IMG/VR virus record: IMGVR_UViG_3300043399_000587 | Span: 60,790 to 124,789 of that record | Strand: one strand, 5' to 3' | DNA: 64,000 nucleotides | From: a virus | Part shown: positions 1-64,000 of the stretch, piece after piece | Position numbering within the stretch: the stretch's first letter is position 1 | How the letters are laid out: each line of letters opens with the position of its first letter | Notes under the pieces: model-generated | Seen by the model: the letters and a program-made list of their open reading frames with translations, nothing else | Told to the model about the DNA's origin: nothing | The model's database searches: none | Made by a program: the position numbers and the translations under genes

Positions 1-1
1 T

Positions 2-508
2 TTTGCCCCATTAGTAGCAGTATTTGGAATTTCAATGGCATTGAATGCAAATCCTCCAAAGTCTATTGCGCAATTGATGTTATATGGATTTGCGGCACTT
101 ATGGGTTTAAGTTTTTCTACTATCTTTGCGGTATACCAACTAGGTAGTATTTTTACAGCATTTATGGGTGCAGCCGTTTTATTTGGCGTAATGAGCATTT
201 ACGGATACTTTACTAAAACTAGTTTGGATAGTATTGGTAAATTCATGTTTGTAGGTCTTATTGCTATAATCATTGCAAGTATTATCAACATTTTTATCGG
301 CAGTAGCGTATTTGCTATGGTAATTAGCGCATTGGCTATTATCATTTTCTTGGGATTAACTGCATATGACACACAAAGGATTCGTGAAATGGTTAGTATA
401 GATAGAGAATCCGGGTCAATTGAAATCCAAGGTGCCTTGTCATTGTATATTAATTTCATTAATATATTCCTATCTCTACTACAACTATTTGGTGATAAAA
501 AAGAATGA
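2..508 (+). CDS. Bax inhibitor-1/YccA family membrane protein (5'-truncated by window)
   Basis: Multi-TM; motifs LTAYDTQRI and ALSLYINFINIF; frame open from nt 2. Confidence 0.9.
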   Translation, partial: FAPLVAVFGISMALNANPPKSIAQLMLYGFAALMGLSFSTIFAVYQLGSIFTAFMGAAVLFGVMSIYGYFTKTSLDSIGKFMFVGLIAIIIASIINIFIGSSVFAMVISALAIIIFLGLTAYDTQRIREMVSIDRESGSIEIQGALSLYINFINIFLSLLQLFGDKKE

Positions 509-1431
509 AGAACACACTTTGGGTTGAATCGTACCGTCCGAAAACAATAGATGAATATGTTTTCGTGGATGAACGTCAAAAGCAACAAGTCCAACAATGG
601 ATTCGTGATGAAAGTATCCCGCATCTATTACTCAGTGGTGACCCGGGTACGGGAAAAACAACTTTGGCTAAAGTTCTTATCAATGAACTTAAAGTTGAAG
701 ATTACGATGTACTTGAAATTAATGCGTCACGTGAAAACGGCATTGATAATTTGCGTGAAAAAATCAATGGATTCGTGCAAACTATGCCGTTTGGGCAATT
801 CAAGATTGTATTGTTGGACGAGGCTGATTATCTAACTCAACCTGCACAAGCAGCATTGCGTAATGATATGGAAGCATATCATCAGACAGTTAGGTACATT
901 CTTACTTGTAATTATCAATACAAGATTATCCCTGCACTTAAGAGTCGTTGTCATGAATTCCATATCAGTAAAACAGATATGACAGAATTTACAGCACGTG
1001 CAGCTACAGTATTGGTAAGTGAGAATGTAGAGTTTGATTTAGATACATTGGATACATATGTTCGTGGAACATATCCCGATTTACGTAAATGTTTGAACCA
1101 ACTACAAGTAAACAGTAATACTGGTAAACTATTGCCACCAAAAACGCAAGAATCAGGTGAGAATTCGTTCTTGCTAGATGCGACTGCATTATTCAAACAA
1201 GGTAAAATCCTAGAAGGTCGTCAGCAATTGATGCAATATCTGTCACTATATCCAACACGTATTGAAGAAGTGTATCGTTGGATGTATGACAATCTAGACC
1301 TTTGGGGTAAAGAACAAGAAAAGAAAGATGCAGCTATCATTACTATTAGAAATGGTTTAGCGAATCTACCATTGGTAGGTATTCCTGAAATCTGTTTGGC
1401 AGCAACATTGTGTGAACTCACTACACCTTAA
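505..1431 (+). CDS. Clamp loader AAA+ subunit (T4 gp44/RFC small-subunit-like)
   Basis: WVESYRP, Walker A GDPGTGKT, LEINAS, LLDEAD, SRC motif. Confidence 0.93.
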   Translation: MKNTLWVESYRPKTIDEYVFVDERQKQQVQQWIRDESIPHLLLSGDPGTGKTTLAKVLINELKVEDYDVLEINASRENGIDNLREKINGFVQTMPFGQFKIVLLDEADYLTQPAQAALRNDMEAYHQTVRYILTCNYQYKIIPALKSRCHEFHISKTDMTEFTARAATVLVSENVEFDLDTLDTYVRGTYPDLRKCLNQLQVNSNTGKLLPPKTQESGENSFLLDATALFKQGKILEGRQQLMQYLSLYPTRIEEVYRWMYDNLDLWGKEQEKKDAAIITIRNGLANLPLVGIPEICLAATLCELTTP

Positions 1432-1453
1432 CTGCTACTTTTCAGTGGAAACT

Positions 1454-1567
1454 ATGTCCATACTAGAAAATTTACAAATAATGCCTTGGAAAGACAACTT
1501 GCACAAGTCCAATAAACATTCAGAAAATGAAGAAATATTAAACATGTTACTAGAAGGAAATAAATAA
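1454..1567 (+). pseudogene. C-terminal remnant of HNH endonuclease
   Basis: Translates MSILENLQIMPWKDNLHKSNKHS...; NLQxxxxxxNxxKSNK is a typical HNH C-terminal half; no N-terminal half. Confidence 0.55.
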
Positions 1568-1571
1568 ACGC

Positions 1572-1823
1572 ATGAGATATTTATTAATAACTTTTTTAAG
1601 AAAGCCTGGCGGGCAGATTGATGAGCAAGTGCAAGTATCTAAACGTGTCAGAGCTAGTGACAATCAAATGTGTAATGTCATTTTAGATTTTGCAAACAAA
1701 AAAGTAGAAAAGTGTGTTATTGAGGGTAAAGTAGTAGAAACTGATTTTTATCGAATGGTAGAATATTACAAAAAGATTTATCCTAACTTGGTAGCACAGT
1801 TAGAACAAGAAAACAACAAATAA
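1572..1823 (+). CDS. Hypothetical protein
   Basis: 83-aa ORF; TAAATA 5 nt upstream of ATG. Confidence 0.75.
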   Translation: MRYLLITFLRKPGGQIDEQVQVSKRVRASDNQMCNVILDFANKKVEKCVIEGKVVETDFYRMVEYYKKIYPNLVAQLEQENNK

Positions 1824-1846
1824 ATGGGGCTTAAGCCCCATTTATT
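1819..1846. terminator. Bidirectional terminator / perfect 28-bp palindrome
   Basis: AATAAATGGGGCTT|AAGCCCCATTTATT between convergent genes. Confidence 0.8.
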
Positions 1847-2627
1847 AGCCATACAATTTTAGTATGTGTTCAATGATCTTATGTCTTTGGACATCTTTTA
1901 CCTCAAATTTGCATAGGCTTAGCCCCGGAACTTGATAATGATTTAATTTCTCTATAAGATCCATTAAACCGTTTTGTGCAGTTTTTCTATCTGTTTGTTC
2001 GATATCCCCTGTAATAATTAATTTACTACCCTCACCTATCCTAGTCATGATCATTTTTAGTTGACTTGGGGTGCAGTTTTGTGACTCATCAAGAATAATC
2101 CAGCTATGCTTGAAATTCCTTCCTCGGCAAAATGCTAGGGGTGCAATTTCAATAATTTGTTCTTCTAGCATTGTTTGTATTTCTTTAACTGAGTAATATT
2201 CTTTGAGTACATCTAATAATGGACGAGTCCATGGTTCCATTTTGGCATTTAAATCGCCAGGTAAAAATCCATGCTTCTCATCATCGACACCCACTGCAGG
2301 TCTGGTCAAAATAATCTGATTACATTCTCCTGTTCTTAGAGCCTTAATAGCGGCCTGCATAGCCAAATACGTTTTTCCCGTACCTGCAGGCCCTGAAACT
2401 ACGACAATATCGGTTTCATCGTCTAGAAGGGAAATAATGTATTTTTCTTGGTTGATCGATTTAGGAATAAGTTCGATCGGCTTTCTCAATTTTTTCGGCT
2501 GTGCTTGGCTGAAATCTATTGTTTTCGACTGATTAATATAGAAGGTTTTCGCTTCATTTCTCGGGAACTCTGTATATCTAGATGAATTTTCTTTACTGCG
2601 TAATGCGCCGGTTTTACGTTTGCTCAA
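1845..2627 (-). CDS. phoH: PhoH-like ATPase
   Basis: GPAGTGKT, LTRPAV, GFLPGDL, RGRNF, DESQN, TGDIEQTD; likely TTG start at 2627 after AAGGAG. Confidence 0.92.
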   Translation of the reverse strand: MSKRKTGALRSKENSSRYTEFPRNEAKTFYINQSKTIDFSQAQPKKLRKPIELIPKSINQEKYIISLLDDETDIVVVSGPAGTGKTYLAMQAAIKALRTGECNQIILTRPAVGVDDEKHGFLPGDLNAKMEPWTRPLLDVLKEYYSVKEIQTMLEEQIIEIAPLAFCRGRNFKHSWIILDESQNCTPSQLKMIMTRIGEGSKLIITGDIEQTDRKTAQNGLMDLIEKLNHYQVPGLSLCKFEVKDVQRHKIIEHILKLYG

Positions 2628-2794
2628 GTTGTTCTCCTTTTCTAGAGCTATGAATGCTTTGCATTCAAAAATATTTAAACTACTTGTAGTGCAGGATACT
2701 AGCATACTTAAAACGCAACGATCATAGATAAATATTAGGCTATCCTCTAATTTTTTTGATTTCAACAAATAATCTCTTTAGTGATAAATACTAG

Positions 2795-3424
2795 ATGAAG
2801 AATAAAACCGCAGACAATTTTTTTGACGATATTGACTTTGTAAGTATTATAAGCAACGTCAAGGGTATCATGACCAGTGATGGTTCTATGTCTACATTAT
2901 TGGATTTTGAGCGTGTGCTAGACGAAGCAGATTTATACGCTTTTAAGAATTGGATCTATGGGGAACTAGTTCAAGGTCCGGATTCAGGTAGATATTCAGT
3001 AACATGCACATTCATGTGGCCATATAAATTAATGCCTGATCCTAGTGGTGTGAAACGTCTAGCATCAATTGGATGTAGCATATCTTTTGCTAAAGGTAAA
3101 ATAAAAGTTCCCATTGAAGTTAAAAACTATGATGACTTTGTGCAAGGAACTAGATATCCTAAAGGTGTTGAGAAAAAAGTTTGGTTTGTACAGATTGAAG
3201 TGCCCAAGGCATTAATGAACGAAATCAAAGAAGGTTCTATCGATTTAGCTGATCAAACTATCGACTTAGATGATATTGAAACAGCATACGAAGAAGATTT
3301 AGATAAAGAAAATACTCAGCAATCTGAACAAGATAATCAACAAGGAGCAGGAATGGCTCCAATGGATATGAGTGCGGGTATGCCTGCACTGCCAGCAGCA
3401 CCGGGGGCGGCACCGCCGATGTAA
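2795..3424 (+). CDS. Hypothetical protein with acidic/Pro-rich tail
   Basis: 209-aa ORF; TAAATA 4 nt upstream. Confidence 0.8.
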   Translation: MKNKTADNFFDDIDFVSIISNVKGIMTSDGSMSTLLDFERVLDEADLYAFKNWIYGELVQGPDSGRYSVTCTFMWPYKLMPDPSGVKRLASIGCSISFAKGKIKVPIEVKNYDDFVQGTRYPKGVEKKVWFVQIEVPKALMNEIKEGSIDLADQTIDLDDIETAYEEDLDKENTQQSEQDNQQGAGMAPMDMSAGMPALPAAPGAAPPM

Positions 3425-3425
3425 T

Positions 3426-3965
3426 ATGAAAAAATTATACGAAGGTTTAGACTATCATGACATGGAGGGGCAAATAGAACCACGCGTGTCTGTTGACGAA
3501 TATTCTGCTAAAATGGGGAAAGATAAAGATATTGTAACACTAGCTTTTATTGTGAAATCTAAAGAAGCAGGAAATGATTTAGAAGAATGGTTTGAAAAGG
3601 GATATGACTATGTATTAGACGCTAGCTTAAGCGATGGAGAAGTAGTCTCTGGCAAATGGCTAGTATTCGTAGAATTAAGTCGCAGATCAACTGTACCAGA
3701 AAGAATTGTAGAACTTATAAATGACCTTAAAACTTTAACTAATTTAAAATTGTCAGAATGGACAGTTCAAGTGGAAGATGAAGATCATGAACCTGAAGAA
3801 CAAATACTTAAACAGGTTATCATATGCAATCCTAACGAATATAAAATGAAACGAGAACAAGAAGATGAACTAAACGAAATGCGCAGTATTGCTGGTTTAG
3901 AGGTTAAAAATCTGTTTGAAAAGGACAAAGAGCTAAAAGATTTCATTAGCAAAGCGGGATTATAA
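3426..3965 (+). CDS. Hypothetical protein, possibly head-associated
   Basis: MKKLYE start, ELNEMRSIAGL motif. Confidence 0.75.
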   Translation: MKKLYEGLDYHDMEGQIEPRVSVDEYSAKMGKDKDIVTLAFIVKSKEAGNDLEEWFEKGYDYVLDASLSDGEVVSGKWLVFVELSRRSTVPERIVELINDLKTLTNLKLSEWTVQVEDEDHEPEEQILKQVIICNPNEYKMKREQEDELNEMRSIAGLEVKNLFEKDKELKDFISKAGL

Positions 3966-3975
3966 GGGAGTAACA

Positions 3976-4578
3976 ATGGCTACAACAATATTACCTAAAA
4001 AAGCCGGACAAGAAAGGCCAATGGCAACAGATGACGAACAATACGCACAACTTGCAGAAGATCCAACAATACACCAGTTCCCGCAGGGAACTACGTATGA
4101 ATCCTCACCATTTAATGGGTCTGCAACATTTAGCCCACCTTCGTCAGGAAGATTCAATCCTACCGACAATTTTGATTCACCAGCATTTAACCAACAATCA
4201 ACATCAAATTTTGGAAACACCACAAATACAAATCAATCAAATGGAACAATACCGGTATTAACTGGTGCCGCCCCCACTAATGCTGCTAGTGGTGCAGATA
4301 TATTAGTAGGACATGATAAAGACAGTAATGACTGGATAAACAAAAAGTGGCGCCCGGCAATGGGTTGGAGTTACATGCTTACGTGTATTACTGATTTTGT
4401 CATTTTTCCAATATTGTGGTCTGTATTACAAGCAGTTAGTAAAGGGCAAGTTACAAGTCAATGGCAACCATTGACTTTGCAGGGAGCAGGATTATATCAC
4501 ATTGCTATGGGTGCTGTATTAGGTATCGCTGCATATGGTAGAACTAAGGAAAAAATAGAGTCGGCAACCAAGAATTAA
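3976..4578 (+). CDS. GTA-type 3TM holin-like protein with long low-complexity N-terminus
   Basis: WRPAMGW...TM...LGIAAYGRTKEK; AGGGAG RBS. Confidence 0.65.
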   Translation: MATTILPKKAGQERPMATDDEQYAQLAEDPTIHQFPQGTTYESSPFNGSATFSPPSSGRFNPTDNFDSPAFNQQSTSNFGNTTNTNQSNGTIPVLTGAAPTNAASGADILVGHDKDSNDWINKKWRPAMGWSYMLTCITDFVIFPILWSVLQAVSKGQVTSQWQPLTLQGAGLYHIAMGAVLGIAAYGRTKEKIESATKN

Positions 4579-4581
4579 ATA

Positions 4582-4610
4582 TTGACATGAGCACATAGTT
4601 GTGCTAATAT
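4582..4610 (+). promoter_or_regulatory. sigma70-type promoter of dnaJ with internal inverted repeat
   Basis: TTGACA-N17-TAATAT; AGCACA-tagt-TGTGCT in spacer. Confidence 0.55.
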
Positions 4611-4616
4611 CAATAT

Positions 4617-5417
4617 ATGGACCACTATACAACGTTGGGCGTAGCTAAAAACGCTACACCCGATGAAATCAAAAAAGCATATAGAAAATTAGCAAGTAAG
4701 CACCACCCAGACAAGGGTGGTGATACTTCCATGTTCCAAAAAATAGAAGAAGCATATCGCATTTTAAGTGATCCAGAAAAAAAAGCCCATTATGACAACC
4801 CAAATTCACATGGGTTGCCGCCCAATTTCGGTGACATGTTTACTGGAGAGTTTGATGCTAGAGATATATTTTCTCATATCTTTTCTCAGCGCAGTGGTAA
4901 CCCATTTCAAAATAAATCTAGTAGACAAATTTTTAGGACACAAATGTCTGTGTCTTTAGAAGATGTATACAACGGAGCTACGCATGTTCTAAAATTACAA
5001 ACTCCAATGGGTTTGAAGATGATGAATATTGATATTCCTAAAGGTTTGCCCGATGGATCACACTTGCGTTTCGACAATGTGTTAGATAATAATACTTCCT
5101 TAATTGTTGAATTTAAAGTGATGCCAAACCTTAGATTTGAACGCAGAGGAAATGATTTATATTGCAATCAAAAGATATCTGTGTTGGATCTTATAGTAGG
5201 CACTAAGATTAATTTTCAAACGATATCGGGAAAAACATTTGAAGTTTCTGTTCCACCTAAAACACAACCGTATATACAGCTAAAAATTACTGGGCAAGGA
5301 ATGCCAATACCTAATTCTAATCTATACGGAGACCAAATACTTTTACTTAAACCGTTCATGCCTGATACAATAGCAAACGAAATAACTGAAAGTATTTTGC
5401 GTTCCAGAACTAATTAA
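4617..5417 (+). CDS. DnaJ/CbpA-type co-chaperone (no Zn finger)
   Basis: J domain with HPD motif; C-terminal FERRGNDL, GQGMP. Confidence 0.92.
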   Translation: MDHYTTLGVAKNATPDEIKKAYRKLASKHHPDKGGDTSMFQKIEEAYRILSDPEKKAHYDNPNSHGLPPNFGDMFTGEFDARDIFSHIFSQRSGNPFQNKSSRQIFRTQMSVSLEDVYNGATHVLKLQTPMGLKMMNIDIPKGLPDGSHLRFDNVLDNNTSLIVEFKVMPNLRFERRGNDLYCNQKISVLDLIVGTKINFQTISGKTFEVSVPPKTQPYIQLKITGQGMPIPNSNLYGDQILLLKPFMPDTIANEITESILRSRTN

Positions 5418-5437
5418 ATACCTAAAAGGAAATATAA

Positions 5438-7702
5438 GTGACTAATTCACCGGAAATTGAAAGCATCATTGAACAAGCTATTGCAGAGGCAAGGCAAAGA
5501 AAACATCAGTACTGTACAGTAGAACATTTGCTACTGGCACTTATCAATCATAAACCTTTTAAGAAGTGTTTAGTAAGTTTTGGAGCTGATGTTTCTACCT
5601 TCATTGATGAAGTTGCAGCGTACTTAAATGGGCTTCACGCAATTGAAAGTAAAGATCCCGAAGCTATACCGCGCAAAACTAATTCACTAGAACGTGTAAT
5701 GAATCGCAGCATTACGCAAGTACTGTTTACCGGTCGCAGGCAAGTAACTACGATTGATTTGTATCTTAGTATTGCTGCTGAGGGCAACAGCCATGCACAT
5801 TACTTTTTACTTAAGTATGGAATACACAAAACTGAATTCGTTCAGCATTGGCAAAAAAATTATAAAGGTCAAGAATATACAGGTACTCTAACTGAAAACC
5901 AAGCAGATGATATTCTTGAAGAATTTACAACCAATCTTACTAAACTAGCAGAGAATAATAAATTAGAACCTGTAATTGGGCGTAGTAAAGAACTAGAAGA
6001 TATAATTAACATACTTGCTAAACGATTCAAATCAAACGTACTGATGGTGGGTGACCCGGGTGTTGGTAAAACTGCCATTGTAGAAGGTCTAGCACAAGCT
6101 ATTAACAATGGAGAAGTACCTGAATTTCTAAATGGCTATCAATTATTTTCATTAGAAATTGGTAGCTTACTTGCGGGTAGTAAATACCGTGGCGATTTTG
6201 AAGAAAAGGTCAAGGCAGTATTAGAAGCATTGAATACAAAAAAGAAAGCAATATTATTTATTGATGAAGCGCACACCATGCAAGGTGCAGGTGGTTCTAC
6301 CAATGGAAGTGTTGATTTTGCTAATATGATTAAACCCGCGATTACTAAGGGTACACTCAAGGTTATTGCCAGCACTACTTGGGAAGAGTTTTATGAAAGT
6401 TTTGAAAAGGATCGTGCATTGATGCGTCGATTCTATCGTATTGGTATTGATGAACCTAGTCATGATTCTACTATTCGTATTCTAAGTGGACTAGCTGCAC
6501 GATTGAATGAATTTCATGAAGTCAATATTACGGATGAAGCAATTAAGGCTGCAGTAGAAAGTTCTAATAGATACATTCATGATAGGAAAAATCCTGATAA
6601 GAGTATTGATTTGTTGGACGCAGCATGTGCAAAGCAACGTGTTGCAATGAATAAAGATGCTATCATTACTAAAGAACTTATCTATGAACAAGTTGAAAAA
6701 TATACCGGTGTTCCTGCTGACAAGTTGAAGGGTGATAACTTAGAACGAATCAGTACACTTGATGTTAATATCAATGGTAAATTATATGGTCAAGATGAAA
6801 CTGTACAGCAAGTGTTAGACCGAGTGTATGTTAGCTTTGCTGGAATCGGGAATGAAACTAAGCCAATGGCTAGCTTCTTGTTCTTGGGCCCCACAGGTAC
6901 AGGTAAAACAGAATTGGCTAAGTTGTTAAGTAAGAATCTCGACATGCCACTGCTCAAGTATGATATGAGTGAATATAGTGAAAAACACAGCGTATCAAGC
7001 TTGATCGGCCCGCCCCCTGGTTATGTAGGATTCGGTGATAGCCAAGTTCAGGGTGGTCGCTTGATTAGTGACTTGAGTAAGAACCCTCATAGTATCATGT
7101 TGTTCGATGAAGTTGAAAAGGCCCATCCTGATATCTTCAACATCTTTTTACAAATGCTTGACGAGGGAACTATCACTGGTAGTAATGGTAAAAAAGTTAA
7201 CTGTAAGAACACTATCATTATCATGACTAGCAATTTGGGTAGTAGTGATAGTGAAAAAAATAATATTGGATTCGGTGCTCAAGAAAAGACCGGAGAAGAT
7301 GACAAGGCATTAAAAGAATTTTTCAAACCAGAGTTTAGAAACCGACTAGATTTAGTTTGTAAGTTCAATAAACTCGACATGCTTTCTATTAAAAAGATTG
7401 TTATCAAGTTTACAGAAGACCTCAAGAAATCATTATTGGATAAGCATAATATTACATTAACATTATCCGAACCAGTAATCGAATACTTAGCAGAAAAGGG
7501 TTATGATAACAAAATGGGCGCAAGGCCATTGTCTAGGAAAATAGATGAATTGATTAGGGTTCCATTAAGCAAACGTATCCTTTTTGAGCAAATCAAGAAT
7601 GCCAATATTCTTGCAACTCTCAACGAAAATATGATAGAATTTGTCGTTACAAACAAGGTATCTGCAAAGGTAAACCAAAATGGGATTATTGAAGTCAGTT
7701 GA
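5438..7702 (+). CDS. clpA: ClpA-like Hsp100 AAA+ ATPase
   Basis: Clp N-domain, two Walker A (GDPGVGKT, GPTGTGKT), IGF loop, FKPEFRNRLD, GARPL. Confidence 0.9.
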   Translation: MTNSPEIESIIEQAIAEARQRKHQYCTVEHLLLALINHKPFKKCLVSFGADVSTFIDEVAAYLNGLHAIESKDPEAIPRKTNSLERVMNRSITQVLFTGRRQVTTIDLYLSIAAEGNSHAHYFLLKYGIHKTEFVQHWQKNYKGQEYTGTLTENQADDILEEFTTNLTKLAENNKLEPVIGRSKELEDIINILAKRFKSNVLMVGDPGVGKTAIVEGLAQAINNGEVPEFLNGYQLFSLEIGSLLAGSKYRGDFEEKVKAVLEALNTKKKAILFIDEAHTMQGAGGSTNGSVDFANMIKPAITKGTLKVIASTTWEEFYESFEKDRALMRRFYRIGIDEPSHDSTIRILSGLAARLNEFHEVNITDEAIKAAVESSNRYIHDRKNPDKSIDLLDAACAKQRVAMNKDAIITKELIYEQVEKYTGVPADKLKGDNLERISTLDVNINGKLYGQDETVQQVLDRVYVSFAGIGNETKPMASFLFLGPTGTGKTELAKLLSKNLDMPLLKYDMSEYSEKHSVSSLIGPPPGYVGFGDSQVQGGRLISDLSKNPHSIMLFDEVEKAHPDIFNIFLQMLDEGTITGSNGKKVNCKNTIIIMTSNLGSSDSEKNNIGFGAQEKTGEDDKALKEFFKPEFRNRLDLVCKFNKLDMLSIKKIVIKFTEDLKKSLLDKHNITLTLSEPVIEYLAEKGYDNKMGARPLSRKIDELIRVPLSKRILFEQIKNANILATLNENMIEFVVTNKVSAKVNQNGIIEVS

Positions 7703-8417
7703 CAACGTGCCTGGAATCAATTATATTGAATTCCGCGAAAGAAATTATTGGGATAAATTCAAGTATCGAGCTAGACTAACAGTGCCCGGTGCAAGATATA
7801 CCCATAACTTGAAGTCGGTTGATGATTGGTTAAAACGTGCTAAAAATTTTAGACACATTAGACACGAAATGTTGGATTCTAAGACTATATTAGAAAATAC
7901 ACCGATCATTGAAAAGTTCTTGAAATTTAAACGTAAAGTTAAGGCTTCCAAAGAAATAATTGTGCGAGTAGAGGGCGATGTAATTGCAATCTTCTCAAAT
8001 GATTTATCCGAGTTGCACAACTTGCAATCTTGGGGAAACATAGACATTGATTTTACCGAAATACAAATTACCAAAACACAAATTTCGCCATCTGGACATT
8101 TTGCAGGTGTCAAATACTTTGTACGTAAACCTAAAAGGCAATATAGGGTTTATCTAACGTCTAAACGTGTAGATGTTAAGGTTATGGAAGAACTTGTTGA
8201 TCTGTTTAAGAGGTCTAAGCAATTTTATCCTAGTCCAGGTTTAACTTCTTGGTTGGAATTTAGACATAAATCTACTGTTTATAGAGGTAGGTATTGTAGC
8301 TCAGCTTATTTTATTGAGTATGACGAGGAATCGTATATTACATTACTGGCATTAACACACGGAGAATTGCTTGGTCGTAGATTCAAACTTGAAAAACGAC
8401 CAGATACTACTGAATAA
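7680..8417 (+). CDS. Hypothetical protein
   Basis: 245-aa ORF. Confidence 0.7.
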   Translation: MGLLKSVDNVPGINYIEFRERNYWDKFKYRARLTVPGARYTHNLKSVDDWLKRAKNFRHIRHEMLDSKTILENTPIIEKFLKFKRKVKASKEIIVRVEGDVIAIFSNDLSELHNLQSWGNIDIDFTEIQITKTQISPSGHFAGVKYFVRKPKRQYRVYLTSKRVDVKVMEELVDLFKRSKQFYPSPGLTSWLEFRHKSTVYRGRYCSSAYFIEYDEESYITLLALTHGELLGRRFKLEKRPDTTE

Positions 8418-8447
8418 AGATAAATACTCTATTAATGGAGTATTTTC

Positions 8448-8618
8448 ATGGCAAAAATTGTCGAAGATGTATTAGTAGTAAAATTTAGCAAGATAGTTAA
8501 GGATAGTGAGAGCGAGAAACAAGTCCTCGCTAGTCACGAAATTCAACAAGCGCTGGAACAAGTAGCCCAAGAATTAGTGGGTGAAAGTGTGATAGTAGAG
8601 GTTATGGGGGCAGAATAA
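8448..8618 (+). CDS. Small hypothetical protein (not in ORF track)
   Basis: MAKIVEDVLVVKFSK...MGAE, 56 aa; GGAG RBS; TAAATA at 8421; stop overlaps next ATG. Confidence 0.7.
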   Translation: MAKIVEDVLVVKFSKIVKDSESEKQVLASHEIQQALEQVAQELVGESVIVEVMGAE

Positions 8619-9004
8619 TGTCTCAAACCACAACACTAATAATGTTGCCACAAACTACCTATCTTAATCCAGGCAACTCAGCACCTTATACAGTAACAGG
8701 TAATAGTCAACCTGCTGCCGCCTATTATTTAGGTAATCAAGATTTACAAACAGTCAACATTAAAGTTACAAATTGCACTGGTAATATTGTGTTGGAAGCT
8801 AGTTTAGCTACTAATCCTACATCAAATGATTGGTTTAAAGTCTATCAATTAGAAGCAAACGCAAACGCAGTAGCCAACACCGCGCCCCAAATAGCTAGTA
8901 ATGCTAGTGTTTACACTAATGTACAAGGTAATTTTGTTTTCATGCGAGCTAAGGTAGAAAATTTCCAAGGTGGCACTGTTCAGTTTGTTAAGTTAAGTTA
9001 TTGA
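8618..9004 (+). CDS. Putative beta-rich virion protein
   Basis: Thr/Asn/Ala-rich 128-aa ORF in late block. Confidence 0.55.
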   Translation: MSQTTTLIMLPQTTYLNPGNSAPYTVTGNSQPAAAYYLGNQDLQTVNIKVTNCTGNIVLEASLATNPTSNDWFKVYQLEANANAVANTAPQIASNASVYTNVQGNFVFMRAKVENFQGGTVQFVKLSY

Positions 9005-9062
9005 GTTGTAGTTTTATCGGACCTCAACTGACACTTGCCTGTCACCGTGACTAAATAATTAT

Positions 9063-9920
9063 ATGAGTAAAACAATTGTAATACAACCGGGCGGCTATCA
9101 CCCATTTCATGCAGGTCATTATGCATTATACAAGTCTGCATTAGAAGCCTTTCCCAATGCCGATGTTTATGTAGCTGCAACTAATGATCAAAAAGCTAGA
9201 CCGTTTCCATTTAGTATTAAAGAAAAATTAGCTAAACTAGCAGGTGTGGCACCTGGTCGTTTTATTCAAGTTAAGAGTCCTTTTAAAGCGGAAGAAATCA
9301 CTAGTCAATACAATCCAAATGAAGATGTATTGATATTTGTACGTAGCGAAAAAGATCGCAACGAACAACCAAAGCCAGGTGGAATAAAGAAAGACGGCAG
9401 CCCGGCATATTTTCAGCCATGGACAGGTAAAAATTTAAAACCATTTAGTCAACACGCATATATTTATTATCTACCTACAGTAGAATTTGGTCCTGGTATT
9501 AAGAGTGCTACTGAAATTCGTAATGCATGGCCTAATTTAGACGATAGACAAAAAACCGCAATGGTTATGAGTCTTTATCCAAAGACTCAAAAGAATCCTA
9601 CACTTGCAAAAAACGTTGTTGAGTTGTTGAATGTCGGTATGAGTGGTGAACTAGCTGAGTCTATGAACAGCCAAGATCAGGTCAATTTCATAGACCAAGA
9701 AACAGAAAAAATTCTTAAGTATGCTAAGGCACACTACCCACAGTCTGCATCAAAACAACAAGCGTTCGTCATGTATGTATTACGTGCATTAAAACATAGC
9801 GAAGAAGATGATGACGATCAGGACAAAAAAATCAATAATCTTCAACGGGCTGTTAAAGATTTAGAAGCTAAAGTAAATTCACCATTGCATGAAAATAAAG
9901 ACTATTTAGATGAAGTATAA
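9063..9920 (+). CDS. Cytidyltransferase-like (HIGH) nucleotidyltransferase
   Basis: PGGYHPFHAGH, SATEIR. Confidence 0.75.
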   Translation: MSKTIVIQPGGYHPFHAGHYALYKSALEAFPNADVYVAATNDQKARPFPFSIKEKLAKLAGVAPGRFIQVKSPFKAEEITSQYNPNEDVLIFVRSEKDRNEQPKPGGIKKDGSPAYFQPWTGKNLKPFSQHAYIYYLPTVEFGPGIKSATEIRNAWPNLDDRQKTAMVMSLYPKTQKNPTLAKNVVELLNVGMSGELAESMNSQDQVNFIDQETEKILKYAKAHYPQSASKQQAFVMYVLRALKHSEEDDDDQDKKINNLQRAVKDLEAKVNSPLHENKDYLDEV

Positions 9921-9973
9921 TTTTTTGGTAACAAAAATATCATCTAAATAATTTTAACTTTATTGAGGAATGC

Positions 9974-10840
9974 ATGTCAGAAGATAACCAAGAAAAAACT
10001 GTTCCAGTGGAACAATTACAAGAGATTGCTGAACAACAGCAACAACAAGCACAACCTGGCCAGGTGCAAGTAAATGTAGATTTTCTAAGAACCACACGTG
10101 TTCACATAGCAATGCCCTGTTATGGTGGTATGCTAACTGAATCTACCTTTATGAGTTTTATCAAATGGGCTAATACAGCAAGACAACTAGGTATCGATTG
10201 GACGTTGGAAACAATGGTCAACGAAAGCTTGATTAGTAGGGCACGCAATACATTAACAGCTAAGTTTTTAGATATGCCCGATGCTACTCATTTGTTCTTT
10301 GTCGATGCTGATATTGGTTGGGAACCATGGCATTTATTGGTACTTATAAACCGTGATGTTGATGTTATCGGTGGACTTTATCCCATGAAGACTATGCCTA
10401 TTAAGTGGGTTGTTAACGGATTTGAAGGGGCAGAAGAAGGACCTGATGGATTACAAGAAGTAAGCAAAGCCGGTACAGGATTTTTGCTAATGAAAAAACA
10501 TGTCTTTCACAAATTGAACAGTCACCCTGCCGTGAAGCAGTATAAAAATGACATAGGACTTGATCCTAAATTTGACCAGTATTTGAAAACATATTTTGAC
10601 ACTGCAGTACGTCAAAATCGTTATTATTCAGAAGATTGGACCTTCTGTGAGAACTGGCGTGATCTAGGAGGAAAAATTTATGTTGATAAACGTGTTCTAC
10701 TACGTCACTCGGGAAGCTATGTATTCTGTATGGAGAATCAACAACATCTATTCAATACAATAGGACCCATGTACGTACAAGAAAGACGCAATCAAGGTTG
10801 CAAACTTCTTGACAAAGATGGCAACGAAGTAGCACAATAA
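9974..10840 (+). CDS. GT-A-like glycosyltransferase
   Basis: IAMPCYGG, SLISRARN, FVDADI (DxD), YSEDWTFC. Confidence 0.7.
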   Translation: MSEDNQEKTVPVEQLQEIAEQQQQQAQPGQVQVNVDFLRTTRVHIAMPCYGGMLTESTFMSFIKWANTARQLGIDWTLETMVNESLISRARNTLTAKFLDMPDATHLFFVDADIGWEPWHLLVLINRDVDVIGGLYPMKTMPIKWVVNGFEGAEEGPDGLQEVSKAGTGFLLMKKHVFHKLNSHPAVKQYKNDIGLDPKFDQYLKTYFDTAVRQNRYYSEDWTFCENWRDLGGKIYVDKRVLLRHSGSYVFCMENQQHLFNTIGPMYVQERRNQGCKLLDKDGNEVAQ

Positions 10841-10843
10841 ATC

Positions 10844-10864
10844 AGCCCCGCAAGGGGCTTTTTT
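10844..10864 (+). terminator. Rho-independent terminator
   Basis: AGCCCC-GCAA-GGGGCT plus T-run. Confidence 0.9.
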
Positions 10865-10878
10865 GTGATAAATAGATA

Positions 10879-12348
10879 ATGAACCTCAACGAGCTAGATA
10901 AATTTCGCCTAAGCGATGCATTAAAATTTCACGACGATTTAAACCCTAAGTTGTGGTTTAACAATCGTCTTCGACCTGAAGTAGCAAAACAACTCAAACG
11001 TATAGCAGAAGATTTTATTGAAGAATTAGGTGTTAATAGATTTGATGTGAAAGATTTAACTATTTCGGGGTCAAATGCTGCATATAGCTATACTCCACAT
11101 AGTGATTTAGATTTACATATTCTTATTGATATGGATTTATTGCCTAATAATGAAGTATACAGGGAATTATTCAATGCTAAAAAAATAATTTACAACGACA
11201 GTCACAACATAAAAATTCATGGTGTTCCTGTAGAATTATATGTACAAGATGTTAATGAACCTGTAATTAGTTTGGGCGAGTACAGTATATTACAAAACAA
11301 ATGGATTAAAGTTCCTAGTAAAAAGAAAGCCAACTTTGATCAAACTGCCACTAAAGCAAAGTACGACAAACTACATACATTGATCAAACACGCATTAAAG
11401 AGCAAAGATTTAAAAATTTTAAATAACGTCATCAACAAGATCAAACAGTATAGAAAAGCTGGATTAGATAAAGCAGGTGAGTTTGGTCCTGAAAATCTAG
11501 CGTATAAAATTTTACGTAATCAGGATTACATTACTAAACTGTATGATCTTCGGGATAAGTTGCATAGTGAAGAATTGACTATAGAAACAATGTACAAACA
11601 GCCGGGCAGTACTAAACTGTTAGACAAGCCTACACTGTCAGTTAGAGCATTAGCATTAAAGCACAATGTATCAGTTAAACACATTTTAGATCAATTAAAA
11701 CGTGGTATCAAAGTAGAAAATGAACATACCACATACGCACAAACTGCGCGTGAGATTGCATTAGACCATTTAGCAGAAGATCCCAACTACTACACTAAAT
11801 TAAAGAAAGCACAATTAGAAGAAGAAAAATATGATGAGTTACCTGAAAAGGTTTATCATGTAACGTTAGCAGATAATTTAGATAGTATAATGAGCAGAGG
11901 TTTAATACCTCAAATTGGTGATAGAGCTAGAAAAATCGAAGGCGAAAAGCCTGCAGTATATTGCTTCCCTGATAAGGTAAGTATGGAAGATGCTGTTATG
12001 AATTGGTTAGGTGATGAATACGATGAGGATGATCAACTAGCATTATTAGAAATTGATACTACAGGACTGAAAGGTCAAGTAACCGATGGTGCTCAGTACG
12101 AAGTAGCAATTACCGATAGTATCCCTGTAGATAATATACGTATATTATCCAGAGACTTAGCAACACCTATTACCGAATCGGCCTCAGGATATATTCCAAG
12201 CTACGCTGAACGCAATGATCCTAGATTTAAAACAGCACTAACAGTAGATATTAAACCTGACACAATGAAAAAGAATGCAAAAGCATTTGGTAATAAAATA
12301 AGTCGTGCAGGAATACCTCCAACATTGAGACCTAATGGGAAGTTCTGA
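10879..12348 (+). CDS. Multidomain protein: Pol-beta nucleotidyltransferase + DUF5661-like + ART-like domain
   Basis: GSNAAYSYTPHSDLDLH; EHT...EIALDHLAEDPNYYTKL; VYHVT...SIMSRGL...VYCF...YEVAI. Confidence 0.7.
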   Translation: MNLNELDKFRLSDALKFHDDLNPKLWFNNRLRPEVAKQLKRIAEDFIEELGVNRFDVKDLTISGSNAAYSYTPHSDLDLHILIDMDLLPNNEVYRELFNAKKIIYNDSHNIKIHGVPVELYVQDVNEPVISLGEYSILQNKWIKVPSKKKANFDQTATKAKYDKLHTLIKHALKSKDLKILNNVINKIKQYRKAGLDKAGEFGPENLAYKILRNQDYITKLYDLRDKLHSEELTIETMYKQPGSTKLLDKPTLSVRALALKHNVSVKHILDQLKRGIKVENEHTTYAQTAREIALDHLAEDPNYYTKLKKAQLEEEKYDELPEKVYHVTLADNLDSIMSRGLIPQIGDRARKIEGEKPAVYCFPDKVSMEDAVMNWLGDEYDEDDQLALLEIDTTGLKGQVTDGAQYEVAITDSIPVDNIRILSRDLATPITESASGYIPSYAERNDPRFKTALTVDIKPDTMKKNAKAFGNKISRAGIPPTLRPNGKF

Positions 12349-12393
12349 TAAACTAGTATTTTGATAAATACTATATTAATTCGGAATTATCCT

Positions 12394-13317
12394 ATGAAAA
12401 TCAATCAAATAATCATTAATGAAACTACGACCGCCGGCGCAGTAGCTACGGTTGCTAAACCAATGGGTGAAATGCAGACTAGAACCAAAGTTCGTGGTTT
12501 AGCGCCAGTAGATAAAGTCATGAAGGGTAAAGCTAAAAAACAAGGCCCATATGCAAATAGCTTAAGTGAAAGTAAAAATAAAGTTGAAGAGGCTAAACTA
12601 GATGAAGAAGATTTGATTGTTATTCCTGGTAAAGGGATAAAAAGAAAGACAGGTTTTATTCCGCATGGACAAAGTAGAGTTGATCACGAAGTTGAAATGG
12701 CTCGTAGTGATGTACTAGCAACTATGAAGAATGCCAAATCAATTTATCATATGTTAAAAGATCGTAGTGAAGAAGAAGGTATTGAAGGTTGGGTACAAGA
12801 AAAGTTAATCAAAGCAAATGACTATTTAAATTCTGTCAAAGAATATTATGATGAAAAGATGATGCGTGAAATGAATGGTGGTGTAATTGCTGCTGGTGGT
12901 GTAGGAGAAGGTGTGACGGAGAGCTACTTACCAGATGAATCAGAAATGAAAATTGTCTATAGAGCTAAAGCACCAAATGGCGATCAATGGGAAGTAAAAG
13001 AATATCAACGTGATTATCTAACATTCTTAAATGGTGAGCACATTAGTACGTATCACCATATGCCAGGTATGCTATACGGCGCCAAAGACCGCGCCATTGA
13101 AGTTGTTAGAAGAATGATAAAGATAGGTGTGGCGGAAGGCCAATTAAATGAAAAATTCAAAAGCCAACAACAAGCAAAATTAATGTATGCAGCAGCCGGA
13201 GATAAAGATGTTTCTAAAAAAACAGGTGTAAGTCAAAAAGTTGCCAAAGAATTCATTAAGAAAAGTCATGGACAAAAAGTCAGCAAATTACCTAAAAAAG
13301 TAAAAAAAGAGGGTTAA
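12394..13317 (+). CDS. Multidomain putative internal head protein
   Basis: MKINQIIINE leader; GVTE/GVAE linkers; TAAATA at 12365. Confidence 0.7.
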   Translation: MKINQIIINETTTAGAVATVAKPMGEMQTRTKVRGLAPVDKVMKGKAKKQGPYANSLSESKNKVEEAKLDEEDLIVIPGKGIKRKTGFIPHGQSRVDHEVEMARSDVLATMKNAKSIYHMLKDRSEEEGIEGWVQEKLIKANDYLNSVKEYYDEKMMREMNGGVIAAGGVGEGVTESYLPDESEMKIVYRAKAPNGDQWEVKEYQRDYLTFLNGEHISTYHHMPGMLYGAKDRAIEVVRRMIKIGVAEGQLNEKFKSQQQAKLMYAAAGDKDVSKKTGVSQKVAKEFIKKSHGQKVSKLPKKVKKEG

Positions 13318-13321
13318 TTAA

Positions 13322-14881
13322 ATGAGTAATATCTTACGTGGATTAAAAGAAGGATTTGCTGATGAATTTATGAAAATGGCCCGAGAAAAGGGCTATAATG
13401 TTCGTCAAGCAGGGACTATTGATCAAGAACGTGAACGAACACAACAAATGTTGGCTCAACGCGCTAAAGATAGAGAACAACAAGAATTACAATCTTCACA
13501 AGAAGATTTTAAAATACTTGACCAATTAAAAGCTGAATATGAAAAATTGTCTAAACGCTATCAAGCGTTGGGTGGTAGTAATTGGCAATATGCTGATCGT
13601 GAACAAAATCTTACTGACAATGAACGCGAGGCAAGAAACATAGAACCGCAGTTGCGTGCATTAGCAGCAAGAATTGCTAAAGCAGAAAAAACACAAGGTA
13701 GTGTTGCATTTGAGTCAAATAATTACACTGGTTCGGGTGCGATTTTAAAGGGTTTAATTGAATCTAAAAATTTGGATGAAGACCTACGTAAATGGTTTAA
13801 AGAAAAATGGGTAAGATTCGGTCCAGACGGTAAGATTCGCGGTGCATGTGCTAGGGGAGACGACAGTGAAGGTAAGCCAAAATGCTTGCCACAAAGCAAA
13901 GCACATAGTCTAGGCAAGAAGGGTCGTGCTAGTGCAGCAGCACGTAAGCGCAGAGAAGATCCTAACCCAGAACGTAGTGGCAAGGCTATTAATGTTAACA
14001 CTAAAAAAAAGTCAAATGAAGGAGTGACGGAAGGCTTTCTCGATAAGTTCATCAAGCCCAAAAAAGTCAAGCCCGAAATGATAATGAACATTAAAAAGGG
14101 AAATGGAGAACTGTATGTCGAAGTTTATATGGGTGAAGATTCAACATATTGGATAGCAAGATTTACATTTGATATGATCGGTGACACCTTAAAAGCCCAG
14201 GATATATCTGTGACAGATGAATATAGAGGTCGTGGAATTGCTAAATGGGTATATGATACACTAAAAAACAAAGGATATACTATCAACCGCAGCCCTTATC
14301 AAACAGATGACGGCAAGCATTTTTGGGATAAAAACAAAGGCGCAAATGCAAAAGTATGGGAACAAGGTGTGTCGGAAGAACAAATAAATGAATTAAAATG
14401 CTGGTCTGGATATACAAGAGTTCAAGGTGTTCCTGCAGGTGCTCCAGGTAGTTGCAAAAAGAAAACTAATGAGGAACATAATGAAAAATGCCCACATTGT
14501 GGCGGTCCTATGTTTAGTGAAATGTTGATGATGGAAAAGAAAGACGCTTGCTACTATAAAGTAAAGAGTCGTTATAAAGTTTGGCCTTCAGCATATGCCA
14601 GTGGTGCATTAGTTAAGTGTCGCAAAAAGGGTGCTAAGAATTGGGGCACAAAGAGTGAAAGTGTGGAAGAAGCAGCCAATCCAGCACAACAAGCAGCAAT
14701 TGCTATTGCCATGAAAAAGGCAGGCAAAAAACCAAAGCGCGAAAGTGCTATAATGAAAGGTCTCGTAGACGAAACATTGGGTACTCCTTACCCAGGAACA
14801 TACGAACAAGAAACTGCAACGATTAAGCGCAAGGGTCCAGAAAGAATCACAGCAATGACCTACGAATCAAAGAAGAAATAA
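13322..14881 (+). CDS. Multidomain putative internal head protein with GNAT and DUF5872-like domains
   Basis: LRKWFKEKWV; V.DEYRGRGIA...QTDDGKHFW (GNAT); KVWPSAYASG; CPHCG. Confidence 0.7.
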   Translation: MSNILRGLKEGFADEFMKMAREKGYNVRQAGTIDQERERTQQMLAQRAKDREQQELQSSQEDFKILDQLKAEYEKLSKRYQALGGSNWQYADREQNLTDNEREARNIEPQLRALAARIAKAEKTQGSVAFESNNYTGSGAILKGLIESKNLDEDLRKWFKEKWVRFGPDGKIRGACARGDDSEGKPKCLPQSKAHSLGKKGRASAAARKRREDPNPERSGKAINVNTKKKSNEGVTEGFLDKFIKPKKVKPEMIMNIKKGNGELYVEVYMGEDSTYWIARFTFDMIGDTLKAQDISVTDEYRGRGIAKWVYDTLKNKGYTINRSPYQTDDGKHFWDKNKGANAKVWEQGVSEEQINELKCWSGYTRVQGVPAGAPGSCKKKTNEEHNEKCPHCGGPMFSEMLMMEKKDACYYKVKSRYKVWPSAYASGALVKCRKKGAKNWGTKSESVEEAANPAQQAAIAIAMKKAGKKPKRESAIMKGLVDETLGTPYPGTYEQETATIKRKGPERITAMTYESKKK

Positions 14882-14890
14882 GGATATATA

Positions 14891-15334
14891 ATGTTAGCAG
14901 ACGCACTTAAAACACTATTAGCAACGAGTTATGCTTTTGTCATTAAAACACAAAACTTTCATTGGAATGTTGAAGGTCCTGACTTTCCACAATATCATGA
15001 ATTCTTGGGTAAGATATACGAAGAAGTATACGATAATGCAATAGACCAAACTGCTGAATTAATACGTCAGTTAGGTAGTTATACACCTGGCTCTATTACA
15101 CGATTTGCTGAACTAAGTCAAATACCAGATCAAACAAAAATCCCACGTGCTGAATTAATGATTGCAGAATTAGAACAGGATAATGCGAAATTATTGGCAA
15201 TGTGGAAAGAGTCCTTTCATATTGCTGAAGAAGCAGATGAACAAGGTATAGCTGATTTTATTGCTAGTAGAATTGATGCACATGGAAAACATGGATGGAT
15301 GCTACGCAGCATACTTAACAAAAGTCGTGCATAA
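14891..15334 (+). CDS. dps: Dps/ferritin-like protein
   Basis: NFHWNVEGPDFPQYH, D..AE, H.KH.WML. Confidence 0.9.
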   Translation: MLADALKTLLATSYAFVIKTQNFHWNVEGPDFPQYHEFLGKIYEEVYDNAIDQTAELIRQLGSYTPGSITRFAELSQIPDQTKIPRAELMIAELEQDNAKLLAMWKESFHIAEEADEQGIADFIASRIDAHGKHGWMLRSILNKSRA

Positions 15335-15344
15335 AGGATAATTT

Positions 15345-16007
15345 ATGAAGATAGTTGAGTTATTGAACGAAGCATACGTAGATCCTGAAATAGATACTAT
15401 TTTGAAAAAAAAGGGCTATCAATTTTTAGGCAAAGGAACGGATCAGTATGTGTATGCAGAGCCCAATACAGGTTTAGTATTGAAAATATTTGGCACTTCC
15501 AAAGGAACCAGCGGTAGTGCATCTGATTTAACCAATGCACAAAAAAGCTTCAAGACATTCTATGACGCAATTAAAGCGGATCCCGATAATGAGTTTCTCC
15601 CTAACATATTTGGGTACGCTCCTTTTATGTTTAAAGGTAAACCATATTTACAAATACGCATGGAGAGATTGTTGCCATTTACTGGACCAGACGTAGATGA
15701 GTGGAATTATGTATTAGCTGATTTTGCAACTGAGGCAGAAGATGCTACTTATAATTCCGGAAAAGAATTTGTAAACTCATTAGAGAAAAAACTCAATAAA
15801 GAAAATGACAGACATATACAACAGTTAGCAATACTTCTAGGAAGAAAAGGGTTAGAAAAGTTATTTGATACTATTCTCATGTTAAATCGTATTGCTAAGA
15901 AAAATAATTATGTATTAGATTTACATGATGGTAATTTTATGCTAGGAAGTGATGGAACACCTGTCATTAGTGATCCTTTCTTTATGGGTTGGGGAAAAAG
16001 TACATAA
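15345..16007 (+). CDS. Protein kinase-like fold protein
   Basis: LGKG, VLKIF, MERL, DLHDGNFM, ISDPF. Confidence 0.8.
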   Translation: MKIVELLNEAYVDPEIDTILKKKGYQFLGKGTDQYVYAEPNTGLVLKIFGTSKGTSGSASDLTNAQKSFKTFYDAIKADPDNEFLPNIFGYAPFMFKGKPYLQIRMERLLPFTGPDVDEWNYVLADFATEAEDATYNSGKEFVNSLEKKLNKENDRHIQQLAILLGRKGLEKLFDTILMLNRIAKKNNYVLDLHDGNFMLGSDGTPVISDPFFMGWGKST

Positions 16008-16915
16008 TGAGAGCCCTTGAATTTATTACCGAAAATAAAAATATTACCATAGAAAATCTTTATGGCGGTAATTATCCTGAACTTGATGAGATGGCATTAT
16101 CAACGTACAAAACGTTTGGGGATTTTACCAAGCCCGGTCCATTTACCGGTGTTGACAAACGACTTGTACCACACCCAAAAAATATACAAAAGGCAACTAA
16201 GTTCTTTGAACAAACACCATACGACTTTAGACTTTTCTTTGCTAATATCAGTGGACTAGGCAAATATCGTGAAACTGGGCCCGTCAGACCCATGACGTTG
16301 CGACAAATGTTCAATAAAGAACAAGCTGATGAAATTATCAATGGCAGTGAAGATGCTATTACTGTAATCTATGTAAGCAATGTAGGTGATCGTAAAGTTA
16401 TGATGACACCATGGATTATGGCACACCGTTTTGGACATGCAATACAGGCTGGTGCAAGAAAGGATGGTGCATGGAATGCGTGGACTGAAGTAGAACAACA
16501 TTTCTTCAGTCAAATAAATCAAATACTAGCTGAATACTATGGTTTAACAAGAGCAACTGATTTGTATTCTGACCGTTCAACTAATTGGAATGTCAGCAGA
16601 GAATATAGTGCGTTATTCAATGCTATCGGTACTCAACGTAGTAGCAGAGAACGTCAAATTAATAGACCATATGAATTCATGTACGAAATGTTTGCTCAAT
16701 ATTTGAAGACTGGAACAGTGACACTAAATCCACTACCAAATTCAATACCTTATGGTAAAATGGTATTTGGTCGTCCAAGTCAATACTTAACACTAAAACC
16801 AGAAGTTAGAAATGACCCAAACACAAAGTATATTACTGATACGTTAGGCAACGATATGGCTATATTGTTCGGTGATGTTTTATCTAGTGCTGTCGGCAAT
16901 ATTTATGTGATGTAA
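16007..16915 (+). CDS. Hypothetical head-targeted protein with zincin-like motif variant
   Basis: MRALEFITE leader; AHRFGHA and later EMFAQY. Confidence 0.65.
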   Translation: MRALEFITENKNITIENLYGGNYPELDEMALSTYKTFGDFTKPGPFTGVDKRLVPHPKNIQKATKFFEQTPYDFRLFFANISGLGKYRETGPVRPMTLRQMFNKEQADEIINGSEDAITVIYVSNVGDRKVMMTPWIMAHRFGHAIQAGARKDGAWNAWTEVEQHFFSQINQILAEYYGLTRATDLYSDRSTNWNVSREYSALFNAIGTQRSSRERQINRPYEFMYEMFAQYLKTGTVTLNPLPNSIPYGKMVFGRPSQYLTLKPEVRNDPNTKYITDTLGNDMAILFGDVLSSAVGNIYVM

Positions 16916-16919
16916 TACC

Positions 16920-17534
16920 ATGTTAATAAAAGAAATAACCGATCCGCATGAACTGAATAAATTAGACGTTGAACCCGATGATCTAAGACATAATTTGTAT
17001 AAACCTGCTCTACGGCGATATAGTTGGGATTCCAAACAAATTTCTAATTTATTACATCGAATGTATAAAAAACAACCATTTGATCCGGCAAATTTAAATT
17101 ATTTTAAAGACGATATACTGATGTTAGATGATATTATGTTTAACCATCTAATCAAACAAAACATAACGTTATATCATGGACTTAAAGAAAACCCAATACG
17201 TGTTTGGAAAAAATATAATGTGCCTGCAAATAAGTCAGTGCGTGTGCATTTTCCCGGTTTTATTAGTACAACTGATGACTTCGATGTTACACGTTATTTT
17301 GCTGAGCCTGATCTTGATCAGCGTAATATTCTAGAAATTGATGTCCCTGCTGGGACTCCTGGTCTCAGTATAAAAAATCTCAGTACAATGCCTAAAGAAA
17401 ATGAAATTTTGTTGTCTAGAGGTTTGGATATTGAAATTCAACCAAACCCCACGCAAGTTCGTACTTTTTTAGGGTCGATAGTGCATGTGTGGAATGCTAA
17501 AGTCGTAGGAGTTAATCCTAGTGAAATACATTGA
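16920..17534 (+). CDS. VIP2/Alt-like ADP-ribosyltransferase
   Basis: LYHG, GFISTT, LEIDVPAG, ENEILL; H in place of the usual R. Confidence 0.8.
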   Translation: MLIKEITDPHELNKLDVEPDDLRHNLYKPALRRYSWDSKQISNLLHRMYKKQPFDPANLNYFKDDILMLDDIMFNHLIKQNITLYHGLKENPIRVWKKYNVPANKSVRVHFPGFISTTDDFDVTRYFAEPDLDQRNILEIDVPAGTPGLSIKNLSTMPKENEILLSRGLDIEIQPNPTQVRTFLGSIVHVWNAKVVGVNPSEIH

Positions 17535-17555
17535 AGACGTAGAGTAAATACTATA

Positions 17556-18674
17556 ATGAGAGCAACAGAATTCATAACAGAAGCAATATTAGATCCAAGT
17601 GGATGGGGAAACACACCTGACGGTACAGATATTGATTATTTTGGTCTGCGTGTTCAAATGCGTCCTAGTACTTTCTTAAAACTAGCATTACCACTTACAT
17701 CTTCAGTAACAAATCCTGAAGTTGCAAAACACATGAAAACAGGTGGCAAGATTGCATATCCAATGCTTGGTATTGAAATACCCGATGAGTGGCGTAAAGG
17801 AGACTTTAGTCAACCCGCTAAAGTAGTTGACCATGAAGGTAGAAATAGAATGAAAACTTGGATTGAATTAAAAGGTGATGATCCAATACAGGTTAATATA
17901 AAACCACGTGGCGGTCTGATAAGACGTAGAGATTTAACTGACGAATATATTAAAGCTATGAGTACTGGTCTTATTAGTCAACGTGGGAATTTAGTTCAAA
18001 ATCCGTTTGATGCAAGTACAACACTTGAAGAGGCAGAAATAAGAACACCAGCTAGTAAAGAAATTAGAACTTCTTTAAGAAGAAAAGGATATAAATTATT
18101 AGGAAGCGGAGTTGATGCCACAGTATGGGCTAAAAAAACAGGACCTGTAATTAAAATAATTATGCCTGAGGATCATAAAGGATCAGGAACAGCAGGTGAT
18201 ACCTTTATGAAATTTTATGAATTTTGTAGGGAAAATCAAAGTATAGATAATTTACCTAAATTTTCTAATAATGAAGTAGAATTGTTTACCGCAGACAATA
18301 AAGAATATGTAATGGTCACAATGGAAAGACTGTCTTCAATTCCATCTGGTAGTTTTCAAGAAGCAATGGTGTGGATACTAAGCGAGTTAGCAACAGAAAC
18401 TATGTCATGGACTAAAGCAATTACAGTTATAAAAGACCCAAATACGTGGTTATTATTCGATGATGGAATGGACCCAAAAGAAGTAATTAACACGTTTAAT
18501 AGTTTAGATAAAACATCACTATTAGAATATGAAATTCTATATAAACTCATGACATTGTTGTATCATAGAGGCAAAATAAATAAAATTGGTTGGGACTTGC
18601 ACACTGAAAATGCAATGATGCGAGGAAATACAATTGTCATAACCGATCCATGGTTTTCTATGGAAATACAATAA
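17556..18674 (+). CDS. Two-domain protein: ParB-like N-domain + kinase-like domain
   Basis: MRATEFITE leader; DHEGRNR; LLGSG, VIKI, MERL, DLHTEN, ITDPW. Confidence 0.7.
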   Translation: MRATEFITEAILDPSGWGNTPDGTDIDYFGLRVQMRPSTFLKLALPLTSSVTNPEVAKHMKTGGKIAYPMLGIEIPDEWRKGDFSQPAKVVDHEGRNRMKTWIELKGDDPIQVNIKPRGGLIRRRDLTDEYIKAMSTGLISQRGNLVQNPFDASTTLEEAEIRTPASKEIRTSLRRKGYKLLGSGVDATVWAKKTGPVIKIIMPEDHKGSGTAGDTFMKFYEFCRENQSIDNLPKFSNNEVELFTADNKEYVMVTMERLSSIPSGSFQEAMVWILSELATETMSWTKAITVIKDPNTWLLFDDGMDPKEVINTFNSLDKTSLLEYEILYKLMTLLYHRGKINKIGWDLHTENAMMRGNTIVITDPWFSMEIQ

Positions 18675-18723
18675 TGAAACATTTTTAACATCGTGAAAAA
18701 ATGAGTTATGTATTAAATAGCTT

Positions 18724-18817
18724 AAGAACACCCTTAGGACCCGTTTGAGTACGGAGGTGTAGCCGAGAACCCGGGCTTGAACAACAAATTCGCTACTTGT
18801 TGTTCTTAACAGGGTTC
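18724..18817 (+). ncRNA. Candidate structured RNA
   Basis: GC-rich intergenic stretch after TAAATA (18714); stems ACACC/GGTGT, CCGT/ACGG, GAACCC/GGGTTC, GAACAACAA/TTGTTGTTC. Confidence 0.6.
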
Positions 18818-18839
18818 ACTTTACATTTATCTTCGTGTC

Positions 18840-19274
18840 ATGAAAAAAATAATAACAGCAATATTAGTATTGATATCATTTGCTGCTTTTGCACAAAAAA
18901 AGCCTCATGGTGTTACATATGATGCACAAATATTAAGAGTTAGTGACGGTGATACAGTAGTCATATCAGCACCCTTTTTACCAAAACCATTAAAACCAGA
19001 ACTAGCTGTTAGAATATACGGCATTGATACTCCTGAAAAAGGATTCAGAGCTAAATGCTCAAGGGAAGATGCTAGAGGACAAGCCGCGAGTAAATTCACA
19101 AAAGATTTAGTAGCATCCAGCCAAAAGACTCAAGTGACATTATATGATTGGGATAAATTTGGTGGACGAGTTTTAGGCGACATTATTTTAAATGGTAAAA
19201 GCCTACGTGAAATGCTTATTGCTAACGGATATGCTAGAGCATATTTTGGAGAAGCAAAACAAAGTTGGTGTTAA
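18840..19274 (+). CDS. Thermonuclease (SNase-like) with signal peptide
   Basis: DGDTV, RIYGIDTPE, DKFGGRVLG. Confidence 0.9.
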   Translation: MKKIITAILVLISFAAFAQKKPHGVTYDAQILRVSDGDTVVISAPFLPKPLKPELAVRIYGIDTPEKGFRAKCSREDARGQAASKFTKDLVASSQKTQVTLYDWDKFGGRVLGDIILNGKSLREMLIANGYARAYFGEAKQSWC

Positions 19275-19290
19275 TAGATAAATAAATCAT

Positions 19291-19866
19291 ATGAAAGCAA
19301 ATGATTTTGTTAATGAAACTGCTGCTATTGAACTAGCTAAAAAATTGCCTAGTTTAGAAAAGCATGACTATAATACTATTGATAAACTCATGCAGAAAAT
19401 TGCCAAAAAACACAGAATTACAGGTAAAATTTTGCATGACTTGTTTATCAAAAAGTATCGTTCTACTCCGGATAATTGGATCAAAAATAAATTGGATGAA
19501 ACAGATGTTCAATCCGATTTACAACAGGAAGTTGATAAGTTCGCAGATTGGGCTAGCAAAAGACTACATTTAAAAACAAGACCAGTTATAGAACTAAGTC
19601 AAGATACCGAAGAAGCACAAACAGGACATCATACAGGTAGACACACTGAAGGTGACAACAAAGTTTGGGTCTATGTTAAAAATAGAAACTTAGTTGATAT
19701 ATTGCGCACTGTATTTCATGAATTGGTTCACGTAAGACAAGGTGAACTAAGTATGATTAAGCCTGGTTCAAGCTATCCCGGTAGTCCAATAGAAGCCATG
19801 GCTGACATGCTGGCTGGAAAATATATCAAAATTTACGGCGAAAAAAATAGGCATATTTTTCAATGA
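19291..19866 (+). CDS. Zincin-like metallopeptidase with head-targeting-like leader
   Basis: MKANDFVNE; LRTVFHELVH..Q; downstream E..A. Confidence 0.7.
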   Translation: MKANDFVNETAAIELAKKLPSLEKHDYNTIDKLMQKIAKKHRITGKILHDLFIKKYRSTPDNWIKNKLDETDVQSDLQQEVDKFADWASKRLHLKTRPVIELSQDTEEAQTGHHTGRHTEGDNKVWVYVKNRNLVDILRTVFHELVHVRQGELSMIKPGSSYPGSPIEAMADMLAGKYIKIYGEKNRHIFQ

Positions 19867-20984
19867 CATACTACATCAAACCGATTAATATTTATGGATA
19901 TCTCACAGATGATCCTACTGCTCTAAAAAATTTAGAAACTATTGTAGTTCAAGTTAAGAATACTTCCGAAAATATTAATGCGGTTCCTTATCTATTATTG
20001 GTAGATGTAGTAGAAGGTAGGATATACAATGAAACTCATGATGCATATATCGAAAATATTAGGAGCATCTTAAAAAATCAAGGTGTTGAATATCAATTTA
20101 TCTTAGATGGAGATTTTGAATCCGAAAGTAAAATATCAAAGCTACACAAAGACATTGTATATGTTAATTTTTTTGCAGCAGCATGTTATGCACACACATT
20201 ATTATCACCGAATCAACGAGTAAATCAAAAATGGAATAACAAAAGTTCTATGGGATTATACTTGCCAGGACAGCCAGATAGGCCACACAGGATAAAATTA
20301 ATTGCTATGATGTGGGAAAAAAAGTTACTGAACAAGTTAAATTATTCATTCTTTATTACCGATCTTGAAAAAAATAGCGTGTTCAATCAGAATCTGTTAT
20401 CCTATGATAAAGAAAAATTTGATAGATTCCTAAATGAAACTCTTTGTAGTTTAGATATAATAGCTGGATCTGAAGATAGTTTTAATTACACCGGTTATCC
20501 ATTTGATCACAGACTATACTCTAACACGTTATTTTCTGTCATATCAGAATCAGACTTCAAAAATGAATCAAACTGGAAACCTAAGTTAACTGAAAAAACA
20601 TACAGAGCAATGGTGAATAAACATCCATTTATTTGTGCTTGGTTTCCTGGTATGACAACTCACATAGAAAATTTAGGGTTTAAATCTTTCAAAGAATACA
20701 TGTATTATCCAAATTACAACGATGAACCAGATTTAATTAGACGACTGAAGCATACAATTAAAAACATAGAAACATTCAGTAATCAAGTAATCACACACGT
20801 TGATAAAATACGGGATGATGTAGAATTCAACTACAACCATTTTGTTTCATTAGCCAAATCAAATGCCCGAAAAATAGAATTACTGTTAGACAAACCACAA
20901 CTACCGCAATACAGTGTTACATTGACTGATATAGTTTCTTACTTTTTTCCATTAATGGCTAACTTAGTCAAAAAAATAAATTGA
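19863..20984 (+). CDS. Hypothetical protein, possible glycosyltransferase-like fold
   Basis: FSVISES, LTEKTY, KHPFI, GFKSF, FNYNHF. Confidence 0.6.
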   Translation: MTYYIKPINIYGYLTDDPTALKNLETIVVQVKNTSENINAVPYLLLVDVVEGRIYNETHDAYIENIRSILKNQGVEYQFILDGDFESESKISKLHKDIVYVNFFAAACYAHTLLSPNQRVNQKWNNKSSMGLYLPGQPDRPHRIKLIAMMWEKKLLNKLNYSFFITDLEKNSVFNQNLLSYDKEKFDRFLNETLCSLDIIAGSEDSFNYTGYPFDHRLYSNTLFSVISESDFKNESNWKPKLTEKTYRAMVNKHPFICAWFPGMTTHIENLGFKSFKEYMYYPNYNDEPDLIRRLKHTIKNIETFSNQVITHVDKIRDDVEFNYNHFVSLAKSNARKIELLLDKPQLPQYSVTLTDIVSYFFPLMANLVKKIN

Positions 20985-21019
20985 CTCTAATTAAGTTTTG
21001 TGTTAGTATCATTGATACT

Positions 21020-21610
21020 ATGATTAAACTTCTGTTTCCATTACCTCGGCATGTAACCGTTGCTTTCAGTGGCGGTGTCGATAGTGTTGCTGTTGTTGAT
21101 TTTTTATCTAAAAATCACGATGTAACCTGTGCCTTTTATCATCACGGTACAAACAATAGTTACAGTGCATTTAAATTTGTAACTGAGTTTTGTACAGAAA
21201 GAAAGCTACCACTATTAGTGGGAGTTTTGAATAAAGACAAACCCAAAAAAATGAGCTACGAAGAATTTTGGCGTGAGGAACGTTATAATTTTTTGTCTAC
21301 ATTAGGACCGGTTATTACAGCACATCATTTAGATGATGCAGTAGAAACATATCTATGGTCATCAATGCACGGTAACCCAAAAGTTCCTAAATTAATTCGT
21401 GGCAATGTTATTCGTCCTTTTCTATGTACTCCCAAAAGTGAATTTATCAGTTGGTGCCATAGAAAAGAGCTGACATGGTGCGAAGACTTGAGCAATGAAG
21501 ATCAACAATACACTCGCAATTACATCCGTAAAAATCTTGTACCACATGCAATGCATGTGAATCCCGGATTGCGTAAAACGGTGAAAAAAATTATTGAAAA
21601 ACAGATGTAA
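21020..21610 (+). CDS. tilS: tRNA(Ile)-lysidine synthetase-like PP-loop ATPase (catalytic domain only)
   Basis: AFSGGVDS, R.ERY, AHHLDD..ET, IRPFL, ED.SN, RNYIR. Confidence 0.8.
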   Translation: MIKLLFPLPRHVTVAFSGGVDSVAVVDFLSKNHDVTCAFYHHGTNNSYSAFKFVTEFCTERKLPLLVGVLNKDKPKKMSYEEFWREERYNFLSTLGPVITAHHLDDAVETYLWSSMHGNPKVPKLIRGNVIRPFLCTPKSEFISWCHRKELTWCEDLSNEDQQYTRNYIRKNLVPHAMHVNPGLRKTVKKIIEKQM

Positions 21611-21643
21611 TTCATATACAATTAACACTTTAAAGGAGAACAC

Positions 21644-21907
21644 ATGTCCACAACTAAGACTTTTTCAGGCGATCAGAAAATCAAACTAACACAACTTATC
21701 AACGAGGGTATGGCAGTCATGCACGAAATTGATACATTGCAGGGCGGACTTACCGATACAGTTAAAGCTGTAGCAGAAGAATTGGAAGTAAAACCTAGCG
21801 TATTAAAAAAGGCGATACGTATTGCACATAAAGCAAGCCTTACCCAGGCAAATCAAGAACATGAAGACCTAAACACTATTCTTGAAGCAGTTGGAAAGAC
21901 ACTATAA
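21644..21907 (+). CDS. Small dsDNA-binding protein (T4 DsbA/GapR-like)
   Basis: Helical 87 aa, VKAVAEELEVKPSVLKKAI; AAGGAG RBS. Confidence 0.55.
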   Translation: MSTTKTFSGDQKIKLTQLINEGMAVMHEIDTLQGGLTDTVKAVAEELEVKPSVLKKAIRIAHKASLTQANQEHEDLNTILEAVGKTL

Positions 21908-22167
21908 TGGGTTGCAGTTTAAAAGCCGTTTACGAAGACGAAGAAGATTGGGAGCGTCTTCAAAAAGAAAACAATCTACCCTTAGAGTGGAAAGTATATA
22001 GTCGTGAGCATCATTTTGCCCGACAAATGTATAGTAAAGGGTACAAAAATATACGACTAAAATTGGCAGTTAATCATGCTATTGAATTAGAAAAACTTCA
22101 ACTGCGCCACGCAAAAGAATGGCAGGAGTTGGAACAATTAGTAGAATTAGAATTAAAATATAAATGA
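21907..22167 (+). CDS. Hypothetical protein
   Basis: 86-aa ORF coupled to neighbours. Confidence 0.65.
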   Translation: MGCSLKAVYEDEEDWERLQKENNLPLEWKVYSREHHFARQMYSKGYKNIRLKLAVNHAIELEKLQLRHAKEWQELEQLVELELKYK

Positions 22168-24869
22168 GCTACATTGATGCTATCCATGACCGCGAAAGTG
22201 ATAGAATCTTCGTAGTAGAACGTGACACCAACGGTAATAGAACTTATAAAGAATATCCGTGCAATTATACGTTTTACTATAGCGATCCTAAAGGAAAGCA
22301 ACGTAGCATTTACGGCGATCCTGTAAGCAAGTTCAGTAGTCGTAAACGTCAAGAATTTGAAAAAGAAAAACGAATTCATGCAAACAAGAAATTGTTTGAA
22401 AGTGATATTAACGTTGTATTCCGTTGCCTCAGTGAGAATTATCTAGGAGTTGAGCCTCCTAAACTTCATACATGTTTCTTTGACATTGAAGTTGACTTTG
22501 ATCCTGAAAAGGGGTTTAGTCCAACTAGTGATCCATTTAATCCAGTTACTGCTATCAGTTGTTATTTGGATTGGCTTGATCAACTAATTACATTGGTCAT
22601 TGCTCCTCGACACATGAGTCCTGAATCTGCACGTGAGATATGCAACCAGTTTGATAATTGTTTGCTATTTGAAAATGAGAAGGAAATGTTTGAAGCATTC
22701 TTCCAACTCATTGAAGATGCTGACGTATTGACAGGTTGGAACTCAGAGGGATACGATATTCCATATATGGTTAATCGTGTAACACGTGTATTGAGTAAGG
22801 ATGACACTCGTAAATTCTGTTTACTTGGGCAAATGCCTAAGTCCAGAACTTATGAGCGTTTCGGTAAAGAAGAAACTACATATGATTTAGTGGGTCGTGT
22901 TCATATGGACTATTTACAGTTGTACAAAAAGTACAACTACGAAAGTCGTCATAGCTATTCACTTGATGCAATCGGTGAAATGGAAGTTAATGAACGCAAA
23001 ACACAGTATGAAGGAACTCTTGACCAGTTGTATAATAAAGACTTTAAGACATTTATCCAGTATAATAGACAGGATACAATGTTGATGGTCAAGATTCACA
23101 ATAAACTTAAGTTTTTAGATTTAGCTAATGCACTAGCACATGAAAATACCGTGCTATTGCCAACTGTCATGGGGTCTGTTGCAATGATTGAAATGGCAAT
23201 CATGAATGAGGCTCATGAACGTGGTATGGTAGTACCCGATAAAAAACGAAAGGAAATGCATAATGATGAACAAAAAGCGGCAGGTGCCTATGTTGCTACT
23301 CCCAAAAGGGGCATCCACGAATGGGTCGGGGCAGTTGATATCAACTCGCTCTATCCCTCGGTTATTAGAGCCCTCAACATGGCTCCAGAAACAATCATTG
23401 CACAAGTCCGGCAGTCTCTCACAGGACAATACATGCAAGATAAAGGAAGAAAATTAGCCAGTGAAAAGAAAAACTATAAAGAAGATGATGATGCTGTAAC
23501 TGGTAGTATTTTATGGGAAGGTTTGTTTGGTAGTTTAGAATACACTGCCATAATGAACTGTGAGCGTGGTACTATGCTTACACTAGACTATGAAGATGGT
23601 CGAAGTGAAGAAATGAGTGCTGCTGAAATCTGGAAACTTATCTTTGATAGTCATAAACCATATATGATTAGTGCCAATGGTACTATTTTTACTTATGAAA
23701 AAGAAGGTGTGATTCCAGGACTACTCACACGTTGGTATACAGAACGTAAAGCAACTCAAAAGCAAGCTAAAGAAGCAAAAGATAAAGCAGAGTTTGAATA
23801 TTACGACAAGCGACAACTTGTTCGTAAGATTTTGCTTAACAGTGCTTATGGCGCACTATTGAATGAGCATTGTCGCTTTTATGACAAGCGTATAGGACAA
23901 AGTGTAACATTGTCGGGACGACAAATTGTTAAACACATGATGAGTCAAATTAATTTGATTGTAGCAGGTGAATACAATCACGAAGGTCCTGCAATTGTAT
24001 ATGGTGATACTGATAGCTGCTACTTCAGTGCGTATCCAATCTTCAAAGAACAAATCGATAAAGGTGAGTTTAAATGGAGTAAAGAAGCCTGTATACAAAT
24101 TTACGATGCAATAGCTGACGAAGCTAACTCTAGCTTCCCTACATTTATGGAACGTGCGTTTCATGCACCTCGAAAGAATGGTGAAATCATTAAAGCAGGT
24201 CGTGAACTGATCGGTGATCGTAGTATTTTTATCACTAAGAAGCATTACGCTATCAACATCTATGATAAAGAAGGCAAGCGTAAAGATAAAGATGGTAAGT
24301 TAGGTGATATCAAGGCTATGGGTCTTGACTTAAAACGTGCCGACACTCCTAAGTACGTACAAGAGTTTTTGATGAACGTATTGAAGATGGTTATTCAAGA
24401 AGGTAAAGGTCGTAATGAAGTGATTGATGCAATCAAGGATTTCAAAAAGATTTTATCTGCACAAGATTCATGGACTAAAGGTTCACCTAAATCAGTAAAT
24501 AACTTGACTAGGCATACTGAAAACTGGGAAAAGACTGGCAAGTGTAGTGTTGGTCATGCTATGGCAGCTATTAATTATAACTATCTGCGTAGAGTTAACG
24601 GTGATAACTATTCTATGAAGATTGTTGATGGAATGAAGGTTATTGTTTGTAAACTTAAACCCAATCCATTGAACTTTACTAGTATTGCTTATCCAACTGA
24701 TGAACTTAGACTGCCACGATGGTTCTGTGAATTACCATTTGATGACAATAAAATGGAACGCACCCTAGTAGACGAAAAAATTGAGAACTTATTGGGCGTT
24801 CTTAATTGGGATCTACGTAGCAATACTAATACGAATAGCACGTTCGATCAACTATTCAGCTTCGGATAA
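22164..24869 (+). CDS. Family B DNA polymerase (gp43-like)
   Basis: Exo DIEVD, GWNSEGYD, YNRQD; pol DINSLYPS, KILLNSAYG, YGDTDS. Confidence 0.97.
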   Translation: MSYIDAIHDRESDRIFVVERDTNGNRTYKEYPCNYTFYYSDPKGKQRSIYGDPVSKFSSRKRQEFEKEKRIHANKKLFESDINVVFRCLSENYLGVEPPKLHTCFFDIEVDFDPEKGFSPTSDPFNPVTAISCYLDWLDQLITLVIAPRHMSPESAREICNQFDNCLLFENEKEMFEAFFQLIEDADVLTGWNSEGYDIPYMVNRVTRVLSKDDTRKFCLLGQMPKSRTYERFGKEETTYDLVGRVHMDYLQLYKKYNYESRHSYSLDAIGEMEVNERKTQYEGTLDQLYNKDFKTFIQYNRQDTMLMVKIHNKLKFLDLANALAHENTVLLPTVMGSVAMIEMAIMNEAHERGMVVPDKKRKEMHNDEQKAAGAYVATPKRGIHEWVGAVDINSLYPSVIRALNMAPETIIAQVRQSLTGQYMQDKGRKLASEKKNYKEDDDAVTGSILWEGLFGSLEYTAIMNCERGTMLTLDYEDGRSEEMSAAEIWKLIFDSHKPYMISANGTIFTYEKEGVIPGLLTRWYTERKATQKQAKEAKDKAEFEYYDKRQLVRKILLNSAYGALLNEHCRFYDKRIGQSVTLSGRQIVKHMMSQINLIVAGEYNHEGPAIVYGDTDSCYFSAYPIFKEQIDKGEFKWSKEACIQIYDAIADEANSSFPTFMERAFHAPRKNGEIIKAGRELIGDRSIFITKKHYAINIYDKEGKRKDKDGKLGDIKAMGLDLKRADTPKYVQEFLMNVLKMVIQEGKGRNEVIDAIKDFKKILSAQDSWTKGSPKSVNNLTRHTENWEKTGKCSVGHAMAAINYNYLRRVNGDNYSMKIVDGMKVIVCKLKPNPLNFTSIAYPTDELRLPRWFCELPFDDNKMERTLVDEKIENLLGVLNWDLRSNTNTNSTFDQLFSFG

Positions 24870-24950
24870 ATTGCAGCTTGACGTTTGCAATAAATTCCAC
24901 TATATTACACAATGATACAGCCTAAATAAATTAACACATAAAGGATAAAC

Positions 24951-25682
24951 ATGAAAGACTATTTACTTGACCTCATTCAACACACTCATGGTCTGGGCGA
25001 GATTGACCTCGTTAAAATCACCGGCACTGACAAAGAAACGCAGATTAATGCCGTAGCAGAAAACAAATCTGTTGTTGTTAGTGGAACTTTTAAAACTCCA
25101 ATCGCAGATTTTATCGGTATATTTGGTATGCCCAATCTTGGCAAACTAAAGACTATTCTGAGTTTTGATGAGTATGATGACACCTCTAAAATTAATGTGA
25201 CACGCACTAAGCGTGACAATGAAGATGTTCCTACTACAATTCACTTTGAAACAAAATCAGGTGACTTTATTAATGATTATAGGCTCATGTCTAAGACTAT
25301 CGTAGAAGAAAAGGTTCGCACACTTATGTTTAAGGGTGCAAATTGGAACGTTGAATTTGAGCCCAGTGTTGCAGGTATCCTTCGCTTGAAAAAACAAGCA
25401 AGTGCCAACCACGAAGAACAACATTTTACCATGACTACTGTTGGTACTGACTTGAAAATCAACTTCGGTGATCCTAGTACTCATAGCGGTAACTTTGTAT
25501 TTTATGCAGGTGTTAGTGGCAAGCTTTCCCAACCTTGGAAGTGGCCTGTTAGAGTATTTCAATCTATCATGGATCTTCCAGGTGACAAGAAAGTAAAGAT
25601 TGCTGATCAGGGCGCCACGGAAATTACAGTTGATAGTCCGTTTGCGACTTACAAGTATCTATTGCCTGCACAATCAAAATGA
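24951..25682 (+). CDS. Probable sliding clamp (gp45-like)
   Basis: 243 aa, follows polymerase, beta/alpha alternation, C-terminal YKYLLPA; clamp loader present in window. Confidence 0.6.
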   Translation: MKDYLLDLIQHTHGLGEIDLVKITGTDKETQINAVAENKSVVVSGTFKTPIADFIGIFGMPNLGKLKTILSFDEYDDTSKINVTRTKRDNEDVPTTIHFETKSGDFINDYRLMSKTIVEEKVRTLMFKGANWNVEFEPSVAGILRLKKQASANHEEQHFTMTTVGTDLKINFGDPSTHSGNFVFYAGVSGKLSQPWKWPVRVFQSIMDLPGDKKVKIADQGATEITVDSPFATYKYLLPAQSK

Positions 25683-26059
25683 TTAAAGGAATATCCGCCG
25701 GTCAAGGTATAATAGTACAGGGAGGCGGTGTTCCGCACATATCTAAATCATATAGCAGTTCAACTACGTATCTAGTAGGTTCTGTCATGTTTGATTTAGA
25801 TCAGCAGTGTCTTAAAGTATACGATGGCTCTGCATGGCAAACATGTTCTGGTGGCTTTGTTCAAATATCATTTGATAATGAAACAAAAAGTTTGTTAGAG
25901 TGGGCTAAGCAAAAGAGGCAAGAAGAACATGAACTCGATGCTCTTGCTCAGACTAATCCTACTATCAAAGACCTTATCAGACAAATAAAAGAAAAAGAAG
26001 AACAAATTTTGATTGTACAACAATTAATTAAAGAAGAAGTCAAAGTTGAAGCAAATTAA
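25679..26059 (+). CDS. Hypothetical protein
   Basis: 126-aa ORF. Confidence 0.7.
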   Translation: MIKGISAGQGIIVQGGGVPHISKSYSSSTTYLVGSVMFDLDQQCLKVYDGSAWQTCSGGFVQISFDNETKSLLEWAKQKRQEEHELDALAQTNPTIKDLIRQIKEKEEQILIVQQLIKEEVKVEAN

Positions 26060-27584
26060 TTTATCAAATCAACAAAATCCCGACTGGGCACTGTTTTTGC
26101 CGGCAGTGTCTAGTTTCTTTATTACTGGTTTGGGTAAACAGCGTGAAGGTGAAAATTATTTTGAAGCTAACCGTATACCTGCAGGTTTTAACGGTGATGT
26201 TGAATGCTTGAATTTCTTAAACAGTAAGCAAGGACTATTCACATACAAGTGGGGTTTGTACTCTGCTGGCCATGCTAACTTAGATCCAACTAAAAACGAT
26301 AACGCAGAATCTATCATTCGTAAACGTGAAAGTGGTACGTTTATGTTAGGTGATAGCGGTGGCTTTCAAATTCTTAAAGGTCAATGGCCCGCTGACTGGA
26401 AAGATCCTAATTGTCCTAAGGCATTGGCAAAGCGTAAAGAAGTACTACTATGGATGGACACATACATGGATTACGGCATGTGTTTGGACGTACCCAGTGA
26501 GAGCTATAGAAACACAAAAGCATTCGAACAACACAAAATTCGTAATCTTGCTGATGCTGTAAAAGCCACACATATAAATAACGAATACTTTATCAAAAAT
26601 CGTAACGGTAATTGCAAATTCTTAAACGTCATGCAAGGACTAACGCATGAAGATAGTGATAGCTGGTACGAAGAAATGAAAAAGTACTGTGATCCAAAAG
26701 TATACCCTGATAATCATTTCAATGGCTGGGCATTTGGTGGTCAGAATAAGATTGACGTAGACTTGATGTTGCGTAGGCTTGTTGGTATTATTCATGATGG
26801 TTTACTACAAGAAGGTAAGCACGATTTACTTCACTGCTTGGGTGTAAGTATCATGGAGTACGCTGTACTCTTTAGTGACATACAACGAGCCATACGAAAA
26901 TATCATAATCCCAAATTTCAAATTACTTTTGACTGTGCTAGTCCATTTTTTAGTGCGGCTAAAGGTCTTGCTTATTTCAATACTAGCATTGAGCACAACA
27001 AGAAGTGGTCTTACAGTATGGAAAAGACCGCAGAAAATAAAGATTATGCCAACGATAACCGTAAGTTTATCGACGCTGTTTTACAAGACGGCATCCATAA
27101 GTTATTTGCAGATAGTCCAGTTACTGATAGAATGTTAGTTCGTGACTTGTGTTATCGTGGTCATGGATTTATAAACAATCAAGGTAAAGAAACAAAAACA
27201 AGTTGGGACACATTAAGTTATACGTTGTTACAAGCACATAATGTTTATCAACATATTGTAGCAGTACAAGAAGCTAATCGTAGATATGGACAAGGTATAA
27301 TGCCTAAGATGCTAATAAACAAATTTGAAGATATGCATTTTGGAGATGTCATTGACGAAATTTTTAAACTTAACAACAAAGATAAAAGTTTAGCATTAAT
27401 TAAACAACATGAGAATCTATGGACTCAAATGCAAAGTGGTAGCCAAGGATTGAGTGGTAAAAAAACAATTAACGCAATCACTATGTTTAATAAGCTATTT
27501 GAAGATCAACCTAATTTTGAATCGGAATTAGTTGATAACGAAGATGACGGAAACGAAATTATTAATTCGGCATTAGGAGAATGA
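26046..27584 (+). CDS. dpdA: TGT-fold DNA 7-deazaguanine transglycosylase (DpdA-like)
   Basis: DSGGFQ, LDVP, NVMQG, GWAFGG, HCLG, TFDCASP; with folE/queD/queE nearby. Confidence 0.75.
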   Translation: MKQINLSNQQNPDWALFLPAVSSFFITGLGKQREGENYFEANRIPAGFNGDVECLNFLNSKQGLFTYKWGLYSAGHANLDPTKNDNAESIIRKRESGTFMLGDSGGFQILKGQWPADWKDPNCPKALAKRKEVLLWMDTYMDYGMCLDVPSESYRNTKAFEQHKIRNLADAVKATHINNEYFIKNRNGNCKFLNVMQGLTHEDSDSWYEEMKKYCDPKVYPDNHFNGWAFGGQNKIDVDLMLRRLVGIIHDGLLQEGKHDLLHCLGVSIMEYAVLFSDIQRAIRKYHNPKFQITFDCASPFFSAAKGLAYFNTSIEHNKKWSYSMEKTAENKDYANDNRKFIDAVLQDGIHKLFADSPVTDRMLVRDLCYRGHGFINNQGKETKTSWDTLSYTLLQAHNVYQHIVAVQEANRRYGQGIMPKMLINKFEDMHFGDVIDEIFKLNNKDKSLALIKQHENLWTQMQSGSQGLSGKKTINAITMFNKLFEDQPNFESELVDNEDDGNEIINSALGE

Positions 27585-27585
27585 T

Positions 27586-27789
27586 ATGTATAGTGAAAAA
27601 ATTCGTAGACTTGAAAACGTGTTCGCGGATCAAACAACAAAGATTGATCTTTTAAAAAATGATGCTAGTAAAGCAATGGAATTAAAAACGTTAATAGAAC
27701 AACGATCAAACACGTTAACTGAATTGAGCAAGTTGAGACGTTTACAATATGAAGAACATGAAAGAGTTAGATTTGATGATGACCGCTGA
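27586..27789 (+). CDS. Hypothetical coiled-coil protein
   Basis: 67 aa; AGGAG RBS. Confidence 0.65.
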   Translation: MYSEKIRRLENVFADQTTKIDLLKNDASKAMELKTLIEQRSNTLTELSKLRRLQYEEHERVRFDDDR

Positions 27790-27885
27790 AATTAAAATAT
27801 ACGGAAAGTCTAAACATAAACTTAATCCTTTATAATTGCTTTTCGTGTTTCAATAACTTAAAATACATGTCAAGAAAGAAATAAT

Positions 27886-28341
27886 ATGAACATGCAACGT
27901 GATACCGAGCTTCAACTGAAGCGTGAAAGAATTCGTAATAAAGCTAATAGAATGATCTGGGTTACCTTTAGAAAAGAAGGTGTTCATAAATATCCGGCGG
28001 CAGCCAGCGATCCGAAACTTAAAACAGAAGATATGTATGATGTTTCTTTTTTGGGTTATCCTCATAGACATATTTTTCATTTTAATGTTGCTATTCAAGT
28101 TTGGCATAACGATAGGGATATAGAATTCATCCAATTTAAGCGTTGGCTTGAACAATTGTGTGACCAAGGTTTATTGTCTCTAGACTTTAAAAGCTGCGAA
28201 ATGATTAGTGATGACTTGTATGAACTAATTGCTAATCGTTATCCAGGACGTGACATTGAAATTACCGTCAGTGAAGATGGTGAAAACGGTGCCACAATTC
28301 ATTATAAAACTCATCAACCTATTCAACAACTAGCCATATAA
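27886..28341 (+). CDS. QueD-paralog T-fold protein (DpdL-like)
   Basis: LGYPHRHIF (LxxxHRHxF), RDIEF, SCEM, VSEDGENG. Confidence 0.65.
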   Translation: MNMQRDTELQLKRERIRNKANRMIWVTFRKEGVHKYPAAASDPKLKTEDMYDVSFLGYPHRHIFHFNVAIQVWHNDRDIEFIQFKRWLEQLCDQGLLSLDFKSCEMISDDLYELIANRYPGRDIEITVSEDGENGATIHYKTHQPIQQLAI

Positions 28342-28352
28342 GGAGAAACGTA

Positions 28353-28562
28353 ATGGCAAAACCTGATATTAAACCTAATCCTCGTGTTAATCAAATTTTT
28401 GAGGACTTAGAAAAGTATCTTGAATTCTGTAAGACTTATGGTTATAAGTTTGACGAAGCCGAGATATACAATAATAAAAGTTTTATATATCGACAGTTTA
28501 CTAAATATCTTACAGGAAAACCTGTAAAAGATATGTGGGAAACTGATGCTAAAACCGAATAA
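28353..28562 (+). CDS. Hypothetical protein
   Basis: 69 aa; AAGGAG RBS. Confidence 0.7.
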   Translation: MAKPDIKPNPRVNQIFEDLEKYLEFCKTYGYKFDEAEIYNNKSFIYRQFTKYLTGKPVKDMWETDAKTE

Positions 28563-29316
28563 AGTTGTACTGGTGACCGGAGGATTTGATCCTATTCACT
28601 CCGGTCACATCGAGTATTTCAAAGCAGCAAAAGAATTGGGAGACATTCTAGTAGTAGGACTTAATTCTGATGCATGGTTGGCCCGTAAAAAGGGCCAACC
28701 TTTTATGCCATTTATAGAACGACACAGTATTATCGAACATTTGTATATGGTAGATCATTGTATCATTTTCAATGATAATGACGACTCTAGTATTGAGGCG
28801 ATTAAAAATGTAAGAATGCTATATCCAGACTGTGAAATAGTTTTTGCCAACGGCGGTGATCGAACTAAAGAAAACATACTCGAAATGCAACACCAAGATT
28901 CAAATCTAACGTTTGAATTTGAAGTGGGTGGAGCTATTAAAAAAAATAGTTCTAGTTGGCTGTTACAAGAATGGAAAAATCCTAAATACAAACGGCCATG
29001 GGGATGGTATCGGGTACTAGATGACAAACCTGGTTATAAAGTAAAAGAATTAGTTATAGAACCGGGTGAAAAACTAAGTATGCAACGTCACCTTTTACGA
29101 TCGGAGCATTGGTATGTTCTTAAGGGCAAATGCGATGTTGCAACTATATACAATAATGTTAAAATGACAATCACAAAGGAAGTAAACGAAACCTACATCA
29201 TTGGGCAAGGTGTTTGGCATCAAGGTCAAAATAATTACGCTGACCCGTGTCATATACTAGAAGTTCAATATGGTCTACGTTGTGTAGAAGAAGATATAGA
29301 GAGAAAAGATGCGTAA
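28546..29316 (+). CDS. Cytidylyltransferase (RfaE-II-like) fused to mannose-6-P-isomerase-type cupin
   Basis: TGGFDPIHSGH, FANGGDR, KNSSS; RPWG, LSMQRH..RSEHW. Confidence 0.85.
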   Translation: MLKPNKVVLVTGGFDPIHSGHIEYFKAAKELGDILVVGLNSDAWLARKKGQPFMPFIERHSIIEHLYMVDHCIIFNDNDDSSIEAIKNVRMLYPDCEIVFANGGDRTKENILEMQHQDSNLTFEFEVGGAIKKNSSSWLLQEWKNPKYKRPWGWYRVLDDKPGYKVKELVIEPGEKLSMQRHLLRSEHWYVLKGKCDVATIYNNVKMTITKEVNETYIIGQGVWHQGQNNYADPCHILEVQYGLRCVEEDIERKDA

Positions 29317-30487
29317 ATTATTTTATATGGGACTTGAGCCCTACAAAGCTAGATATACACTACAATTGCAAGATTGGAACGTAGAAGTTTTTAAACGTAG
29401 AAAAATTAACTACGTTGTTGTACCCGGTGAAACACTTAGCAATGACAAGGCTATCGTGACTGGCCAAGTATTAGATGCACATGGGCGTACCTATTTCGGT
29501 ATGAGCCAACTAATGAATTTAGTAAAAATGATGAAGCACGGGGAAGTTACTAATGAAGATGTTATCTACTTTGAGGACATGTTTCAGCCCGGTATCGAAA
29601 GCTTACCTTATATACTCAATCAAGTTCCTAGTGATTCATGTCCCCGTATCTATGTTCGCTGTCTTGCTCAGTCCATTGATCCTGATGATTTTGTGCATGT
29701 ATGGGGTATGGCGAAGTGGATGGGACACTACGAAAAAATGGTTAATGAGTTCGTGGACGGAGTTCTCGCCACGAACGAAGAAATGGTTGCTCATATGCGT
29801 ATTGCTGGATGGACTGCTCCTATTTACAATATTAGCGGTTTAGCATTCGGTAAAAATGAAGTTGTTAGTCGTGTAGAAAAGTATGTACCTTTTCATGAAC
29901 GTAGGAATCGAGTAGTTTTTTCTGCACGTTGGGATCAAGAAAAACAACCAGATTTTTACATGGATCTTATTGAAGCTTGGCACAAGCGTCACCCTAATCA
30001 AAATATTACGTTTGCTGTATGTAGTGGCGGAAAATTAAAAAGCAACAACGATAGTTACATGAAGCGAACTAGAAAATTACAAGATGAAGGTAAGCTTTTC
30101 GTATACGAAGATTTAGAAAAAAATGATTACTATGATATTGTCAACAACAGTAAGGTAGTGTTCAATTGTGCGTTACAAGATTGGGTTAGTAATACAGTAA
30201 GCGAAGCCGATGCACTTGGTTGCAATGTATTATATCCTGCATATCGTAGTTTTCCCGAAACATTCGCCAATGATCATGAGCGCATGTATATTCCATGGTC
30301 TATAGATGACGCATTAAACAAGTTAGAGCAATTGATCAAGAGGCCACATCCTAACATTGGAAAGATCAGCTCTTATAACAATAGTACTATAGATAGGATA
30401 TGTGATATCCTTGAAGGTAAAGGGGACAAATATCTTAGAATGTCGTCAGATTATAGAAAACACACACGAGAATCAAAATATGCTTGA
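29309..30487 (+). CDS. GT-B glycosyltransferase
   Basis: [28 protein letters not shown]. Confidence 0.7.
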
Positions 30488-30504
30488 CAATTGTAGGAAA
30501 AATA

Positions 30505-31611
30505 ATGCTCATAGAAAATGAACCAAAGTTAGATTTCAAAGATGTTCTTATTAGGCCAAAGCGTAGTACGCTTAGCAGTCGCAAAGAGGTTGATTTAAAC
30601 CGCACGTATAAATTTAAACATAGTGGATGGGAATGGACTGGTGTCCCAATCATGGCTGCTAACATGGATGGAGTAGGAACTTTTAATATGGCAGAAGCAT
30701 TACAAGAACATAAAATGTTTACTTGTCTTGTTAAAAGTTATGTGCTGAATGATTTTATCTATATGCAAGAACTTATCAATGGCAAGCATTTTGCTGTTAG
30801 TACAGGGACCAGCGATCACGATTGGTCTAAATTACAACAAATTCTAAATGCATTTCCAGAATTTCATTTTATTTGCATTGACGTAGCAAATGGATACAGT
30901 GAACACTTTGGAGATTTTGTTGCTAAAGTTCGTGCTAGATATCCCAAACATACAATCATTGCTGGTAATGTTGTTACGGCAGATATGACACAGGAGTTAA
31001 TTTTACGTGGCGCAGATATTATTAAAGTTGGTATTGGGCCTGGTAGTGTTTGTACTACTCGTATTCAAACTGGGGTGGGCTACCCACAACTTAGTGCTAT
31101 TATTGAATGTGCCGATGCTGCTCACGGTCTTGGTGGTCATATTGTGGCTGACGGTGGATGTACTTGTCCTGGTGATGTTGCTAAAGCTTTTGGTGCGGGT
31201 GCTGACTTCGTAATGCTAGGTGGTATGCTAGCTGGGCATGACGAGGGCGGTGGAGAAGTAATTACAAATCATTTTAAAACCAATGAAGTCCTAACCAAAG
31301 AAGTTGATAAAGATGGTATTATGCTAATTCATAACTATAAAGTTGAAGAAAAAAAGTTTGTTCAATTTTACGGTATGAGTAGTGATACTGCAATGGAAAA
31401 ACATCACGGTGGTGTAGCAAGTTATCGTAGTAGCGAAGGACGCACTGTAAAAATTCCTTACCGAGGCAAAGTAAATGATACTGTATTAGATTTGCTAGGT
31501 GGATTGCGTAGTGCTTGTACTTATGTGGGTGCCCCTACACTAAAACAACTTAGTAAATGTACCACTTTCATTAAAGTCAACAGACAAATTAATGATGTTT
31601 TCTTAAAGTGA
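30505..31611 (+). CDS. guaC: GMP reductase
   Basis: [50 protein letters not shown]. Confidence 0.93.
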
Positions 31612-31692
31612 TAAATACATATGTTGCATAAAGGCAACTAATTAGACTTAGGTCTCGTTGAGCATTAACGTTAGATGCTTTGAAAGGAACAT

Positions 31693-32370
31693 ATGTATAA
31701 ACTTTATCAAATAACCAATACGATTAACGGAAAATCGTACATAGGTATCACAAAACTCTCAATACATGAAAGATGGAATGTTCATGTATCCAATTCAAGA
31801 AAGCCCAAATATCCAATACATCATGCTATAGCAAAATATGGGCATGAAGTATTTATTATTAAATTGCTTGAAGAAAGTGAAGACCGCAACCTTATTTCTT
31901 CTTTAGAAGAATCAACTATTCGGCAATTAAAAACGCATATAACACAACAAGGGTATAATATTGCTAAAGGTGGCTTCGGCGGAGATTTAGGTCTAGTTGT
32001 AAATCATAAAAGAAAAGAAACAATAAAAAATCTAAGCCCAGAGAAGAAACAAGAATGGACTAAGAATCTTAGCATGGTAAGAATAGGAAAGAAACATTCT
32101 ACCCAAACTAAGGAAAAAATGTCTAAGTTACAAAAAGATCGAGGCGGGTACGGTCCTGAAAAACATTCAGCCTCAACTAAAGAAAAAATCTCAAAGGGTA
32201 ATAGAGGAAAAACTCGTTCAGAAATCTCTAGACAACACTATAGAGAATCTGCTAAAATAAGAGGAACTGGCCCTCAATTACAAGGTAAAAAAGTTAGTTG
32301 CCTTTGCTGTAATAGAGCATGGGATTTAGGTAATTTCGCACAGCACATAAGGAAAATAAATGAGTTTTAA
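31693..32370 (+). mobile_element. Free-standing GIY-YIG homing endonuclease with NUMOD3-like repeats
   Basis: LYQITNTINGKSYIG, GYNIAKGG, KHS..TKEK.S repeats; overlaps folE start. Confidence 0.85.
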
Positions 32371-33040
32371 CAAACAAAAAACAGACCCTGCACTAGGATT
32401 AAAAGTACATGAACATTTGGTTAAAATGGGAGTAGAAACGCCAACTGTTGTTAATGGATTGAGCCGAACAGACAAAATAGATATTATTGAAGCAAAATTT
32501 ACAGACATTATGAAGGCATTAGGTCTTGATTTGACTGATGACAGCCTAATTGAAACTCCTAAGCGAGTGGCAAAAATGATGGTAACCGAAACAATGTGGG
32601 GATTAGACTACGAGGCTTTTCCTAAGTGCACAACAGTAAATAATAAGATGAAGTATAACGAAATGGTGGTAGAAAGAAATGTCTCAGTTCAAAGCAATTG
32701 TGAGCACCATTTTGTTGTTATTGATGGTCTTGCTACTGTGGCATATGTCCCTAAGGATAAAGTTCTGGGACTATCTAAAATCAATCGTATCGTAGAATAC
32801 TTTAGTAAGCGCCCACAAATTCAAGAGCGGCTAACCGAGCAGATTTTTCACACATTGCAGTTTATTCTTGAAACTGAAGATGTTGCTGTTATGATTGACG
32901 CGCAACATTATTGTGTCAAGAGCCGAGGCGTAGAAGATACTGGAAGTTCTACTGTCACAAGTAGATTGGGCGGTGGTTTCAAAACAGATCAAGCAGCCCG
33001 AGCAGAGTTTCTTAATATTGCTATGAAGGGCTGCAAGTAA
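32360..33040 (+). CDS. folE: GTP cyclohydrolase I
   Basis: ETPKRVAKM, CEHH, GLSKINR, QIQERL, HYCVKSRG. Confidence 0.95.
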   Translation: MSFNKQKTDPALGLKVHEHLVKMGVETPTVVNGLSRTDKIDIIEAKFTDIMKALGLDLTDDSLIETPKRVAKMMVTETMWGLDYEAFPKCTTVNNKMKYNEMVVERNVSVQSNCEHHFVVIDGLATVAYVPKDKVLGLSKINRIVEYFSKRPQIQERLTEQIFHTLQFILETEDVAVMIDAQHYCVKSRGVEDTGSSTVTSRLGGGFKTDQAARAEFLNIAMKGCK

Positions 33041-33195
33041 TGGAGTACTTTATTTTTGGTATGGTAGTAGGATATTATATACTTTATCCTATTCAACAAG
33101 CTATCAACAAAGGTTTTTCTGAATCCCACAAATCAACATGTTGTGCTGGCAACTGTAATCAAGGTCGTAAGTGTACCTGTGTACCGAAGGATTAA
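33040..33195 (+). CDS. Small membrane protein with Cys cluster (not in ORF track)
   Basis: MEYFIFGMVVG...CCAGNCNQGRKCTC. Confidence 0.6.
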   Translation: MEYFIFGMVVGYYILYPIQQAINKGFSESHKSTCCAGNCNQGRKCTCVPKD

Positions 33196-33197
33196 AA

Positions 33198-33434
33198 GTG
33201 GGATTTATAAAACCAATGGATTACAATGATGTACATCATCAAGTTTACATGGCGGGAATAGAACTTCATAGTCCATATAACGATGGCTACAATCAATGGA
33301 TGATTAAACAAGAGTTATATCGTATCAAATGGTTAGTAGATAACATTCTTAAGGATAGTCCTACTTTTTCAGGAGAGGAAGAATTCTTAAAAGAACATGA
33401 GCAAGTAGTAATGTGGCGTAAACTCAAAAATTAA
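33198..33434 (+). CDS. Hypothetical protein
   Basis: GTG start; compact ORF. Confidence 0.65.
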   Translation: MGFIKPMDYNDVHHQVYMAGIELHSPYNDGYNQWMIKQELYRIKWLVDNILKDSPTFSGEEEFLKEHEQVVMWRKLKN

Positions 33435-33463
33435 AAATATAGAGTAAAGAAAGTTTTATATAA

Positions 33464-33931
33464 ATGATTTTCAACAGAGTTAAAGACCTTAAGGATCAAG
33501 GTAAAAGAATTGGTATAACGTTTAGCCAATTTGATTTGCTTCATGCAGGGCATATTGCTATGTTGGCTGAAGCTAAAAACCACTGTGATTATCTTATTGC
33601 AGGATTACAAAACAATGCAAATTGGGATCGCCCTGAAAAGAATGCACCCATTCAAAGTATTGTTGAAAGGCAAATACAATTAGCTGCGGTTAAGTTTGTA
33701 GATGAAATTGTCGTGTATAATACGGAAAAAGACTTAGAAGATATACTATTGACATTACCCGTAGATGTGCGTATACTAGGTGTTGAGTACATGGAGAAAG
33801 ATTTTACAGGACGAGCGATATGCGAGAAGCGAAAAATAGAACTTATATTCAATGGTCGTGATCATAGTTTCAGTAGTTCTAACCTACGCAAACGTGTTGC
33901 AGAAGCTGAACAAAATAAAAACAGTAAATAA
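33464..33931 (+). CDS. TagD-like cytidylyltransferase
   Basis: FDLLHAGH, VDEIV, FSSSNLR. Confidence 0.85.
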   Translation: MIFNRVKDLKDQGKRIGITFSQFDLLHAGHIAMLAEAKNHCDYLIAGLQNNANWDRPEKNAPIQSIVERQIQLAAVKFVDEIVVYNTEKDLEDILLTLPVDVRILGVEYMEKDFTGRAICEKRKIELIFNGRDHSFSSSNLRKRVAEAEQNKNSK

Positions 33932-33935
33932 AGAT

Positions 33936-33978
33936 AGCGGTCTAGGGCATTCATCCCGCTTTACAAATTCTGCATGTC
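33936..33978 (+). ncRNA. Candidate preQ1-I-like riboswitch in queD leader
   Basis: AGCGG/CCGCT stem, loop ending CAUC, ACAAA tail; directly after TAAATA (33925). Confidence 0.45.
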
Positions 33979-34010
33979 ATCAAACTTGCTACTTTTAAAG
34001 GAGACTAGAG

Positions 34011-34526
34011 ATGGCAAACTTACAACCAATAGCTTACAAATATGTGAGCACAAAAGAATATCACGATGCGTTTCCGTGTGCATATCGCCAATGGCGTGCT
34101 AATAGTCATTGTAATCTTATACACGGTTATAGTTTCAGTATGAAATTCTATTTTGGTACAAATGAGTTAGATGTTCGTAACTGGGCTATGGACTACGGTG
34201 GATTAAAAGAATTAAAGAAAATTCTTGAGGATCAATTTGATCATACACTACTAGTTGCAGAAGACGATCCGGAATTAGAAACATTTAAGATGTTACAAGA
34301 AAAGAAGTTGGCTAAACTTACCATACTTCCTAGATTGGGATGTGAGGGCTTAGCTGATATGCTTTACAAATACGTAAACAGTGTATACATCCCAGACATG
34401 TTGGGTGAGCATGAAGCAACTAGATTGTGGTGCTACCGTGTAGAGGTTCGTGAGACACAAAGCAATATGGCTTTCCGTGAAGGTCACCGCGAATGGAATG
34501 AGGACTTGTCTGAAGGATTTGAGTAA
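34011..34526 (+). CDS. queD: 6-carboxy-tetrahydropterin synthase
   Basis: HCNLIHGY, DYG, FDHT, GCEGLA, VRET. Confidence 0.85.
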   Translation: MANLQPIAYKYVSTKEYHDAFPCAYRQWRANSHCNLIHGYSFSMKFYFGTNELDVRNWAMDYGGLKELKKILEDQFDHTLLVAEDDPELETFKMLQEKKLAKLTILPRLGCEGLADMLYKYVNSVYIPDMLGEHEATRLWCYRVEVRETQSNMAFREGHREWNEDLSEGFE

Positions 34527-34550
34527 AAATATGAAGGTTTGAACTTGTAA

Positions 34551-35636
34551 ATGCATTACGTATTGAAATCTCAATCTGAGTATGCGTTATCCGAATCAGT
34601 GTTAAAAAACTACGGCTGCACAAAACTTTCAAATTATTTTGAAATTCACACTAATGGAAATATTAGTTTGTGTTGTTATACCTGGCTTCCTGTTTTTTGC
34701 GGTAACATTCTAGAAAATTCACCTGAAGAAATATTAAACAATACAAAAAGGTTGAAATTGATTGACGACATGAGTAAAGGAGAGTATACCGAGTGTAATG
34801 ATCATTGCCCTTATATTAGTGCTACGTTAAACGGCAGTAGATATCCATCTGAATGGGTAGTTCCAATAAATAGTTTTAATCAAGAAAAAAACATCAAACC
34901 TTATGTCATAGGATTAAGCTATGATACATCGTGTAATTTACAATGTCCAAGTTGTCGAAATAGCCTACAATTTTTTCAACTCGATGAAAATAAAAAATTA
35001 TCCGAGATTCATGAGAAAACAAAACAGTTTATTGATTTCTTATTGGCAAAGGGTATAAGCCTGATAATCGTTATTAGTGGTAGTTCTGATCCTTTTGCAG
35101 GACCCACATTTTGGAATTACTTGAAAGAGTTGTCTTTAAATCCTGAATCGGATATTAGATTACAATTAATAACCAATGGCACTTTAATGACACAAACTAA
35201 GCTACTAGAAATAAAACCTTTATTACCAAAGATAACACAAATTACTTTAAGCATAGATGCCGCTGATGAAACTACGTATAAAATAGTACGTAAAAATGGA
35301 TCTTTCAGAAAGTTAGAAGAAAATGTAAAGAATCTCAATGATTTAATTTCAAATGGGTTTTTACCAAATCTCAGAGTATTAGTATCTACATTTGTTGTCC
35401 AAAAGAGAAATTTTAGGGAAATGAAGGAATTTATATTGTGGCAATTGTGTTATAATAACATACACAAAATTTATTTTTCTGCAGTAGCACAATGGGGACA
35501 CATTAACGATATTGATTTTCAACTAAATTTTTGTCTTAATGAAGAAGAAAAAATAGAATTGAAAGAAATCTTGAAGGATCCAATATTTTCTCATCCTAAA
35601 GTTATGTTGGGTAATGTACTTAGTCTTATAAAGTGA
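34551..35636 (+). CDS. Radical SAM protein with N-terminal SPASM/twitch-like domain
   Basis: CNLQCPSC, TNG, SIDA; N-terminal C...GNISLCC...GN. Confidence 0.8.
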   Translation: MHYVLKSQSEYALSESVLKNYGCTKLSNYFEIHTNGNISLCCYTWLPVFCGNILENSPEEILNNTKRLKLIDDMSKGEYTECNDHCPYISATLNGSRYPSEWVVPINSFNQEKNIKPYVIGLSYDTSCNLQCPSCRNSLQFFQLDENKKLSEIHEKTKQFIDFLLAKGISLIIVISGSSDPFAGPTFWNYLKELSLNPESDIRLQLITNGTLMTQTKLLEIKPLLPKITQITLSIDAADETTYKIVRKNGSFRKLEENVKNLNDLISNGFLPNLRVLVSTFVVQKRNFREMKEFILWQLCYNNIHKIYFSAVAQWGHINDIDFQLNFCLNEEEKIELKEILKDPIFSHPKVMLGNVLSLIK

Positions 35637-35640
35637 ATAT

Positions 35641-36492
35641 ATGAATCAAATTAAAGTTAGCGAATTGTTCTATTCAATACAAGGAGAAGGCAGATACATG
35701 GGTGTACCTAGTGTCTTTCTTCGAACATTTGGATGTAATTTCAAATGTGCAGGATTTGGCATGCCCAAAGGACAATTGAGTGAGGAGAGAATACAAGTTG
35801 CGCAATCCATAAAAACTTATAAAGATTATAAATCCCTACCACTTGTCAGCACAGGATGCGACAGCTATGCATCTTGGGACCCAGCTTTTAAACATCTTAG
35901 TCATTACTATAGTACCGCTGATATTGTTACTAGGATTATGGATTTACTTCCTAGACACAGTTGGCAAGATGAGCACTTGGTTATTACGGGCGGCGAACCG
36001 TTACTAGGATGGCAACAGTTGTATCCTGAATTACTAAGTCATCCAAACATGTTGCCTCTTAAAGAATTGACATTTGAAACAAACGGAACACAAGAGTTAG
36101 GTCCAGAACTTAAAAAGTTTTTTCAAAAGCAATGGCATAAACAGAAGGGTCTTGAGACTATTACATTTAGTGTTAGCGCAAAACTTTCTAGTAGCGGAGA
36201 GAAACGTGAAGATGCTATCTGTCCTGAAGTTGTGCGTGAGTACGAAATGTATGGACATGCATATTTAAAGTTTGTTATTGCTACGCAAGAAGATATTGAA
36301 GAAGTATTAGAAGTAGTAGACATTTATCGTAAGTCAGGTTTTATGGGTAACGTCTATGTCATGCCAGTAGGCGGAGTAGAGAAAGTTTACAATATGAATA
36401 ACAGAAAAGTGGCAGGGTTTGCAATGAAGCATGGTTTGAGATATAGTGACAGACTTCAAGTACCTCTTTTCAAGAACCTTTGGGGTACGTAA
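35641..36492 (+). CDS. queE: 7-carboxy-7-deazaguanine synthase
   Basis: ELFYSIQGEG, FLRTFGCNFKC...CD, ITGGEP, ETNGT, SAKL. Confidence 0.9.
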   Translation: MNQIKVSELFYSIQGEGRYMGVPSVFLRTFGCNFKCAGFGMPKGQLSEERIQVAQSIKTYKDYKSLPLVSTGCDSYASWDPAFKHLSHYYSTADIVTRIMDLLPRHSWQDEHLVITGGEPLLGWQQLYPELLSHPNMLPLKELTFETNGTQELGPELKKFFQKQWHKQKGLETITFSVSAKLSSSGEKREDAICPEVVREYEMYGHAYLKFVIATQEDIEEVLEVVDIYRKSGFMGNVYVMPVGGVEKVYNMNNRKVAGFAMKHGLRYSDRLQVPLFKNLWGT

Positions 36493-36678
36493 AATAGTAT
36501 CATAAATATATATTTATATCACGGTAGATTTTGGCATGGATGCCCGAAAACATATGACCCCGAAATGATTCATCCTATAGTTAAACTACCCATGAAAGAT
36601 TTATATGAAAAAACAATCATGTATGAAACCAAAATCAAAAATGCAGGATATAACCTAATAGTAAAATGGGGAACTTAA
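36493..36678 (+). pseudogene. Remnant of Vsr/DUF559-like endonuclease
   Basis: YHGRFWHGCP...YEKT...KNAGYNLIVKW; no start codon upstream of the FWHG motif. Confidence 0.65.
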
Positions 36679-36860
36679 TGACAAGAGTAATTTTGACACC
36701 TAATCAATTTGAAAAAATCAAAGAAGTATTTGAACAATATGATGTTGATTATGTAGAATGGAACGAAGAATCTAGTAGTGGAATTGGTCCTACAGTTACG
36801 CTTAGGTTTCAACCAAAAAAAGATGTAATTATTGACATTACAGATTTAAGGAGCTGGTAA
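36678..36860 (+). CDS. Hypothetical protein
   Basis: TAATG coupling. Confidence 0.65.
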   Translation: MTRVILTPNQFEKIKEVFEQYDVDYVEWNEESSSGIGPTVTLRFQPKKDVIIDITDLRSW

Positions 36861-37087
36861 TGTTTTACGTCAATGATCCCGAATTTGGGTTTAAAACACG
36901 TTGTATAGGTACTGAGTTAAAATTTGTATTCTTTCCTAAACGGTGTTTTATTAGTGAAAAAATATTGTGGTTAGAGTATGCTTACCGACAAACAGCAATG
37001 TATACTGGTCCCGGTGAGCCTGTGTTTGAATACCGTTGGTATGACAAAACAGAATTTATTATAGCAAAGATAAAAGAAACAATTTAA
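36860..37087 (+). CDS. Hypothetical protein
   Basis: TAATG coupling; AAGGAG. Confidence 0.65.
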   Translation: MFYVNDPEFGFKTRCIGTELKFVFFPKRCFISEKILWLEYAYRQTAMYTGPGEPVFEYRWYDKTEFIIAKIKETI

Positions 37088-37290
37088 TGGAAACACATAA
37101 AAGAACAATAGCTAGAATGATTAGCTATCGTATTACAGCCTGGTTATTCACTATATTATGGACATATATGTTTACAGGAAACATCGGGCAAGCGACAGGT
37201 TTTGCTACTGCATTACATATTTTACTGAGTGTCGATTATTATATTCATGAACGAATTTGGCTTAAAATTAAATGGGGTAAAACAGAGTGA
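37087..37290 (+). CDS. DUF2061-like small membrane protein
   Basis: ETHKRTIARMISYR...YYIHERIW. Confidence 0.75.
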   Translation: METHKRTIARMISYRITAWLFTILWTYMFTGNIGQATGFATALHILLSVDYYIHERIWLKIKWGKTE

Positions 37291-38624
37291 AGACTTATCA
37301 AAAACGGATAGGATTCTTGGTTAGTTATCAAACACTAATTCCACATGGTGGTATTGGTCAATTTGCAAAAAGTTTTTGCGAGTTAATGGATGAATACAAT
37401 ATCAAGGTTGATATCATAACAGATAAAGAACCTAAAGATAATGAATTCGTAAAGTCATTGAAGGCAAACATCATTGCACCACTTAGTTCATTGCCATATA
37501 CTGACCATAGCAATATCTTTATGTATGGTGATACGTTTTGCTATGAGCGTATGGTTAACTTTCGAAATGCTATCATAGAAGCACTAGAACACAACCTATA
37601 TGATGCTTTTATCTGTAATACATACGAATCTATACAGGTAGCATTAACAATGGGTCTTGAAGATTGTATCCAAGTAATAGCTTATACACATTTAGAAAGT
37701 CAAATCTTCAAAGATACTAAGAATCCATTTTTACATTCTACTAACGACATGATGCGTAAGCAACTTGAATGTAACAGTTTATGGATTGGAACACAAAGTA
37801 AATTTAATCAAATCTCAATGAGCAATGGATCATGGTATCTTCCTATCCCCATTACTGAAAGAGCATTGCTAGAAGAATATAAAGGTCATCGTGAGGGTGT
37901 ACTATTTGTAGGTCGTTGGGAAGAAGGAAAGAATCCTGAACTATTCATTGACTTGATAGAACAAACAAAGTTACCTGCTAAGGTAATGACTAGCCCCAAT
38001 GGTGTGAAGAAATTTGAAGACCGACTAAAAAAGATTGGCGTTTCTTATGATGTACGTGCCAGTATTGTAGGACAAGAGAAAGTAGACTTTATCAAGAGTT
38101 CACGCATTGCATTTAATCCTAGTATTGTTGAAAGCTATGGTATGGCGTTCTACGAACAGCACATACAATTGCCCACACTAGTGTTAGAAAATCAACGTTG
38201 GACTAATAACTTCAATGAGGAGTTTTTCTATAAATGTACTAAAAAGAACATGGCACAAAAGGCACTAGAATTGTATGAGAAGTTTGAAAAACCAGAAACT
38301 TACTACAGTTTGGGTGCATTAGAACATGCCAACTCTATAGAGAAAAGAGCATTTCATCGTTGGAATGATTGTTTTCATGAGTTTTCAGCAAAACAGTCAA
38401 ACACTAATACGGCAAAAATTTGTCAGGAAACTACAGTAAAGCTACAAGATTACATCAGAGAACTAAATCGTAAAATTATTTGTATTGATGATATTCGTAG
38501 TGTGTTAGCTAACAAACACAAATTTCGTGTCATCTATACTGACGAAGATACATATTTGACCAAAGACCCTAACTTTGAACCCAAAGAAGAAGTAACGGGC
38601 TTGGCATTATTTGAAGAAATGTAA
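37287..38624 (+). CDS. GT-B (GT4-like) glycosyltransferase
   Basis: GGIG, LFVGRWEEGKNP, PSIVESYGMAFYE. Confidence 0.8.
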   Translation: MKTYQKRIGFLVSYQTLIPHGGIGQFAKSFCELMDEYNIKVDIITDKEPKDNEFVKSLKANIIAPLSSLPYTDHSNIFMYGDTFCYERMVNFRNAIIEALEHNLYDAFICNTYESIQVALTMGLEDCIQVIAYTHLESQIFKDTKNPFLHSTNDMMRKQLECNSLWIGTQSKFNQISMSNGSWYLPIPITERALLEEYKGHREGVLFVGRWEEGKNPELFIDLIEQTKLPAKVMTSPNGVKKFEDRLKKIGVSYDVRASIVGQEKVDFIKSSRIAFNPSIVESYGMAFYEQHIQLPTLVLENQRWTNNFNEEFFYKCTKKNMAQKALELYEKFEKPETYYSLGALEHANSIEKRAFHRWNDCFHEFSAKQSNTNTAKICQETTVKLQDYIRELNRKIICIDDIRSVLANKHKFRVIYTDEDTYLTKDPNFEPKEEVTGLALFEEM

Positions 38625-39451
38625 TGAAGAAGATTTTAATTACGGGCAGCGCAGGATACATAGGTTCACATTTATGTGATATGTTGATGGGAGAATATGA
38701 AGTTCACGGACTAGATATTGCACCACAAAAAGTAGAGATAGATAAATTTTACAACATCGACATTAATAAACAATTTTTAATCGATGGTATAGAGTTTGAT
38801 GCAGTCATACATCTAGCTGCACTAACCAGTGTAGGTGAAAGTCAAGAAAGGCCAATCAGCTATTACATTACTAACCTAAACGGCACAATGAATGTACTAA
38901 ACAAATGTAAGACAAAGAATTTTATATTTGCAAGTACAGGAGCAGCACAAGATTGTCTAAGTGCCTATGGTGTTAGTAAACGTGCAGCAGAAGATGTAGT
39001 TCGTGCATATACAAAAATGGCAGGGGCCGAGTATACAATCTTTAGATTTTATAATGTAATTGGTTCTACTGTAACAATGCCGACGAATCCTGATGGATTG
39101 TTTTATAATTTAAACAAAGCACGTGAATCAGGATCTTTTACTATATACGGCAATGATTACCCTAACACTAGCGACGGTACATGTGTACGTGATTATTTGC
39201 ACGTAGAAGAAGTTTGTCATTCTATCAAGATGGCTATAGAGAAACCTGCCAATAACACAGAATGCTTAGGACACGGTGTAGGATATACAGTTAGAGAAAT
39301 AGTAGATTTATTCCAACGTGTCAATGATTGTGACTTTGATATTGTCAAAGGTCCTCGTCGTGATGGTGATATTGAATACTATGTGTTAGAGAACGTAAGT
39401 CCGTATATGAAAAATCTATACTCTATCGAGGATTTGTTAAAGATACAATAA
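38624..39451 (+). CDS. NAD-dependent sugar epimerase (GalE-like)
   Basis: TGSAGYIGSH, HLAA..VGES, YGVSK, RFYNV, DGTCVRDY. Confidence 0.9.
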   Translation: MKKILITGSAGYIGSHLCDMLMGEYEVHGLDIAPQKVEIDKFYNIDINKQFLIDGIEFDAVIHLAALTSVGESQERPISYYITNLNGTMNVLNKCKTKNFIFASTGAAQDCLSAYGVSKRAAEDVVRAYTKMAGAEYTIFRFYNVIGSTVTMPTNPDGLFYNLNKARESGSFTIYGNDYPNTSDGTCVRDYLHVEEVCHSIKMAIEKPANNTECLGHGVGYTVREIVDLFQRVNDCDFDIVKGPRRDGDIEYYVLENVSPYMKNLYSIEDLLKIQ

Positions 39452-39670
39452 ATGTTTTCAGTTATTATCAAAAACAAAGATAGTAATGAGATAAGCCGAC
39501 TTGTCAAAGAACTAAAAGATAGTGGTTTGACAGTCGGCGTTGATTTTGATTTTATGTATTCTACCGGTAAGTATGATTGGGAAATGCAAACTGAAATACC
39601 CAGACAAACTGAATTTGTATTTTACAATGAACAGGCAGGTTTAATTTTTTCTTTGAAGTACTTAGATTAG
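39452..39670 (+). CDS. Hypothetical protein
   Basis: 72-aa ORF. Confidence 0.65.
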   Translation: MFSVIIKNKDSNEISRLVKELKDSGLTVGVDFDFMYSTGKYDWEMQTEIPRQTEFVFYNEQAGLIFSLKYLD

Positions 39671-41061
39671 TGCTTCAATAGTAATGTACTTAGAACCCCT
39701 GCACTCTTAGCTGTAATATCTGGTTCACCGGGAGTAATAATGACATTGTATTGAACTGGTGTCTTTTCTTTTCCCCCATTGGTCTTAGCATCCCATTCAT
39801 CATAACTTAATATACTGCTAGGACTTAACTTGTATTCCTGTGCCAATCGATTTTTTAATTCAGGTAACTTACTAGGTATCACTTGCCATTGGCCTTCTGG
39901 ACCCTTAACTAAGTTCTTCTTTTCATCCTTAATTAATAAATCATAGAATAAGTCACTAGGAACAATTCTACTATTTTTTGTTGTTTCTAATTCAGGATCT
40001 TGTGCTTTAATTTTTTTCTCTTGGCTAGTACTTGCACCCTCACTCCAATTGATCATGAAGTTATCTGGTTTTTTACCTAATGCAACGTCAGCAACTTTCG
40101 TATATGCATAGAAATCAACGTTTGGTAATTCACTTGCTAACTTAAATGCCATTGCAGCATATTCTGGACTAAAGAAATCACCAGCATCATGCCAACGAAT
40201 ACTTACCTTGTAGCCGCCCTTCTTACCTTTTGCTTCTTCTTTAGTAATCTCTGCTTTTAATTGATTGAAGAACCCGTCTGGGTCATTTAACAAATATGTA
40301 AGAATCCTACCGTCGCTTAGCCATGGTCCTTGGAACTGCACCTTACCACCTTTCATAGCAAAGCAATCTACTTTACAACTGCCGGCGCCCGGACAAGTGT
40401 TAACGATAATTAATTCATCCGTTTGTTCGTCAAGTGCAATACCAACTAATGCAGCAAAACCAATATTAAAGAATTGTTCTAATGCACCATCACTATGCTT
40501 CATCTTCTCATTCTTTTTGAGAAGTGCTTTTGGTCTTTCTGCTAGTGCTGCCTTAATGGCATCAGTATTATATTTTTTACCTTCTTCGTTATAGTAACCA
40601 ATTACGCTACTGCGGTGAATATATGGTAGTTTGTATTTGTCAGTTTTTTGTTTTTGTTGTGTGCGAATGCGATCTAAATAATCGGTTAACTCTTTATCAC
40701 CGATTGGACGAGTAGGAGCAGCAAGTTTGGTTGCCTCCGCTACACCTTCTTTTTGATTAAGTTCATCGGCCTTTTTCTGAGCAGCATCTTTACTAATGAA
40801 ATCAGTAGCACCTAACTTATTAGCCCATACCCTACGTTTTTGATATCCCGTAATAACATAGTAACGCCCTGTAGCCACAGATTGTTCTACACGCCAATAA
40901 GTAGATTCACCTCTTTTGGCCTCATCAATTTCCTTTTCATCTTCAGGTTCTTCACCGGCATCACTCTTAGCAACGAATTGCTGAGGTGTCATAATTTGTA
41001 TACCTTCAGGGGCTCCAGGTAGTTTTGGTTCGGCGCCTTCCATTAATTCTATGTATTTCAT
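39667..41061 (-). CDS. Gp88-like protein with head-targeting-like N-terminal region
   Basis: TCPGAGSCKVDCFA, IRWHDAGDFF, YAYTK; MKYIELME leader, GVAE linker; TAAATA on minus strand at 41115-41120. Confidence 0.7.
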   Translation of the reverse strand: MKYIELMEGAEPKLPGAPEGIQIMTPQQFVAKSDAGEEPEDEKEIDEAKRGESTYWRVEQSVATGRYYVITGYQKRRVWANKLGATDFISKDAAQKKADELNQKEGVAEATKLAAPTRPIGDKELTDYLDRIRTQQKQKTDKYKLPYIHRSSVIGYYNEEGKKYNTDAIKAALAERPKALLKKNEKMKHSDGALEQFFNIGFAALVGIALDEQTDELIIVNTCPGAGSCKVDCFAMKGGKVQFQGPWLSDGRILTYLLNDPDGFFNQLKAEITKEEAKGKKGGYKVSIRWHDAGDFFSPEYAAMAFKLASELPNVDFYAYTKVADVALGKKPDNFMINWSEGASTSQEKKIKAQDPELETTKNSRIVPSDLFYDLLIKDEKKNLVKGPEGQWQVIPSKLPELKNRLAQEYKLSPSSILSYDEWDAKTNGGKEKTPVQYNVIITPGEPDITAKSAGVLSTLLLKH

Positions 41062-41136
41062 GTTGATTTCCGTAAATTTGACAATAAATTATCTTTTGTG
41101 TTACACTATATAGATATTTATCATATTGGACATCTT

Positions 41137-42171
41137 ATGCACACTTTCGACACATCCATTAAACGCATCGGCTTTGCATGCAAATGGGCAGAAATCAACA
41201 AAAAAAAGGAAATCGTTAGTACCGAAGGTCTCAATACAGGCGGTACTACCCATGCATGGGCTAAACGTCAAAAATCTAGGAAAATTGTTGAAGACAAGCT
41301 TATTGATGTTGCCAAACGCAATATTCTTAATACTCATGCACTTGTCAAAAAAGTAGCACAATTGCCAAAACCACTGCGTATGTTGCGTATCACCAGTGAC
41401 ATGTTTTCATTCTACACTATGGATGAATACAAAGACTTTTGGCATAGCACTGAAGTTCAGAATTCCCTCGAACGTTGGATGGCTCCAATTGGCGAAACTG
41501 CGCGCCAGCACGATGTTCGTCTTAGTTTTCACCCAGACCAATTCGTAGTTCTTGCGAGTGATCGTCCTGAGGTAGTAAATAAGAGTATAGAGGAGTTTGA
41601 ATATCATGCAGATATGGCCCGTTTCATGGGGTACGGTAAACAATTTCAGGACATTAAAATCAACGTCCACATCTCGGGTCGCGCCGGTCCAGAAGGCATC
41701 CGACAGGCCTACAAGAGATTGTCTACAGAAGCACGAAATGGTCTCACAATCGAAAACGAAGAAATCAGTTGGGGTCTCGATTCTTGCTTAGAATTGTCTG
41801 ATCTTGTTCCCATCGTACTAGATATTCATCACCACTGGATACACACAGGAGAATACATTGAAAATAATGACGACCGTATTAAAATGGTTATTGATAGTTG
41901 GCGTGGTGTTCGCCCTGCTATGCACTATTCCGTCTCTAGGGAAGATGTACTTATTGGCCATCCCGGACACGAACGCCCCGCTCTTCGGACGCTACTAGAG
42001 AGTGGGCATAACAAGCAAAAGCTACGTGCCCATAGTGACTACTACTGGAACAAAGCCGTCAATCAATGGGCTGTGTCACACAACGAATGGGCAGACATTA
42101 TGTGTGAGAGCAAGGCGAAAAATCTCGCATCATTCAAACTTTATGAGGAATATGTAAATGGGAATATTTGA
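41137..42171 (+). CDS. uvsE: UV damage endonuclease
   Basis: RIGFAC, RITSD, SFHPDQF, IENE, DIHHH, AHSD, ESKAK. Confidence 0.9.
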   Translation: MHTFDTSIKRIGFACKWAEINKKKEIVSTEGLNTGGTTHAWAKRQKSRKIVEDKLIDVAKRNILNTHALVKKVAQLPKPLRMLRITSDMFSFYTMDEYKDFWHSTEVQNSLERWMAPIGETARQHDVRLSFHPDQFVVLASDRPEVVNKSIEEFEYHADMARFMGYGKQFQDIKINVHISGRAGPEGIRQAYKRLSTEARNGLTIENEEISWGLDSCLELSDLVPIVLDIHHHWIHTGEYIENNDDRIKMVIDSWRGVRPAMHYSVSREDVLIGHPGHERPALRTLLESGHNKQKLRAHSDYYWNKAVNQWAVSHNEWADIMCESKAKNLASFKLYEEYVNGNI

Positions 42172-42619
42172 CAAGCTATTTGGTAAAAAAGAGGTAAAGG
42201 AGCCCTTGCCGGCTCCTAGTCCGGTTTCTGAACCCAAACCTGAAAAAGAGAAAAAACCTCGTAAACCTCGCAAACCTCGCGCAAAGACACCTCCCAAAGA
42301 GTTGTCACCTAAAGAATTAGCGACACAGAACGGCGAACCCTACATTAACATTCTTAAAATGGAACTAGATCCCAATGATGTTAATAATGGGGCATTTGAA
42401 CTTGATTGGAATGATAAATTCGTACTGAATCTGATACGTGCCGGATACAAGATTCGTAAGGAAGATACTGAACAACAAATTGTGGATCGTTGGTTTCAAA
42501 CAGTCTGTAGAAACATTGCATTGGAAATTTATGAACAACAGCAAGCAGATCCTGATAAACGTGACATGAGGGTAATTAGGTCTAGAGATATAGGTGATGG
42601 TAGGTCTGAGGTCAGTTAA
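42158..42619 (+). CDS. Hypothetical protein with Lys/Pro-rich N-terminus
   Basis: 153-aa ORF; FELDWND. Confidence 0.75.
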   Translation: MGIFDKLFGKKEVKEPLPAPSPVSEPKPEKEKKPRKPRKPRAKTPPKELSPKELATQNGEPYINILKMELDPNDVNNGAFELDWNDKFVLNLIRAGYKIRKEDTEQQIVDRWFQTVCRNIALEIYEQQQADPDKRDMRVIRSRDIGDGRSEVS

Positions 42620-42705
42620 TATTTTGGATACCCAAAAATCGTTGACATTTAATCTAAATAGTAGTATATTTACGACTGTCTGTACCACTATATACTATCC
42701 CACAC

Positions 42706-43701
42706 ATGAATTACGCACTCATTGATACTGCAAACACTTTCTTCCGTGCCCGACACATTGCCAGTCGCAATAGCGATACTTGGGAAAAAATCGGTATGGC
42801 CCTACATCTCACACTAGCAAGTGTGAACCAAGTAGTTCGCAATCACAAGATTGACCACGTTGTATTCTGTCTGGAAGGCAGATCATGGCGTAAGGAATAC
42901 TACAAGCCATACAAAGCCAATCGTAAACTTGATGAGTCGGTTATGACCGACACAGAAATCGAGGAAAACAAAATGTTCTGGGAAACGTATGAAATGTTTA
43001 CTACATTTCTGCGTGAGAAGACCAACGTGTCTGTACTGCGTGAACCCAACGCTGAGGCAGATGACTTAATTGCCCGATTTATTCACCTGCATCCCAATGA
43101 CTCGCATTACATTATTAGTTCTGATACTGATTACGTTCAGCTTATTGATGAAAACGTGTTCCAATACAATGGCGTATCAAACGAACTCATCACACTCAAT
43201 GGGTTCTTCAAGGACAACGGAAAGCCTGTACTAGATAAAAAAACTAAGCAACATAAATTGCTAGAAGATCCGCAATATCTACTTTTCAAAAAGTGCATGC
43301 GAGGTGATGCCACTGACAATGTATTCAGTGCTTATCCTGGTGTTCGTGAGAAAGGTAGCAAGAACAAAGTTGGTCTTGTCGAGGCTTATGCTGATCGTAC
43401 AAAGCAGGGTTTCAACTGGAACAACATGATGCTACAACGTTGGTTGGATCACGATGGTGTTGAACATCGTGTGCGTGAGGATTATGAACGCAACCGTACA
43501 CTGATTGATTTGACTGCACAGCCTCAGGATGTAAAGAATCGTGTCGATACTGCAATTCGTCAGGGTGTACGTATTGAAACTACTCCTCAAGTTGGTGTTC
43601 ACTTCATGAAATTCTGTGGCAAGTATGAACTGACCAAAATCAGTGAACAAGTCGAAACGTATGCTAAGTGGCTCAACAATCCATATAAAGGTTCTTTGTA
43701 A
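42706..43701 (+). CDS. rnh: T4 RNase H-like 5'-3' exonuclease
   Basis: LID, WRK..Y..YKANR, EADD, SSDTD, GDATDNV. Confidence 0.9.
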   Translation: MNYALIDTANTFFRARHIASRNSDTWEKIGMALHLTLASVNQVVRNHKIDHVVFCLEGRSWRKEYYKPYKANRKLDESVMTDTEIEENKMFWETYEMFTTFLREKTNVSVLREPNAEADDLIARFIHLHPNDSHYIISSDTDYVQLIDENVFQYNGVSNELITLNGFFKDNGKPVLDKKTKQHKLLEDPQYLLFKKCMRGDATDNVFSAYPGVREKGSKNKVGLVEAYADRTKQGFNWNNMMLQRWLDHDGVEHRVREDYERNRTLIDLTAQPQDVKNRVDTAIRQGVRIETTPQVGVHFMKFCGKYELTKISEQVETYAKWLNNPYKGSL

Positions 43702-43928
43702 TGAAACTAACTAGCAAGACTAGCGGCATACGCACAATTAGGTCTGCTGATCCAGACTTTATTATCAGAAATGATTTGATGGTAGTACCACGCGCCGGCT
43801 TTGAAGTTAGTGATAAATGTCCTGCAGAATACAAATGTATTCTTTTAGAGTGTATTAATAATAAATGGTTACTACCTGTTGCTCACGTTAAAGATAGTGA
43901 ATTATTTTGGGATGCATTTTCAAAATGA
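43701..43928 (+). CDS. Hypothetical protein
   Basis: Coupled ORF. Confidence 0.65.
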   Translation: MKLTSKTSGIRTIRSADPDFIIRNDLMVVPRAGFEVSDKCPAEYKCILLECINNKWLLPVAHVKDSELFWDAFSK

Positions 43929-44224
43929 CTACTAATACAAAATTATTGTGTAAGGATTGCAAACATAGTTTTGTTCCGTTGTTCGGAAGAATTGCATCTC
44001 TTCCGTTTGCGCCTGAAGCGGTATTTTACAAATGTAAACTTTCTAAAAAAGAAAAACATGTTCATTTCAACCCGGTAACTGGGCCTCGTCGTGTAGAGAC
44101 AACTTATGATAGTTGCAGCATAGTACGATCAACTTGGAACGAACTATGCGGAGAAGAAGGCAAGTCTTGGACTCCCAAAAATAAAAAACATTTATTTCTT
44201 GCAATTACAAGAGGTGAATCATGA
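43925..44224 (+). CDS. Cys-containing hypothetical protein
   Basis: CKDCKH...C...C...CG. Confidence 0.65.
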   Translation: MTTNTKLLCKDCKHSFVPLFGRIASLPFAPEAVFYKCKLSKKEKHVHFNPVTGPRRVETTYDSCSIVRSTWNELCGEEGKSWTPKNKKHLFLAITRGES

Positions 44225-44679
44225 AGAAAATTTTCTATGAAAAAATTGGTCGTAAGTATGTTCCTGTAAAGGAGTATGATCAAACTCTTATGGATGCTAT
44301 GCCCAAAGGTGCTCACTTAGTATGTGTGTATCCTGGTGGACAAAGCACACGTTATAATGTGAATGTTGCTTATGCACCTATGATTGCTGCCGGTCGAGTA
44401 GCCCAAGATGCAGTGTGCAAAGCTATTGCGAAGGCGCAAGAAGTCAGACCTAAATCTCAGCCTTTCACTGAACATCAAATGAAGCTATGGCGTGAATTGG
44501 CCGAAAGCTTTCGTCAATATGATTATCCACTGATTTGGCCTGCTGCTGTAGATGCAGGAGAAGCCGCAGTAAAGGCTATGATGGAAGAAGCAGAAAAGCT
44601 TATGACACATCCTAGCGTTAAAAAAGCCTATGAACACTTTCTACTTGTGTGTGAGTTGACTAAAGATGAGCAAACCTGA
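44221..44679 (+). CDS. Hypothetical protein (paralog of 57401-57856)
   Basis: KKIFYEKIGRKYVPVKEYD. Confidence 0.8.
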   Translation: MKKIFYEKIGRKYVPVKEYDQTLMDAMPKGAHLVCVYPGGQSTRYNVNVAYAPMIAAGRVAQDAVCKAIAKAQEVRPKSQPFTEHQMKLWRELAESFRQYDYPLIWPAAVDAGEAAVKAMMEEAEKLMTHPSVKKAYEHFLLVCELTKDEQT

Positions 44680-44917
44680 TTCAGAACATTTTGACAAATT
44701 AGGTAACCAAATTAAGGTTAATGATGTGGTTGCTGTATCACATCATAACAGCCTTATGATTGCCCGTGTCACAAAATTAAACACTAAGATGATCAAGGTG
44801 AAGGAGTTTAGAAAAACTACATATTCTTGGGATACGGGTGAACATAACAAATATGCGAATGAGACTGTAAAGCTACATGAAGCAGATGCAGTCATGTACA
44901 TATTAAAATATACATGA
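44666..44917 (+). CDS. Hypothetical SH3-like protein
   Basis: DKLGNQIKVNDVV. Confidence 0.65.
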   Translation: MSKPDSEHFDKLGNQIKVNDVVAVSHHNSLMIARVTKLNTKMIKVKEFRKTTYSWDTGEHNKYANETVKLHEADAVMYILKYT

Positions 44918-45117
44918 AGACACGTGAAGAAATTATAACAGAAATGTGCTATACTTATCGTCATGATTACGGTCTTACCCGTAATCATGACGACCCATCC
45001 TGGGTAGCCGGTATGACGGATATAGAACGCAGGGGACTTTGGATGACTATGGCGCAAATATTCGATAATACTGTTGCACCATATATGGAGATGAAAAATG
45101 ATATACCTGAATCTTAA
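44914..45117 (+). CDS. Hypothetical protein
   Basis: MCYTYRHDYGL. Confidence 0.65.
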   Translation: MKTREEIITEMCYTYRHDYGLTRNHDDPSWVAGMTDIERRGLWMTMAQIFDNTVAPYMEMKNDIPES

Positions 45118-45385
45118 TCTTAGAAGCCCGTGGGGAGGTGACTTTAAAAATATTAAAGTTTGGCACGGTAAAACACCTATTTCCAATAAGTATTGGGAAG
45201 TTCAAATAATCAAAAATGACAATTGGCTTAGATTTGAGTTTGACTTCACCATACGACAAGACCACGCCGGCATAAACCTAGAACTAGGACTGTTCAAATA
45301 CGAAATTCACTTTACGATTTATGATAATCGTCATTGGAACTATATAAATAACAGCTGGGAGAAATATGAAAAATCTAATCGCTAA
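45098..45385 (+). CDS. Hypothetical protein (paralog of 57127-57423)
   Basis: WHGKTP..NKYWE...IYDNRHW. Confidence 0.75.
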   Translation: MIYLNLNLRSPWGGDFKNIKVWHGKTPISNKYWEVQIIKNDNWLRFEFDFTIRQDHAGINLELGLFKYEIHFTIYDNRHWNYINNSWEKYEKSNR

Positions 45386-45824
45386 ACCAATTATCAAAGA
45401 CCAATATTGGGTGGTCACTGATGGTGATCAAAAAGTAGGAAATGTAGTTGCCGAAGGATCAGGGTTATCACTAATAATGAATGGTAAATCCACTCATTTT
45501 TCAGATACTAATGACCTCAAGAAACAGACTAGAATCCAGTTTCAATCGTTAAAGACTAACAAGACAAAGATAGAACTGCCCTTCGCACATTACCCTACGA
45601 CTAGTAAAGTCTATAATTCAGTCTTGGATATTAAACGCAAACTGCATTTGTTCACTAAGACTGCAAAAAGTAAATGCTACTATGCTGCAGGATGGTTTGT
45701 AATTAACCAAAATGGAGTAAATGAGAAAGTTTTTTGTCCCAAATACATCTTTATTCAACGTTATCCCTATCAAGGTCCGTTTAAAACAGAAACCGAAGCG
45801 GAAAACATGATAAATAATCTATGA
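45366..45824 (+). CDS. Hypothetical protein
   Basis: 152-aa ORF. Confidence 0.75.
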   Translation: MKNLIAKPIIKDQYWVVTDGDQKVGNVVAEGSGLSLIMNGKSTHFSDTNDLKKQTRIQFQSLKTNKTKIELPFAHYPTTSKVYNSVLDIKRKLHLFTKTAKSKCYYAAGWFVINQNGVNEKVFCPKYIFIQRYPYQGPFKTETEAENMINNL

Positions 45825-46027
45825 TACACATCAAGCGTTTTATTGATAGAGTTTCTATGATAGAGAACAAACAAGGTAAAGATTTTGTTATGCCCATTAT
45901 TGAAGCCCGTGGGTTACGTGATGAGTTAGCCAAACTATTAGCAGATAAATACCAATTAAACCAAGACAAGAAACCAGATGAGGAGCCAGTCATCAAAGTA
46001 GAAATAAAGGGTGGAAGTTTTAAATGA
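45821..46027 (+). CDS. Hypothetical protein
   Basis: TAAATA 4 nt upstream. Confidence 0.7.
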   Translation: MIHIKRFIDRVSMIENKQGKDFVMPIIEARGLRDELAKLLADKYQLNQDKKPDEEPVIKVEIKGGSFK

Positions 46028-46323
46028 GTCGAACACAGTCCAAAATTTTATTAGAACTTGTAGATAAAGTCACTTACAAATGTGATCAAATTGTAGAAGC
46101 CTCGGGTATTTGGGCTGTATTTTATGACGGTCAACCTATAAATTTAAAATCTTCACATTACCTAGATAACGAAGCCACTCCCAAATACAAAAAAACTAGC
46201 TTTAGCAATCCGGGTCATGCACGTAATCTGTGCAGAAAACTTAACACACAATTCAAGACTAATAAGTTTACAGTCGTGTTTATGAATTCTGGAAATGTTG
46301 TTTATCCAGATGAGCAATCTTAA
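46024..46323 (+). CDS. Hypothetical protein
   Basis: KYKKTSFSNPGHA. Confidence 0.7.
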   Translation: MSRTQSKILLELVDKVTYKCDQIVEASGIWAVFYDGQPINLKSSHYLDNEATPKYKKTSFSNPGHARNLCRKLNTQFKTNKFTVVFMNSGNVVYPDEQS

Positions 46324-46708
46324 ATCAATCAAACAAAAAATTACAGAAACAGTTTTGGCTGAAATTCCTAAGTCACATAGAATATATCATGAATTACCCA
46401 TTGAAGATGTTATATTTAAATGGTGGTTCACTGGTAGACAAGAAGGGCTACGATTGACAGATGAGGGTGTTGCTGCGTTTCAATTGGCTGATATTACTTT
46501 TTATGATTGTGAGTTTGTTCAAGACGGACAAAGCTATCATAGTTTTGTACTAGAACTTAATAAAAAAATTCAATGTCCATATTATTTGGGTGTTAACAAA
46601 AAAGCATCATCTAGAAAATTCTACATTAGAATTTATGACGGTAAAATTGCAATGATGTTAGGATTGTATGGTAATCTTCAAGAATACTTAAAATCTATAA
46701 AAAGTTAA
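46310..46708 (+). CDS. Hypothetical protein
   Basis: GLRLTDEG, CPYY. Confidence 0.7.
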   Translation: MSNLKSIKQKITETVLAEIPKSHRIYHELPIEDVIFKWWFTGRQEGLRLTDEGVAAFQLADITFYDCEFVQDGQSYHSFVLELNKKIQCPYYLGVNKKASSRKFYIRIYDGKIAMMLGLYGNLQEYLKSIKS

Positions 46709-47196
46709 TACCAAACCCCTTCATTCCTCATTCGTTTGACAAATGAGAGGTAATTACTAATTATGCCATAGCAACGTAATTTAACTGTACTAAACAATGC
46801 ACGATCTTGTATTTCTGGTAGAAATACAATACTTTGGTTATTCGTTGGAACAGTACCCGGTGTAATATATTGACCACCACTGGCTATTGTATAAGGAGGA
46901 GGGGGAGTCGATGCTAAAAACCAAAAATAGTTGGGATATAATTTAATTGGCTGAGATGATATCCAATTTTGCATATCAATATTTCTAGCATTTATCCAAA
47001 ATTTAGGTCCCTTTAAATATTCAGGAGATACTTCAATAGTAGGTTGAGTAGAACCTAAATATAGTTTGTTATTGACACGCCAAACATCTACCATGCAGGC
47101 AAATCCTGCATTAAAAGCTTTTCCTATTTGATTTGGAGTATTAGCATCTTGAAAGTTATTACCATCAAAAATGCCTTGATATGAAATGTACAACAT
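46705..47196 (-). CDS. Glycerophosphodiester phosphodiesterase-like protein, degenerate active site
   Basis: MLYISYQG...NTP..I..A...G...VDVW...LYLG; TAAATA 4 nt upstream. Confidence 0.55.
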   Translation of the reverse strand: MLYISYQGIFDGNNFQDANTPNQIGKAFNAGFACMVDVWRVNNKLYLGSTQPTIEVSPEYLKGPKFWINARNIDMQNWISSQPIKLYPNYFWFLASTPPPPYTIASGGQYITPGTVPTNNQSIVFLPEIQDRALFSTVKLRCYGIISNYLSFVKRMRNEGVWY

Positions 47197-47303
47197 TATG
47201 TATTTAGTCTTAATTGGGTAAAGACTTATCAAAACACCAGGCTCTGAATTGTTAAATACTATACACAGAAACAATGCTGTGCTTAACTTAAAAAGGAAAT
47301 TTT

Positions 47304-47531
47304 ATGAAACTAGTATTAGCTCTTATCGCATCATTCGGTCTTGCTACTGCATTCGCAGCCGAACCTGCAAAGAAGGAAGACAAGAAGGCTGAAGCCAAAC
47401 CAGCTGCTGCAACTGTTGCAAAGAAGGAAGAAATGAAACTTCCTGCTAAAAAGGACGACACCAAGAAAAGTGATGCGTCCAAACCCGCAGTAAAGGCTGA
47501 AGATAAAAAAGCTGAAGCTACTAAGAAGTAA
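47304..47531 (+). CDS. Secreted Lys/Ala-rich small protein
   Basis: Signal peptide ending AFA; AEPAKKEDKK-type low complexity; AAGGA RBS. Confidence 0.75.
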   Translation: MKLVLALIASFGLATAFAAEPAKKEDKKAEAKPAAATVAKKEEMKLPAKKDDTKKSDASKPAVKAEDKKAEATKK

Positions 47532-47608
47532 ATCAAAGTTAGATATTGATGACGATCTTAGTGATTATGTCAAGTTTAGAACTAGACAATTAGCACTGTG
47601 AAAATACA

Positions 47609-47634
47609 ATGAGAAATGGGGCCCCATTTCTCAT
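47609..47634. repeat. Perfect 26-bp palindrome
   Basis: ATGAGAAATGGGG|CCCCATTTCTCAT. Confidence 0.85.
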
Positions 47635-47701
47635 AAGTTTAAATTTATTGATAAATATATTGACAGAGAAAATCTGTTTTACACACACAAAGGAGATTAT
47701 T

Positions 47702-47986
47702 ATGACACCTCAATTTGAAATGCCAAAAATGCCAGATGTAAAATTTACTAAATCTGGGTATGAAATTCGTACTGAAATACTTAGCATGGCTAAGGATATA
47801 GTAATCAATGATTACCATACAAAGTGGCAAGGCTGGGAAGTTACTGCTGAGCGAGATTCCAAGACAGGACAAATCGTTACTAAGGTAGATATGCCAGCAT
47901 TTCCAGGACTAGAACAAGTACTTGAAACTGCACAAAAGATGTATGATTTTGTCAATGCTGGAAATGTATCTAAGCCAAAAAAATAA
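47702..47986 (+). CDS. Hypothetical protein
   Basis: AAGGAG RBS; TAAATA at 47652. Confidence 0.75.
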   Translation: MTPQFEMPKMPDVKFTKSGYEIRTEILSMAKDIVINDYHTKWQGWEVTAERDSKTGQIVTKVDMPAFPGLEQVLETAQKMYDFVNAGNVSKPKK

Positions 47987-48041
47987 TTTGACAAAAATGT
48001 AGTTATCTACTACAATAGACATATTTTAACCATTGTTAGAT

Positions 48042-48355
48042 ATGTCTAAAAGTCAAAGACAAAATATAACCGCGGTGATCTTGATCGTCGCGGTCGTGTT
48101 TTGAGTATTGGTCAAAACAGCTATATCAAAACTCATCCTATTCAGGCTAAACATGCCGAAAAAGTGGGTGAACCCTACAAACAATTTCTTCATGCAGAAA
48201 TTCATGCTATTGTTCGGTGTCCCGACATTAAAAAGGCACATCGTATTTTTGTTAGTAGGTTTGATCGTGATGGCAATCCTACACTAGCAGCACCTTGTCC
48301 TATCTGCATGAGTGCTATTCTTGCCACTGGCATTAAGATTATTGAACATACTTAA
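48042..48355 (+). pseudogene. Zn-dependent cytidine/dCMP deaminase-like gene with apparent 1-nt frameshift near 48081
   Basis: HAE and PCPIC motifs; MSKSQRQNITAVI and DRRGRVLSIG are in different frames. Confidence 0.65.
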
Positions 48356-48360
48356 AAATC

Positions 48361-48624
48361 ATGAAATTCTACAAAATCAGAAAAAAGAGTAATCCAAGTC
48401 TTTATCGTTTGGCTGGGACTCGTCCATCATGGAACAAGACAGGCAAGACCTGGGATACAATTGGCAAACTTCGTGCAATGATTACCAATGTAATTAATAG
48501 TAATTATTATAACGAAGATTTAGGTGATTGGGAAATTGTTGAATATAATGTAACCGAAGCAGATTCTAAACCTGTACATGAAGTCATAAGCCATAAAAAT
48601 CTGTTGACGATGTTGACACGATAA
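48361..48624 (+). CDS. Hypothetical protein
   Basis: 87-aa ORF. Confidence 0.65.
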   Translation: MKFYKIRKKSNPSLYRLAGTRPSWNKTGKTWDTIGKLRAMITNVINSNYYNEDLGDWEIVEYNVTEADSKPVHEVISHKNLLTMLTR

Positions 48625-48681
48625 TTTGACACAAAATAGACATTGTGTTATACTGTATCTTACGCTGAGTAAAACAGTTCG

Positions 48682-48975
48682 ATGAAGAAAATCATAGTCA
48701 CGACTTGGGCTGACCATGGCATCGAGCCAGATTTTAATTCTGGACGATGGGTGCAGTTGGGTAGTCCTACACTGTTGAATTTCTTCCTTACTGGATTGCC
48801 AGGCGGTAAGTTCTATGTAACCAAAAACTTTCCCTATATTCAATATCGTCCTTCCAAGACTCCTTTTAAGAATCATAAATCCACGATGGTTGATAAAAAT
48901 CAACTAGAATGGCCACGTGGTTTTGGTGTGGATGGTTTTGTCAAGGGACTTTTGGGACAGAGAAAAATTAAATAA
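48682..48975 (+). CDS. Hypothetical early protein
   Basis: Follows promoter 48626. Confidence 0.6.
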   Translation: MKKIIVTTWADHGIEPDFNSGRWVQLGSPTLLNFFLTGLPGGKFYVTKNFPYIQYRPSKTPFKNHKSTMVDKNQLEWPRGFGVDGFVKGLLGQRKIK

Positions 48976-49019
48976 TTGGTTGACACAAAATAGCCACAGT
49001 GCGCAAGACGGAGTACGAA

Positions 49020-49181
49020 ATGACCATTTTTCGACACAATAACGGTAAACTGTATACTTTGGAACTCGTAAGGCGACGTATGTATACTGAGGCACCGCAA
49101 CTGGTTGCTACGCCTTATCGTCACAACGAACTTGTCAAACGTCCTGTGATGAAAGACTTTATTGCCGTAGCGACCCGGTGA
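49020..49181 (+). CDS. Hypothetical early protein
   Basis: GGAG RBS in repeated leader. Confidence 0.6.
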   Translation: MTIFRHNNGKLYTLELVRRRMYTEAPQLVATPYRHNELVKRPVMKDFIAVATR

Positions 49182-49241
49182 TTTGACATTAAATCGGGCT
49201 AGTGCTATACTGTATTTCTAGTGAGCAAGACGGAGTACGTA

Positions 49242-49457
49242 ATGACGATTGAAACTGTTCTCTACGGCAAGCGGGCTATCGTTCGGAATGAGGAAGAACT
49301 CAAGCTGTTCAAGCGTAAGGAAATTTTGGTCGCTGCTGCAAGGACTCTGTATGCCTATCAACCTGGCAGTCCTGTGCTCCGTGATGTTATGGGCAAACTC
49401 AGTCGGCTCAATCGTAAGATTGAATCTAAGGGCTTTTATGTTCAGTATTTGGAATAA
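49242..49457 (+). CDS. Hypothetical early protein
   Basis: Promoter 49183; GGAG RBS. Confidence 0.7.
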   Translation: MTIETVLYGKRAIVRNEEELKLFKRKEILVAAARTLYAYQPGSPVLRDVMGKLSRLNRKIESKGFYVQYLE

Positions 49458-49541
49458 ATCCAAATTTGACAAATAATCCCAAATCAGTTATACTGTATTT
49501 CTAAATTAGTGCTACAAGCATAACGCAACAAGGAGTTTGAA

Positions 49542-49703
49542 ATGAAGAAGGTTTTTGTTTCTATCCGCTACAACGGCCGCAAGTACTCGTACCTGGTTGA
49601 CGCCCGGTTCGTTGAAGGCCGGGCTGTGGTGTCCCAAACGGTCATCGACGGTCTGCTGGACAAGATCGGCGTGCGCCGCGGCGACACTTACTCGATCGGT
49701 TGA
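49542..49703 (+). CDS. Hypothetical early protein (not in ORF track)
   Basis: MKKVFVSIRYNGRKY...; AAGGAG RBS; GC-rich codons. Confidence 0.7.
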   Translation: MKKVFVSIRYNGRKYSYLVDARFVEGRAVVSQTVIDGLLDKIGVRRGDTYSIG

Positions 49704-49730
49704 CAGGGTCGGACAGCAAGGAGCAAGACA

Positions 49731-49985
49731 ATGCGACTGGTGATCAAATATACTGCGGGCGACGGTTGTTCTTGGTCGTGTGAGGATGTGTTACCCGTTG
49801 AATACGAATCCGCAGAACAACTCTACGTGGACTTTGAGGCAGCAGCTCGGGCCGCGCGTGCGGCAAACGTATACGCATTTGTGGTAGCTAATCGTGAGTT
49901 TGACACTGACTACTTCTTCTATGGCGCTGGTACTTACAACCCACCCGAGATTCTTACCGTAGATGAATGGTTCCAACAGGCTTGA
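49731..49985 (+). CDS. Hypothetical early protein
   Basis: AAGGAG RBS. Confidence 0.7.
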   Translation: MRLVIKYTAGDGCSWSCEDVLPVEYESAEQLYVDFEAAARAARAANVYAFVVANREFDTDYFFYGAGTYNPPEILTVDEWFQQA

Positions 49986-50036
49986 CAGGATCTCCAAAAG
50001 ATTCTACAATACTGACATAGCAACAAGGAGTTTGAA

Positions 50037-50240
50037 ATGAAGGTAATTGATATCATCGTCGCCGGTGCCCTCATTCTGTTCGTCGTGTCGGCTCTGCTGA
50101 GTCTGCCCGTGATGCTGCTGTGGGACTGGCTCATGCCCACGATCTTCGGACTGAAAAAGATCACCTGGTTTCAAGCCTGGGGTCTGATGTTCCTCTGCGG
50201 TCTCCTGTTCAAGAGCCACACCACTGTGAATAAGAACTGA
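50037..50240 (+). CDS. Small membrane protein
   Basis: LWDWLMPTIFGL..ITWFQAWG. Confidence 0.75.
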   Translation: MKVIDIIVAGALILFVVSALLSLPVMLLWDWLMPTIFGLKKITWFQAWGLMFLCGLLFKSHTTVNKN

Positions 50241-50250
50241 GAGGACAAAA

Positions 50251-50406
50251 ATGATGACGATTCTCGGTGCGATCCCCTACGCGATGGTAGGCGGCATTCT
50301 CGCTACGATGGGTTATAATCTCACGGACTTGGAATGGCAAGTTTTTGCCATTTTCGGCTGTATGTGGCTCAGTGAGCTTATCGCGTGGGTCAAGCATTCT
50401 CGTTGA
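50251..50406 (+). CDS. Small membrane protein (not in ORF track)
   Basis: GAGGA RBS; hydrophobic 51 aa. Confidence 0.55.
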   Translation: MMTILGAIPYAMVGGILATMGYNLTDLEWQVFAIFGCMWLSELIAWVKHSR

Positions 50407-50414
50407 GGTATATC

Positions 50415-50633
50415 ATGTATCGTAATAAGTTTCAAAAAGACTTTGATTTCACCTCTCGGGTTATCAAAATCATGTTCGGTGTCGTAACCACTTTTATTGC
50501 GATTATCTGGATTGCAGTGATCGCATTCTGGATCTTTGCAGGCACTATTGCCGTCAAGGCTGCTGATCAAATCGAACAGCGTGGTCTCAAGGATGTGATT
50601 GAACAAATCTGGTTCGGTCCTAATAACAAGTGA
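50415..50633 (+). CDS. Single-TM hypothetical protein
   Basis: GAGGT RBS. Confidence 0.65.
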   Translation: MYRNKFQKDFDFTSRVIKIMFGVVTTFIAIIWIAVIAFWIFAGTIAVKAADQIEQRGLKDVIEQIWFGPNNK

Positions 50634-50657
50634 ATGTGATTGCGTTAAGGAAATAAA

Positions 50658-50768
50658 ATGTCTGAACGTAAAATGGCTACTGTTCGTCGCATTGACGAAA
50701 TTCGTCCTATCAAGGATGCTGACGCTACTGAAGCCGCTGTAGTAGGGGGATGGGTCGTTGTTATGTAA
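50658..50768 (+). pseudogene. Orphaned 5' fragment of RNA ligase gene
   Basis: MSERKMATVRRIDEIRPIKDADATEAAVVGGWVVVM*, aligns with N-terminus of 51565 ligase; AAGGA RBS. Confidence 0.8.
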
Positions 50769-50807
50769 AAACACCATTATGTATAAATACATAGAGGAGA
50801 AATCTCT

Positions 50808-51524
50808 ATGTATAAATGGATAATTTACAAAACAACTTGTCTACAAAATAACAAAATCTATGTAGGGCAGCACAAAACTAAAAATATAAATGATGGCTAC
50901 ATGGGCTCAGGTAAACTAATTAGACGAGCATTTGAAAAATACGGAGTTGATAACTTCACTTGTGAAATATTATGTGAGTGTGATAGTAGAGAAGAAGCAT
51001 GCCTTCGTGAGGAGTACTGGATCGATACTCTAAAATCCACTGACCCTGAAATTGGTTATAATATAACGAAATACGCATGGGGCGGTCAGCCTCACACCGA
51101 AGAAACTAGAAAAAAATTATCTGACTTGAACAGGGGAAAACCAAAGACGGAAGAGTTCAAGAAAAAACTTAGAAAGCCAAAATCATCAGAGGCAATAGAA
51201 AACATGAAAATTGCAGCCGATGCGGCAAAGAAAAAAAGAATAGGTAAAAAATGGTATCATAATCCAACTACCTTAGAATCTAAACAATTTAGTTCAACTG
51301 AAGAAATTCCCAGCGAGTGGCTTCGAGGAAGAGGAAACACTCAAAAAGTGGGCGGAGATAGAAAGAAAAAAATATACTCAGATGAAGGACTTAGAAACAT
51401 ACAACAGGCCGCAAAAAACGAAGACAGAAATAAAAAAATATCCGATTCGTTGTTGGGACATGAAGTAAGTACAGAAACTAGAAATAAAATAAGTAAGACA
51501 CTATTGACAAATAATAAAAAATAG
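50808..51524 (+). mobile_element. GIY-YIG (Seg-like) homing endonuclease
   Basis: IYKTT...KIYVGQH...YMGSG, GYNI, HTEETRKKLS; TATAAATA at 50782. Confidence 0.9.
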
Positions 51525-51564
51525 ATTACAATACATCAACTGAACAAATATTTGGAATATTCTT

Positions 51565-52596
51565 ATGTACAAGAACGGTGAACGCATGATGGCATGGATT
51601 GCCAAGATCAACGAAGTTGCTCCCATTCCTAACGCTTATTCAATTGAAGCATACCGTGTTGGAGGGTGGTGGGTCGTTGATAAAAAGGATGCTTACAAGA
51701 TCAATGATCTTGTCGTATACGTATCCATTGATTCTTGGATTCCCCACGAAGTTGCTCCATTCCTCAGTAAGGGCCAAGAACCCCGTGAGTTTAATGGCGT
51801 CAAGGGCGAACGTCTTCGCACTGTAAAGCTGCGTGGCCAGGTCAGCCAGGGTCTGTTGCTACCATGCTACGTCTTATTCGACAAGATCGGCGAAATCAAC
51901 GAAGGTGATGACGTTTCCGAAGCACTTGGCATCCAAAAGTGGGAGGCTCCTATTCCTGCCCAACTTGCTGGTGATGTAGAAGGCGTATTTCCTACTGTGA
52001 TTCCCAAGACTGATCAGGAGCGTATCCAGAACCTCACTGAAGAACTCAAGACTTGGCAAAGTAACAGCGCGTTTACTTGGGAAGTCACGGAGAAGTTAGA
52101 CGGCAGTTCTATGACTGTTTTCGTTCATGGTGATCGTGAAGGCGTATGTAGCCGCAACTGGGCTCTCAAGGAAACTGCTGGCAATACCCTGTGGACTGTC
52201 GCACGGCGCGAACGGTTGATTGAAAAGATTCGTCAGTCCGGACGTAATCTCGCTCTGCAGGGTGAGTTGATTGGCGAGGATATTCAAGGTAATGCCTACA
52301 ACGTCAAGGGTCAAGATTTCCGCTTGTTTGACATCTACGACATTGATCGAGGTGAATATCTCGGTCCCCTTGAGCGTCGTGTTTTTGCTGAAACTCACGG
52401 TATCAAGCATGTTCCTGTGCTCGCTACTGAAATGGTGATTGAAGAATGGGTTACTGGACTGTTGACCATGGCAGATGGTGTTAGCACACTGAACCCTAAG
52501 ACTAATCGTGAAGGTCTGGTGTTCAAGTGCAACACGTTTGGTGGTCCTAGTTTCAAGGCTATTTCCAACCGGTGGCTCATTAAGAACGATGGTTGA
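51565..52596 (+). CDS. RNA ligase, Rnl2-like (DRB0094 family)
   Basis: PKTDQERIQN, TEKLDGSS, CSRN, QGELIG, FDI, REGLVFK, FKAIS. Confidence 0.9.
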   Translation: MYKNGERMMAWIAKINEVAPIPNAYSIEAYRVGGWWVVDKKDAYKINDLVVYVSIDSWIPHEVAPFLSKGQEPREFNGVKGERLRTVKLRGQVSQGLLLPCYVLFDKIGEINEGDDVSEALGIQKWEAPIPAQLAGDVEGVFPTVIPKTDQERIQNLTEELKTWQSNSAFTWEVTEKLDGSSMTVFVHGDREGVCSRNWALKETAGNTLWTVARRERLIEKIRQSGRNLALQGELIGEDIQGNAYNVKGQDFRLFDIYDIDRGEYLGPLERRVFAETHGIKHVPVLATEMVIEEWVTGLLTMADGVSTLNPKTNREGLVFKCNTFGGPSFKAISNRWLIKNDG

Positions 52597-52649
52597 AGAA
52601 TAATCAGACTAGAGTTAGAATTTAAACTCATTAATTTAAGGAGTAAATC

Positions 52650-52829
52650 ATGCGTGAATTGGTGTTGCTAAAACTTCAAACGTTTATTCAAGATAGTGGT
52701 GGATTTGGAATTCCTCGCTTTTTTGATTGTGATGAGGATGAGTTCATTACTGATGCCAAGGAACTTGAGTCCATGTCTGATCAAGAACTCCTAGAAGTTT
52801 TTGAAAGTTGTGTGGGATTTAACGGATAA
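52650..52829 (+). CDS. Small acidic protein (not in ORF track)
   Basis: AAGGAG RBS; 59 aa. Confidence 0.65.
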   Translation: MRELVLLKLQTFIQDSGGFGIPRFFDCDEDEFITDAKELESMSDQELLEVFESCVGFNG

Positions 52830-52858
52830 AACTATCGTAAACTAACTGGAGGTTTAAC

Positions 52859-53182
52859 GTGATCAAGATGATTTTGGCGGCTATCGCAATGTCCACTGCG
52901 ATTTCTGTATATGCAAAAGGTAGCTCACACGCTGGGAGCGAAAATCAATCACAATCAGGTGGTATTATTACACCATCGGTAGCAACCGGCGTGAAATCAT
53001 TCCTCTTCTGGACTGTCAACGTAAACGGCGATACTGTAGTCTGCAATTATGATGACTACTATCAAGGTGAATGTGGGAAAAAAAATCTAAGCTGGATTCT
53101 GCTCAAGGACGCAGTTCCTAAAGGCAAAACCTACGTTGGGTTTCGAGTATCCAACCATCGAATTGAAGTGTATTGGAAGTAA
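52859..53182 (+). CDS. Secreted hypothetical protein
   Basis: GGAGG RBS; signal peptide. Confidence 0.65.
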   Translation: MIKMILAAIAMSTAISVYAKGSSHAGSENQSQSGGIITPSVATGVKSFLFWTVNVNGDTVVCNYDDYYQGECGKKNLSWILLKDAVPKGKTYVGFRVSNHRIEVYWK

Positions 53183-53185
53183 ATT

Positions 53186-53404
53186 ATGAATGAAGATATT
53201 CAAGACTCTGGTAGTAGCAAAGCTAGGTCTCAATTGCAAAAAATTGATGATGAAATTGCTGCTTACAACCGCAAGGTTGCCAAAGAACGTTCAATTGATA
53301 TTGATCGGCATTGGCGGGAAAATGCTGAGCGTCGTAAAAAATTGATGCTCAAGGCCCGCGAACTGTTCACACAAGATGAACTTGATGTTCTGGGTTTGTA
53401 TTGA
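53186..53404 (+). CDS. Hypothetical protein
   Basis: 72-aa helical ORF. Confidence 0.6.
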   Translation: MNEDIQDSGSSKARSQLQKIDDEIAAYNRKVAKERSIDIDRHWRENAERRKKLMLKARELFTQDELDVLGLY

Positions 53405-53417
53405 AGGAAATAATACA

Positions 53418-53600
53418 ATGAATAAAGAATTCGGTTTTGCTATCTTTTATTGTTTCGCTACTATAGCGATAGCAATTTTCATCCATGGATTTGGTAGGGC
53501 AGGCGCCTTCTCTTCGGTTGTAGAAGATTGCCGAAAGTTAGGTGCATTCTATATAGGTGGTACAGTCTATGAATGCCAGGAAAAGAAAATTGACAAATAA
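53418..53600 (+). CDS. Small membrane protein
   Basis: TM then C.KLG.FY.G..VYEC. Confidence 0.65.
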   Translation: MNKEFGFAIFYCFATIAIAIFIHGFGRAGAFSSVVEDCRKLGAFYIGGTVYECQEKKIDK

Positions 53601-53648
53601 TATGGTATTTGTTATACTGTATTCATGTTGAACGCAACGGAGAGCAAG

Positions 53649-53816
53649 ATGTTTGATATCTATGTCTATAACGCGGACAATGGTGAACTGGTCGGTGTTG
53701 ATCCTGCTTATGCCGCAGACTCCTATAAGGCCGCTGCACAACGTTGGATCGACCGTGGTTGCACTGTAAAGGTCGTTGACACTTATGATGGTGTCGTGGT
53801 CTACACGCTGGGGTGA
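53649..53816 (+). CDS. Hypothetical early protein
   Basis: Promoter 53590; GGAG. Confidence 0.65.
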   Translation: MFDIYVYNADNGELVGVDPAYAADSYKAAAQRWIDRGCTVKVVDTYDGVVVYTLG

Positions 53817-53872
53817 CAGTATTTTCAGCCTGTGCTATACTGCATTCAAGTTAGAAAAAAGGAGCAAACGAG

Positions 53873-54088
53873 ATGACTGGTTATACTCTTCAAATCTTCA
53901 AGGTGGTTGATGGAGTCAAGGAGCTGTTTGCTGAGGTCCGGTATCCTTATGCTTCTGGTACCGAGATGATGGACATCATCTACGGTGCTCGGCATTTCGG
54001 TATCGCTACCTATTTTGGACGTCTGGATCTTCCGAAAGATGTCACCTATGATCTTGACTTCGTGAGGTTGGTTGACAATAAATCCTAA
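53873..54088 (+). CDS. Hypothetical early protein
   Basis: AAGGAG RBS. Confidence 0.7.
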   Translation: MTGYTLQIFKVVDGVKELFAEVRYPYASGTEMMDIIYGARHFGIATYFGRLDLPKDVTYDLDFVRLVDNKS

Positions 54089-54135
54089 ATCTCATATAAT
54101 GTCTACATAGACAGTTAGATAACAGAGAACGCAAG

Positions 54136-54315
54136 ATGAACCAGCAAGAAATCAAAGGCGCAGTTCGTATCGGACAGGGCACCAAACTGCATCCTGCTAT
54201 CAAGTCTACTCAATACGGTATGCTTATCTGCTGCCGTTGCCCTGGTACTCAACAAGGTGCCGCCTATCACAAGGCGCAGTTCTTCGCTGGCATGGCAAGC
54301 AACTGCCGAAACTAA
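54136..54315 (+). CDS. Small Cys/His early protein (not in ORF track)
   Basis: MNQQEIKG...KLH...CCRCPG...CRN; after promoter 54072. Confidence 0.65.
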   Translation: MNQQEIKGAVRIGQGTKLHPAIKSTQYGMLICCRCPGTQQGAAYHKAQFFAGMASNCRN

Positions 54316-54416
54316 TCTAGGGCCTACACCTGACTTAGGGTGTAACCAAGATTTGACAAATATTCGATGTGGACATATAATGTCTACATAGACAGTTGAG
54401 ACACGGAGCAAACGAA

Positions 54417-54620
54417 ATGATCAACGAAGCAAAAGTCCTGAAAGTTGTCAAGTCTGTTACCGATACCAACGCTTACTTTTACAACGGTACCTTGTTTTTG
54501 GAAACTGTTAACAGCAAAATTGCTGTTCGTGTTTTCAATGCAATTTGTGAAAAGATCACGACCGCTGTTGCGTTTGGTAAGTACGATGAAAAAGTGACTA
54601 CCTACGATTTTCTCGGTTGA
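54417..54620 (+). CDS. Hypothetical early protein
   Basis: Promoter 54353; GGAG. Confidence 0.7.
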   Translation: MINEAKVLKVVKSVTDTNAYFYNGTLFLETVNSKIAVRVFNAICEKITTAVAFGKYDEKVTTYDFLG

Positions 54621-54678
54621 CAATAAATCCCAAATCGCATATAATGTCACTCTAGACAGTTAGATGACGGATCAAGAA

Positions 54679-54915
54679 ATGGCTGACACTTCAATCTCTA
54701 AGTATCTGTATCGTGTTTACGAGGCTCAGGATACTACGGATTACTTCTCCTACGATGCAGCCAAGTGTTTGTTTGAGCATCAAGACCTGAGTTGGGCGCA
54801 TGATTTTGCCTACAAGAAATGGCTGAAGGATAAGACCCGAGCCTTTACCGTCATCCAGCCTTACGACGGATCCTGCCGCGGTGGATATGGCTTCCCGGTA
54901 GAAGATGAGGAATAA
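54679..54915 (+). CDS. Hypothetical early protein
   Basis: Promoter 54617. Confidence 0.65.
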   Translation: MADTSISKYLYRVYEAQDTTDYFSYDAAKCLFEHQDLSWAHDFAYKKWLKDKTRAFTVIQPYDGSCRGGYGFPVEDEE

Positions 54916-54980
54916 TAAAAATTTGACAATAAACCGGGCTAGTGTTATACTGTGTTTCTAGTGAACGAACAGAAGCAAAA

Positions 54981-55160
54981 ATGACTCGTCAAGAAGAATT
55001 CAAGCAAAAGTTGTTTGCTTTGCTCCGTGAGCACAATGTGACCATGAGCGTAGAAGATGATCAGATTGACTTCTTTTCCCACACAGAGTGGGATGAGAAT
55101 GGCAATGTTGTACGGGAAAGTATCAACTTTCAAACCCGCTGGGAAAACGGTGTGGAGTAA
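54981..55160 (+). CDS. Hypothetical early protein
   Basis: Promoter 54923. Confidence 0.65.
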   Translation: MTRQEEFKQKLFALLREHNVTMSVEDDQIDFFSHTEWDENGNVVRESINFQTRWENGVE

Positions 55161-55264
55161 ATCATGATGGAATATATTGTTTTTTGTTCTTTTCCTGTTT
55201 TGGTTATACTGATTCAGGATTGGTGTAATCGTCATCGTTTTGACTAACATTAAGGAACACAGTA

Positions 55265-55477
55265 ATGAAGACCTATCAAGAAGTCATTGAACGTGCCGCC
55301 CGCAGGATCTACAGTTCTTATGCGGATGGCGGCAATGAATATTATAATGTAGTAGACTACGATGAAATAGCCTTCATTTTTGAGAAGACTGACCTCGTGG
55401 TCTACGAAGATTGTAAGAAAGTATTTCTGGAGAAAGTAGAAGAGGCCTATAACAGGTTCGCTCTTCAAAAGAAATAA
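55265..55477 (+). CDS. Hypothetical protein
   Basis: AAGGA RBS. Confidence 0.65.
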   Translation: MKTYQEVIERAARRIYSSYADGGNEYYNVVDYDEIAFIFEKTDLVVYEDCKKVFLEKVEEAYNRFALQKK

Positions 55478-55546
55478 TCCCAAAATTGACAAATAATGTC
55501 AACGGTTTTATACTGTAGTTCTAGTGAGTAATACCGGTAGTCTGAA

Positions 55547-55744
55547 ATGAACGGACAAATCTTTAGAATGAAGAATATATTGTTTAAGTTTGATTTGTCC
55601 AATGACGGCGTTTGGTGGACTCGATCTTATAAAAACGAACGAGTTGAACATTGGTTTAGAATTGGTAGAACTCATTTTGAAGATATGATTATTTACGAAT
55701 TTATTTTGTGGAGACTATTGATTGTATGGGGTATTAAGAAATGA
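55547..55744 (+). CDS. Hypothetical protein
   Basis: Follows promoter 55486. Confidence 0.55.
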   Translation: MNGQIFRMKNILFKFDLSNDGVWWTRSYKNERVEHWFRIGRTHFEDMIIYEFILWRLLIVWGIKK

Positions 55745-55956
55745 ACGAACGAATCCGTGAAATTGCCCGGCGAGTTGTTGGTAAAAACAAAAATGATGTC
55801 GGTTCAATCAGTTTGTTTGATGAACAGATTGAACACTTCGCCGAATTGCTTATTTCAGCAGTGACGGCAGAAGTCAAAGATGAAGTACAATATCAGTGCG
55901 GATGGGCGAATGCCGAAATCGTTGAAAATCGTATTAAGCATGTGTTTGGAGTCTGA
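55741..55956 (+). CDS. MNERI-family small protein
   Basis: MNERIREIA...FAELLI...IKHVFGV. Confidence 0.75.
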   Translation: MNERIREIARRVVGKNKNDVGSISLFDEQIEHFAELLISAVTAEVKDEVQYQCGWANAEIVENRIKHVFGV

Positions 55957-55957
55957 A

Positions 55958-56290
55958 ATGAACGAACAAACAATTGAAGACCTGGCACGTAGTGCAGGTG
56001 CAACTAATGAACAAGGCGGTCGGGCCTCAGGTATATTTTGTTTTACAAAGCGTGAATTGAATAAATTTGCCGATTCTCTCATCAAGGCAACCTACAAGCG
56101 TGTAAAAAAAGAATCTAAGCAAGAGGTGCCCAAGAACATCAAAAACTTCTGGCCAGCACACTGTATGCTATTGATCTGGAATCCAGATTTGATGAACTTT
56201 TGGCCACCAGGCTCAAATCAACGTAGGTATCAGAGGTTAAATTATCGTGCCCGCGGCATTGTGCTGCACGATCGGGAGTTGAACCAATGA
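55958..56290 (+). CDS. MNERI-family-related protein
   Basis: MNEQTIEDLARSAG...KFADSLI. Confidence 0.65.
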   Translation: MNEQTIEDLARSAGATNEQGGRASGIFCFTKRELNKFADSLIKATYKRVKKESKQEVPKNIKNFWPAHCMLLIWNPDLMNFWPPGSNQRRYQRLNYRARGIVLHDRELNQ

Positions 56291-56811
56291 ACCGTCGCAG
56301 TAAAGATCGTAATGGTTGGGTAAACTTCCCAGTAGATGATCCAAAGTGGAGTAGTACAAACGAAGGTGGAATGTTCGTCAAACTAGTGGTCTGCGATGAT
56401 CGGGAATTTGATGACCAATTTGGTATCTGTTGCGGTGTTCATGTCCATGATCTATTGAGTGAACAACTGATCAATGACGATCAACGTCCATACCCAATAT
56501 ATCCAAAACTCGACCCAAATTCTGATACAGACATCTTAAAGAAGGTAGAAGAGGCAATTCAAAATGATAAACGTTGGGAAGAATATCACTACCCAAATGT
56601 AAATGATCCTGAAAAGCCCGAATACTATAGTCGTTCATATCTTTGCTCTATAGTGTTAGGCAGTACTGGGTGGAGTGGGCACAATGATGATATTGGATTG
56701 TGGCACTGTACCTATGATGACTTGACAGAAGATGGTAAGTCACTGTATAATACAATTCAAAGGCTGTATCCCGGTTGTACACTTCATCTACTAACATTTT
56801 TGGATACTTGA
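56287..56811 (+). CDS. Hypothetical protein
   Basis: 174-aa ORF. Confidence 0.7.
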   Translation: MNRRSKDRNGWVNFPVDDPKWSSTNEGGMFVKLVVCDDREFDDQFGICCGVHVHDLLSEQLINDDQRPYPIYPKLDPNSDTDILKKVEEAIQNDKRWEEYHYPNVNDPEKPEYYSRSYLCSIVLGSTGWSGHNDDIGLWHCTYDDLTEDGKSLYNTIQRLYPGCTLHLLTFLDT

Positions 56812-56821
56812 AAGGACAGTC

Positions 56822-57127
56822 ATGAGTTACAAAGAATATACTGTTAGGGTCTATGAGGGCGGGACTAAAGCGTGGTACGTCAATGATGAACTTCATCGAG
56901 AAGATGGACCTGCCATCGAGGGTGCAATTGGAAACGAATGGCACATCAACGGCAAGCTTCATCGTGAAGATGGGCCTGCTATTGAATGGCATAATGGGTA
57001 CAAAGAGTGGCACATCAATGGTCAAAAAATGACGGAACAAGAATTCCATAGTCGTAAAAAGTGGAATTCATATAGTGACATAACTGTTACGATTGATGGC
57101 GCCAAGTATAAACTCAAGGCTCTATAA
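56822..57127 (+). CDS. LHREDGPA-repeat protein
   Basis: Two W..NG.LHREDGPAIE-type repeats. Confidence 0.8.
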   Translation: MSYKEYTVRVYEGGTKAWYVNDELHREDGPAIEGAIGNEWHINGKLHREDGPAIEWHNGYKEWHINGQKMTEQEFHSRKKWNSYSDITVTIDGAKYKLKAL

Positions 57128-57423
57128 TGATTCATCTAGCACTCAACATCACAAATCCGTGGTCAAAACAAAATCTCAGTAGCGTAAAGTTTTGGCATGG
57201 CCCTACACCTTGGAAGAACAAGTTTTGGGAACTTGATCTGACACGATCTAGGACTATTGTTTCTGCCAATCTTGTTGTGAGTCATCGGCAGAGTCATTCA
57301 GGGTTTGAAGTTATGCTGGGACTATTTGGTTATGACCTAATGTTTACAATCTACGATCAACGACATTGGGATTACGATATCAATGATTGGGAAAAATCTG
57401 ATGACAAAGAAAATCTTCTATGA
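57127..57423 (+). CDS. Hypothetical protein (paralog of 45098-45385)
   Basis: WHGPTPWKNKFWE...IYDQRHW. Confidence 0.75.
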   Translation: MIHLALNITNPWSKQNLSSVKFWHGPTPWKNKFWELDLTRSRTIVSANLVVSHRQSHSGFEVMLGLFGYDLMFTIYDQRHWDYDINDWEKSDDKENLL

Positions 57424-57856
57424 AAAAGTTGGAAGAAAATATGTCCCTGTAAAAGAATACGATGATGAACTAGTCCATGCCCTGCCAAAAGGCAATCATC
57501 TAATCATGTGCTATCCAGGCGGACGTAGTACACGGTATAATATTGACCCAGATTATGCTGCATTGATTGCCGCTAGTCGTGTAGCACAGGATGTCATGGC
57601 ACAAGCACTAGTAAAAGCAAGTGAAATGCGTCCCAAGAAAAAATCACTTACACCTGAACAAAAACAAGCCTGGGATAATTTGAAAGTGGCATTTGGTGAC
57701 GATATGTATACTCTACACATTGACAGTGCCCACGATGTTGCTCAAGCGGGTCTGGATGCTTTACAAAAAACTGCTAAGGAGTTATACTCCACTAATCCCA
57801 GTGTTCAAGCAGCATTGGATCATTTGTATTTGCTAACTAAACTAACAAAGGATTGA
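57401..57856 (+). CDS. Hypothetical protein (paralog of 44221-44679)
   Basis: KKIFYEKVGRKYVPVKEYD. Confidence 0.8.
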   Translation: MTKKIFYEKVGRKYVPVKEYDDELVHALPKGNHLIMCYPGGRSTRYNIDPDYAALIAASRVAQDVMAQALVKASEMRPKKKSLTPEQKQAWDNLKVAFGDDMYTLHIDSAHDVAQAGLDALQKTAKELYSTNPSVQAALDHLYLLTKLTKD

Positions 57857-57858
57857 AC

Positions 57859-58392
57859 ATGATTACTCTAAAAGAATGGATGGAAGTTGTTGATTACCGT
57901 ATCACTGAAGGTGATCAATATTACAGTGAAGTTTTTGGCAATGATGCCAGTTGCTATTGTCTTAGTGCTTGGAATGGCGATCATGATGGTTATAGTTTCA
58001 ACATTGTGTTTGACACTGATACACAAGTAATATACACTGTTGAAGCATGTGACTACAAGAATAATAGGGCATATCGTCTGATCAATCCAGATTTCGTTGA
58101 CGCATACAAGAAGAATTCTGATGAACGTGATAACGTCGCATGGGATAGTGTAAACTTCATTGATCTTGACGTTGATGATGATTGGATTCAAAAGGCTCTT
58201 GCTATCAAAGAAGGAAAGCCTTATGATACTCGTGTATCAATTCCAATTGAACTAGACGATAGTGAAATGTTTAAGTTGATGACAATAGCACATGAACGTG
58301 ACATTACGCTAAATCAATTAGTGGCAGAAATTCTTTGGGAACGAATCAACAATTCGGATCAGATCAAAAAGCATGATGAATCAAAACTTTGA
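57859..58392 (+). CDS. Hypothetical protein, possible C-terminal ribbon-helix-helix
   Basis: AHERDITLNQLV. Confidence 0.7.
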   Translation: MITLKEWMEVVDYRITEGDQYYSEVFGNDASCYCLSAWNGDHDGYSFNIVFDTDTQVIYTVEACDYKNNRAYRLINPDFVDAYKKNSDERDNVAWDSVNFIDLDVDDDWIQKALAIKEGKPYDTRVSIPIELDDSEMFKLMTIAHERDITLNQLVAEILWERINNSDQIKKHDESKL

Positions 58393-58549
58393 AAAATTAC
58401 TATCATCAGTACCAACTGATGTTAGCGGTAAGTGGGTCAGTGTAGAAAATGCTAGGAAACTGATATTGCTGACTATCGAACAATGTTGTGATTGTATTCG
58501 TGCGGTTGATGCAATGGATATCAAAGATCATTTTGGTATCAAAGATTAA
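58373..58549 (+). CDS. Divergent MNERI-family protein (not in ORF track)
   Basis: ...ARKLI...EQC...IKDHFGIKD. Confidence 0.55.
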   Translation: MMNQNFEKLLSSVPTDVSGKWVSVENARKLILLTIEQCCDCIRAVDAMDIKDHFGIKD

Positions 58550-58563
58550 TAGGAAAGATTATC

Positions 58564-59256
58564 ATGTCATCAATTGATACACTTGAACACGCACATGTAG
58601 CCAAATTTTTCGGATTGCCCATCTATTGGGTTCTAGAGGAAAAACCGCTAGATTATCTTACTGATTGGGATGAAGATACTGGTGAAGTAATCAATCAATA
58701 CTACCTTAGTATTGGAGGAGGTAGCGGTGAACACCCTGCTCTAATCATCAACAATGATGCGGTGGTTTTCAATCTCACCCGCAAATTTATTGACATCGAG
58801 GATGTAGCTGCTGATTCTTACGATCATGAGCTAATTTCTTTTAGCGATAAGCTTTGGGATCTATGCTATAAGGGCGATAGCTATCTTCATTTTCATCTAC
58901 GGAAATGGTGTATCAATCAAAACGGGTGGCCGCTAGAAACTTTTATTAGAGTGAATAAACAGTTTGATGATGATTCGGAAGTTTCACTAGTAGACAAAAT
59001 TTGTCATGCTATTGCACTGTTTATCATCTATGAAATGCCACTTGAAGCATGTCTTAAAGATCAAAGAATTATTGAATTGGCAAAAATGATTCGGTCCAAC
59101 CGTTGGGAAAAAGCCTTGCCCGGTGAAGTTGTAAAATACATGTCAGCAGTCAGTGGCTTGTTGGAATGTGAAAAAATGGGTAAGGTCATTCGTAACGGCC
59201 AAGCAGTTTGGGGTTATTCTTTGAACGATTGGCGTAAAGAGTTTCAGAAATCTTGA
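58564..59256 (+). CDS. Hypothetical protein
   Basis: 230-aa ORF. Confidence 0.7.
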   Translation: MSSIDTLEHAHVAKFFGLPIYWVLEEKPLDYLTDWDEDTGEVINQYYLSIGGGSGEHPALIINNDAVVFNLTRKFIDIEDVAADSYDHELISFSDKLWDLCYKGDSYLHFHLRKWCINQNGWPLETFIRVNKQFDDDSEVSLVDKICHAIALFIIYEMPLEACLKDQRIIELAKMIRSNRWEKALPGEVVKYMSAVSGLLECEKMGKVIRNGQAVWGYSLNDWRKEFQKS

Positions 59257-59311
59257 CAATAAATCAGTCTAGTGCTATACTGCATTTCTAGTGGACAGTA
59301 AGGAAAAGATC

Positions 59312-59515
59312 ATGATTCATTTTCTAAACATCACAATCCAAAACAAGAGCGGCAATGATTTTCGTGCTTTTCTTGCGTGGGCTGACAGTGAAACCATGAG
59401 TCTCTATGAGATTCGTGGTTACGGTGATACCCCGGGTAAGGCAGCAGATGATGCCTATACCAGATATATGGAAGATCGTGAATTTTTCTCAAATTATCAA
59501 GGTATTTGGGAGTAA
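59312..59515 (+). CDS. Hypothetical early protein
   Basis: Promoter 59253; AAGGA. Confidence 0.65.
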   Translation: MIHFLNITIQNKSGNDFRAFLAWADSETMSLYEIRGYGDTPGKAADDAYTRYMEDREFFSNYQGIWE

Positions 59516-59518
59516 ATT

Positions 59519-59848
59519 ATGAACGAAACTGATCGTGAGTTGCTACAGTTCGCCGCGAAGGCGGCTGGAATGGATTATCTGATTTGGGCTCCAGGAGCCG
59601 CACCGTGCGTGCCCAGAGAACACCGAATTGGTGACCGAATTTGCTGGCATCCCCTCACCGACGACGGCGATGCGCTGAGGCTGGCGGTGAAGTTGGGGCT
59701 CAAAGTCAATCTGTGCGTAACACAACAGGCAACGCAAGTTGGTGGGGTAGGCACATACGTTGAAATCAACTTTGACGCCGACCCCTACGCCGCTACCCGT
59801 CGAGCAATAGTGCGTGCTGCGGCCGAAATTGGAAGGAATATGAAATGA
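59519..59848 (+). CDS. NinX/ABA-sandwich-like phage protein
   Basis: WHPLTDDGDALRLAVKL...ATRRAIVRAAA; GC-rich. Confidence 0.6.
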   Translation: MNETDRELLQFAAKAAGMDYLIWAPGAAPCVPREHRIGDRICWHPLTDDGDALRLAVKLGLKVNLCVTQQATQVGGVGTYVEINFDADPYAATRRAIVRAAAEIGRNMK

Positions 59849-60021
59849 ACGAACGAATTCGCCAGATTGCTGAACAAGTATATGGATCAGCAGCAACAGA
59901 ACAAGAAATAAAATTCGCTGAGGCCATTGTGCGAGAATGTGCTAACTTTATTTCTAAACGAGCATCAATTGGCCAATCCCTATTAGGTGAATTATTAAAA
60001 GAACATTTCGAAGTTAAATAA
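59845..60021 (+). CDS. MNERI-family small protein (not in ORF track)
   Basis: MNERIRQIAEQ...KFAEAIVRECA...KEHFEVK. Confidence 0.75.
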   Translation: MNERIRQIAEQVYGSAATEQEIKFAEAIVRECANFISKRASIGQSLLGELLKEHFEVK

Positions 60022-60335
60022 TGAGATTAATGTTAGGCACCAATAATGAACCATTACTTTTGATCAACATTCATCAAGAATATTCATCAACACATTTTGA
60101 TTTTTGGGTAGTAAACGGTGCCTGGGAAGGAACGTTTTATAACGGGTACATTACTGTTCATCATCCCTATAATCCATGGTCTGATCTTGACAAGATGGAA
60201 ATCCTGTGCGACAATCAAGATAGATTGCGGGGTAACTATCAAGATGTTTTTGAGCACTTTCACGATGTCAACTATGTTGCTCCAAAGGAAAAAGTTGTTC
60301 GGACAACCTGGGATGATGACGATATTCCATTTTAA
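60021..60335 (+). CDS. Hypothetical protein with SSB-like DDDIPF tail
   Basis: C-terminal WDDDDIPF. Confidence 0.65.
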   Translation: MRLMLGTNNEPLLLINIHQEYSSTHFDFWVVNGAWEGTFYNGYITVHHPYNPWSDLDKMEILCDNQDRLRGNYQDVFEHFHDVNYVAPKEKVVRTTWDDDDIPF

Positions 60336-60344
60336 AAGGGTAAA

Positions 60345-60575
60345 ATGATGAACGAACGAATCAAAGAACTTGCTGTACAGGCTAAGTTTATGGCTGAGGA
60401 AGATATCAATCGACAGATATCATACAATACTGAACTCAAGGCATTTGCTGAAAAGTTCGCCAAGTTGATTGTGCGGGAATGTGCTCAGTTTGTTGAAGAT
60501 AAATTTGATTTTATCGGTGATGAAATCATTGTAAAAGAAAAGATGCTAGCACATTTCGGAGTTGAAAATGACTGA
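60345..60575 (+). CDS. MNERI-family small protein
   Basis: MNERIKELAVQA...KFAKLIVRECA...HFGVE. Confidence 0.75.
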   Translation: MMNERIKELAVQAKFMAEEDINRQISYNTELKAFAEKFAKLIVRECAQFVEDKFDFIGDEIIVKEKMLAHFGVEND

Positions 60576-60744
60576 ACGAGAAGAAATCAGCATCTACTAT
60601 GATGGGGTCAAAGAAGGACTTTGGAAGTATGCTTGGTGGAAGGATGGTGTTCAATACGTAGGTAACATGGGCACTACCCTTAAGGAAGCTATTGCTAAAG
60701 TTGATGAAGAAAAAAAGAAAATGCTTAAGGGAGCATTTGAATGA
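60568..60744 (+). CDS. Hypothetical protein
   Basis: YAWWKDGVQYVG. Confidence 0.65.
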   Translation: MTEREEISIYYDGVKEGLWKYAWWKDGVQYVGNMGTTLKEAIAKVDEEKKKMLKGAFE

Positions 60745-60977
60745 TGGATCATCAATATCTATATGTACCGGATATGGCTTATGGAAAAGAGCGCAGGAAG
60801 TTCATCAAAGATTGGTTTACAGCACATCCAAACGGCATGTATGCTGTCAATTGCAAATATCGTCCTCAACTGAAAGATGATCCCGATTTGAAAAAACTAA
60901 TCCGTATTGGTTTTTTGAAGATAGTAAGAGAACATACATATGCGAAACACGCACGAACTTATTTGGTGAAAGCATGA
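60741..60977 (+). CDS. Hypothetical protein
   Basis: Coupled ORF. Confidence 0.6.
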   Translation: MMDHQYLYVPDMAYGKERRKFIKDWFTAHPNGMYAVNCKYRPQLKDDPDLKKLIRIGFLKIVREHTYAKHARTYLVKA

Positions 60978-61213
60978 ACGAACGAATTCATAAACTTGCG
61001 GAACAGGCTAACTTATATGCCCGTTCAGATAACTCTAGCATGATATTTGAGAATTTTCAGAAACGTTATACAGAAAAGCTCGTTGAGTTGGTCGTACAAG
61101 ATTGTGTGGCAGAGATTGCTCTAATGGGTGTGACAAATTTTGAAAACGAAGACATTTCCTGGGCATGTGGTGTTATAATCGACGGCATCAAGAAAAAATT
61201 TGGAGATGAATAA
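60974..61213 (+). CDS. MNERI-family small protein
   Basis: MNERIHKLAEQA...IKKKFGDE. Confidence 0.75.
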   Translation: MNERIHKLAEQANLYARSDNSSMIFENFQKRYTEKLVELVVQDCVAEIALMGVTNFENEDISWACGVIIDGIKKKFGDE

Positions 61214-61392
61214 TGAACAAAGTTTTTGTTGTCTATTACGAGGTGTATTATCCATACGATACATGTAACTGCGAACGACTTAGGATTGAATGTGTTGTTG
61301 ACTCTGTTGAAAAAGCCCGTGCTAAGATTGATGTTTTGAATAAACGAGTCGGCGTATCTTATGCTGATTATGAACTATTTGATGTAGAATGA
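61213..61392 (+). CDS. Hypothetical protein (not in ORF track)
   Basis: MNKVFVVY...DSVEKA; coupled to neighbours. Confidence 0.6.
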   Translation: MNKVFVVYYEVYYPYDTCNCERLRIECVVDSVEKARAKIDVLNKRVGVSYADYELFDVE

Positions 61393-61658
61393 TGAACGAT
61401 CCATATACCCACAAACCAGAACACATTATTCAAGTCTTCAATGACATTGACAGTGGGAAATATCCTAACGTTACGTTTAGCCATGCCAATGTGGCGATGA
61501 TCCCTAAGGATGTTTACTATCAAATGTGTTATGAATTGGATGAACTACGCAAAGCCTCTCTGATGGCTTTGAAATCGTTAGAAGAGGGTTCTAACACCAC
61601 AGAAGCGATTGCTGCCCTACGTTGGGCTCTTTACGAGGAGGATGAGAATGAAATTTAG
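61389..61658 (+). CDS. Hypothetical protein
   Basis: Coupled ORF. Confidence 0.6.
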   Translation: MMNDPYTHKPEHIIQVFNDIDSGKYPNVTFSHANVAMIPKDVYYQMCYELDELRKASLMALKSLEEGSNTTEAIAALRWALYEEDENEI

Positions 61659-61989
61659 TGAACTTAAACGACTAGTTGATCTATACTACCGTGACAGTCG
61701 TGATGATGACGAAGTAGTGATCAAAATTAAACTACCATACTCTACTGTTGGCGGATCACCATTCGTTAAAGTAAAAAACGTTTATCCGGGGTTTGACTGG
61801 GATCAAGGTAAATTCTTCGTTATTCCAGAAGAAGATGTTACGCCCAGTGATCGTGACTTCGCCAAGCAGATGCGGGAGATGCAGGAACGTGCTGGTTGGG
61901 CAGACTATGAGAATCGTAATCTCAAGGCTGAAATTAGACAATTGAAGAAGAAGTTGAAGGCAGAAGATGAACCAAAAAAACCAGAATGA
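61648..61989 (+). CDS. Hypothetical protein
   Basis: GGAGG RBS; GFDWDQG. Confidence 0.65.
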   Translation: MKFSELKRLVDLYYRDSRDDDEVVIKIKLPYSTVGGSPFVKVKNVYPGFDWDQGKFFVIPEEDVTPSDRDFAKQMREMQERAGWADYENRNLKAEIRQLKKKLKAEDEPKKPE

Positions 61990-62158
61990 TGGATGGAAAT
62001 TCCATGAGCCTCCTAAACCAAATTGGAAGATAAGTTTTCGTGAAATTCCAGATGCTTATGCCACGTATATTTGTATCTACGTTGAAAAACCACCCAATCG
62101 CTTTCAACGTTGGATGATTAAAAAAGTCTTGGGCATTCATTGGTCTCCTGTAGAATGA
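61967..62158 (+). CDS. Hypothetical protein
   Basis: PNRFQRWM...LG..W. Confidence 0.6.
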   Translation: MNQKNQNDGWKFHEPPKPNWKISFREIPDAYATYICIYVEKPPNRFQRWMIKKVLGIHWSPVE

Positions 62159-62349
62159 ACTCACATAACAATCAAAACACTTGCCCGGAGTGCAATTACC
62201 GAATCTATAACCATCGATGCACTAATCCAGATGGATGCAACTACCGTGGCCCTGGGTGGACTACGGAACAACGTAAGAAGGCTTGGGCAATGCACGGCGA
62301 ATGGGACAAGACTGTAGGAGCACAATATGACTACACAGGCAGAGATTGA
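62155..62349 (+). CDS. Small Zn-finger-like protein
   Basis: CPEC...C....C. Confidence 0.55.
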   Translation: MNSHNNQNTCPECNYRIYNHRCTNPDGCNYRGPGWTTEQRKKAWAMHGEWDKTVGAQYDYTGRD

Positions 62350-62539
62350 TAAGCAAATTAAGAAACTGTTGGATAAAGGATATTCACATTGTGCAATCGC
62401 TATGGACTGTGGAGGTCCGGTTGGTACAGCAGAATACTATAAAGTTCTCAATGAGTTAGATCCACATCGTACTATAGGTTGCCCACATTGTGGAGAACCT
62501 TGTTTCGGTACTGGTGATTGTAATTGTCGGGATTCATAA
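62327..62539 (+). CDS. Small Cys-rich protein
   Basis: CPHCGEPC...CNC. Confidence 0.6.
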   Translation: MTTQAEIDKQIKKLLDKGYSHCAIAMDCGGPVGTAEYYKVLNELDPHRTIGCPHCGEPCFGTGDCNCRDS

Positions 62540-62541
62540 AA

Positions 62542-62895
62542 ATGACTACACACATTAAAGTAAAATGGGAAACTGTATTTAATGCTGCGGTTGACAAGGA
62601 AACCGCACTTGAAAAAGAATTAGTTTCTGTTAAGGAAGAATATATCCAAAACATGATGTCTGAAACAACTGGCATTCTCTTATGGAAGCGAAAGTATACA
62701 AGGGAAGAGGCTGAAAGACACTATGAGAATGACTGGTGTATGCGGATGCAGAAGACTATTTTTAAGAAAAGGATAAAGAGAGCCAAAGCACTACAAAACA
62801 TATCTTACCAAGCGAGCAAAGGTTACGTCGATAACATTGAATATGTTTATCTAAGCATTGATGACAATGAATTTTTGTTTGGAGATCGATCATGA
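62542..62895 (+). CDS. Hypothetical protein
   Basis: 117-aa ORF. Confidence 0.6.
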   Translation: MTTHIKVKWETVFNAAVDKETALEKELVSVKEEYIQNMMSETTGILLWKRKYTREEAERHYENDWCMRMQKTIFKKRIKRAKALQNISYQASKGYVDNIEYVYLSIDDNEFLFGDRS

Positions 62896-63164
62896 ACCAA
62901 AAAATTCGTGAACTTGCCGAACAGGCTGGATTCCAATCAATCGTGCGTGGTGATCATATCGTTTTTGATATCAGCACCAAAGAGAATCTGAAAGAGTTCG
63001 CCGAGTTGATTAAGCAGTCAATCTACGATAAGGTCAAAGAGGAACTGATTCCTGATGACATTATTGCTGAAGAACAGGTTCATCATCAGGAATACTTAAA
63101 AGGCTGTAACGCTGGTATTGTAGACGCACTGTGTCACATTAAGCAATTTGGAGTTGAAGAATGA
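62892..63164 (+). CDS. MNERI-family small protein
   Basis: MNQKIRELAEQAG...EFAELI...IKQFGVEE. Confidence 0.75.
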   Translation: MNQKIRELAEQAGFQSIVRGDHIVFDISTKENLKEFAELIKQSIYDKVKEELIPDDIIAEEQVHHQEYLKGCNAGIVDALCHIKQFGVEE

Positions 63165-63252
63165 ACGAACGATACAATGGAAGATACGGTTGGGGATATC
63201 AACCCCGTCAGAAGTCCCAGAATGAACGATTATTACCACCACCAAGGAAACC

Positions 63253-63468
63253 ATGAAGAACGAAAGAATTAAAGAACTTGCTGATCAGGCTGATATTCAA
63301 ATAGAATTTGACGACTACGGAGAAGTTAGACTTTCAATGGCATACGGATCAGCCATTGAAAAGTTCGCCGAGTTAATTGTTCGGGAATGTAGCCGAGTTG
63401 CTAAACTTGAAGTTGGCACAAACAGGGTATGTGTTGCGATTGAAAACCATTTCGGAATCGAACCATGA
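63253..63468 (+). CDS. MNERI-family small protein
   Basis: NERIKELADQA...KFAELIVREC...IENHFGIE. Confidence 0.75.
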   Translation: MKNERIKELADQADIQIEFDDYGEVRLSMAYGSAIEKFAELIVRECSRVAKLEVGTNRVCVAIENHFGIEP

Positions 63469-63689
63469 ACAAACATTTACGTAGGCTAGAAGATCAATGT
63501 TGGGAAGAAAGAATTGTTGATGGTGAACCAATTTGATATTTTGATACTGAACGATATGCTAAACTAATACTACTTGAGGTCACAGATATTCTTTCCACCT
63601 ATCGTTTAAAGGTTGATTTTATTGATGGATTCGAATATAATTGTGTTCACCCTATTCAAGCAATAGAAAAACATTTCGGAGTAAAATGA
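63465..63689 (+). pseudogene. MNERI-family gene with in-frame TGA at 63534
   Basis: MNKHLRRLEDQC...GEPI*YFDTERYAKLI...IEKHFGVK. Confidence 0.65.
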
Positions 63690-63690
63690 A

Positions 63691-63933
63691 ATGAAACCCT
63701 GCCCATTCTGCGGTCATGCTGTTGATCTAGATGATCCAGATACCCTATATCCAAATGGTATTGGCTGGAAGGTTAGACCTAACGGATTTCTTTCATATCA
63801 TAACTACAGAGAAGTGCCAGAATCACAGTGGTGTTACAGCATTCATTGCGTAACAACATCGGGTGGATGTGGAGTTGAAATCAGTGGCAATAGTCGTCAA
63901 GAATGTATTGACAAGTGGAATAGAAGGGTATAA
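63691..63933 (+). CDS. Lar-like restriction alleviation protein
   Basis: MKPCPFCG...C.....CG...WNRR. Confidence 0.7.
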   Translation: MKPCPFCGHAVDLDDPDTLYPNGIGWKVRPNGFLSYHNYREVPESQWCYSIHCVTTSGGCGVEISGNSRQECIDKWNRRV

Positions 63934-64000
63934 TTTGGGGGCTAAATGGGCAAACCTAAATTGACTTATTATGCAAGTTTGAGTAGAATGATAACTCATT

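Follow-up and report, generated by a model that had tools for sequence, protein, structure and literature searches.

Why should one short string of DNA recur, in frame, between protein modules that are otherwise unrelated? The viral contig IMGVR_UViG_3300043399_000587 (124,789 bp) contains three polyprotein-type genes that are chains of unrelated small modules connected by one short linker, hereafter the joint (Table 1). In the window, by which we mean the whole 64,000-nt stretch of the contig that was analysed, the pattern GGWGTRNCGGAR occurs five times (mean of 0.08 in shuffled sequences, and five or more in 0 of 100 shuffles), a test that is weak by itself since the pattern was written after the copies had been seen. 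All five copies listed by the initial annotation are present, each in its place and on its strand, and four more lie elsewhere on the contig, whose full length thus holds nine against none for the reversed control. Every one of the nine is in frame 0 of a long ORF and encodes the peptide [KNI][EQI]-G-V-[ATS]-E-[GAES]. Across the clade the canonical string reads xAA GGT GTG GCG GAA GG. A scan of relatives, which had also been proposed, found the canonical 12-mer and 17-mer to be widespread, with the exact 17-mer in at least 120 IMG/VR stretches.

Table 1. Joints, modules and genes discussed in the text (positions are those of the window).
Feature	Position	Strand	Description
Gene A	12361..13317	+	ORF start TTG 12361; likely start ATG 12394, leader MKINQIIINE
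A1	to 12909	+	module of gene A, left of J1
J1	12910..12921	+	GGTGTGACGGAG, G-V-T-E, 2 nt from canonical; between A1 and A2
A2	12922-13125	+	module of gene A, 68 aa, between J1 and J2
J2	13126..13137	+	GGTGTGGCGGAA, G-V-A-E, canonical; between A2 and A3
A3	13138-13314	+	module of gene A, right of J2
Gene B	13322..14881	+	leader MSNILRGLKE
B1a	13322-13741	+	module of gene B
B1b	13742-14020	+	module of gene B
J3	14021..14032	+	GGAGTGACGGAA, G-V-T-E, 2 nt from canonical; between B1b and the GNAT-like module
B2	14033-14365	+	module of gene B, 111 aa, minimal GNAT-like fold; swappable cassette between J3 and J4
J4	14366..14377	+	GGTGTGTCGGAA, G-V-S-E, 1 nt from canonical; between the GNAT-like module and B3a
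B3a	14378-14521	+	module of gene B
B3b	14522-14671	+	module of gene B
B3c	14672-14878	+	module of gene B
GP88-like gene	39667..41061	-	Pfam PF17338, E 7.4e-25; leader-like start MKYIELME; conserved N-terminus of ~45 aa, one variable module, J5, then conserved core (40734-39670)
J5	40735..40746	-	GGTGTAGCGGAG, G-V-A-E, 2 nt from canonical; between the N-terminal variable part and the GP88 core

The spelling of the joint is conserved at the DNA level beyond the need of the peptide. In a background of 151 crude genes from the contig, GTG makes up 11.6% of valine codons, GCG 7.2% of alanine, ACG 9.6% of threonine and TCG 4.9% of serine codons. At the 12 GV[ATS]E peptides of the contig, NCG is used in 9/12 and GTG in 9/12, compared with 5/33 and 4/33 at V[ATS]E sites that lack the preceding glycine. 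The expected enrichment of NCG is therefore present, and these linkers favour rare codons over background ones. Among 132 unique GVAE sites, drawn from loci of relatives that were ascertained by protein similarity alone, 91 (69%) are spelled GGTGTGGCGGAA against about 0.5% expected from the codon use of those loci. Their silent third positions are T in 128, G in 110, G in 115 and A in 119, and information in the flanks falls to background, such that the invariant core is sharply bounded at about 15 nt. Five large contigs use the canonical spelling in 18 of 41 matches to GGNGTNGCNGAR (the reversed control gives 9 matches). The GVAE frame is open in 332 of 339 unique canonical 12-mers (98%) as against 57 and 12 for the other two frames, and 151 of 162 spacings between adjacent joints (93%) are multiples of three. 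The initial annotation took the NCG codons as a sign of selection at the nucleotide level. Its case for DNA-level conservation is borne out, but selection for NCG itself is not: ACG and TCG are each one first-position change from the canonical GCG, so the shared NCG reflects descent. Orthologous joints are no better conserved than their surroundings. Silent joint differences occur in 3/6 pairs of true joints whose flanks are both 89-100% identical, and synonymous codon differences number 9/36 in joints versus 39/326 in flanks across nine pairs, three of which are not true joints. Classical purifying selection left no sign in this small sample of nine pairs sharing both flanks, which counts against simple purifying selection and fits only a process of copying and decay.

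What happens at the joint becomes apparent when its two flanks are compared between relatives, evidence that is comparative throughout and derived from metagenome assemblies. Across 401 joint contexts, homology extends over both flanks in only 7 pairs, over the left alone in 124 and over the right alone in 97, which is to say that it breaks in 221 of 228. At a control point 96 nt upstream the corresponding counts are 102, 0 and 6 (6 of 108 break), and 96 nt downstream they are 74, 16 and 3 (19 of 93). Evidence of swapping was found at 69 of 121 canonical sites versus 7 of 52 sites with at least three DNA mismatches, a class that includes chance GxxE peptides which may not be linkers at all. 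The individual joints of genes A and B display the same behaviour. J1 has a left flank common to relatives L135 and L220, whose right flanks are unrelated; the right flank of J2 (module A3) is 94% identical in L220 and that of J4 is 85% identical in L227, with an unrelated left flank in each case; and the module to the left of J3 is followed by eight different right-hand modules in L039, L044, L135, L149, L160, L170, L217 and L222. DNA homology with relative L211 (~90% identical) stops at 12920, the end of J1, and at 14033, the end of J3, and picks up again directly after the fourth joint of L211, which has no B2 module. Conversely, a 371-nt patch running from joint to joint (14013-14382 of the window, 4167-4537 of L134) is 97.3% identical in a gene of L134 that otherwise differs from gene B. 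We also used Logan contigs of public runs; parts without cover in runs X3-X5, and runs X8-X24 with their small shares, were left out. In run X1, the probable source sample, one contig skips 368 nt and inserts 23 nt, and the net loss of 345 nt is exactly the distance from J3 to J4, that is, the unit of one joint plus the GNAT-like module. This contig represents a related strain (~87% identical) that lacks the unit and is not an excision product. In run X4, an apparent joint from 12920 to 13120 extends over only 21 letters on one of its sides; we take it for a contig with a canonical joint that was aligned to the second copy, and not for a deletion. Domain gains and losses with breakpoints at the motif had been anticipated by the initial annotation, and the comparisons with L211, L134 and X1, together with the flank pairs, agree: they indicate that relatives gain, lose and replace whole in-frame modules at the motif.

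The modules themselves are diverse, and pairs of joints do bracket whole domains as had been suggested, namely A2 and the GNAT-like B2. No relatives of A2 were found among 109 related loci or in IMG/VR, and its mobility therefore cannot be shown. A3 matches PHROGs families annotated as 'virion structural protein' (E 6.5e-6) and also recurs within unrelated proteins of ~900 aa, behind [LVM]-x-E. B1b and B3b occur in both orders in relatives. Stretches resembling B1b, B3a and B3b are found in a cyanophage protein, 'structural protein T4 GC0119', without joints, and DNA and protein searches of a phage collection for cultured relatives returned only such cyanophage proteins, again jointless. The AF2 model of B2 is a compact GNAT-like domain (pLDDT 79.4) whose joint-adjacent ends score below 50 and are predicted to be disordered. 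All Foldseek matches in the PDB listed to rank 50 are GNAT-type acyl- or acetyltransferases (TM ~0.55, best E only 2.8e-3), and the Pfam GNAT matches are below threshold (Acetyltransf_7, 18 bits against a cut-off of 27). In the GNAT fold the acetyl-CoA-binding motif A has the form R/Q-x-x-G-x-G/A; the string Y-R-G-R-G-I-A, which we take to be motif-A-like, is conserved in 12 relatives of B2. At only 111 aa B2 is shorter than typical GNATs. Its relatives lie either behind a joint or in stand-alone genes behind MRA[STN]EFI[TN]EE leaders, which end in I-[TN]-E. The GP88-like gene matches its Pfam family over residues 182-349 with 88.6 bits (gathering cut-off 24.4), and J5 falls exactly between its variable N-terminal part and conserved core, in line with the domain-edge position given before. 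Across 60 unique relatives of this gene the triplet before the core sequence ATKLPA is always [VLIM]-x-E (54/54 directly aligned, the other six offset by two residues), but GVAE stands there in only about 10.

This looser requirement at the boundary bears on what the joint might do in the protein. T4 gp21 is described as cutting after L/I-X-E and as removing the 10-aa capsid-targeting leaders of the T4 internal proteins (PMC9026906); cleavage is given at A-X-E for SPN3US and at S/A-X-E for phiKZ (PMC5694885, PMC9026906). Leaders of the L/I-x-E type, identified by sequence resemblance only, begin gene A (12394), gene B (13322) and the GP88-like gene (41061, minus strand), and neighbouring genes start with MKIVELLNE, MRALEFITE, MRATEFITE and MKANDFVNE. 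The genes that bear joints are clustered with others whose leaders are similar, of the form M-[KR]-x-x-[EDQ]-[FLI]-[ILV]-x-E, and a loose leader expression fits 31 of 151 contig genes compared with 10.8% at internal methionines. A Peptidase_S77 gene of the T4 gp21 type is present in five of eight large related contigs (G001, G003, G006, G007 and G008) and was not found in G002 or G004. The joint-bearing G002, 99% complete, gave no match to PF03420 or PF07068, and no protease or capsid gene was found on our own contig, which is 36% complete. It is plausible that the joint is a candidate cleavage site for a T4-type prohead protease with L/I-x-E specificity, and also that the modules would be injected cargo.

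Taking these strands together, we favour, as probable but well short of certain, a reading in which the joint is a dual-purpose in-frame linker, both DNA microhomology and protease site, in a large clade of uncultured giant T4-type phages. Module exchange is seen at the DNA level by comparison; we infer its mechanism, and likewise the role of the joint in the protein. The 15-18-nt canonical string would serve as a patch of microhomology where the general recombination enzymes of the phage link coding modules that are unrelated to each other. With this patch lying in frame, every exchange, insertion or joint-to-joint deletion would leave the reading frame intact, and the canonical spelling would persist because only modules with a near-canonical joint can be copied into new contexts. 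Upkeep of the spelling would then be a matter of transmission advantage or concerted evolution as opposed to ordinary purifying selection. Joints that no longer move would decay, as four of the five in the window appear to have done (1-2 nt off the canonical 12-mer); L211 retains the canonical spelling at all four of its joints. In the window, the exchangeable cassettes would be the GNAT-like module and, as a candidate, A2. In the protein, the encoded V-A-E|G would fit the specificity of T4 gp21-type prohead proteases, and genes A and B and the GP88-like gene would encode polyproteins that are packaged into the head and processed to small cargo proteins, each independent of the others.

The initial annotation had proposed a recombination or insertion site that adds domains in frame, and had looked to a co-occurring recombinase. 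The module swaps uphold the first part of this idea, but a dedicated recombinase system finds no such support: tyrosine (PF00589) and serine (PF00239) recombinases were found in 0/5 contigs, comprising our own and four relatives that are 95-100% complete with 2-5 canonical joints each. A RecA/UvsX-type gene is present in all five. The two results together favour short-homology recombination over a dedicated cassette system. At 12-18 nt, the shared string is short for RecA-type recombination.

A bolder version of our reading, which we consider possible but unlikely, would see in the joint the 'att site' of a system that handles in-frame cassettes for proteins delivered in the capsid. The ~15-nt string would be both protease cut site and recombination address. 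A drive-like advantage would hold it uniform throughout a clade of giant freshwater phages, and a dedicated nuclease that cuts the joint might add to this by forcing gene conversion in co-infection. If so, any phage of the clade could plug an effector module of another into its own injected payload with the frame intact. We rate as less likely again a fully site-specific system, in which the joint is the recognition site of a phage recombinase or nuclease that inserts cassettes, whether integron-like or by gene conversion driven by a homing endonuclease. The sharply delimited and invariant core, the exact breakpoints in L211 and L134, and the silent differences within joints of near-identical pairs, which could be repair tracts, would all suit such a system, but the screen for the two recombinase families came up empty in our contig and in near-complete relatives that carry the joint.

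An explanation at the level of RNA has a smaller chance still. A translational pause of the Shine-Dalgarno type, or a binding site for a protein or sRNA between domains, would account for locked silent positions in a coding linker, and AAGG and GGTG resemble parts of the Shine-Dalgarno sequence. In predicted pairing with the 3' tail of the 16S rRNA, however, the canonical spelling ranks only 697th among 1,024 synonymous spellings (-7.2 versus a mean of -8.2 kcal/mol), no better than most, and on this basis we rejected a Shine-Dalgarno-like pause. Moreover, the window contains no antisense or further copy within three mismatches of the 16-mer consensus, and an RNA function leaves the break of homology at the joint unexplained. 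ARAGORN detected no tRNA in the window and Rfam gave no credible match at 18600-18900. That GV[ATS]E is simply a conserved linker or cleavage peptide with incidental identity at the DNA level is scarcely credible: all copies are in frame and [VLIM]-x-E boundaries also exist without the canonical string, but one 12-mer built of rare codons dominates the GVAE sites, and what a module boundary demands of the peptide ([VLIM]-x-E, whatever the P2 residue) is far looser than the DNA string. Nor do we give any real weight to chimeric assembly across a shared repeat, for while every relative is a contig from assembly and the extended joint is close in length to small k-mers, the frame and spacing are kept, the same junctions recur in contigs of many samples and in Logan contigs of public runs, and control points inside modules rarely break.

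Several known systems share features with the joint. T4 internal proteins (IPI, IPII, IPIII and Alt) are described as small, diverse, dispensable cargo that a short leader ending in L/I-x-E directs to the prohead and that the prohead protease releases (PMC9026906, PMC3012670). Similarly, MKINQIIINE and MKIVELLNE are examples of leaders found here, and each boundary between modules carries V-A-E or [VLIM]-x-E. T4 cargo, however, is encoded by separate genes with a leader each, whereas here unrelated modules share one ORF in which the site is repeated internally with a set spelling of its DNA, and their role as cargo is putative. In phiKZ, 201phi2-1 and SPN3US, head and ejection proteins are also cut after glutamate at short motifs, often at several sites per protein, but the parts cut off are discarded propeptides, and the available portions of these sources describe neither a fixed DNA spelling nor module exchange (PMC5694885, PMC9026906). 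A parallel in DNA is with the promoter-early stem-loops (PeSLs) of T4-type phages, reported as short conserved cassettes scattered in hyperplastic regions, recombination between which inserts, deletes and replaces modules and makes mini-circles (PMC2839356). PeSLs combine a sigma-70-like promoter with a stem-loop terminator between genes, and it is whole genes that they move. The joint is an in-frame coding element, and what moves at it are domains inside a gene. Features of the PeSL type are absent from the joint, which has neither promoter nor terminator: 9/9 contig copies and 332/339 in relatives are inside ORFs in one frame, and the 18-mer does not fold on itself (-0.1 kcal/mol). The glycine-rich motifs of the T-even tail-fibre adhesins gp37/gp38 belong to the structure of a single domain within a single gene family, and it is loops of that domain that are swapped; in contrast, the joint is one universal linker, present in hundreds of contigs and in several genes with no relation to each other, between folds that are likewise unrelated, and its silent positions are locked. 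As in integrons, exchangeable cassettes with unrelated functions are flanked by one short site that they share. Integrons require the IntI tyrosine recombinase and structured attC sites and move whole genes, whereas the joint is a translated linker in phages in whose five screened contigs no tyrosine or serine recombinase was found. Literature searches by topic returned only the papers on processing in T4, phiKZ and SPN3US, and a search for the peptide led only to an unrelated fungal paper; we found no description of the joint, although cleavage-site tables in supplementary files could hold one.

The joint is a clear example of silent sites in a coding sequence whose conservation has a cause outside translation. 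Proteins that a phage injects along with its DNA, T4 IPI and Alt among them, form its first line of attack on host defences, and to our knowledge the way in which phages renew this injected arsenal is poorly understood. If our reading is correct, this clade would have a simple and general answer, keeping small domains in polyproteins with a linker that the protease can cut, and the fixed spelling of that linker would let any two phages exchange single domains in frame. The role of conserved motifs in the modular evolution of T4-type phages, known from PeSLs between genes and from adhesin motifs within one domain, would then extend to a clade-wide 'plug' at the level of domains. Such a linker would also point to a natural blueprint for loading foreign proteins into phage heads. 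These phages may moreover offer a ready catalogue of candidate cargo and anti-defence modules, as any stretch between two joints would qualify.

We found all five in-frame motif copies claimed by the initial annotation by scanning the window with GGWGTRNCGGAR (J1 to J5, here termed joints; see table). Four further copies lie outside the window, each spelled GGTGTGGCGGAA in a scan of the whole 124,789-bp viral contig, of which the window forms bases 60790-124789, and all nine are in frame 0 of long open reading frames, encoding [KNI][EQI]-G-V-[ATS]-E-[GAES]. The claim of unusual codons also holds. GTG and NCG are rare in this genome (across 151 crude genes, GTG is 11.6% of Val, GCG 7.2% of Ala, ACG 9.6% of Thr and TCG 4.9% of Ser codons), and at the contig's 12 GV[ATS]E peptides NCG and GTG are each used nine times, compared with 5 and 4 times at the 33 V[ATS]E sites that lack this Gly. 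In its last quarter (48001-60000) the window has a G+C content of 0.41-0.43, up from about 0.34-0.38.

Coordinates of the joints and of associated features (window positions unless stated)
Feature	Coordinates	Strand	Remark
J1	12910-12921	+	gene A
J2	13126-13137	+	gene A
J3	14021-14032	+	gene B
J4	14366-14377	+	gene B
J5	40735-40746	-	GP88-like gene
Gene A	12361-13317		modules A1, A2, A3
Gene B	13322-14881		modules B1a, B1b, B2, B3a, B3b, B3c
GNAT-like module (B2)	14033-14365		between J3 and J4
GP88-like gene	39667-41061	-	PF17338
Nucleotidyltransferase/DUF5661 gene	10879-12348		
Extra 516-bp module in relative L211	L211 3279-3794		corresponds to window 12177-12181
Protein with near-identical GNAT module in L134	L134 3296-4546		
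S-P4 'structural protein, T4 GC0119'	L322 538-2127		cultured cyanophage
RecA/UvsX-family gene	G000:C1:3079-3840		own contig, outside window; PF00154, E 4.5e-17

At least 120 IMG/VR stretches contain the 17-mer CAAGGTGTGGCGGAAGG without mismatch; these 120 loci carry 155 adequately flanked copies, and among the first 100 of them the flanking peptides are mostly unrelated to one another. Because these loci had been chosen by DNA string, the spelling count was redone on 109 loci picked because their proteins resemble the products of genes A and B. There, GGTGTGGCGGAA spells 91 of 132 unique GVAE sites (69%) where the loci's codon usage predicts about 0.5%, which excludes a constraint on the peptide only. 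The silent positions of these sites are T in 128, G in 110, G in 115 and A in 119, and their information profile has a sharply bounded core, xAA GGT GTG GCG GAA G(G/A), with flanks at background. In 1.41 Mb from five large contigs, GGNGTNGCNGAR matched 41 times and a reversed control pattern nine times; 18 of the 41 carry this canonical spelling, and each contig has them clustered at one to three places. The GVAE frame is open in 332 of 339 unique canonical 12-mers (the other two frames in 57 and 12), and 151 of 162 spacings between adjacent canonical joints are multiples of three, with a median unit of 81 aa. Four of the five window copies are one or two bases off canonical; the approximately 90% identical relative L211 has four joints, each spelled canonically. 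On sequence comparison the window copies are evidently decayed forms of this clade-wide string. The initial annotation took a varying residue with constant NCG to indicate selection for NCG; since ACG and TCG are first-position changes from GCG, and most window copies lie so close to canonical, the shared NCG is a matter of descent and not of separate selection.

Domain presence and absence with breakpoints at the motif, another expectation of that annotation, is borne out. DNA homology with L211 (10001-12177, 12181-12920, 13782-14033 and 14483-16089) ends with the final base of J1 and one base past J3, and restarts straight after L211's fourth joint; between the blocks lie unrelated in-frame modules, the order being B1b-J-B3a'-J-B3b in L211 versus B1b-J-GNAT-J-B3a-B3b in the window. 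A patch spanning J3 to J4 (14013-14382) matches, at 97.3% identity over 371 nt, positions 4167-4537 of another related locus, L134, where it lies within a different protein, the remainder of that locus being unrelated or 64-84% identical to other parts of the window. The L134 protein has the leader MRANEFTLNE, and variant G-L-A-E joints (GGTTTGGCGGAA, one base off canonical) bracket its modules. A contig from the likely source sample (run X1), approximately 87% identical to the window and therefore representing a related strain, joins 13995 to 14364 through 23 nt of other sequence, a net loss of 345 nt that is the exact J3-to-J4 period. Eight different modules stand to the right of the B1b left flank in other contigs, and the right flanks A3 and B3a recur after unrelated left flanks. 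J5 divides the conserved core of the GP88-like gene from a variable N-terminal region whose modules total 0 to about 450 aa among 60 unique relatives, including B1b and B3b in L258 and B3a in L251. Across 401 contexts, homology of flank-sharing pairs is lost at the joint in 221 of 228 cases; control points placed 96 nt away on each side give 6 of 108 and 19 of 93. Swap evidence is found at 45-57% of sites with up to two mismatches from canonical DNA and at 7 of 52 (13%) with three or more, a class that may include non-linker peptides (Fisher p = 5e-8). Relatives swap modules precisely at this point, and we have high confidence that the motif acts as a swap joint at the DNA level.

What keeps the spelling is a separate question. 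A Shine-Dalgarno-like pause is unsupported (the canonical spelling ranks 697 of 1,024). The proposal of a recombination site for cassettes is upheld insofar as modules are exchanged exactly at joints; its dedicated system is not, as neither a tyrosine nor a serine recombinase was found in our contig or in four relatives that carry joints and are 95-100% complete. We consider a dedicated cassette enzyme improbable; a joint-specific nuclease of another family may act there. All five contigs encode a RecA/UvsX-type gene. Orthologous joints are no better conserved than their flanks, and three of six true-joint pairs with near-identical flanks differ at silent joint positions. Silent differences within the joint (GTG/GTC, GCG/GCA, GGT/GGC, GTG/GTA) occur in the contig pairs L067/L109, L143/L145 and L222/L225, whose joint flanks are 96-100% identical, as would be expected if joints are conversion hot spots. 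Taken together, these observations lead us to favour short-homology recombination, in which general machinery would join the modules. Only near-canonical joints would spread to new contexts by copying or undergo conversion by other joints, which would keep the canonical spelling, and joints no longer moving would drift, as in the window. The observation of the initial annotation is confirmed overall, and its interpretation partly supported.

Three known systems come closest: capsid targeting and gp21 processing of T4 internal proteins, PeSL cassettes, which shuffle genes (PMC2839356), and tail-fibre adhesins, with exchanges at conserved motifs (excerpts of PMC3157838). Unlike these, the joint is a single universal, translated, codon-locked linker between unrelated folds in several genes. 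Text searches of the literature turned up nothing relevant for QGVAEG, or for GVAEG with 'phage', and topic-level searches gave only phage protein-processing papers (e.g. PMC9026906 and PMC5694885, in excerpt).

According to excerpts of those papers and of PMC3012670, T4 gp21 cleaves after L/I-X-E (PMC9026906), T4 internal proteins enter the prohead via a 10-residue leader that gp21 then removes (PMC9026906; PMC3012670), and giant phages cleave at A-X-E or S/A-X-E (PMC5694885). Peptidase_S77 is present in five of eight large related contigs, adjoining a gp23-type capsid gene in G003 (capsid N-terminus MTQALLEG...DALLEG), with no match in our contig (36% complete by CheckV), G002 or G004. G002 (342,865 bp, 99% complete) carries four canonical joints. 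Family searches with the T4-type protease (PF03420) and capsid (PF07068) models matched nothing there; either its genes are too diverged or its head module is different. [VLIM]-x-E followed by Ala precedes the GP88 core in 60 of 60 relatives, the sequence upstream of it being unrelated, and is GVAE in only about 10. A3 recurs after GKLEE, GKVQE and KPMRE in other proteins, the GNAT-like family either follows a joint or forms a gene of its own after MRA[STN]EFI[TN]EE, genes A, B and their neighbours have leaders that resemble one another, and the GNAT-like module is predicted to be compact with disordered ends next to the joints. The joint thus behaves as a specific version of a more general signal, hydrophobic-x-Glu, that marks boundaries. 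The window's leaders of 8-10 aa (MKINQIIINE, MSNILRGLKE, MKIVELLNE, MRALEFITE, MRATEFITE and MKANDFVNE within 12394-19866; MKYIELME at 41061, minus strand) resemble T4 capsid-targeting sequences. In L211, the counterpart of the nucleotidyltransferase/DUF5661 gene carries an extra in-frame module between ...PITE|S and ...RIGE|S, with a 6-nt direct repeat at its flanks and without a canonical joint; this is a module indel of a second type, situated at an I-x-E boundary. In Synechococcus phage S-P4, B1b-, B3a- and B3b-like stretches are fused without a GVAE joint, and the modules are therefore older and more widespread than the joint. On balance, the joint is more likely than not also a protease site, in polyproteins that would be packaged in the head.

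What the first reader, a model, noticed from the sequence alone, without database searches (positions are those of the whole stretch)
18714..18817. Late-expressed structured RNA carrying the cassette-junction motif and a loop complementary to it
Seen: after TAAATA (18714) a GC-rich non-coding stretch folds into ACACC(18728)/GGTGT(18756), CCGT(18741)/ACGG(18751), GAACCC(18767)/GGGTTC(18812) and a 9-bp stem (18779-87/18797-805) with loop AUUCGCUAC. It contains GGTGTAGCCGAG (18756-67), one mismatch from the junction copy GGTGTAGCGGAG. The loop UUCGCUAC can pair over 8 nt (with G-U) with GURGCGGA, either internally as a pseudoknot or in trans with the junction motifs. It sits in the same late block as the cassette-bearing genes. 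Inference: possible guide RNA, ribozyme or packaging RNA. I cannot assign a known family, and the match could simply reflect an internal pseudoknot.
Basis: partly seen in the sequence, partly recalled or inferred. Interest (0 to 1): 0.8.

Follow-up and report, generated by a model that had tools for sequence, protein, structure and literature searches.

The report
Pseudoknotted small RNA of giant phages
This stretch is one copy of a tightly folded small RNA, absent from the RNA family catalogue, that hundreds of uncultured giant freshwater phages carry about once per genome; its supposed link to the protein-joint motif does not hold up.

Summary
The stretch (covariance-model hit 18724-18817, + strand) is a divergent member of an RNA family found in 321 fetched loci of uncultured phage and metagenome contigs. 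There was no match in Rfam 15, ARAGORN, GenBank phages or 185,579 prokaryote genomes. It occurs 1, 1 and 2 times in three complete 350-525 kb phage genomes.

Covariation supports this fold: a 5' hairpin displaying the near-invariant CCUUAGGACC, then an H-type pseudoknot (S1, S2) with a variable hairpin P4 embedded in it. In this window it is rewritten relative to the family's usual GCUGCU/AGUG(A)GC.

The P4 loop differs between subfamilies while the junction spelling stays the same. The 12-mer resemblance lies on covarying stems and is absent from the closest relative.

Function is unknown. My best guess is a stable, trans-acting RNA that binds a protein or RNA partner. A ribozyme or a 3'-end element are the main rivals.

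First-stage readers of this scan noted the same family in three other genomes.

The parts
18714..18719 (+). TAAATA, a T4-late-promoter-like motif 4 nt before the conserved AAGAAC. It probably starts the RNA near 18724-18727.
   Evidence: 16 of 40 TAAATA sites in the window lie 0-60 nt upstream of ORF starts (7.4% expected); 10 of 237 family contexts have TAAATA within 30 nt upstream. That it acts as a promoter is inferred.
18724..18817 (+). The whole RNA element as matched by the family covariance model R1.
   Evidence: G000 79513-79606 equals window 18724-18817, 60.5 bits, E 5.2e-15, and the only match in the 124.8 kb record. One search gives the alignment to the model.
18724..18729 (+). 5' flank AAGAAC, moderately conserved across the family even where upstream genes differ.
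   Evidence: at positions -11 to -6 the counts are A100, A91, G66, A92, A96, C70 of 131 distinct sequences.
18728..18760 (+). Hairpin domain P1 (ACACC 18728-32 with GGUGU 18756-60), enclosing L1 and P2.
   Evidence: helix 1 is 84.6% paired and 2 pairs show changes on both sides. Variants are ACAU/AUGU, ACCC/GGGU, UCUUCAC/GUGAAGA and CUCG/CGAG.
18732..18741 (+). L1: the near-invariant 10-mer CCUUAGGACC. It is a loop or junction in most members, but is fully paired with CCUAAGG in some subfamilies.
   Evidence: C128, C131, U131, U130, A130, G131, G131, A119/G12, C131, C127 of 131, partly forced by the search patterns. L1 was left free; the variants were CCUCAGGACC, CCUUGGGACC and GCUUAGGACC, one each. 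The paired form appears (L232 type).
18741..18754 (+). P2, an optional small hairpin (CCGU 18741-44 with ACGG 18751-54).
   Evidence: helix 2 is 90.3% paired and 3 pairs show changes on both sides. P2 is absent in the 78-82 nt members.
18761..18777 (+). Pseudoknot stem S1 (AGCC 18761-64 with GGCU 18774-77). Its 9-nt loop GAGAACCCG holds the 5' strand of S2.
   Evidence: S1 is 100% paired in 149 sequences, and 3 of 4 pairs covary (G-C 87 / A-U 42 / C-G 18 / U-A 1; G-C 94 / C-G 55; C-G 141 / G-C 8).
18767..18772 (+). S2 5' strand, GAACCC. It pairs with 18812-18817.
   Evidence: 6 Watson-Crick pairs, -10.9 kcal/mol, reached by 176 of 20,000 shuffles. The same pairing is kept in L262. The family equivalent GCUGCU:AGUG(A)GC covaries.
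18779..18805 (+). P4, the hairpin embedded in the pseudoknot (18779-87 with 18797-805). Its loop L4 is AUUCGCUAC (18788-96).
   Evidence: the P4 pairs covary strongly, including a newly found outermost pair at A2 columns 71/110. L4 types are listed.
18812..18817 (+). S2 3' strand, GGGUUC. It occupies the place of the family's AAGUGAGC tail.
   Evidence: Tail and S2 5' strand change together across the family.

Best explanation
The stretch is a gene for a small structured RNA of about 94 nt on the + strand. It belongs to a family carried, usually once per genome, by uncultured freshwater giant phages that use T4-type late promoters.

The fold, supported by covariation, has two parts:
- A 5' hairpin domain (P1, with or without P2) that carries the near-invariant CCUUAGGACC (L1).
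- Directly abutting it, an H-type pseudoknot. Stem S1 has a loop that pairs with the 3' tail to form S2. A variable hairpin P4 is embedded between them, and two A residues lie before S2.

The window's copy is a variant. Its S2 has been rewritten (GAACCC:GGGUUC instead of GCUGCU:AGUG(A)GC), and it has its own TAAATA promoter.

Inferred, not shown: the RNA is made late, either from its own promoter or from read-through of the gene before it. Its 3' end is tucked into the pseudoknot, which would make it a stable particle. It then works in trans by offering L1, and in most members loop L4, to a protein or RNA partner, as a decoy, regulator or RNP component. It is not a guide for the junction motif.
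For: Family and fold:
- 321 fetched loci hold an element, found by six independent pattern scans.
- Covariation on 53 sequences: 90.3% paired against 77.0 in shuffles.
- Covariation on 149 sequences: 96.6% against 76.9, 0 of 500 shuffles reaching it.

Pseudoknot S2:
- Loop GGGUGCU goes with tail AAGUGACC or AAACGACC in 10 of 11 distinct sequences. Loop GGCUGCU goes with a ...GAGC tail in 182 of 182.
- L362 has GCCACU:AGUGGC, all Watson-Crick.
- The window and L262 have GAACCC:GGGUUC.

Copy number:
- The window's own record has 1 copy.
- Complete genomes G001, G002 and G003 have 1, 1 and 2.

Strand:
- The near-invariant U.G (148 of 149) and G.U (146 of 149) pairs in S2 would be mismatches on the other strand.
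- Reverse-strand model scores are 10-16 bits, against 59-111 forward.

Not a known family.
Phage-only: 0 hits in genome contigs.

Independent gene:
- 10 of 237 contexts have TAAATA within 30 nt upstream, 6 of them without an abutting ORF.
- L032, L036 and L045 sit in long gaps or ahead of a strong terminator.

No fixed neighbour: 17 upstream and 14 downstream protein clusters.

The window's variant appears with no difference across 18694-18838 in contigs of two other studies, while the flanks differ.
Against: - No transcript data. No RNA run holds the stretch, so expression, ends and stability are all inferred.
- 164 of 237 contexts start within 25 nt of a stop codon of a same-strand open frame. 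This also fits a cis-acting 3'-UTR element.
- No partner protein is indicated by gene neighbourhood.
- L1 is fully base-paired inside the RNA in some subfamilies (L232 type, L025, L060, L075). This sits awkwardly with a simple 'displayed seed' model.
- The near-invariance of the tandem G.U pairs and the bulged A in S2 looks more like a ligand or catalytic site than a passive scaffold.
- Invariance of L1, the S2 core and the tail is partly forced by the search patterns.
Confidence: 0.55

Rival explanations
1. Self-cleaving ribozyme of a new class. The compact pseudoknot with conserved tandem G.U pairs and a bulged A cuts the transcript, for instance at the conserved AAGAAC before P1. This would free the RNA or the upstream mRNA.
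For: - It is intergenic, single-copy, phage-borne, has no fixed gene partner, and usually abuts the preceding gene. From my own knowledge, twister, pistol, hatchet and HDV-like ribozymes occur this way in phages. The theta-ribozyme paper PMC10879173 was seen only as a search listing.
- There are highly conserved nucleotides in and around a pseudoknot.
- The 5' flank is conserved upstream of P1.
Against: - No Rfam ribozyme model matches, even at E<=10.
- The window and L262 replace the whole conserved S2 core with plain Watson-Crick pairs yet are maintained. That is hard to reconcile with a catalytic core located there.
- The HDV-like topology is not met: there is no hairpin between the S2 5' strand and the S1 3' strand.
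Confidence: 0.15
2. Cis-acting mRNA element. It would be a 3'-end stabiliser or processing stop for the gene before it. In this window and the other SNase contexts it would instead be a 5' leader of the nuclease gene.
For: - 164 of 237 contexts begin within 25 nt of a same-strand stop codon, and 99 of 237 have the next gene's TAAATA within 45 nt after the tail.
- In the window no TAAATA or terminator lies between the RNA and the SNase ATG at 18840.
- A 3' end buried in a pseudoknot should resist 3' exonucleases (general knowledge).
Against: - There are only 1-2 copies per 350-525 kb genome.
- Upstream genes fall into 17 unrelated clusters.
- Some copies stand alone with their own promoter-like motif.
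- The 10-mer L1 and the loop L4 are conserved far beyond what a structural block needs.
Confidence: 0.15
3. Metabolite-binding aptamer. It would be riboswitch-like, for instance for a 7-deazaguanine precursor made by these phages, built on the same plan as the preQ1-II riboswitch.
For: - The architecture is a 5' hairpin plus an H-type pseudoknot with an embedded hairpin and A-rich linker. This matches what I recall of preQ1-II.
- The window encodes a deazaguanine cluster, per earlier notes listed that I did not test here.
- S2 contains near-invariant non-Watson-Crick features.
Against: - RF01054 and all other riboswitch models fail to match.
- The S2 3' strand holds no Shine-Dalgarno sequence or terminator.
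- Promoters often lie between the RNA and the next gene, and the downstream genes are functionally unrelated.
Confidence: 0.07
4. First reader's idea. Loop UUCGCUAC base-pairs in trans with the codon-locked junction motif GU(A/G)GCGGA in mRNA or DNA, acting as a guide.
For: - There is 8-nt complementarity, at -10.1 to -10.4 kcal/mol.
- The motif is real and over-represented: 9 copies in the window's own record and 16 in three complete genomes, against 0 for the reversed control.
- The motif is about 4 times denser near the RNA: 71 copies in 1286 kb of flanks, against 16 in 1244 kb.
Against: - The loop type varies while the motif spelling stays the same.
- 33 of 131 distinct members lack the complementary loop.
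- The target pattern GURGYGRR is short enough to occur by chance about 30 times per strand in 125 kb (my arithmetic).
- The motif encodes GVAE linkers, so the enrichment near the RNA is explained by shared location in the packaged-effector gene block.
Confidence: 0.04
5. DNA-level element such as a replication origin, recombination site or protein operator, rather than an RNA.
For: - It is single-copy, and CCTTAGG and the S1/S2 core are near-palindromic.
- It frequently lies upstream of a dsbA-like DNA-binding protein gene.
- The 5' and 3' halves occur in different combinations (window against L262).
- A.C and G.U counts in variable pairs do not discriminate the strands: 27 against 23.
Against: - Stems covary freely in sequence, which selects for intrastrand pairing, not for protein half-sites.
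- The pseudoknot pairing between distant segments, and the near-invariant G.U pairs, make sense only for one folded strand.
Confidence: 0.04

Closest known systems
preQ1-II riboswitch (Rfam RF01054); its architecture is recalled from memory
   Same: Both have a dispensable 5' hairpin followed by an H-type pseudoknot. In each, the hairpin loop pairs with the 3' tail, and an extra hairpin is embedded before the 3' strand.
   Different: No covariance-model match. The 3' strand is not a ribosome-binding site. There is no consistent downstream gene, and promoters intervene. The conserved nucleotides are unrelated.
Candidate structured RNAs of IMG/VR phages (Fremin, Bhatt & Kyrpides 2023, PMC10690425)
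   Same: Same data source (IMG/VR intergenic regions) and same kind of object: a 30-151 nt covarying motif of unknown role. I read the outline and section 2.1-2.2.
   Different: The paper's text names no motif with these features.
HDV-like / theta ribozymes of phages
   Same: Small pseudoknotted RNAs in phage intergenic DNA, with a variable hairpin inside the knot.
   Different: The defining nested double pseudoknot needs a P3/L3 hairpin between the two 5' strands and the P1 3' strand. Here there are 0 nt between the S2 5' strand and the S1 3' strand. No Rfam match.
phi29 packaging RNA (pRNA); recalled from memory
   Same: A single-copy, phage-encoded structured RNA with sequence-conserved loops.
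   Different: No Rfam match. The phage lineage is unrelated. No pair of mutually complementary loops was found by mutual information.
tRNA and tRNA-like RNAs
   Same: The L1 core CUUAGGA has the format of an anticodon loop (UAG), and L4 holds UUCG as a T loop does. The phages carry 33-34 tRNAs.
   Different: ARAGORN and RF00005 do not call it. There is no sequence similarity to the phage's own class II tRNAs; scores of 19-25.5 compare with shuffle means of 22-23. There is no acceptor stem or CCA.

Membership tests
Any Rfam 15 family (4227 models) | Score at or above the family's gathering threshold | tested here: not met
   Whole window: 0 matches. 18500-19000 at E<=10: three hits of 13-19 bits against thresholds of 43-114. 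Consensus copy L013 at E<=10: 0. Nine loci at gathering threshold: only 5 tRNAs, located elsewhere. Six further subtypes at E<=1: nothing at the elements.
tRNA | Cloverleaf recognised by ARAGORN or RF00005 | tested here: not met
   No similarity to the phage's own Leu, Ser or Tyr tRNAs.
Intrinsic terminator | G+C-rich hairpin followed directly by a U run | tested here: not met
   0 terminator-like sites in 18400-19400. No conserved hairpin-plus-U run follows the tail in 64 distinct downstream flanks.
preQ1-II-type riboswitch | The 3' strand of the pseudoknot sequesters the ribosome-binding site of a queuosine-related gene | tested here: not met
   The tail AAGUGAGC or GGGUUC is not a Shine-Dalgarno sequence. 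Downstream genes fall in 14 unrelated clusters, often behind their own promoter motif.
preQ1-II-type riboswitch | Specific binding of preQ1 | not testable with these tools
   Needs in-line probing or ITC.
HDV-like ribozyme | Nested double pseudoknot with P3/L3 and P1.1 | tested here: not met
   No nucleotides lie between the S2 5' strand and the S1 3' strand (A2 columns 66/67). Minimal members have no internal hairpin at all.
Self-cleaving ribozyme (any class) | Site-specific self-scission | not testable with these tools
   Needs an in-vitro transcription and cleavage assay.
Interspersed repeat / mobile intergenic element | Many copies per genome | tested here: not met
   1, 1 and 2 copies in complete genomes of 367, 352 and 525 kb; 1 copy in each of three fragments.
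   Seven loop types share one dominant junction spelling, GGTGTGGCGGAA.
T4-type late transcription unit | TATAAATA-like motif a few bases upstream of the start | tested here: inconclusive
   The window has TATTAAATA ending 4 nt before AAGAAC. The motif is enriched before ORFs. There are no transcript data.

The most novel reading that the evidence does not exclude
In the roughly three quarters of members that carry loop (A/C/U)UCGCUAC, including this window's copy, the loop pairs with the codon-locked joint GU(A/G)GCGGA of the polyprotein genes, as RNA or DNA. It would mark those joints for cutting, pausing or module exchange. The RNA's own GGUGU(A/G)GCC segment would act as an internal mimic of the target. 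Members with other loops would have lost or changed this activity. This would be an RNA-guided process acting on protein-module boundaries in a phage.
Probability: 0.04. Interest if true: 0.9.

Novelty: categorically new. Interest (0 to 1): 0.66.

Why it matters
A roughly 80-105 nt RNA is present about once in each of hundreds of giant-phage genomes. It has a 10-nt invariant element, a covariation-proven pseudoknot and no match to any curated RNA family. That makes it a strong candidate for a new functional RNA class, whether ribozyme, aptamer, decoy or RNP component.

Giant phages of this T4-like lineage are uncultured, so a conserved RNA is one of the few handles on their biology that can be tested in vitro without a host.

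The window's copy is useful in its own right. It replaces the conserved pseudoknot stem with different, complementary sequence. This both supports the fold and shows which conserved nucleotides are dispensable for maintenance.

The result also removes a tempting but unsupported link between this RNA and the codon-locked joints of the packaged polyproteins.

Caveat: the family may be among the 8,495 unnamed candidate motifs of PMC10690425. I could not inspect that list.

Tried and rejected
- tRNA or tRNA-derived origin: rejected.
- Interspersed repeat or PeSL-like cassette: rejected on copy number.
- Internal pseudoknot GUAGC/GCUAC: rejected. Subfamilies read GAAGAGCC or GUGAGCC at that place with the same loop, and the U is held by a covarying P1 pair.
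- Loop UUCGCU with tail AGUGAG (6 bp with 2 G.U, -5.5 kcal/mol), proposed by earlier readers: not favoured. The tail is kept in 33 of 131 members that lack that loop. The loop is kept in the window, L262, L234/L244 and L246, which lack that tail. Mutual information links the tail to the S1 loop, not to L4.
- L1 pairing with the tail (CUUA:UGAG, 4 bp): no test was possible because both are invariant.
- Stop-codon read-through or frameshift signal: the spacing from stop to P1 varies from 1 to 5 nt, frames differ, and some copies have no upstream ORF.
- HDV-like fold: the topology does not fit.
- G.U against A.C counts for strand choice: uninformative, 23 against 27.
- Expression: no RNA holder is listed for the stretch. 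The contigs laid say nothing about transcripts.
- L234's loop:tail match (GUAAAAU:AUUUUAU, -3.9 kcal/mol) is A+U-rich and weak. I count it only as a hint.
- GenBank phages: no match to the window's or the consensus copy, so no cultured carrier is known.
- Literature: searches (listings only) showed no paper that describes this motif. PMC10690425 was read in outline and in section 2.1-2.2. Its supplements are closed and may list the family.
- Neighbourhood search for a partner protein: none is consistent. The most common neighbours are a dsbA-like 86-aa protein, ESAA-leader proteins and a TctC-like binding protein.
Full report
**Observation**

- ACACC 18728-32 / GGTGT 18756-60.
- CCGT 18741-44 / ACGG 18751-54.
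- GAACCC 18767-72 / GGGTTC 18812-17.
- A 9-bp stem 18779-87 / 18797-805 with loop AUUCGCUAC.
- TAAATA at 18714-19.

GGTGTAGCCGAG (18756-67) is one mismatch from the exact junction copy at 40735-46 on the minus strand.

A further stem, AGCC 18761-64 / GGCT 18774-77, was missed. It turns GAACCC/GGGTTC into a pseudoknot.

The stretch lies between a 372-aa ORF (17556-18674) and a secreted SNase-family nuclease gene (18840-19274). The C-terminal half of the 372-aa ORF resembles a phage protein-kinase family.

On its own the fold is only mildly better than shuffles: z -2.59 on the + strand and -3.60 on the - strand.

**Where the window comes from**

The window is bases 60790-124789 of a 124,789-base virus record. 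CheckV rates the record 36% complete, which implies a genome of roughly 350 kb. The only cultured relative found for the upstream protein is Ralstonia jumbo phage RsoM2USA, at 37% identity over 37% of the protein.

**A family, not a singleton**

Of 8 loci that encode a homologue of the upstream protein, 2 (L002, L007) carry a recognisably similar element right after its stop codon. L003, which has the same SNase gene downstream, has none.

Patterns built from different conserved blocks then found many more copies:

| Collection | Stretches |
|---|---|
| viral contigs | 48 |
| viral contigs | 84 |
| metagenome contigs | 22 |
| 185,579 prokaryote genomes | 0 |
| GenBank phages | 0 |

In all, 321 fetched loci hold an element.

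Each conserved block was left free in at least one scan:
- With L1 free, only three single-sequence variants appeared: CCUCAGGACC, CCUUGGGACC and GCUUAGGACC.
- With the interior of the S1 hairpin free, 101 of 103 distinct sequences had GCCGGCUGCUGGC. The other two had GGGCGGCUGCUGCCC.

**Fold**

A 53-sequence alignment (A1) gave 90.3% paired cells, against 77.0 +/- 0.7 in shuffles. Cells with changes on both sides numbered 158, against 52 (0 of 500 shuffles). Slid controls reached at most 47.1%.

The wider sets showed that the apparently invariant 'P3 hairpin' is really a short stem S1 whose 7-nt loop pairs with the 3' tail. The evidence:
- Among 194 distinct sequences, loop GGCUGCU goes with a ...GAGC tail in 182 of 182. 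Loop GGGUGCU goes with ...GACC in 10 of 11. So C:G switches to G:C, with one exception (L294).
- L362 has loop GCCACU and tail AGUGGC. This turns the two G.U pairs into C-G and A-U and drops the bulged A.
- On A2 (149 sequences, a sample described under Tried and rejected), 16 pairs are 96.6% paired, against 76.9 +/- 0.6 in shuffles (0 of 500) and at most 44.6% when slid.
- S1 is 100% paired, with three of its four pairs covarying. S2 is 99.7% paired.
- A mutual-information scan recovered these helices and added an outermost P4 pair that abuts S1 (columns 71/110). It found no covariation linking L1 or L4 to anything else.

The plan of the RNA is therefore: 5'-AAGAAC, then P1 (holding L1 = CCUUAGGACC, with or without hairpin P2), then S1 5', S2 5', S1 3', hairpin P4 (loop L4), AA, and S2 3'. 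This is an H-type pseudoknot with an embedded hairpin, directly stacked under P1.

**The window's copy**

The family model R1 matches window 18724-18817 at 60.5 bits. It is the only hit in the record. Typical copies score 73-111 bits.

The window keeps P1, L1, P2, S1, P4 and L4. Its S1 loop is GAGAACCCG and its tail is GGGUUC. These form 6 Watson-Crick pairs at -10.9 kcal/mol, a match that 176 of 20,000 tail shuffles reach.

The same S2 occurs in L262, joined to a different 5' domain. So the variant is not a private accident, and the 5' and 3' halves can be recombined.

Contigs from two other studies carry the window's form across 18694-18838 without a listed difference, while both flanks differ. 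These are close strains, so the support is weak.

The canonical tail and the canonical S1 loop are always present together or absent together. They are absent in the window, L262, L234/L244 and L246. This is what a pairing partnership predicts.

**Copy number and setting**

Complete genomes of 367, 352 and 525 kb hold 1, 1 and 2 copies. Three fragments hold 1 each.

Flanking genes are not fixed: 17 upstream and 14 downstream protein clusters among the first 71 contexts. The commonest downstream genes, tallied by eye from the N-termini listed, are:
- A dsbA-like 86-aa protein (phrog_639 at 6e-9; PF11126 below its cut-off).
- Proteins with an ...ESAA.EL... leader.
- A TctC-like binding protein.

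Of 237 distinct contexts:
- 164 begin within 25 nt of the stop codon of a same-strand open frame.
- 99 have a TAAATA within 45 nt after the tail.
- 10, the window among them, have a TAAATA within 30 nt upstream.

In the window, TAAATA is promoter-like. Sixteen of 40 sites lie within 60 nt upstream of ORF starts (7.4% expected), often only 4-6 nt before the ATG.

The RNA therefore seems to be made either from its own late-type promoter, as in this window, or by read-through from the preceding gene. No transcript data exist for it.

**The junction-motif idea**

The motif GGWGTRNCGGAR is real. There are 9 copies in the window's record and 4, 5 and 7 in the three complete genomes, against 0 for the reversed control. 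The dominant spelling is GGTGTGGCGGAA.

Loop UUCGCUAC can pair with 8 nt of it. But L4 is not a constant of the family:

| L4 loop type | Distinct sequences (of 131) |
|---|---|
| UUCGCUAC | 85 |
| CUCGCUAC | 4 |
| AUCGCUAC | 9 |
| GUCGUG | 25 |
| CCGGGAAU | 4 |
| AGGGAUG | 3 |
| AAUGGAAC | 1 |

Loci with the non-complementary GUCGUG loop carry the same junction spelling: 9 copies in 5 of 25 loci.

The 12-mer resemblance in the window is made of the P1 3' strand, the S1 5' strand and the window-specific S2. All of these vary or covary elsewhere.

The motif is about four times denser in the RNA's flanks than genome-wide. I attribute this to the RNA often lying in or beside the block of packaged-effector genes.

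**Known families**

No Rfam 15 model matches any of the subtypes tried, and ARAGORN finds nothing. The phage's own class II tRNAs show no similarity. No terminator-like site is present.

The architecture is that of the preQ1-II riboswitch as I recall it, but the features that make that family a riboswitch are not met. The HDV-like topology is also not met.

The IMG/VR survey PMC10690425 (outline and section 2.1-2.2 read) may list this motif among 8,495 unnamed candidates in supplements I could not open.

Three first-stage notes of this scan describe the same family in other genomes.

**Mechanism**

Shown: a conserved, roughly single-copy, phage-only RNA with the fold described above.

Inferred:
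- Late or read-through expression.
- A stable particle, because the 3' end is locked in the pseudoknot and the A-rich linker can line the S1 groove.
- Action in trans through L1, and in most members through L4, on a protein or RNA partner.

I put about 55% on this package, and most of the uncertainty is in the last step. The rivals are a new self-cleaving ribozyme (15%), a cis 3'-UTR or leader element (15%), a ligand-binding aptamer (7%), the junction guide (4%) and a DNA-level site (4%).

Two observations remain unexplained:
- L1 keeps its sequence whether it is a loop, a junction or one strand of a perfect helix.
- The tandem G.U pairs and bulged A of S2 are almost invariant, yet are dispensable in the window's variant.

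Noticed in passing
window, e.g. 17545-17555, 19279-19290, 10869-10878, 9052-9062: TAAATA often ends only 4-6 nt before the ATG of + strand genes (7 of the 16 gene-proximal sites). If it is the late promoter, many late mRNAs of this phage would be leaderless or nearly so.
   Followed up: partly
window 17556-18674: The 372-aa protein upstream of the RNA matches a phage protein-kinase family (phrog_15752, 2.2e-10, residues 165-365). It starts with the MRA.EF..E leader that earlier notes ascribe to capsid-targeted proteins.
   Followed up: partly
L262:5135-5250 compared with window 18724-18830: The window's 3' domain (S1, rewritten S2, P4) is joined in L262 to a different 5' domain, the ACACACUACC...UUUGCGUUAU type. 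That 5' domain elsewhere goes with canonical 3' domains. So the halves of the RNA gene are exchanged between lineages, with the break at the P1/S1 boundary.
   Followed up: partly
L232, L235, L250 and relatives (metagenome contigs): A subfamily in which CCUUAGG is fully paired with a downstream CCUAAGG (7 bp) and S1 is CCGGCGG...CUGCCGG. L1's sequence is kept although it is no longer single-stranded.
   Followed up: no
L032 about 45 nt after the RNA tail (also L053): A strong terminator hairpin, AUAGGACC-UAA-GGUCCUAUUUUU. Its 3' strand GGUCCUA is complementary to L1 (UAGGACC). This may be chance or an L1-terminator interplay.
   Followed up: no
Loci with the dsbA-like gene downstream, e.g. L061, L065, L070: A sigma-70-like promoter (TTGCAA, 17 nt, TATACT/TACAAT) lies between the RNA and the dsbA-like gene. 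The neighbour is therefore probably an early or middle gene, unlike the late-type TAAATA contexts.
   Followed up: no
G001 and G002 (complete relatives): They have 33 and 34 tRNA genes in one cluster each. In G002 the RNA lies about 5.5 kb downstream of the cluster on the same strand.
   Followed up: partly
window 18686-18694: Contigs of runs X5 and X7 break homology with the window between 18686 and 18694 (loose ends). In those strains the promoter+RNA+SNase unit therefore follows a different upstream sequence. L003 has the SNase gene without the RNA.
   Followed up: partly

Follow-up and report, generated by a model that had tools for sequence, protein, structure and literature searches.

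The leader of a phage queD gene carries an H-type pseudoknot of 43 nt (positions 33936-33978 of the window, the whole stretch of 64 000 nucleotides of viral DNA that was analyzed), the secondary structure of which, as judged from sequence comparisons, is a 5-bp helix P1 combined with a 4-5-bp helix P2. Modeling of the adjoining start site indicates that the element probably switches the translation of phage 7-deazaguanine genes. With slightly better than even confidence, we read it as a cis-acting switch in the queD(-queE) leader that is a relative or look-alike of the preQ1-I riboswitch, with a remodeled pocket, a pseudoknot that a ligand would stabilize and an inverted (ON) sign.

Architecture and covariation of the leader pseudoknot

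The original prediction had described a TAAATA box at 33925-30, an AGCGG/CCGCU stem and a loop ending in CAUC, and the window sequence contains these as described; the 15-nt length of the loop, the tail, AUGUC, AGGAG and the queD ATG are likewise present. The parts of the element and of the start site are the following.

33925-33930, + strand: TAAATA promoter-like box, 5 nt 5' of P1, sharing the TAA stop with the upstream ORF (33464-33931)
33936-33940, + strand: P1 5' strand AGCGG, partner of 33956-60
33941-33945, + strand: L1 UCUAG (family consensus N-C-U-U, then a variable linker)
33946-33950, + strand: P2 5' strand GGCAU, partner of 33974-78
33951-33955, + strand: L2 UCAUC, with C33955 in the place of the preQ1-I specificity cytosine
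33956-33960, + strand: P1 3' strand CCGCU, supported by pair counts in three sets
33961-33973, + strand: L3 UUACAAAUUCUGC, A-rich at first, then the conserved YUCUGC
33974-33978, + strand: P2 3' strand AUGUC, supported by pair counts in three sets
33976-33981, + strand: 5' arm GUCAUC of the start-site hairpin, overlapping the P2 3' strand by 3 nt (RNAalifold and single-sequence MFE)
33998-34003, + strand: Shine-Dalgarno sequence AAGGAG (AGGAG at 33999-34003), read directly from the sequence
34010-34015, + strand: 3' arm GAUGGC of the start-site hairpin, including the queD start codon (34011-13)

Three sets of sequences were compared: A1, with 53 distinct sequences reached through the closest QueD relatives (the best 80 of 591 stretches of the viral collection); A5, with 54 new distinct sequences and the window, reached through a DNA pattern; and A6, with 48 distinct sequences reached through a second QueD clade (L096-type, with 44% identity to the window QueD), which were aligned by a model without P1 pairs. 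Overall, 91-94% of cells are paired, a fraction that falls to 72% in shuffles and to 35-55% in slid controls; covariation is seen in both helices. In A1 the paired fraction is 92.3% against 72.2% in shuffles (0 of 500 reach the value) and 35-51% for slid partners, with a covariation score of 0.500 versus 0.153; the corresponding values for A5 are 91.2% of cells paired and a score of 0.477 versus 0.151. P1 is 100, 100 and 99.6% paired in A1, A5 and A6, with three, one and four of its five pairs covarying, respectively, and the value of 100% in A1 and A5 arises partly by construction because the search for the P1 5' strand demanded complementarity. All five P2 pairs covary, with 82-89% of cells paired across the sets (88.7% in A6, where the P2 columns were fitted to the model). 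G-U pairs are common in P2 (for example, counts of 8 to 12 at single pairs), which fits an RNA read from the + strand.

P2 is the GGCAU/AUGUC pairing that had been offered as one of two possible pseudoknots. The other, UCUAG/CUAGA, can be set aside: it is fully complementary only in the window, one of 56 platform-distinct sequences, and the rest retain 0-4 of its five pairs. An alternative helix between UCUGC and the P1 5' strand was rejected by eye, its pairing being disrupted in the AGAGG and UCCGG variants. The GCGG/CCGC stem, which had been taken for a compensatory version, is indeed one of several versions of P1 (AGCGG, AGUGG, AGAGG, UGCGG, UCCGG, ACCGG, AGUCG and AUCGG), and the pair closing P1 is GC throughout (53/53, 55/55 and 48/48 in A1, A5 and A6, respectively). 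On the strength of these alignments, the comparative evidence is decisive for a conserved, covarying pseudoknot as opposed to a chance hairpin.

The loops are strongly conserved at particular positions among the 53 sequences of A1. Position 1 of L1 is variable (U in 25, A in 15 and C in 13), and positions 2 and 3 are C and U, respectively, in 48 each. L2 reads UCAUC in 41; the last loop base before the P1 3' strand is C in all 53, preceded by U in 47, C in five and A in one. L3 is 13 nt long with a conserved UCUGC at its 3' end, the length having been fixed by the fuzzy search (L024 and L064 each have a 1-nt insertion); A3, A5, A7, U9, C10 and G12 are invariant, and C13, directly before the P2 3' strand, is kept in 52.

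Of 61 distinct upstream flanks, 49 have a promoter-like box 1-12 nt 5' of P1. In 29 flanks this is TAAATA, 1-11 nt before P1 with a mode of 5 nt, which we take to resemble a T4 late promoter; in another 20 it is a sigma-70-type -10 hexamer 4-12 nt before P1, in many cases with TTGAC ~17 nt upstream. By the criteria used, neither type occurs in the remaining 12. The element would thus lie right at the 5' terminus of the queD(-queE) mRNA.

Linkage to queD and distribution

The element lies among genes of 7-deazaguanine synthesis, arranged in the window as follows.

32360-33040, + strand: folE (GTP cyclohydrolase I), upstream of the element and outside its control
33464-33931, + strand: cytidylyltransferase-like ORF, the TAA stop codon of which overlaps TAAATA
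34011-34526, + strand: queD-like 6-carboxytetrahydropterin synthase gene (PF01242, 1.2e-16; QueD-like phrog_2389, 6e-38)
34551-35636, + strand: Twitch/SPASM radical-SAM gene between queD and queE, present in 1/80 related loci
35641-36492, + strand: queE-like radical-SAM gene (phrog_2076, 1e-50), found downstream of queD in many loci

According to the platform models described below, queD is the gene regulated by the element; the 125-kb record contains no other PTPS-family gene, and no second copy of the aptamer was found there. The queE-like gene is probably cotranscribed with it. Searches for DpdA and QueC (PF01702 and PF06508) yielded no convincing candidate, either in the record of the phage itself or in five large relatives, three near-complete genomes yielded neither QueC nor a Pfam-detectable transglycosylase, and tblastn of two unknown ORFs provided no lead to DpdA. 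DpdA3 is described in PMC10516641 as detectable only by HHpred, so that the null result of a Pfam search does not establish the absence of DpdA3.

Searches with two QueD clades returned 591 and 533 matching stretches, and nearly all of the best 80 loci of each carry the element. For the first clade (the best 80 of 591 stretches as loci, plus the window), a fuzzy-core search placed the element 5' of queD in 78 of 81 sequences, which agrees, as does the covariation of both helices, with the expectation of the original prediction for queD leaders of related phages. The covariance model added three (L024, L064 and the 5'-truncated L032), and L045 has only 34 nt of upstream sequence. For the second clade, a model match lies directly upstream of queD in 79 of 80 loci (the best 80 of 533 stretches). 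Loci found by the RNA pattern alone lead to the same gene: a strict DNA pattern matched at least 120 loci of the viral collection, and of 120 such loci 114 have QueD directly downstream by tblastn, two more are followed by QueD variants recognized by eye and two have one inserted ORF and then QueD. Among the 80 related loci, the gene upstream varies and the element stays with queD.

The element belongs to a large group of uncultured jumbo (giant) phages, its carriers including contigs of 353-382 kb that are 98-100% complete by CheckV. In cultured phages, a DNA search with 1.2 kb around the element gave no match, and the 49-nt aptamer gave only three partial chance matches at E<=10. Seven cultured phages with queD were inspected (ACP17, X1, R5C, Motura, Phosso, PhiXhv-15 and Me-ZS1); most have little or no queD leader, and the best model score within the queD-upstream leaders of the seven is 7 bits. 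The top overall score in the cultured-phage queD regions, 13.6 bits, falls on the minus strand of ACP17 ~570 nt upstream. The strict pattern matched 18 stretches of bacterial and archaeal genomes, compared with an estimated ~17 expected by chance. Only three of these are full-length model matches (39-55 bits), located upstream of queD on small MAG contigs; the other 15 were rejected as partial chance matches, some of them within coding sequence.

Expression platforms and predicted switch logic

Three unrelated platform sequences (types a, b and c) follow the pseudoknot, and in the predicted folds of each a hairpin, the 5' arm of which begins inside the P2 3' strand, masks the Shine-Dalgarno sequence or the start codon. 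The hairpins are kept within each platform type. For 24 type-a sequences RNAalifold gives six hairpin pairs with none broken, in agreement with the single-sequence MFE folds. When type a is compared with type c, the base that precedes AUG switches in step with its partner (C-G to U-A). Within types compensatory change is almost absent, with double changes at only one pair, and since the 3' arms of types a and c are partly coding (AUG GCA) the conservation may partly reflect coding constraint.

Because the pseudoknot and the blocking hairpin compete for part of the P2 3' strand, the two are predicted to be mutually exclusive; formation of the pseudoknot should therefore open the start site, which implies an ON switch. 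As a proxy for the pseudoknot, folds with the P2 strands blocked were compared with free folds. On blocking, the probability that the Shine-Dalgarno sequence is unpaired increases from 0.37 to 0.82 in the window; in types a and b it increases from 0.31 to 0.72 and from 0.26 to 0.63, respectively. The AUG likewise becomes more accessible in type a (0.08 to 0.38) and in type c (0.00 to 0.62). Counting against the ON model, the type-b AUG is less accessible in the proxy (0.52 to 0.36) and the proxy state of the window permits another hairpin that still masks the AUG. Relative to the proxy, the free fold is favored by 5-8 kcal/mol, and the P2 duplex of the window alone contributes -2.6 kcal/mol, so that extra binding energy would be required. 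The feedback repression implied by the earlier suggestion that the element tunes precursor supply does not agree with these platforms, which by modeling indicate activation on pseudoknot formation.

By analogy with preQ1-I, a small ligand with a guanine-like face may bind between P1 and P2 and stabilize the pseudoknot, preventing the hairpin and turning translation ON; without ligand, the more stable hairpin would win and the start site would be closed. Candidate ligands are a 7-deazaguanine (CDG, DG, preQ0 or preQ1) or a precursor (guanine, GTP or a pterin). If the end product of the pathway is the ligand, it is hard to see why biosynthetic genes should be placed behind an ON switch. We tentatively propose, at somewhat less than an even chance, that the element represents a new riboswitch class specific to phages, either descended from preQ1-I or convergent with it, in which a remodeled pocket of changed specificity would gate the queD-queE step in the ON direction by a precursor or intermediate (guanine/GTP, a pterin, CDG or 7-deazaguanine).

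Alternative explanations and known comparators

A chance hairpin, or a terminator of the upstream cytidylyltransferase-like gene, might be suspected from the position of a 5-bp stem right after a stop codon and from folding of the window sequence alone, in which 33925-34020 reaches an MFE z-score of -0.32 and is equaled or bettered by 76 of 200 shuffles, a limited test because MFE folding is blind to pseudoknots. The stem has no following U-tract, however, and was not reported by a terminator scan; the element remains with queD where the upstream gene differs, and the strong covariation in three sets refutes this explanation, the probability of which we regard as negligible. A pseudoknot that is ligand-independent or bound by a protein, setting queD translation as an autoregulatory operator on the model of the T4 gene 32 mRNA leader, a folding element, a thermometer or an ion sensor, is distinctly unlikely. 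It would suit a phage with T4-type replication genes (DNA polymerase phrog_262, clamp loader and RNA ligase), and protein, temperature or Mg2+ could drive the competition between pseudoknot and hairpin. Against it, conservation extends to many unpaired positions (L2 UCAUC, A3/A5/A7 and UCUGC of L3, and CU of L1), a pattern typical of a pocket or of a tightly packed tertiary core. The layout also corresponds, position by position, to that of a known ligand-binding fold, queD keeps the element in loci with different upstream genes, and we know of no candidate partner protein. Riboswitches are described as rare in phage genomes in PMC5473149, which favors a ligand-free element.

Closer to the original prediction is a divergent but genuine preQ1-class riboswitch in which binding of preQ1, preQ0 or CDG represses queD-queE by feedback and the hairpin has another role. 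This is unlikely in our estimate, though it would account for the preQ1-I fold with its G-C floor, the invariant C mostly after U and the A-rich start of L3, and for RF00522 being the sole Rfam family to align to a relative; end-product repression is also the usual logic ahead of a 7-deazaguanine biosynthesis gene. To our knowledge every known preQ1 riboswitch represses, and we know of none that turns translation ON. By term search, the 2024 preQ1 family review (PMC11625349) likewise mentions neither ON switching nor activation or upregulation. The Shine-Dalgarno sequence of the phage leader, however, lies at least 20 nt past P2 and outside the pseudoknot, and in all three platforms the P2 3' strand is shared with the blocking hairpin, so that a stable pseudoknot should open the start. 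The equivalents of U6 and A30 are not kept, L3 has an extra invariant UCUGC, and RF00522 gives 0-11.6 bits where the cut-off is 39.

The preferred reading, a ligand-stabilized leader switch of inverted sign, has wider implications. Our literature search (the supplements of PMC10516641 aside) returned no description of a riboswitch in phage 7-deazaguanine clusters. The phage examples reported in PMC5473149 are two c-di-GMP-I and two glutamine riboswitches, and it is suggested there that phages may use classes still to be discovered; set against that reported rarity, the present element is abundant. A new ON class, if confirmed, would give the 7-deazaguanine pathway of viruses its first dedicated riboswitch, and an ON switch with new specificity would show the rewiring of a minimal pseudoknot aptamer and phage timing of 7-deazaguanine base supply, and would provide a compact new part for synthetic biology. 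The preQ1-I aptamer is among the best-understood small aptamers, and nearness to it, together with the ~45-nt size and well-supported secondary structure of the element, could make the ligand and pocket quickly solvable.

The candidate preQ1-I-like riboswitch of the original prediction stands as a conserved, covarying H-type leader pseudoknot, supported in three sets, and fails as a member of RF00522. An Rfam gathering scan of the whole window gave zero matches, and the relaxed search that had been proposed left the window copy unmatched by RF00522 at E<=10 (351-nt and 56-nt searches and a single-family genome search). Among the records of five relatives, RF00522, the only Rfam family to align to a relative's copy, matches that of L003 alone, with 11.6 bits against a gathering cut-off of 39, over model positions 6-32 (P1, L1, L2 and the start of the tail).

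In preQ1-I, the strictly conserved specificity cytosine is the last base ahead of the P1 3' strand and follows a U in type I and an A in types II and III; a conserved U of L1 (U6), directly after the P1 5' strand, contacts the ligand, which is also read by the last A of the A-rich L3 (A30), just before the P2 3' strand. Shine-Dalgarno nucleotides in or beside P2 make ligand binding repress expression. The phage element shares the H-type pseudoknot with its 5-bp P1 hairpin and loop-tail P2, the A-rich start of L3 directly after P1 and a position ahead of a 7-deazaguanine/queuosine gene. It also shares the G-C pair closing P1, which forms the floor of the preQ1-I pocket (PMC11625349, section 8), and, as in the 'UC' rule of type I (PMC11625349, section 4), a C before the P1 3' strand that is mostly preceded by U, the specificity role of which is putative here. 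In contrast to preQ1-I, the U6 equivalent is variable and an A before P2 is not kept, being replaced by C in 52 of 53; L1 (N-C-U-U plus linker) exceeds that of preQ1-I in length, and L3 has 13 nt with an additional UCUGC end. The element scores only 0-11.6 bits, its Shine-Dalgarno sequence is at least 20 nt downstream of P2, a separate hairpin shares the P2 3' strand, the platform predicts ON rather than OFF, and the element was found in phage contigs only. Judged by sequence, it is a relative or look-alike of preQ1-I and not a detectable member of that family.

Like the phage element, preQ1-II and preQ1-III are pseudoknotted, and they are 7-deazaguanine sensors controlling translation; neither matched at E<=10 in the 351-nt and 56-nt searches of all 4227 Rfam families. 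Their folds are of the HLout type, contain embedded hairpins and form a different pocket (PMC11625349, section 8). The leader of the phage element resembles other systems in part. The T4 gene 32 mRNA leader likewise has an H-type pseudoknot at the mRNA 5' end that controls translation; it is bound by protein, has short loops and is not known to have an alternative strand-sharing hairpin or any sequence likeness to the phage element. In the adenine (add) riboswitch, a translational ON switch with experimentally shown ligand binding, the bound aptamer removes a strand from the helix hiding the Shine-Dalgarno sequence or start codon. Its aptamer is a three-way junction, unrelated in fold to the pseudoknot, and the same strand-withdrawal ON logic is proposed for the phage element.

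The queD leader and its genomic setting

The element lies in a 79-base intergenic space extending from the stop codon of the upstream ORF to the ATG of the QueD-like gene. Every sequence feature listed in the original prediction, which proposed a preQ1-I-like riboswitch, was present in this stretch on direct reading of the sequence, arranged as follows.

33464–33931, cytidylyltransferase-like ORF, upstream of the element
33925–33930, TAAATA box
33936–33940, P1 5′ strand (AGCGG), pairing with CCGCU at 33956–33960; the loop ends in CAUC
33946–33950, P2 5′ strand, pairing with 33974–33978
33956–33960, P1 3′ strand (CCGCU)
directly after the P1 3′ strand, tail UUACAAAUUCUGC, then AUGUC
33974–33978, P2 3′ strand (AUGUC)
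33998–34003, AAGGAG
34011–34526, QueD-like gene, downstream of the element

Taken alone, the window sequence proves nothing for the element; the MFE z-score of the leader is −0.32, and a scan with gathering cut-offs returned no Rfam family at or above cut-off anywhere in the window.

The parent viral record (124 789 nt; CheckV completeness 36%) contains T4-type replication genes for DNA polymerase, clamp loader and RNA ligase. Around the element the gene order is glycosyltransferase, GMP reductase, GIY-YIG homing endonuclease, FolE, a small ORF, nucleotidyltransferase, the element, QueD, a twitch/SPASM radical-SAM gene, a QueE-like gene, a second glycosyltransferase-like gene and a GalE-like epimerase. 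No QueC or Pfam TGT gene was found in the 124 789 nt record, and three near-complete relatives (353–382 kb, 98–100% complete) likewise yielded no Pfam TGT and no convincing QueC. Phages that have FolE, QueD and QueE but lack QueC are reported to produce dDG and other CDG-derived bases, using the decarboxylase candidate DpdL and the distant transglycosylase DpdA3, the latter found only by HHpred (PMC10516641). The regions flanking FolE/QueD/QueE (28546–31611 and 37287–39451) encode GMP reductase, two HldE-domain-II-like nucleotidyltransferases (one cupin-fused), two glycosyltransferase-like proteins and the GalE-like epimerase, an arrangement that points to recycling of purines and perhaps to a modification carrying a sugar. 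The twitch/SPASM gene (34551–35636), between queD and queE, was found in only one of 80 related loci, which makes it either a recently inserted gene or an accessory step. The window also has two genes for GIY-YIG homing endonucleases (31693–32370 and 50808–51524). Residues 34–40 of QueD (34011–34526) form a CxxxHGY motif in all five aligned phage QueD-like proteins, one of which belongs to a cultured phage whose preQ pathway is complete; this motif differs from the DpdL signature LxxxHRHxF, and in PMC10516641 the QueD signature is CxxxHGH.

Conservation, pairing and linkage to queD

A viral contig collection was searched with the window QueD protein and the best 80 of 591 confirmed relatives (84–95% identity) were taken. 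A fuzzy-core search of these loci plus the window found the element in 78 of 81 sequences, 77 of the 78 with a perfectly complementary P1. A covariance model added three copies, two with a 1 nt insertion in L3 (L024 and L064) and one that has lost the P1 5′ strand (L032); locus L045, with just 34 nt of upstream sequence, was left out of this judgement. The element keeps with QueD while the upstream gene changes by locus between FolE, a nucleotidyltransferase and no recognised gene. A strict DNA pattern (L2, P1 3′ strand and L3) matched at least 120 stretches of the viral collection; among the matches listed, P1 is perfect in 119 of 120 and QueD lies directly downstream in 114 of 120 by tblastn. 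Two further loci (L142 and L178) have a QueD variant downstream, as recognised by eye, and in two (L160 and L169) a single additional ORF precedes QueD; the remaining two are L199 and L219, and in L199 a homing-endonuclease-like ORF apparently separates the element from the position where queD would be expected. For a second QueD clade (L096-type), 44% identical to the window QueD, the best 80 of 533 stretches were taken and a model search placed the element directly upstream of QueD in 79. The element occurs once in the phage's own record.

The strict pattern matched 18 stretches in bacterial and archaeal genomes (∼17 estimated by chance), of which three, on small MAG contigs and upstream of queD, matched the full-length model. 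These three (L088, L096 and L099) are 5–8 kb contigs binned to Bacteroidota MAGs (Crocinitomicaceae and Chitinophagales); a strong SD and TTGAC/TATAAT promoters before the element would be unusual for Bacteroidota. In L096 an FAD-dependent oxidoreductase with a DAO-like N-terminus (2071–3021) follows queD where queE would be expected. None of seven cultured phages whose QueD genes are related has the element, and searching the cultured-phage collection at the DNA level gave no match. In four loci (L280, L282, L285 and L286) the full element is preceded, ∼640 nt upstream, by a second, incomplete copy at 794–833. This copy has a sigma-70-like promoter, both P1 strands, L1, the P2 5′ strand and L2, but L3 is missing; it scores 20.4 bits, GUGUGC and the leader of a different small ORF follow it directly, and it resembles a duplication of the promoter and the element's 5′ half. 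The QueD N-terminus is highly variable in L007, L014, L028, L036, L056, L070, L219 and others, with extensions of 8–35 residues, of several unrelated kinds, after the same leader and start-codon context.

Covariation was found in three sets of related leaders. In the closest QueD relatives (53 distinct aptamers), 92.3% of P1 and P2 cells are paired compared with 72.2% in shuffles (none of 500 reached the observed value), with a covariation score of 0.500 against 0.153; sliding the partners by 1–3 columns lowers pairing to 35–51%, and eight of the ten pairs have changed on both sides. P1 occurs as AGCGG, AGUGG, AGAGG, UGCGG, UCCGG and ACCGG, each matched by its 3′ strand, and its 100% pairing here is partly by construction because the 5′ strand was located by requiring complementarity. 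The strict-pattern and second-clade sets answer this caveat. The former, with 54 new distinct sequences from the first 80 pattern loci, is 91.2% paired (covariation 0.477 versus 0.151). The latter was aligned with a model holding no P1 pairs, and its P1 is 99.6% paired, four of five pairs covary and new versions appear (AGUCG/CGACU and AUCGG/CCGAU); P2, whose columns were fitted to the model, is 88.7% paired. G–U pairs are frequent in P2, which fits a + strand RNA. P2 is the GGCAU/AUGUC pseudoknot of the original prediction; its second option, UCUAG/CUAGA, proved to be complementary in the window alone.

Unpaired positions, counted on the 53 distinct sequences, are also conserved. L1 starts N-C-U-U (C and U each in 48), L2 is UCAUC in 41 with an invariant final C, and L3 follows N-U-A-N-A-A-A-Y-U-C-U-G-C, with A3, A5, A7, U9, C10 and G12 invariant and C13 in 52.

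A promoter-like box lies 1–12 nt before P1 in 49 of 61 distinct upstream flanks. It is TAAATA, which we take to resemble a T4 late promoter, in 29 flanks, most commonly at 5 nt as in the window, and a sigma-70-type −10 hexamer in 20, often with TTGAC ∼17 nt upstream. These boxes place the element at the predicted 5′ end of the transcript.

The start-site hairpin and proposed translational control

The 56 platform-distinct sequences fall into three unrelated hairpin designs.

Table. Hairpin designs, with mean unpaired probabilities in the free fold and with P2 strands blocked in folding as a pseudoknot proxy
Type a: 24 sequences including the window; GYCRUC pairs with GRUGRC, start codon in the second strand; SD 0.31 free, 0.72 blocked; AUG 0.08 free, 0.38 blocked
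Type b: 24 sequences; CCUAUG pairs with CAUAGG, first bases of AGGAG covered; SD 0.26 free, 0.63 blocked; AUG 0.52 free, 0.36 blocked (opposite direction to the others)
Type c: 8 sequences; UGYCAUUG pairs with CAAUGGCA, start codon covered; AUG 0.00 free, 0.62 blocked

RNAalifold finds the helix of each type with hardly any broken pair. Within types almost no compensatory change is seen (a single pair in type b; the rest are G–U transitions), and in types a and c part of the 3′ arm is coding sequence; comparison of these two types shows a joint change of the base preceding AUG and its partner. The 5′ arm of all three types begins 2–4 nt inside the P2 3′ strand, so that P2 and the hairpin are mutually exclusive. 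The free fold has an advantage of 5–8 kcal/mol over the proxy state, and the window P2 duplex contributes only −2.6 kcal/mol; a closed start site should therefore be the default, and opening should need something that stabilises the pseudoknot. In the window, the proxy state permits another hairpin with the AUG still covered.

We favour, at somewhat better than even confidence, a pseudoknot that is stabilised by a ligand and thereby switches on translation of queD(–queE). By default the start-site hairpin would form and close the queD start; a small molecule, its guanine-like face read by the invariant C, would stabilise the pseudoknot, and P2 would then exclude the hairpin and open the start site. 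Candidate ligands are intermediates or products (CDG, 7-deazaguanine, preQ0 and preQ1) and precursors (guanine or GTP, H2NTP and other pterins), of which a precursor or intermediate suits an ON switch more than an end product does. An OFF switch that genuinely senses preQ1 or preQ0 seems unlikely, being at odds with the platform architecture. Slightly less probable still is a leader pseudoknot that binds protein or acts without a ligand, which would leave unexplained both the many invariant loop bases and the way the layout matches a ligand-binding fold position by position. The comparative data refute a chance hairpin or terminator, which retains a negligible probability.

Relationship to preQ1-I riboswitches

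The element is undescribed in the literature searched, and the word 'riboswitch' is absent from the literature searched on phage 7-deazaguanine, main papers included. A 2017 survey describes riboswitches as rarely found in phage genomes and raises the possibility of undiscovered classes in phages (PMC5473149); the 2024 review of the preQ1 family does not use the words 'phage', 'ON switch' or 'activate' (PMC11625349). The relaxed search with the Rfam preQ1-I model, suggested with the original prediction, left the window copy unmatched at E ≤ 10 in 351 nt, 56 nt and single-family genome searches. Among the records of five relatives it matched only the AGAGG-type copy of L003, at 11.6 bits over model positions 6–32 (P1, L1, L2 and the first tail bases). 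The best RF00522 match in the phage's own genome (43225–43253; 18.1 bits, E 0.02, cut-off 39) lies inside a 5′–3′ exonuclease ORF (42706–43701) and was rejected as chance because all 14 control genomes give sub-threshold matches.

The review (PMC11625349) describes preQ1-I as an H-type pseudoknot with a G–C floor and an SD within or beside P2. The cytosine before the P1 3′ strand is strictly conserved and follows U in type I or A in types II and III, L1 contains a U, and the A-rich L3 ends in A. The preQ1-I-like claim holds for the fold, the G–C floor and the cytosine, which the phage element shares, but not for the other features: the conserved L1 U is lacking (first L1 base U in 25, A in 15 and C in 13), as is the terminal L3 A; L3 has twice the length, with an invariant UCUGC at its end; and the SD lies outside P2. 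With two features shared, others lacking and a weak or absent model match, the element therefore resembles preQ1-I around P1 and L2, where it probably works in the same way; it is outside detectable preQ1-I membership and differs in its 3′ half, and there is a substantial chance that experiments could make it a separate riboswitch class.
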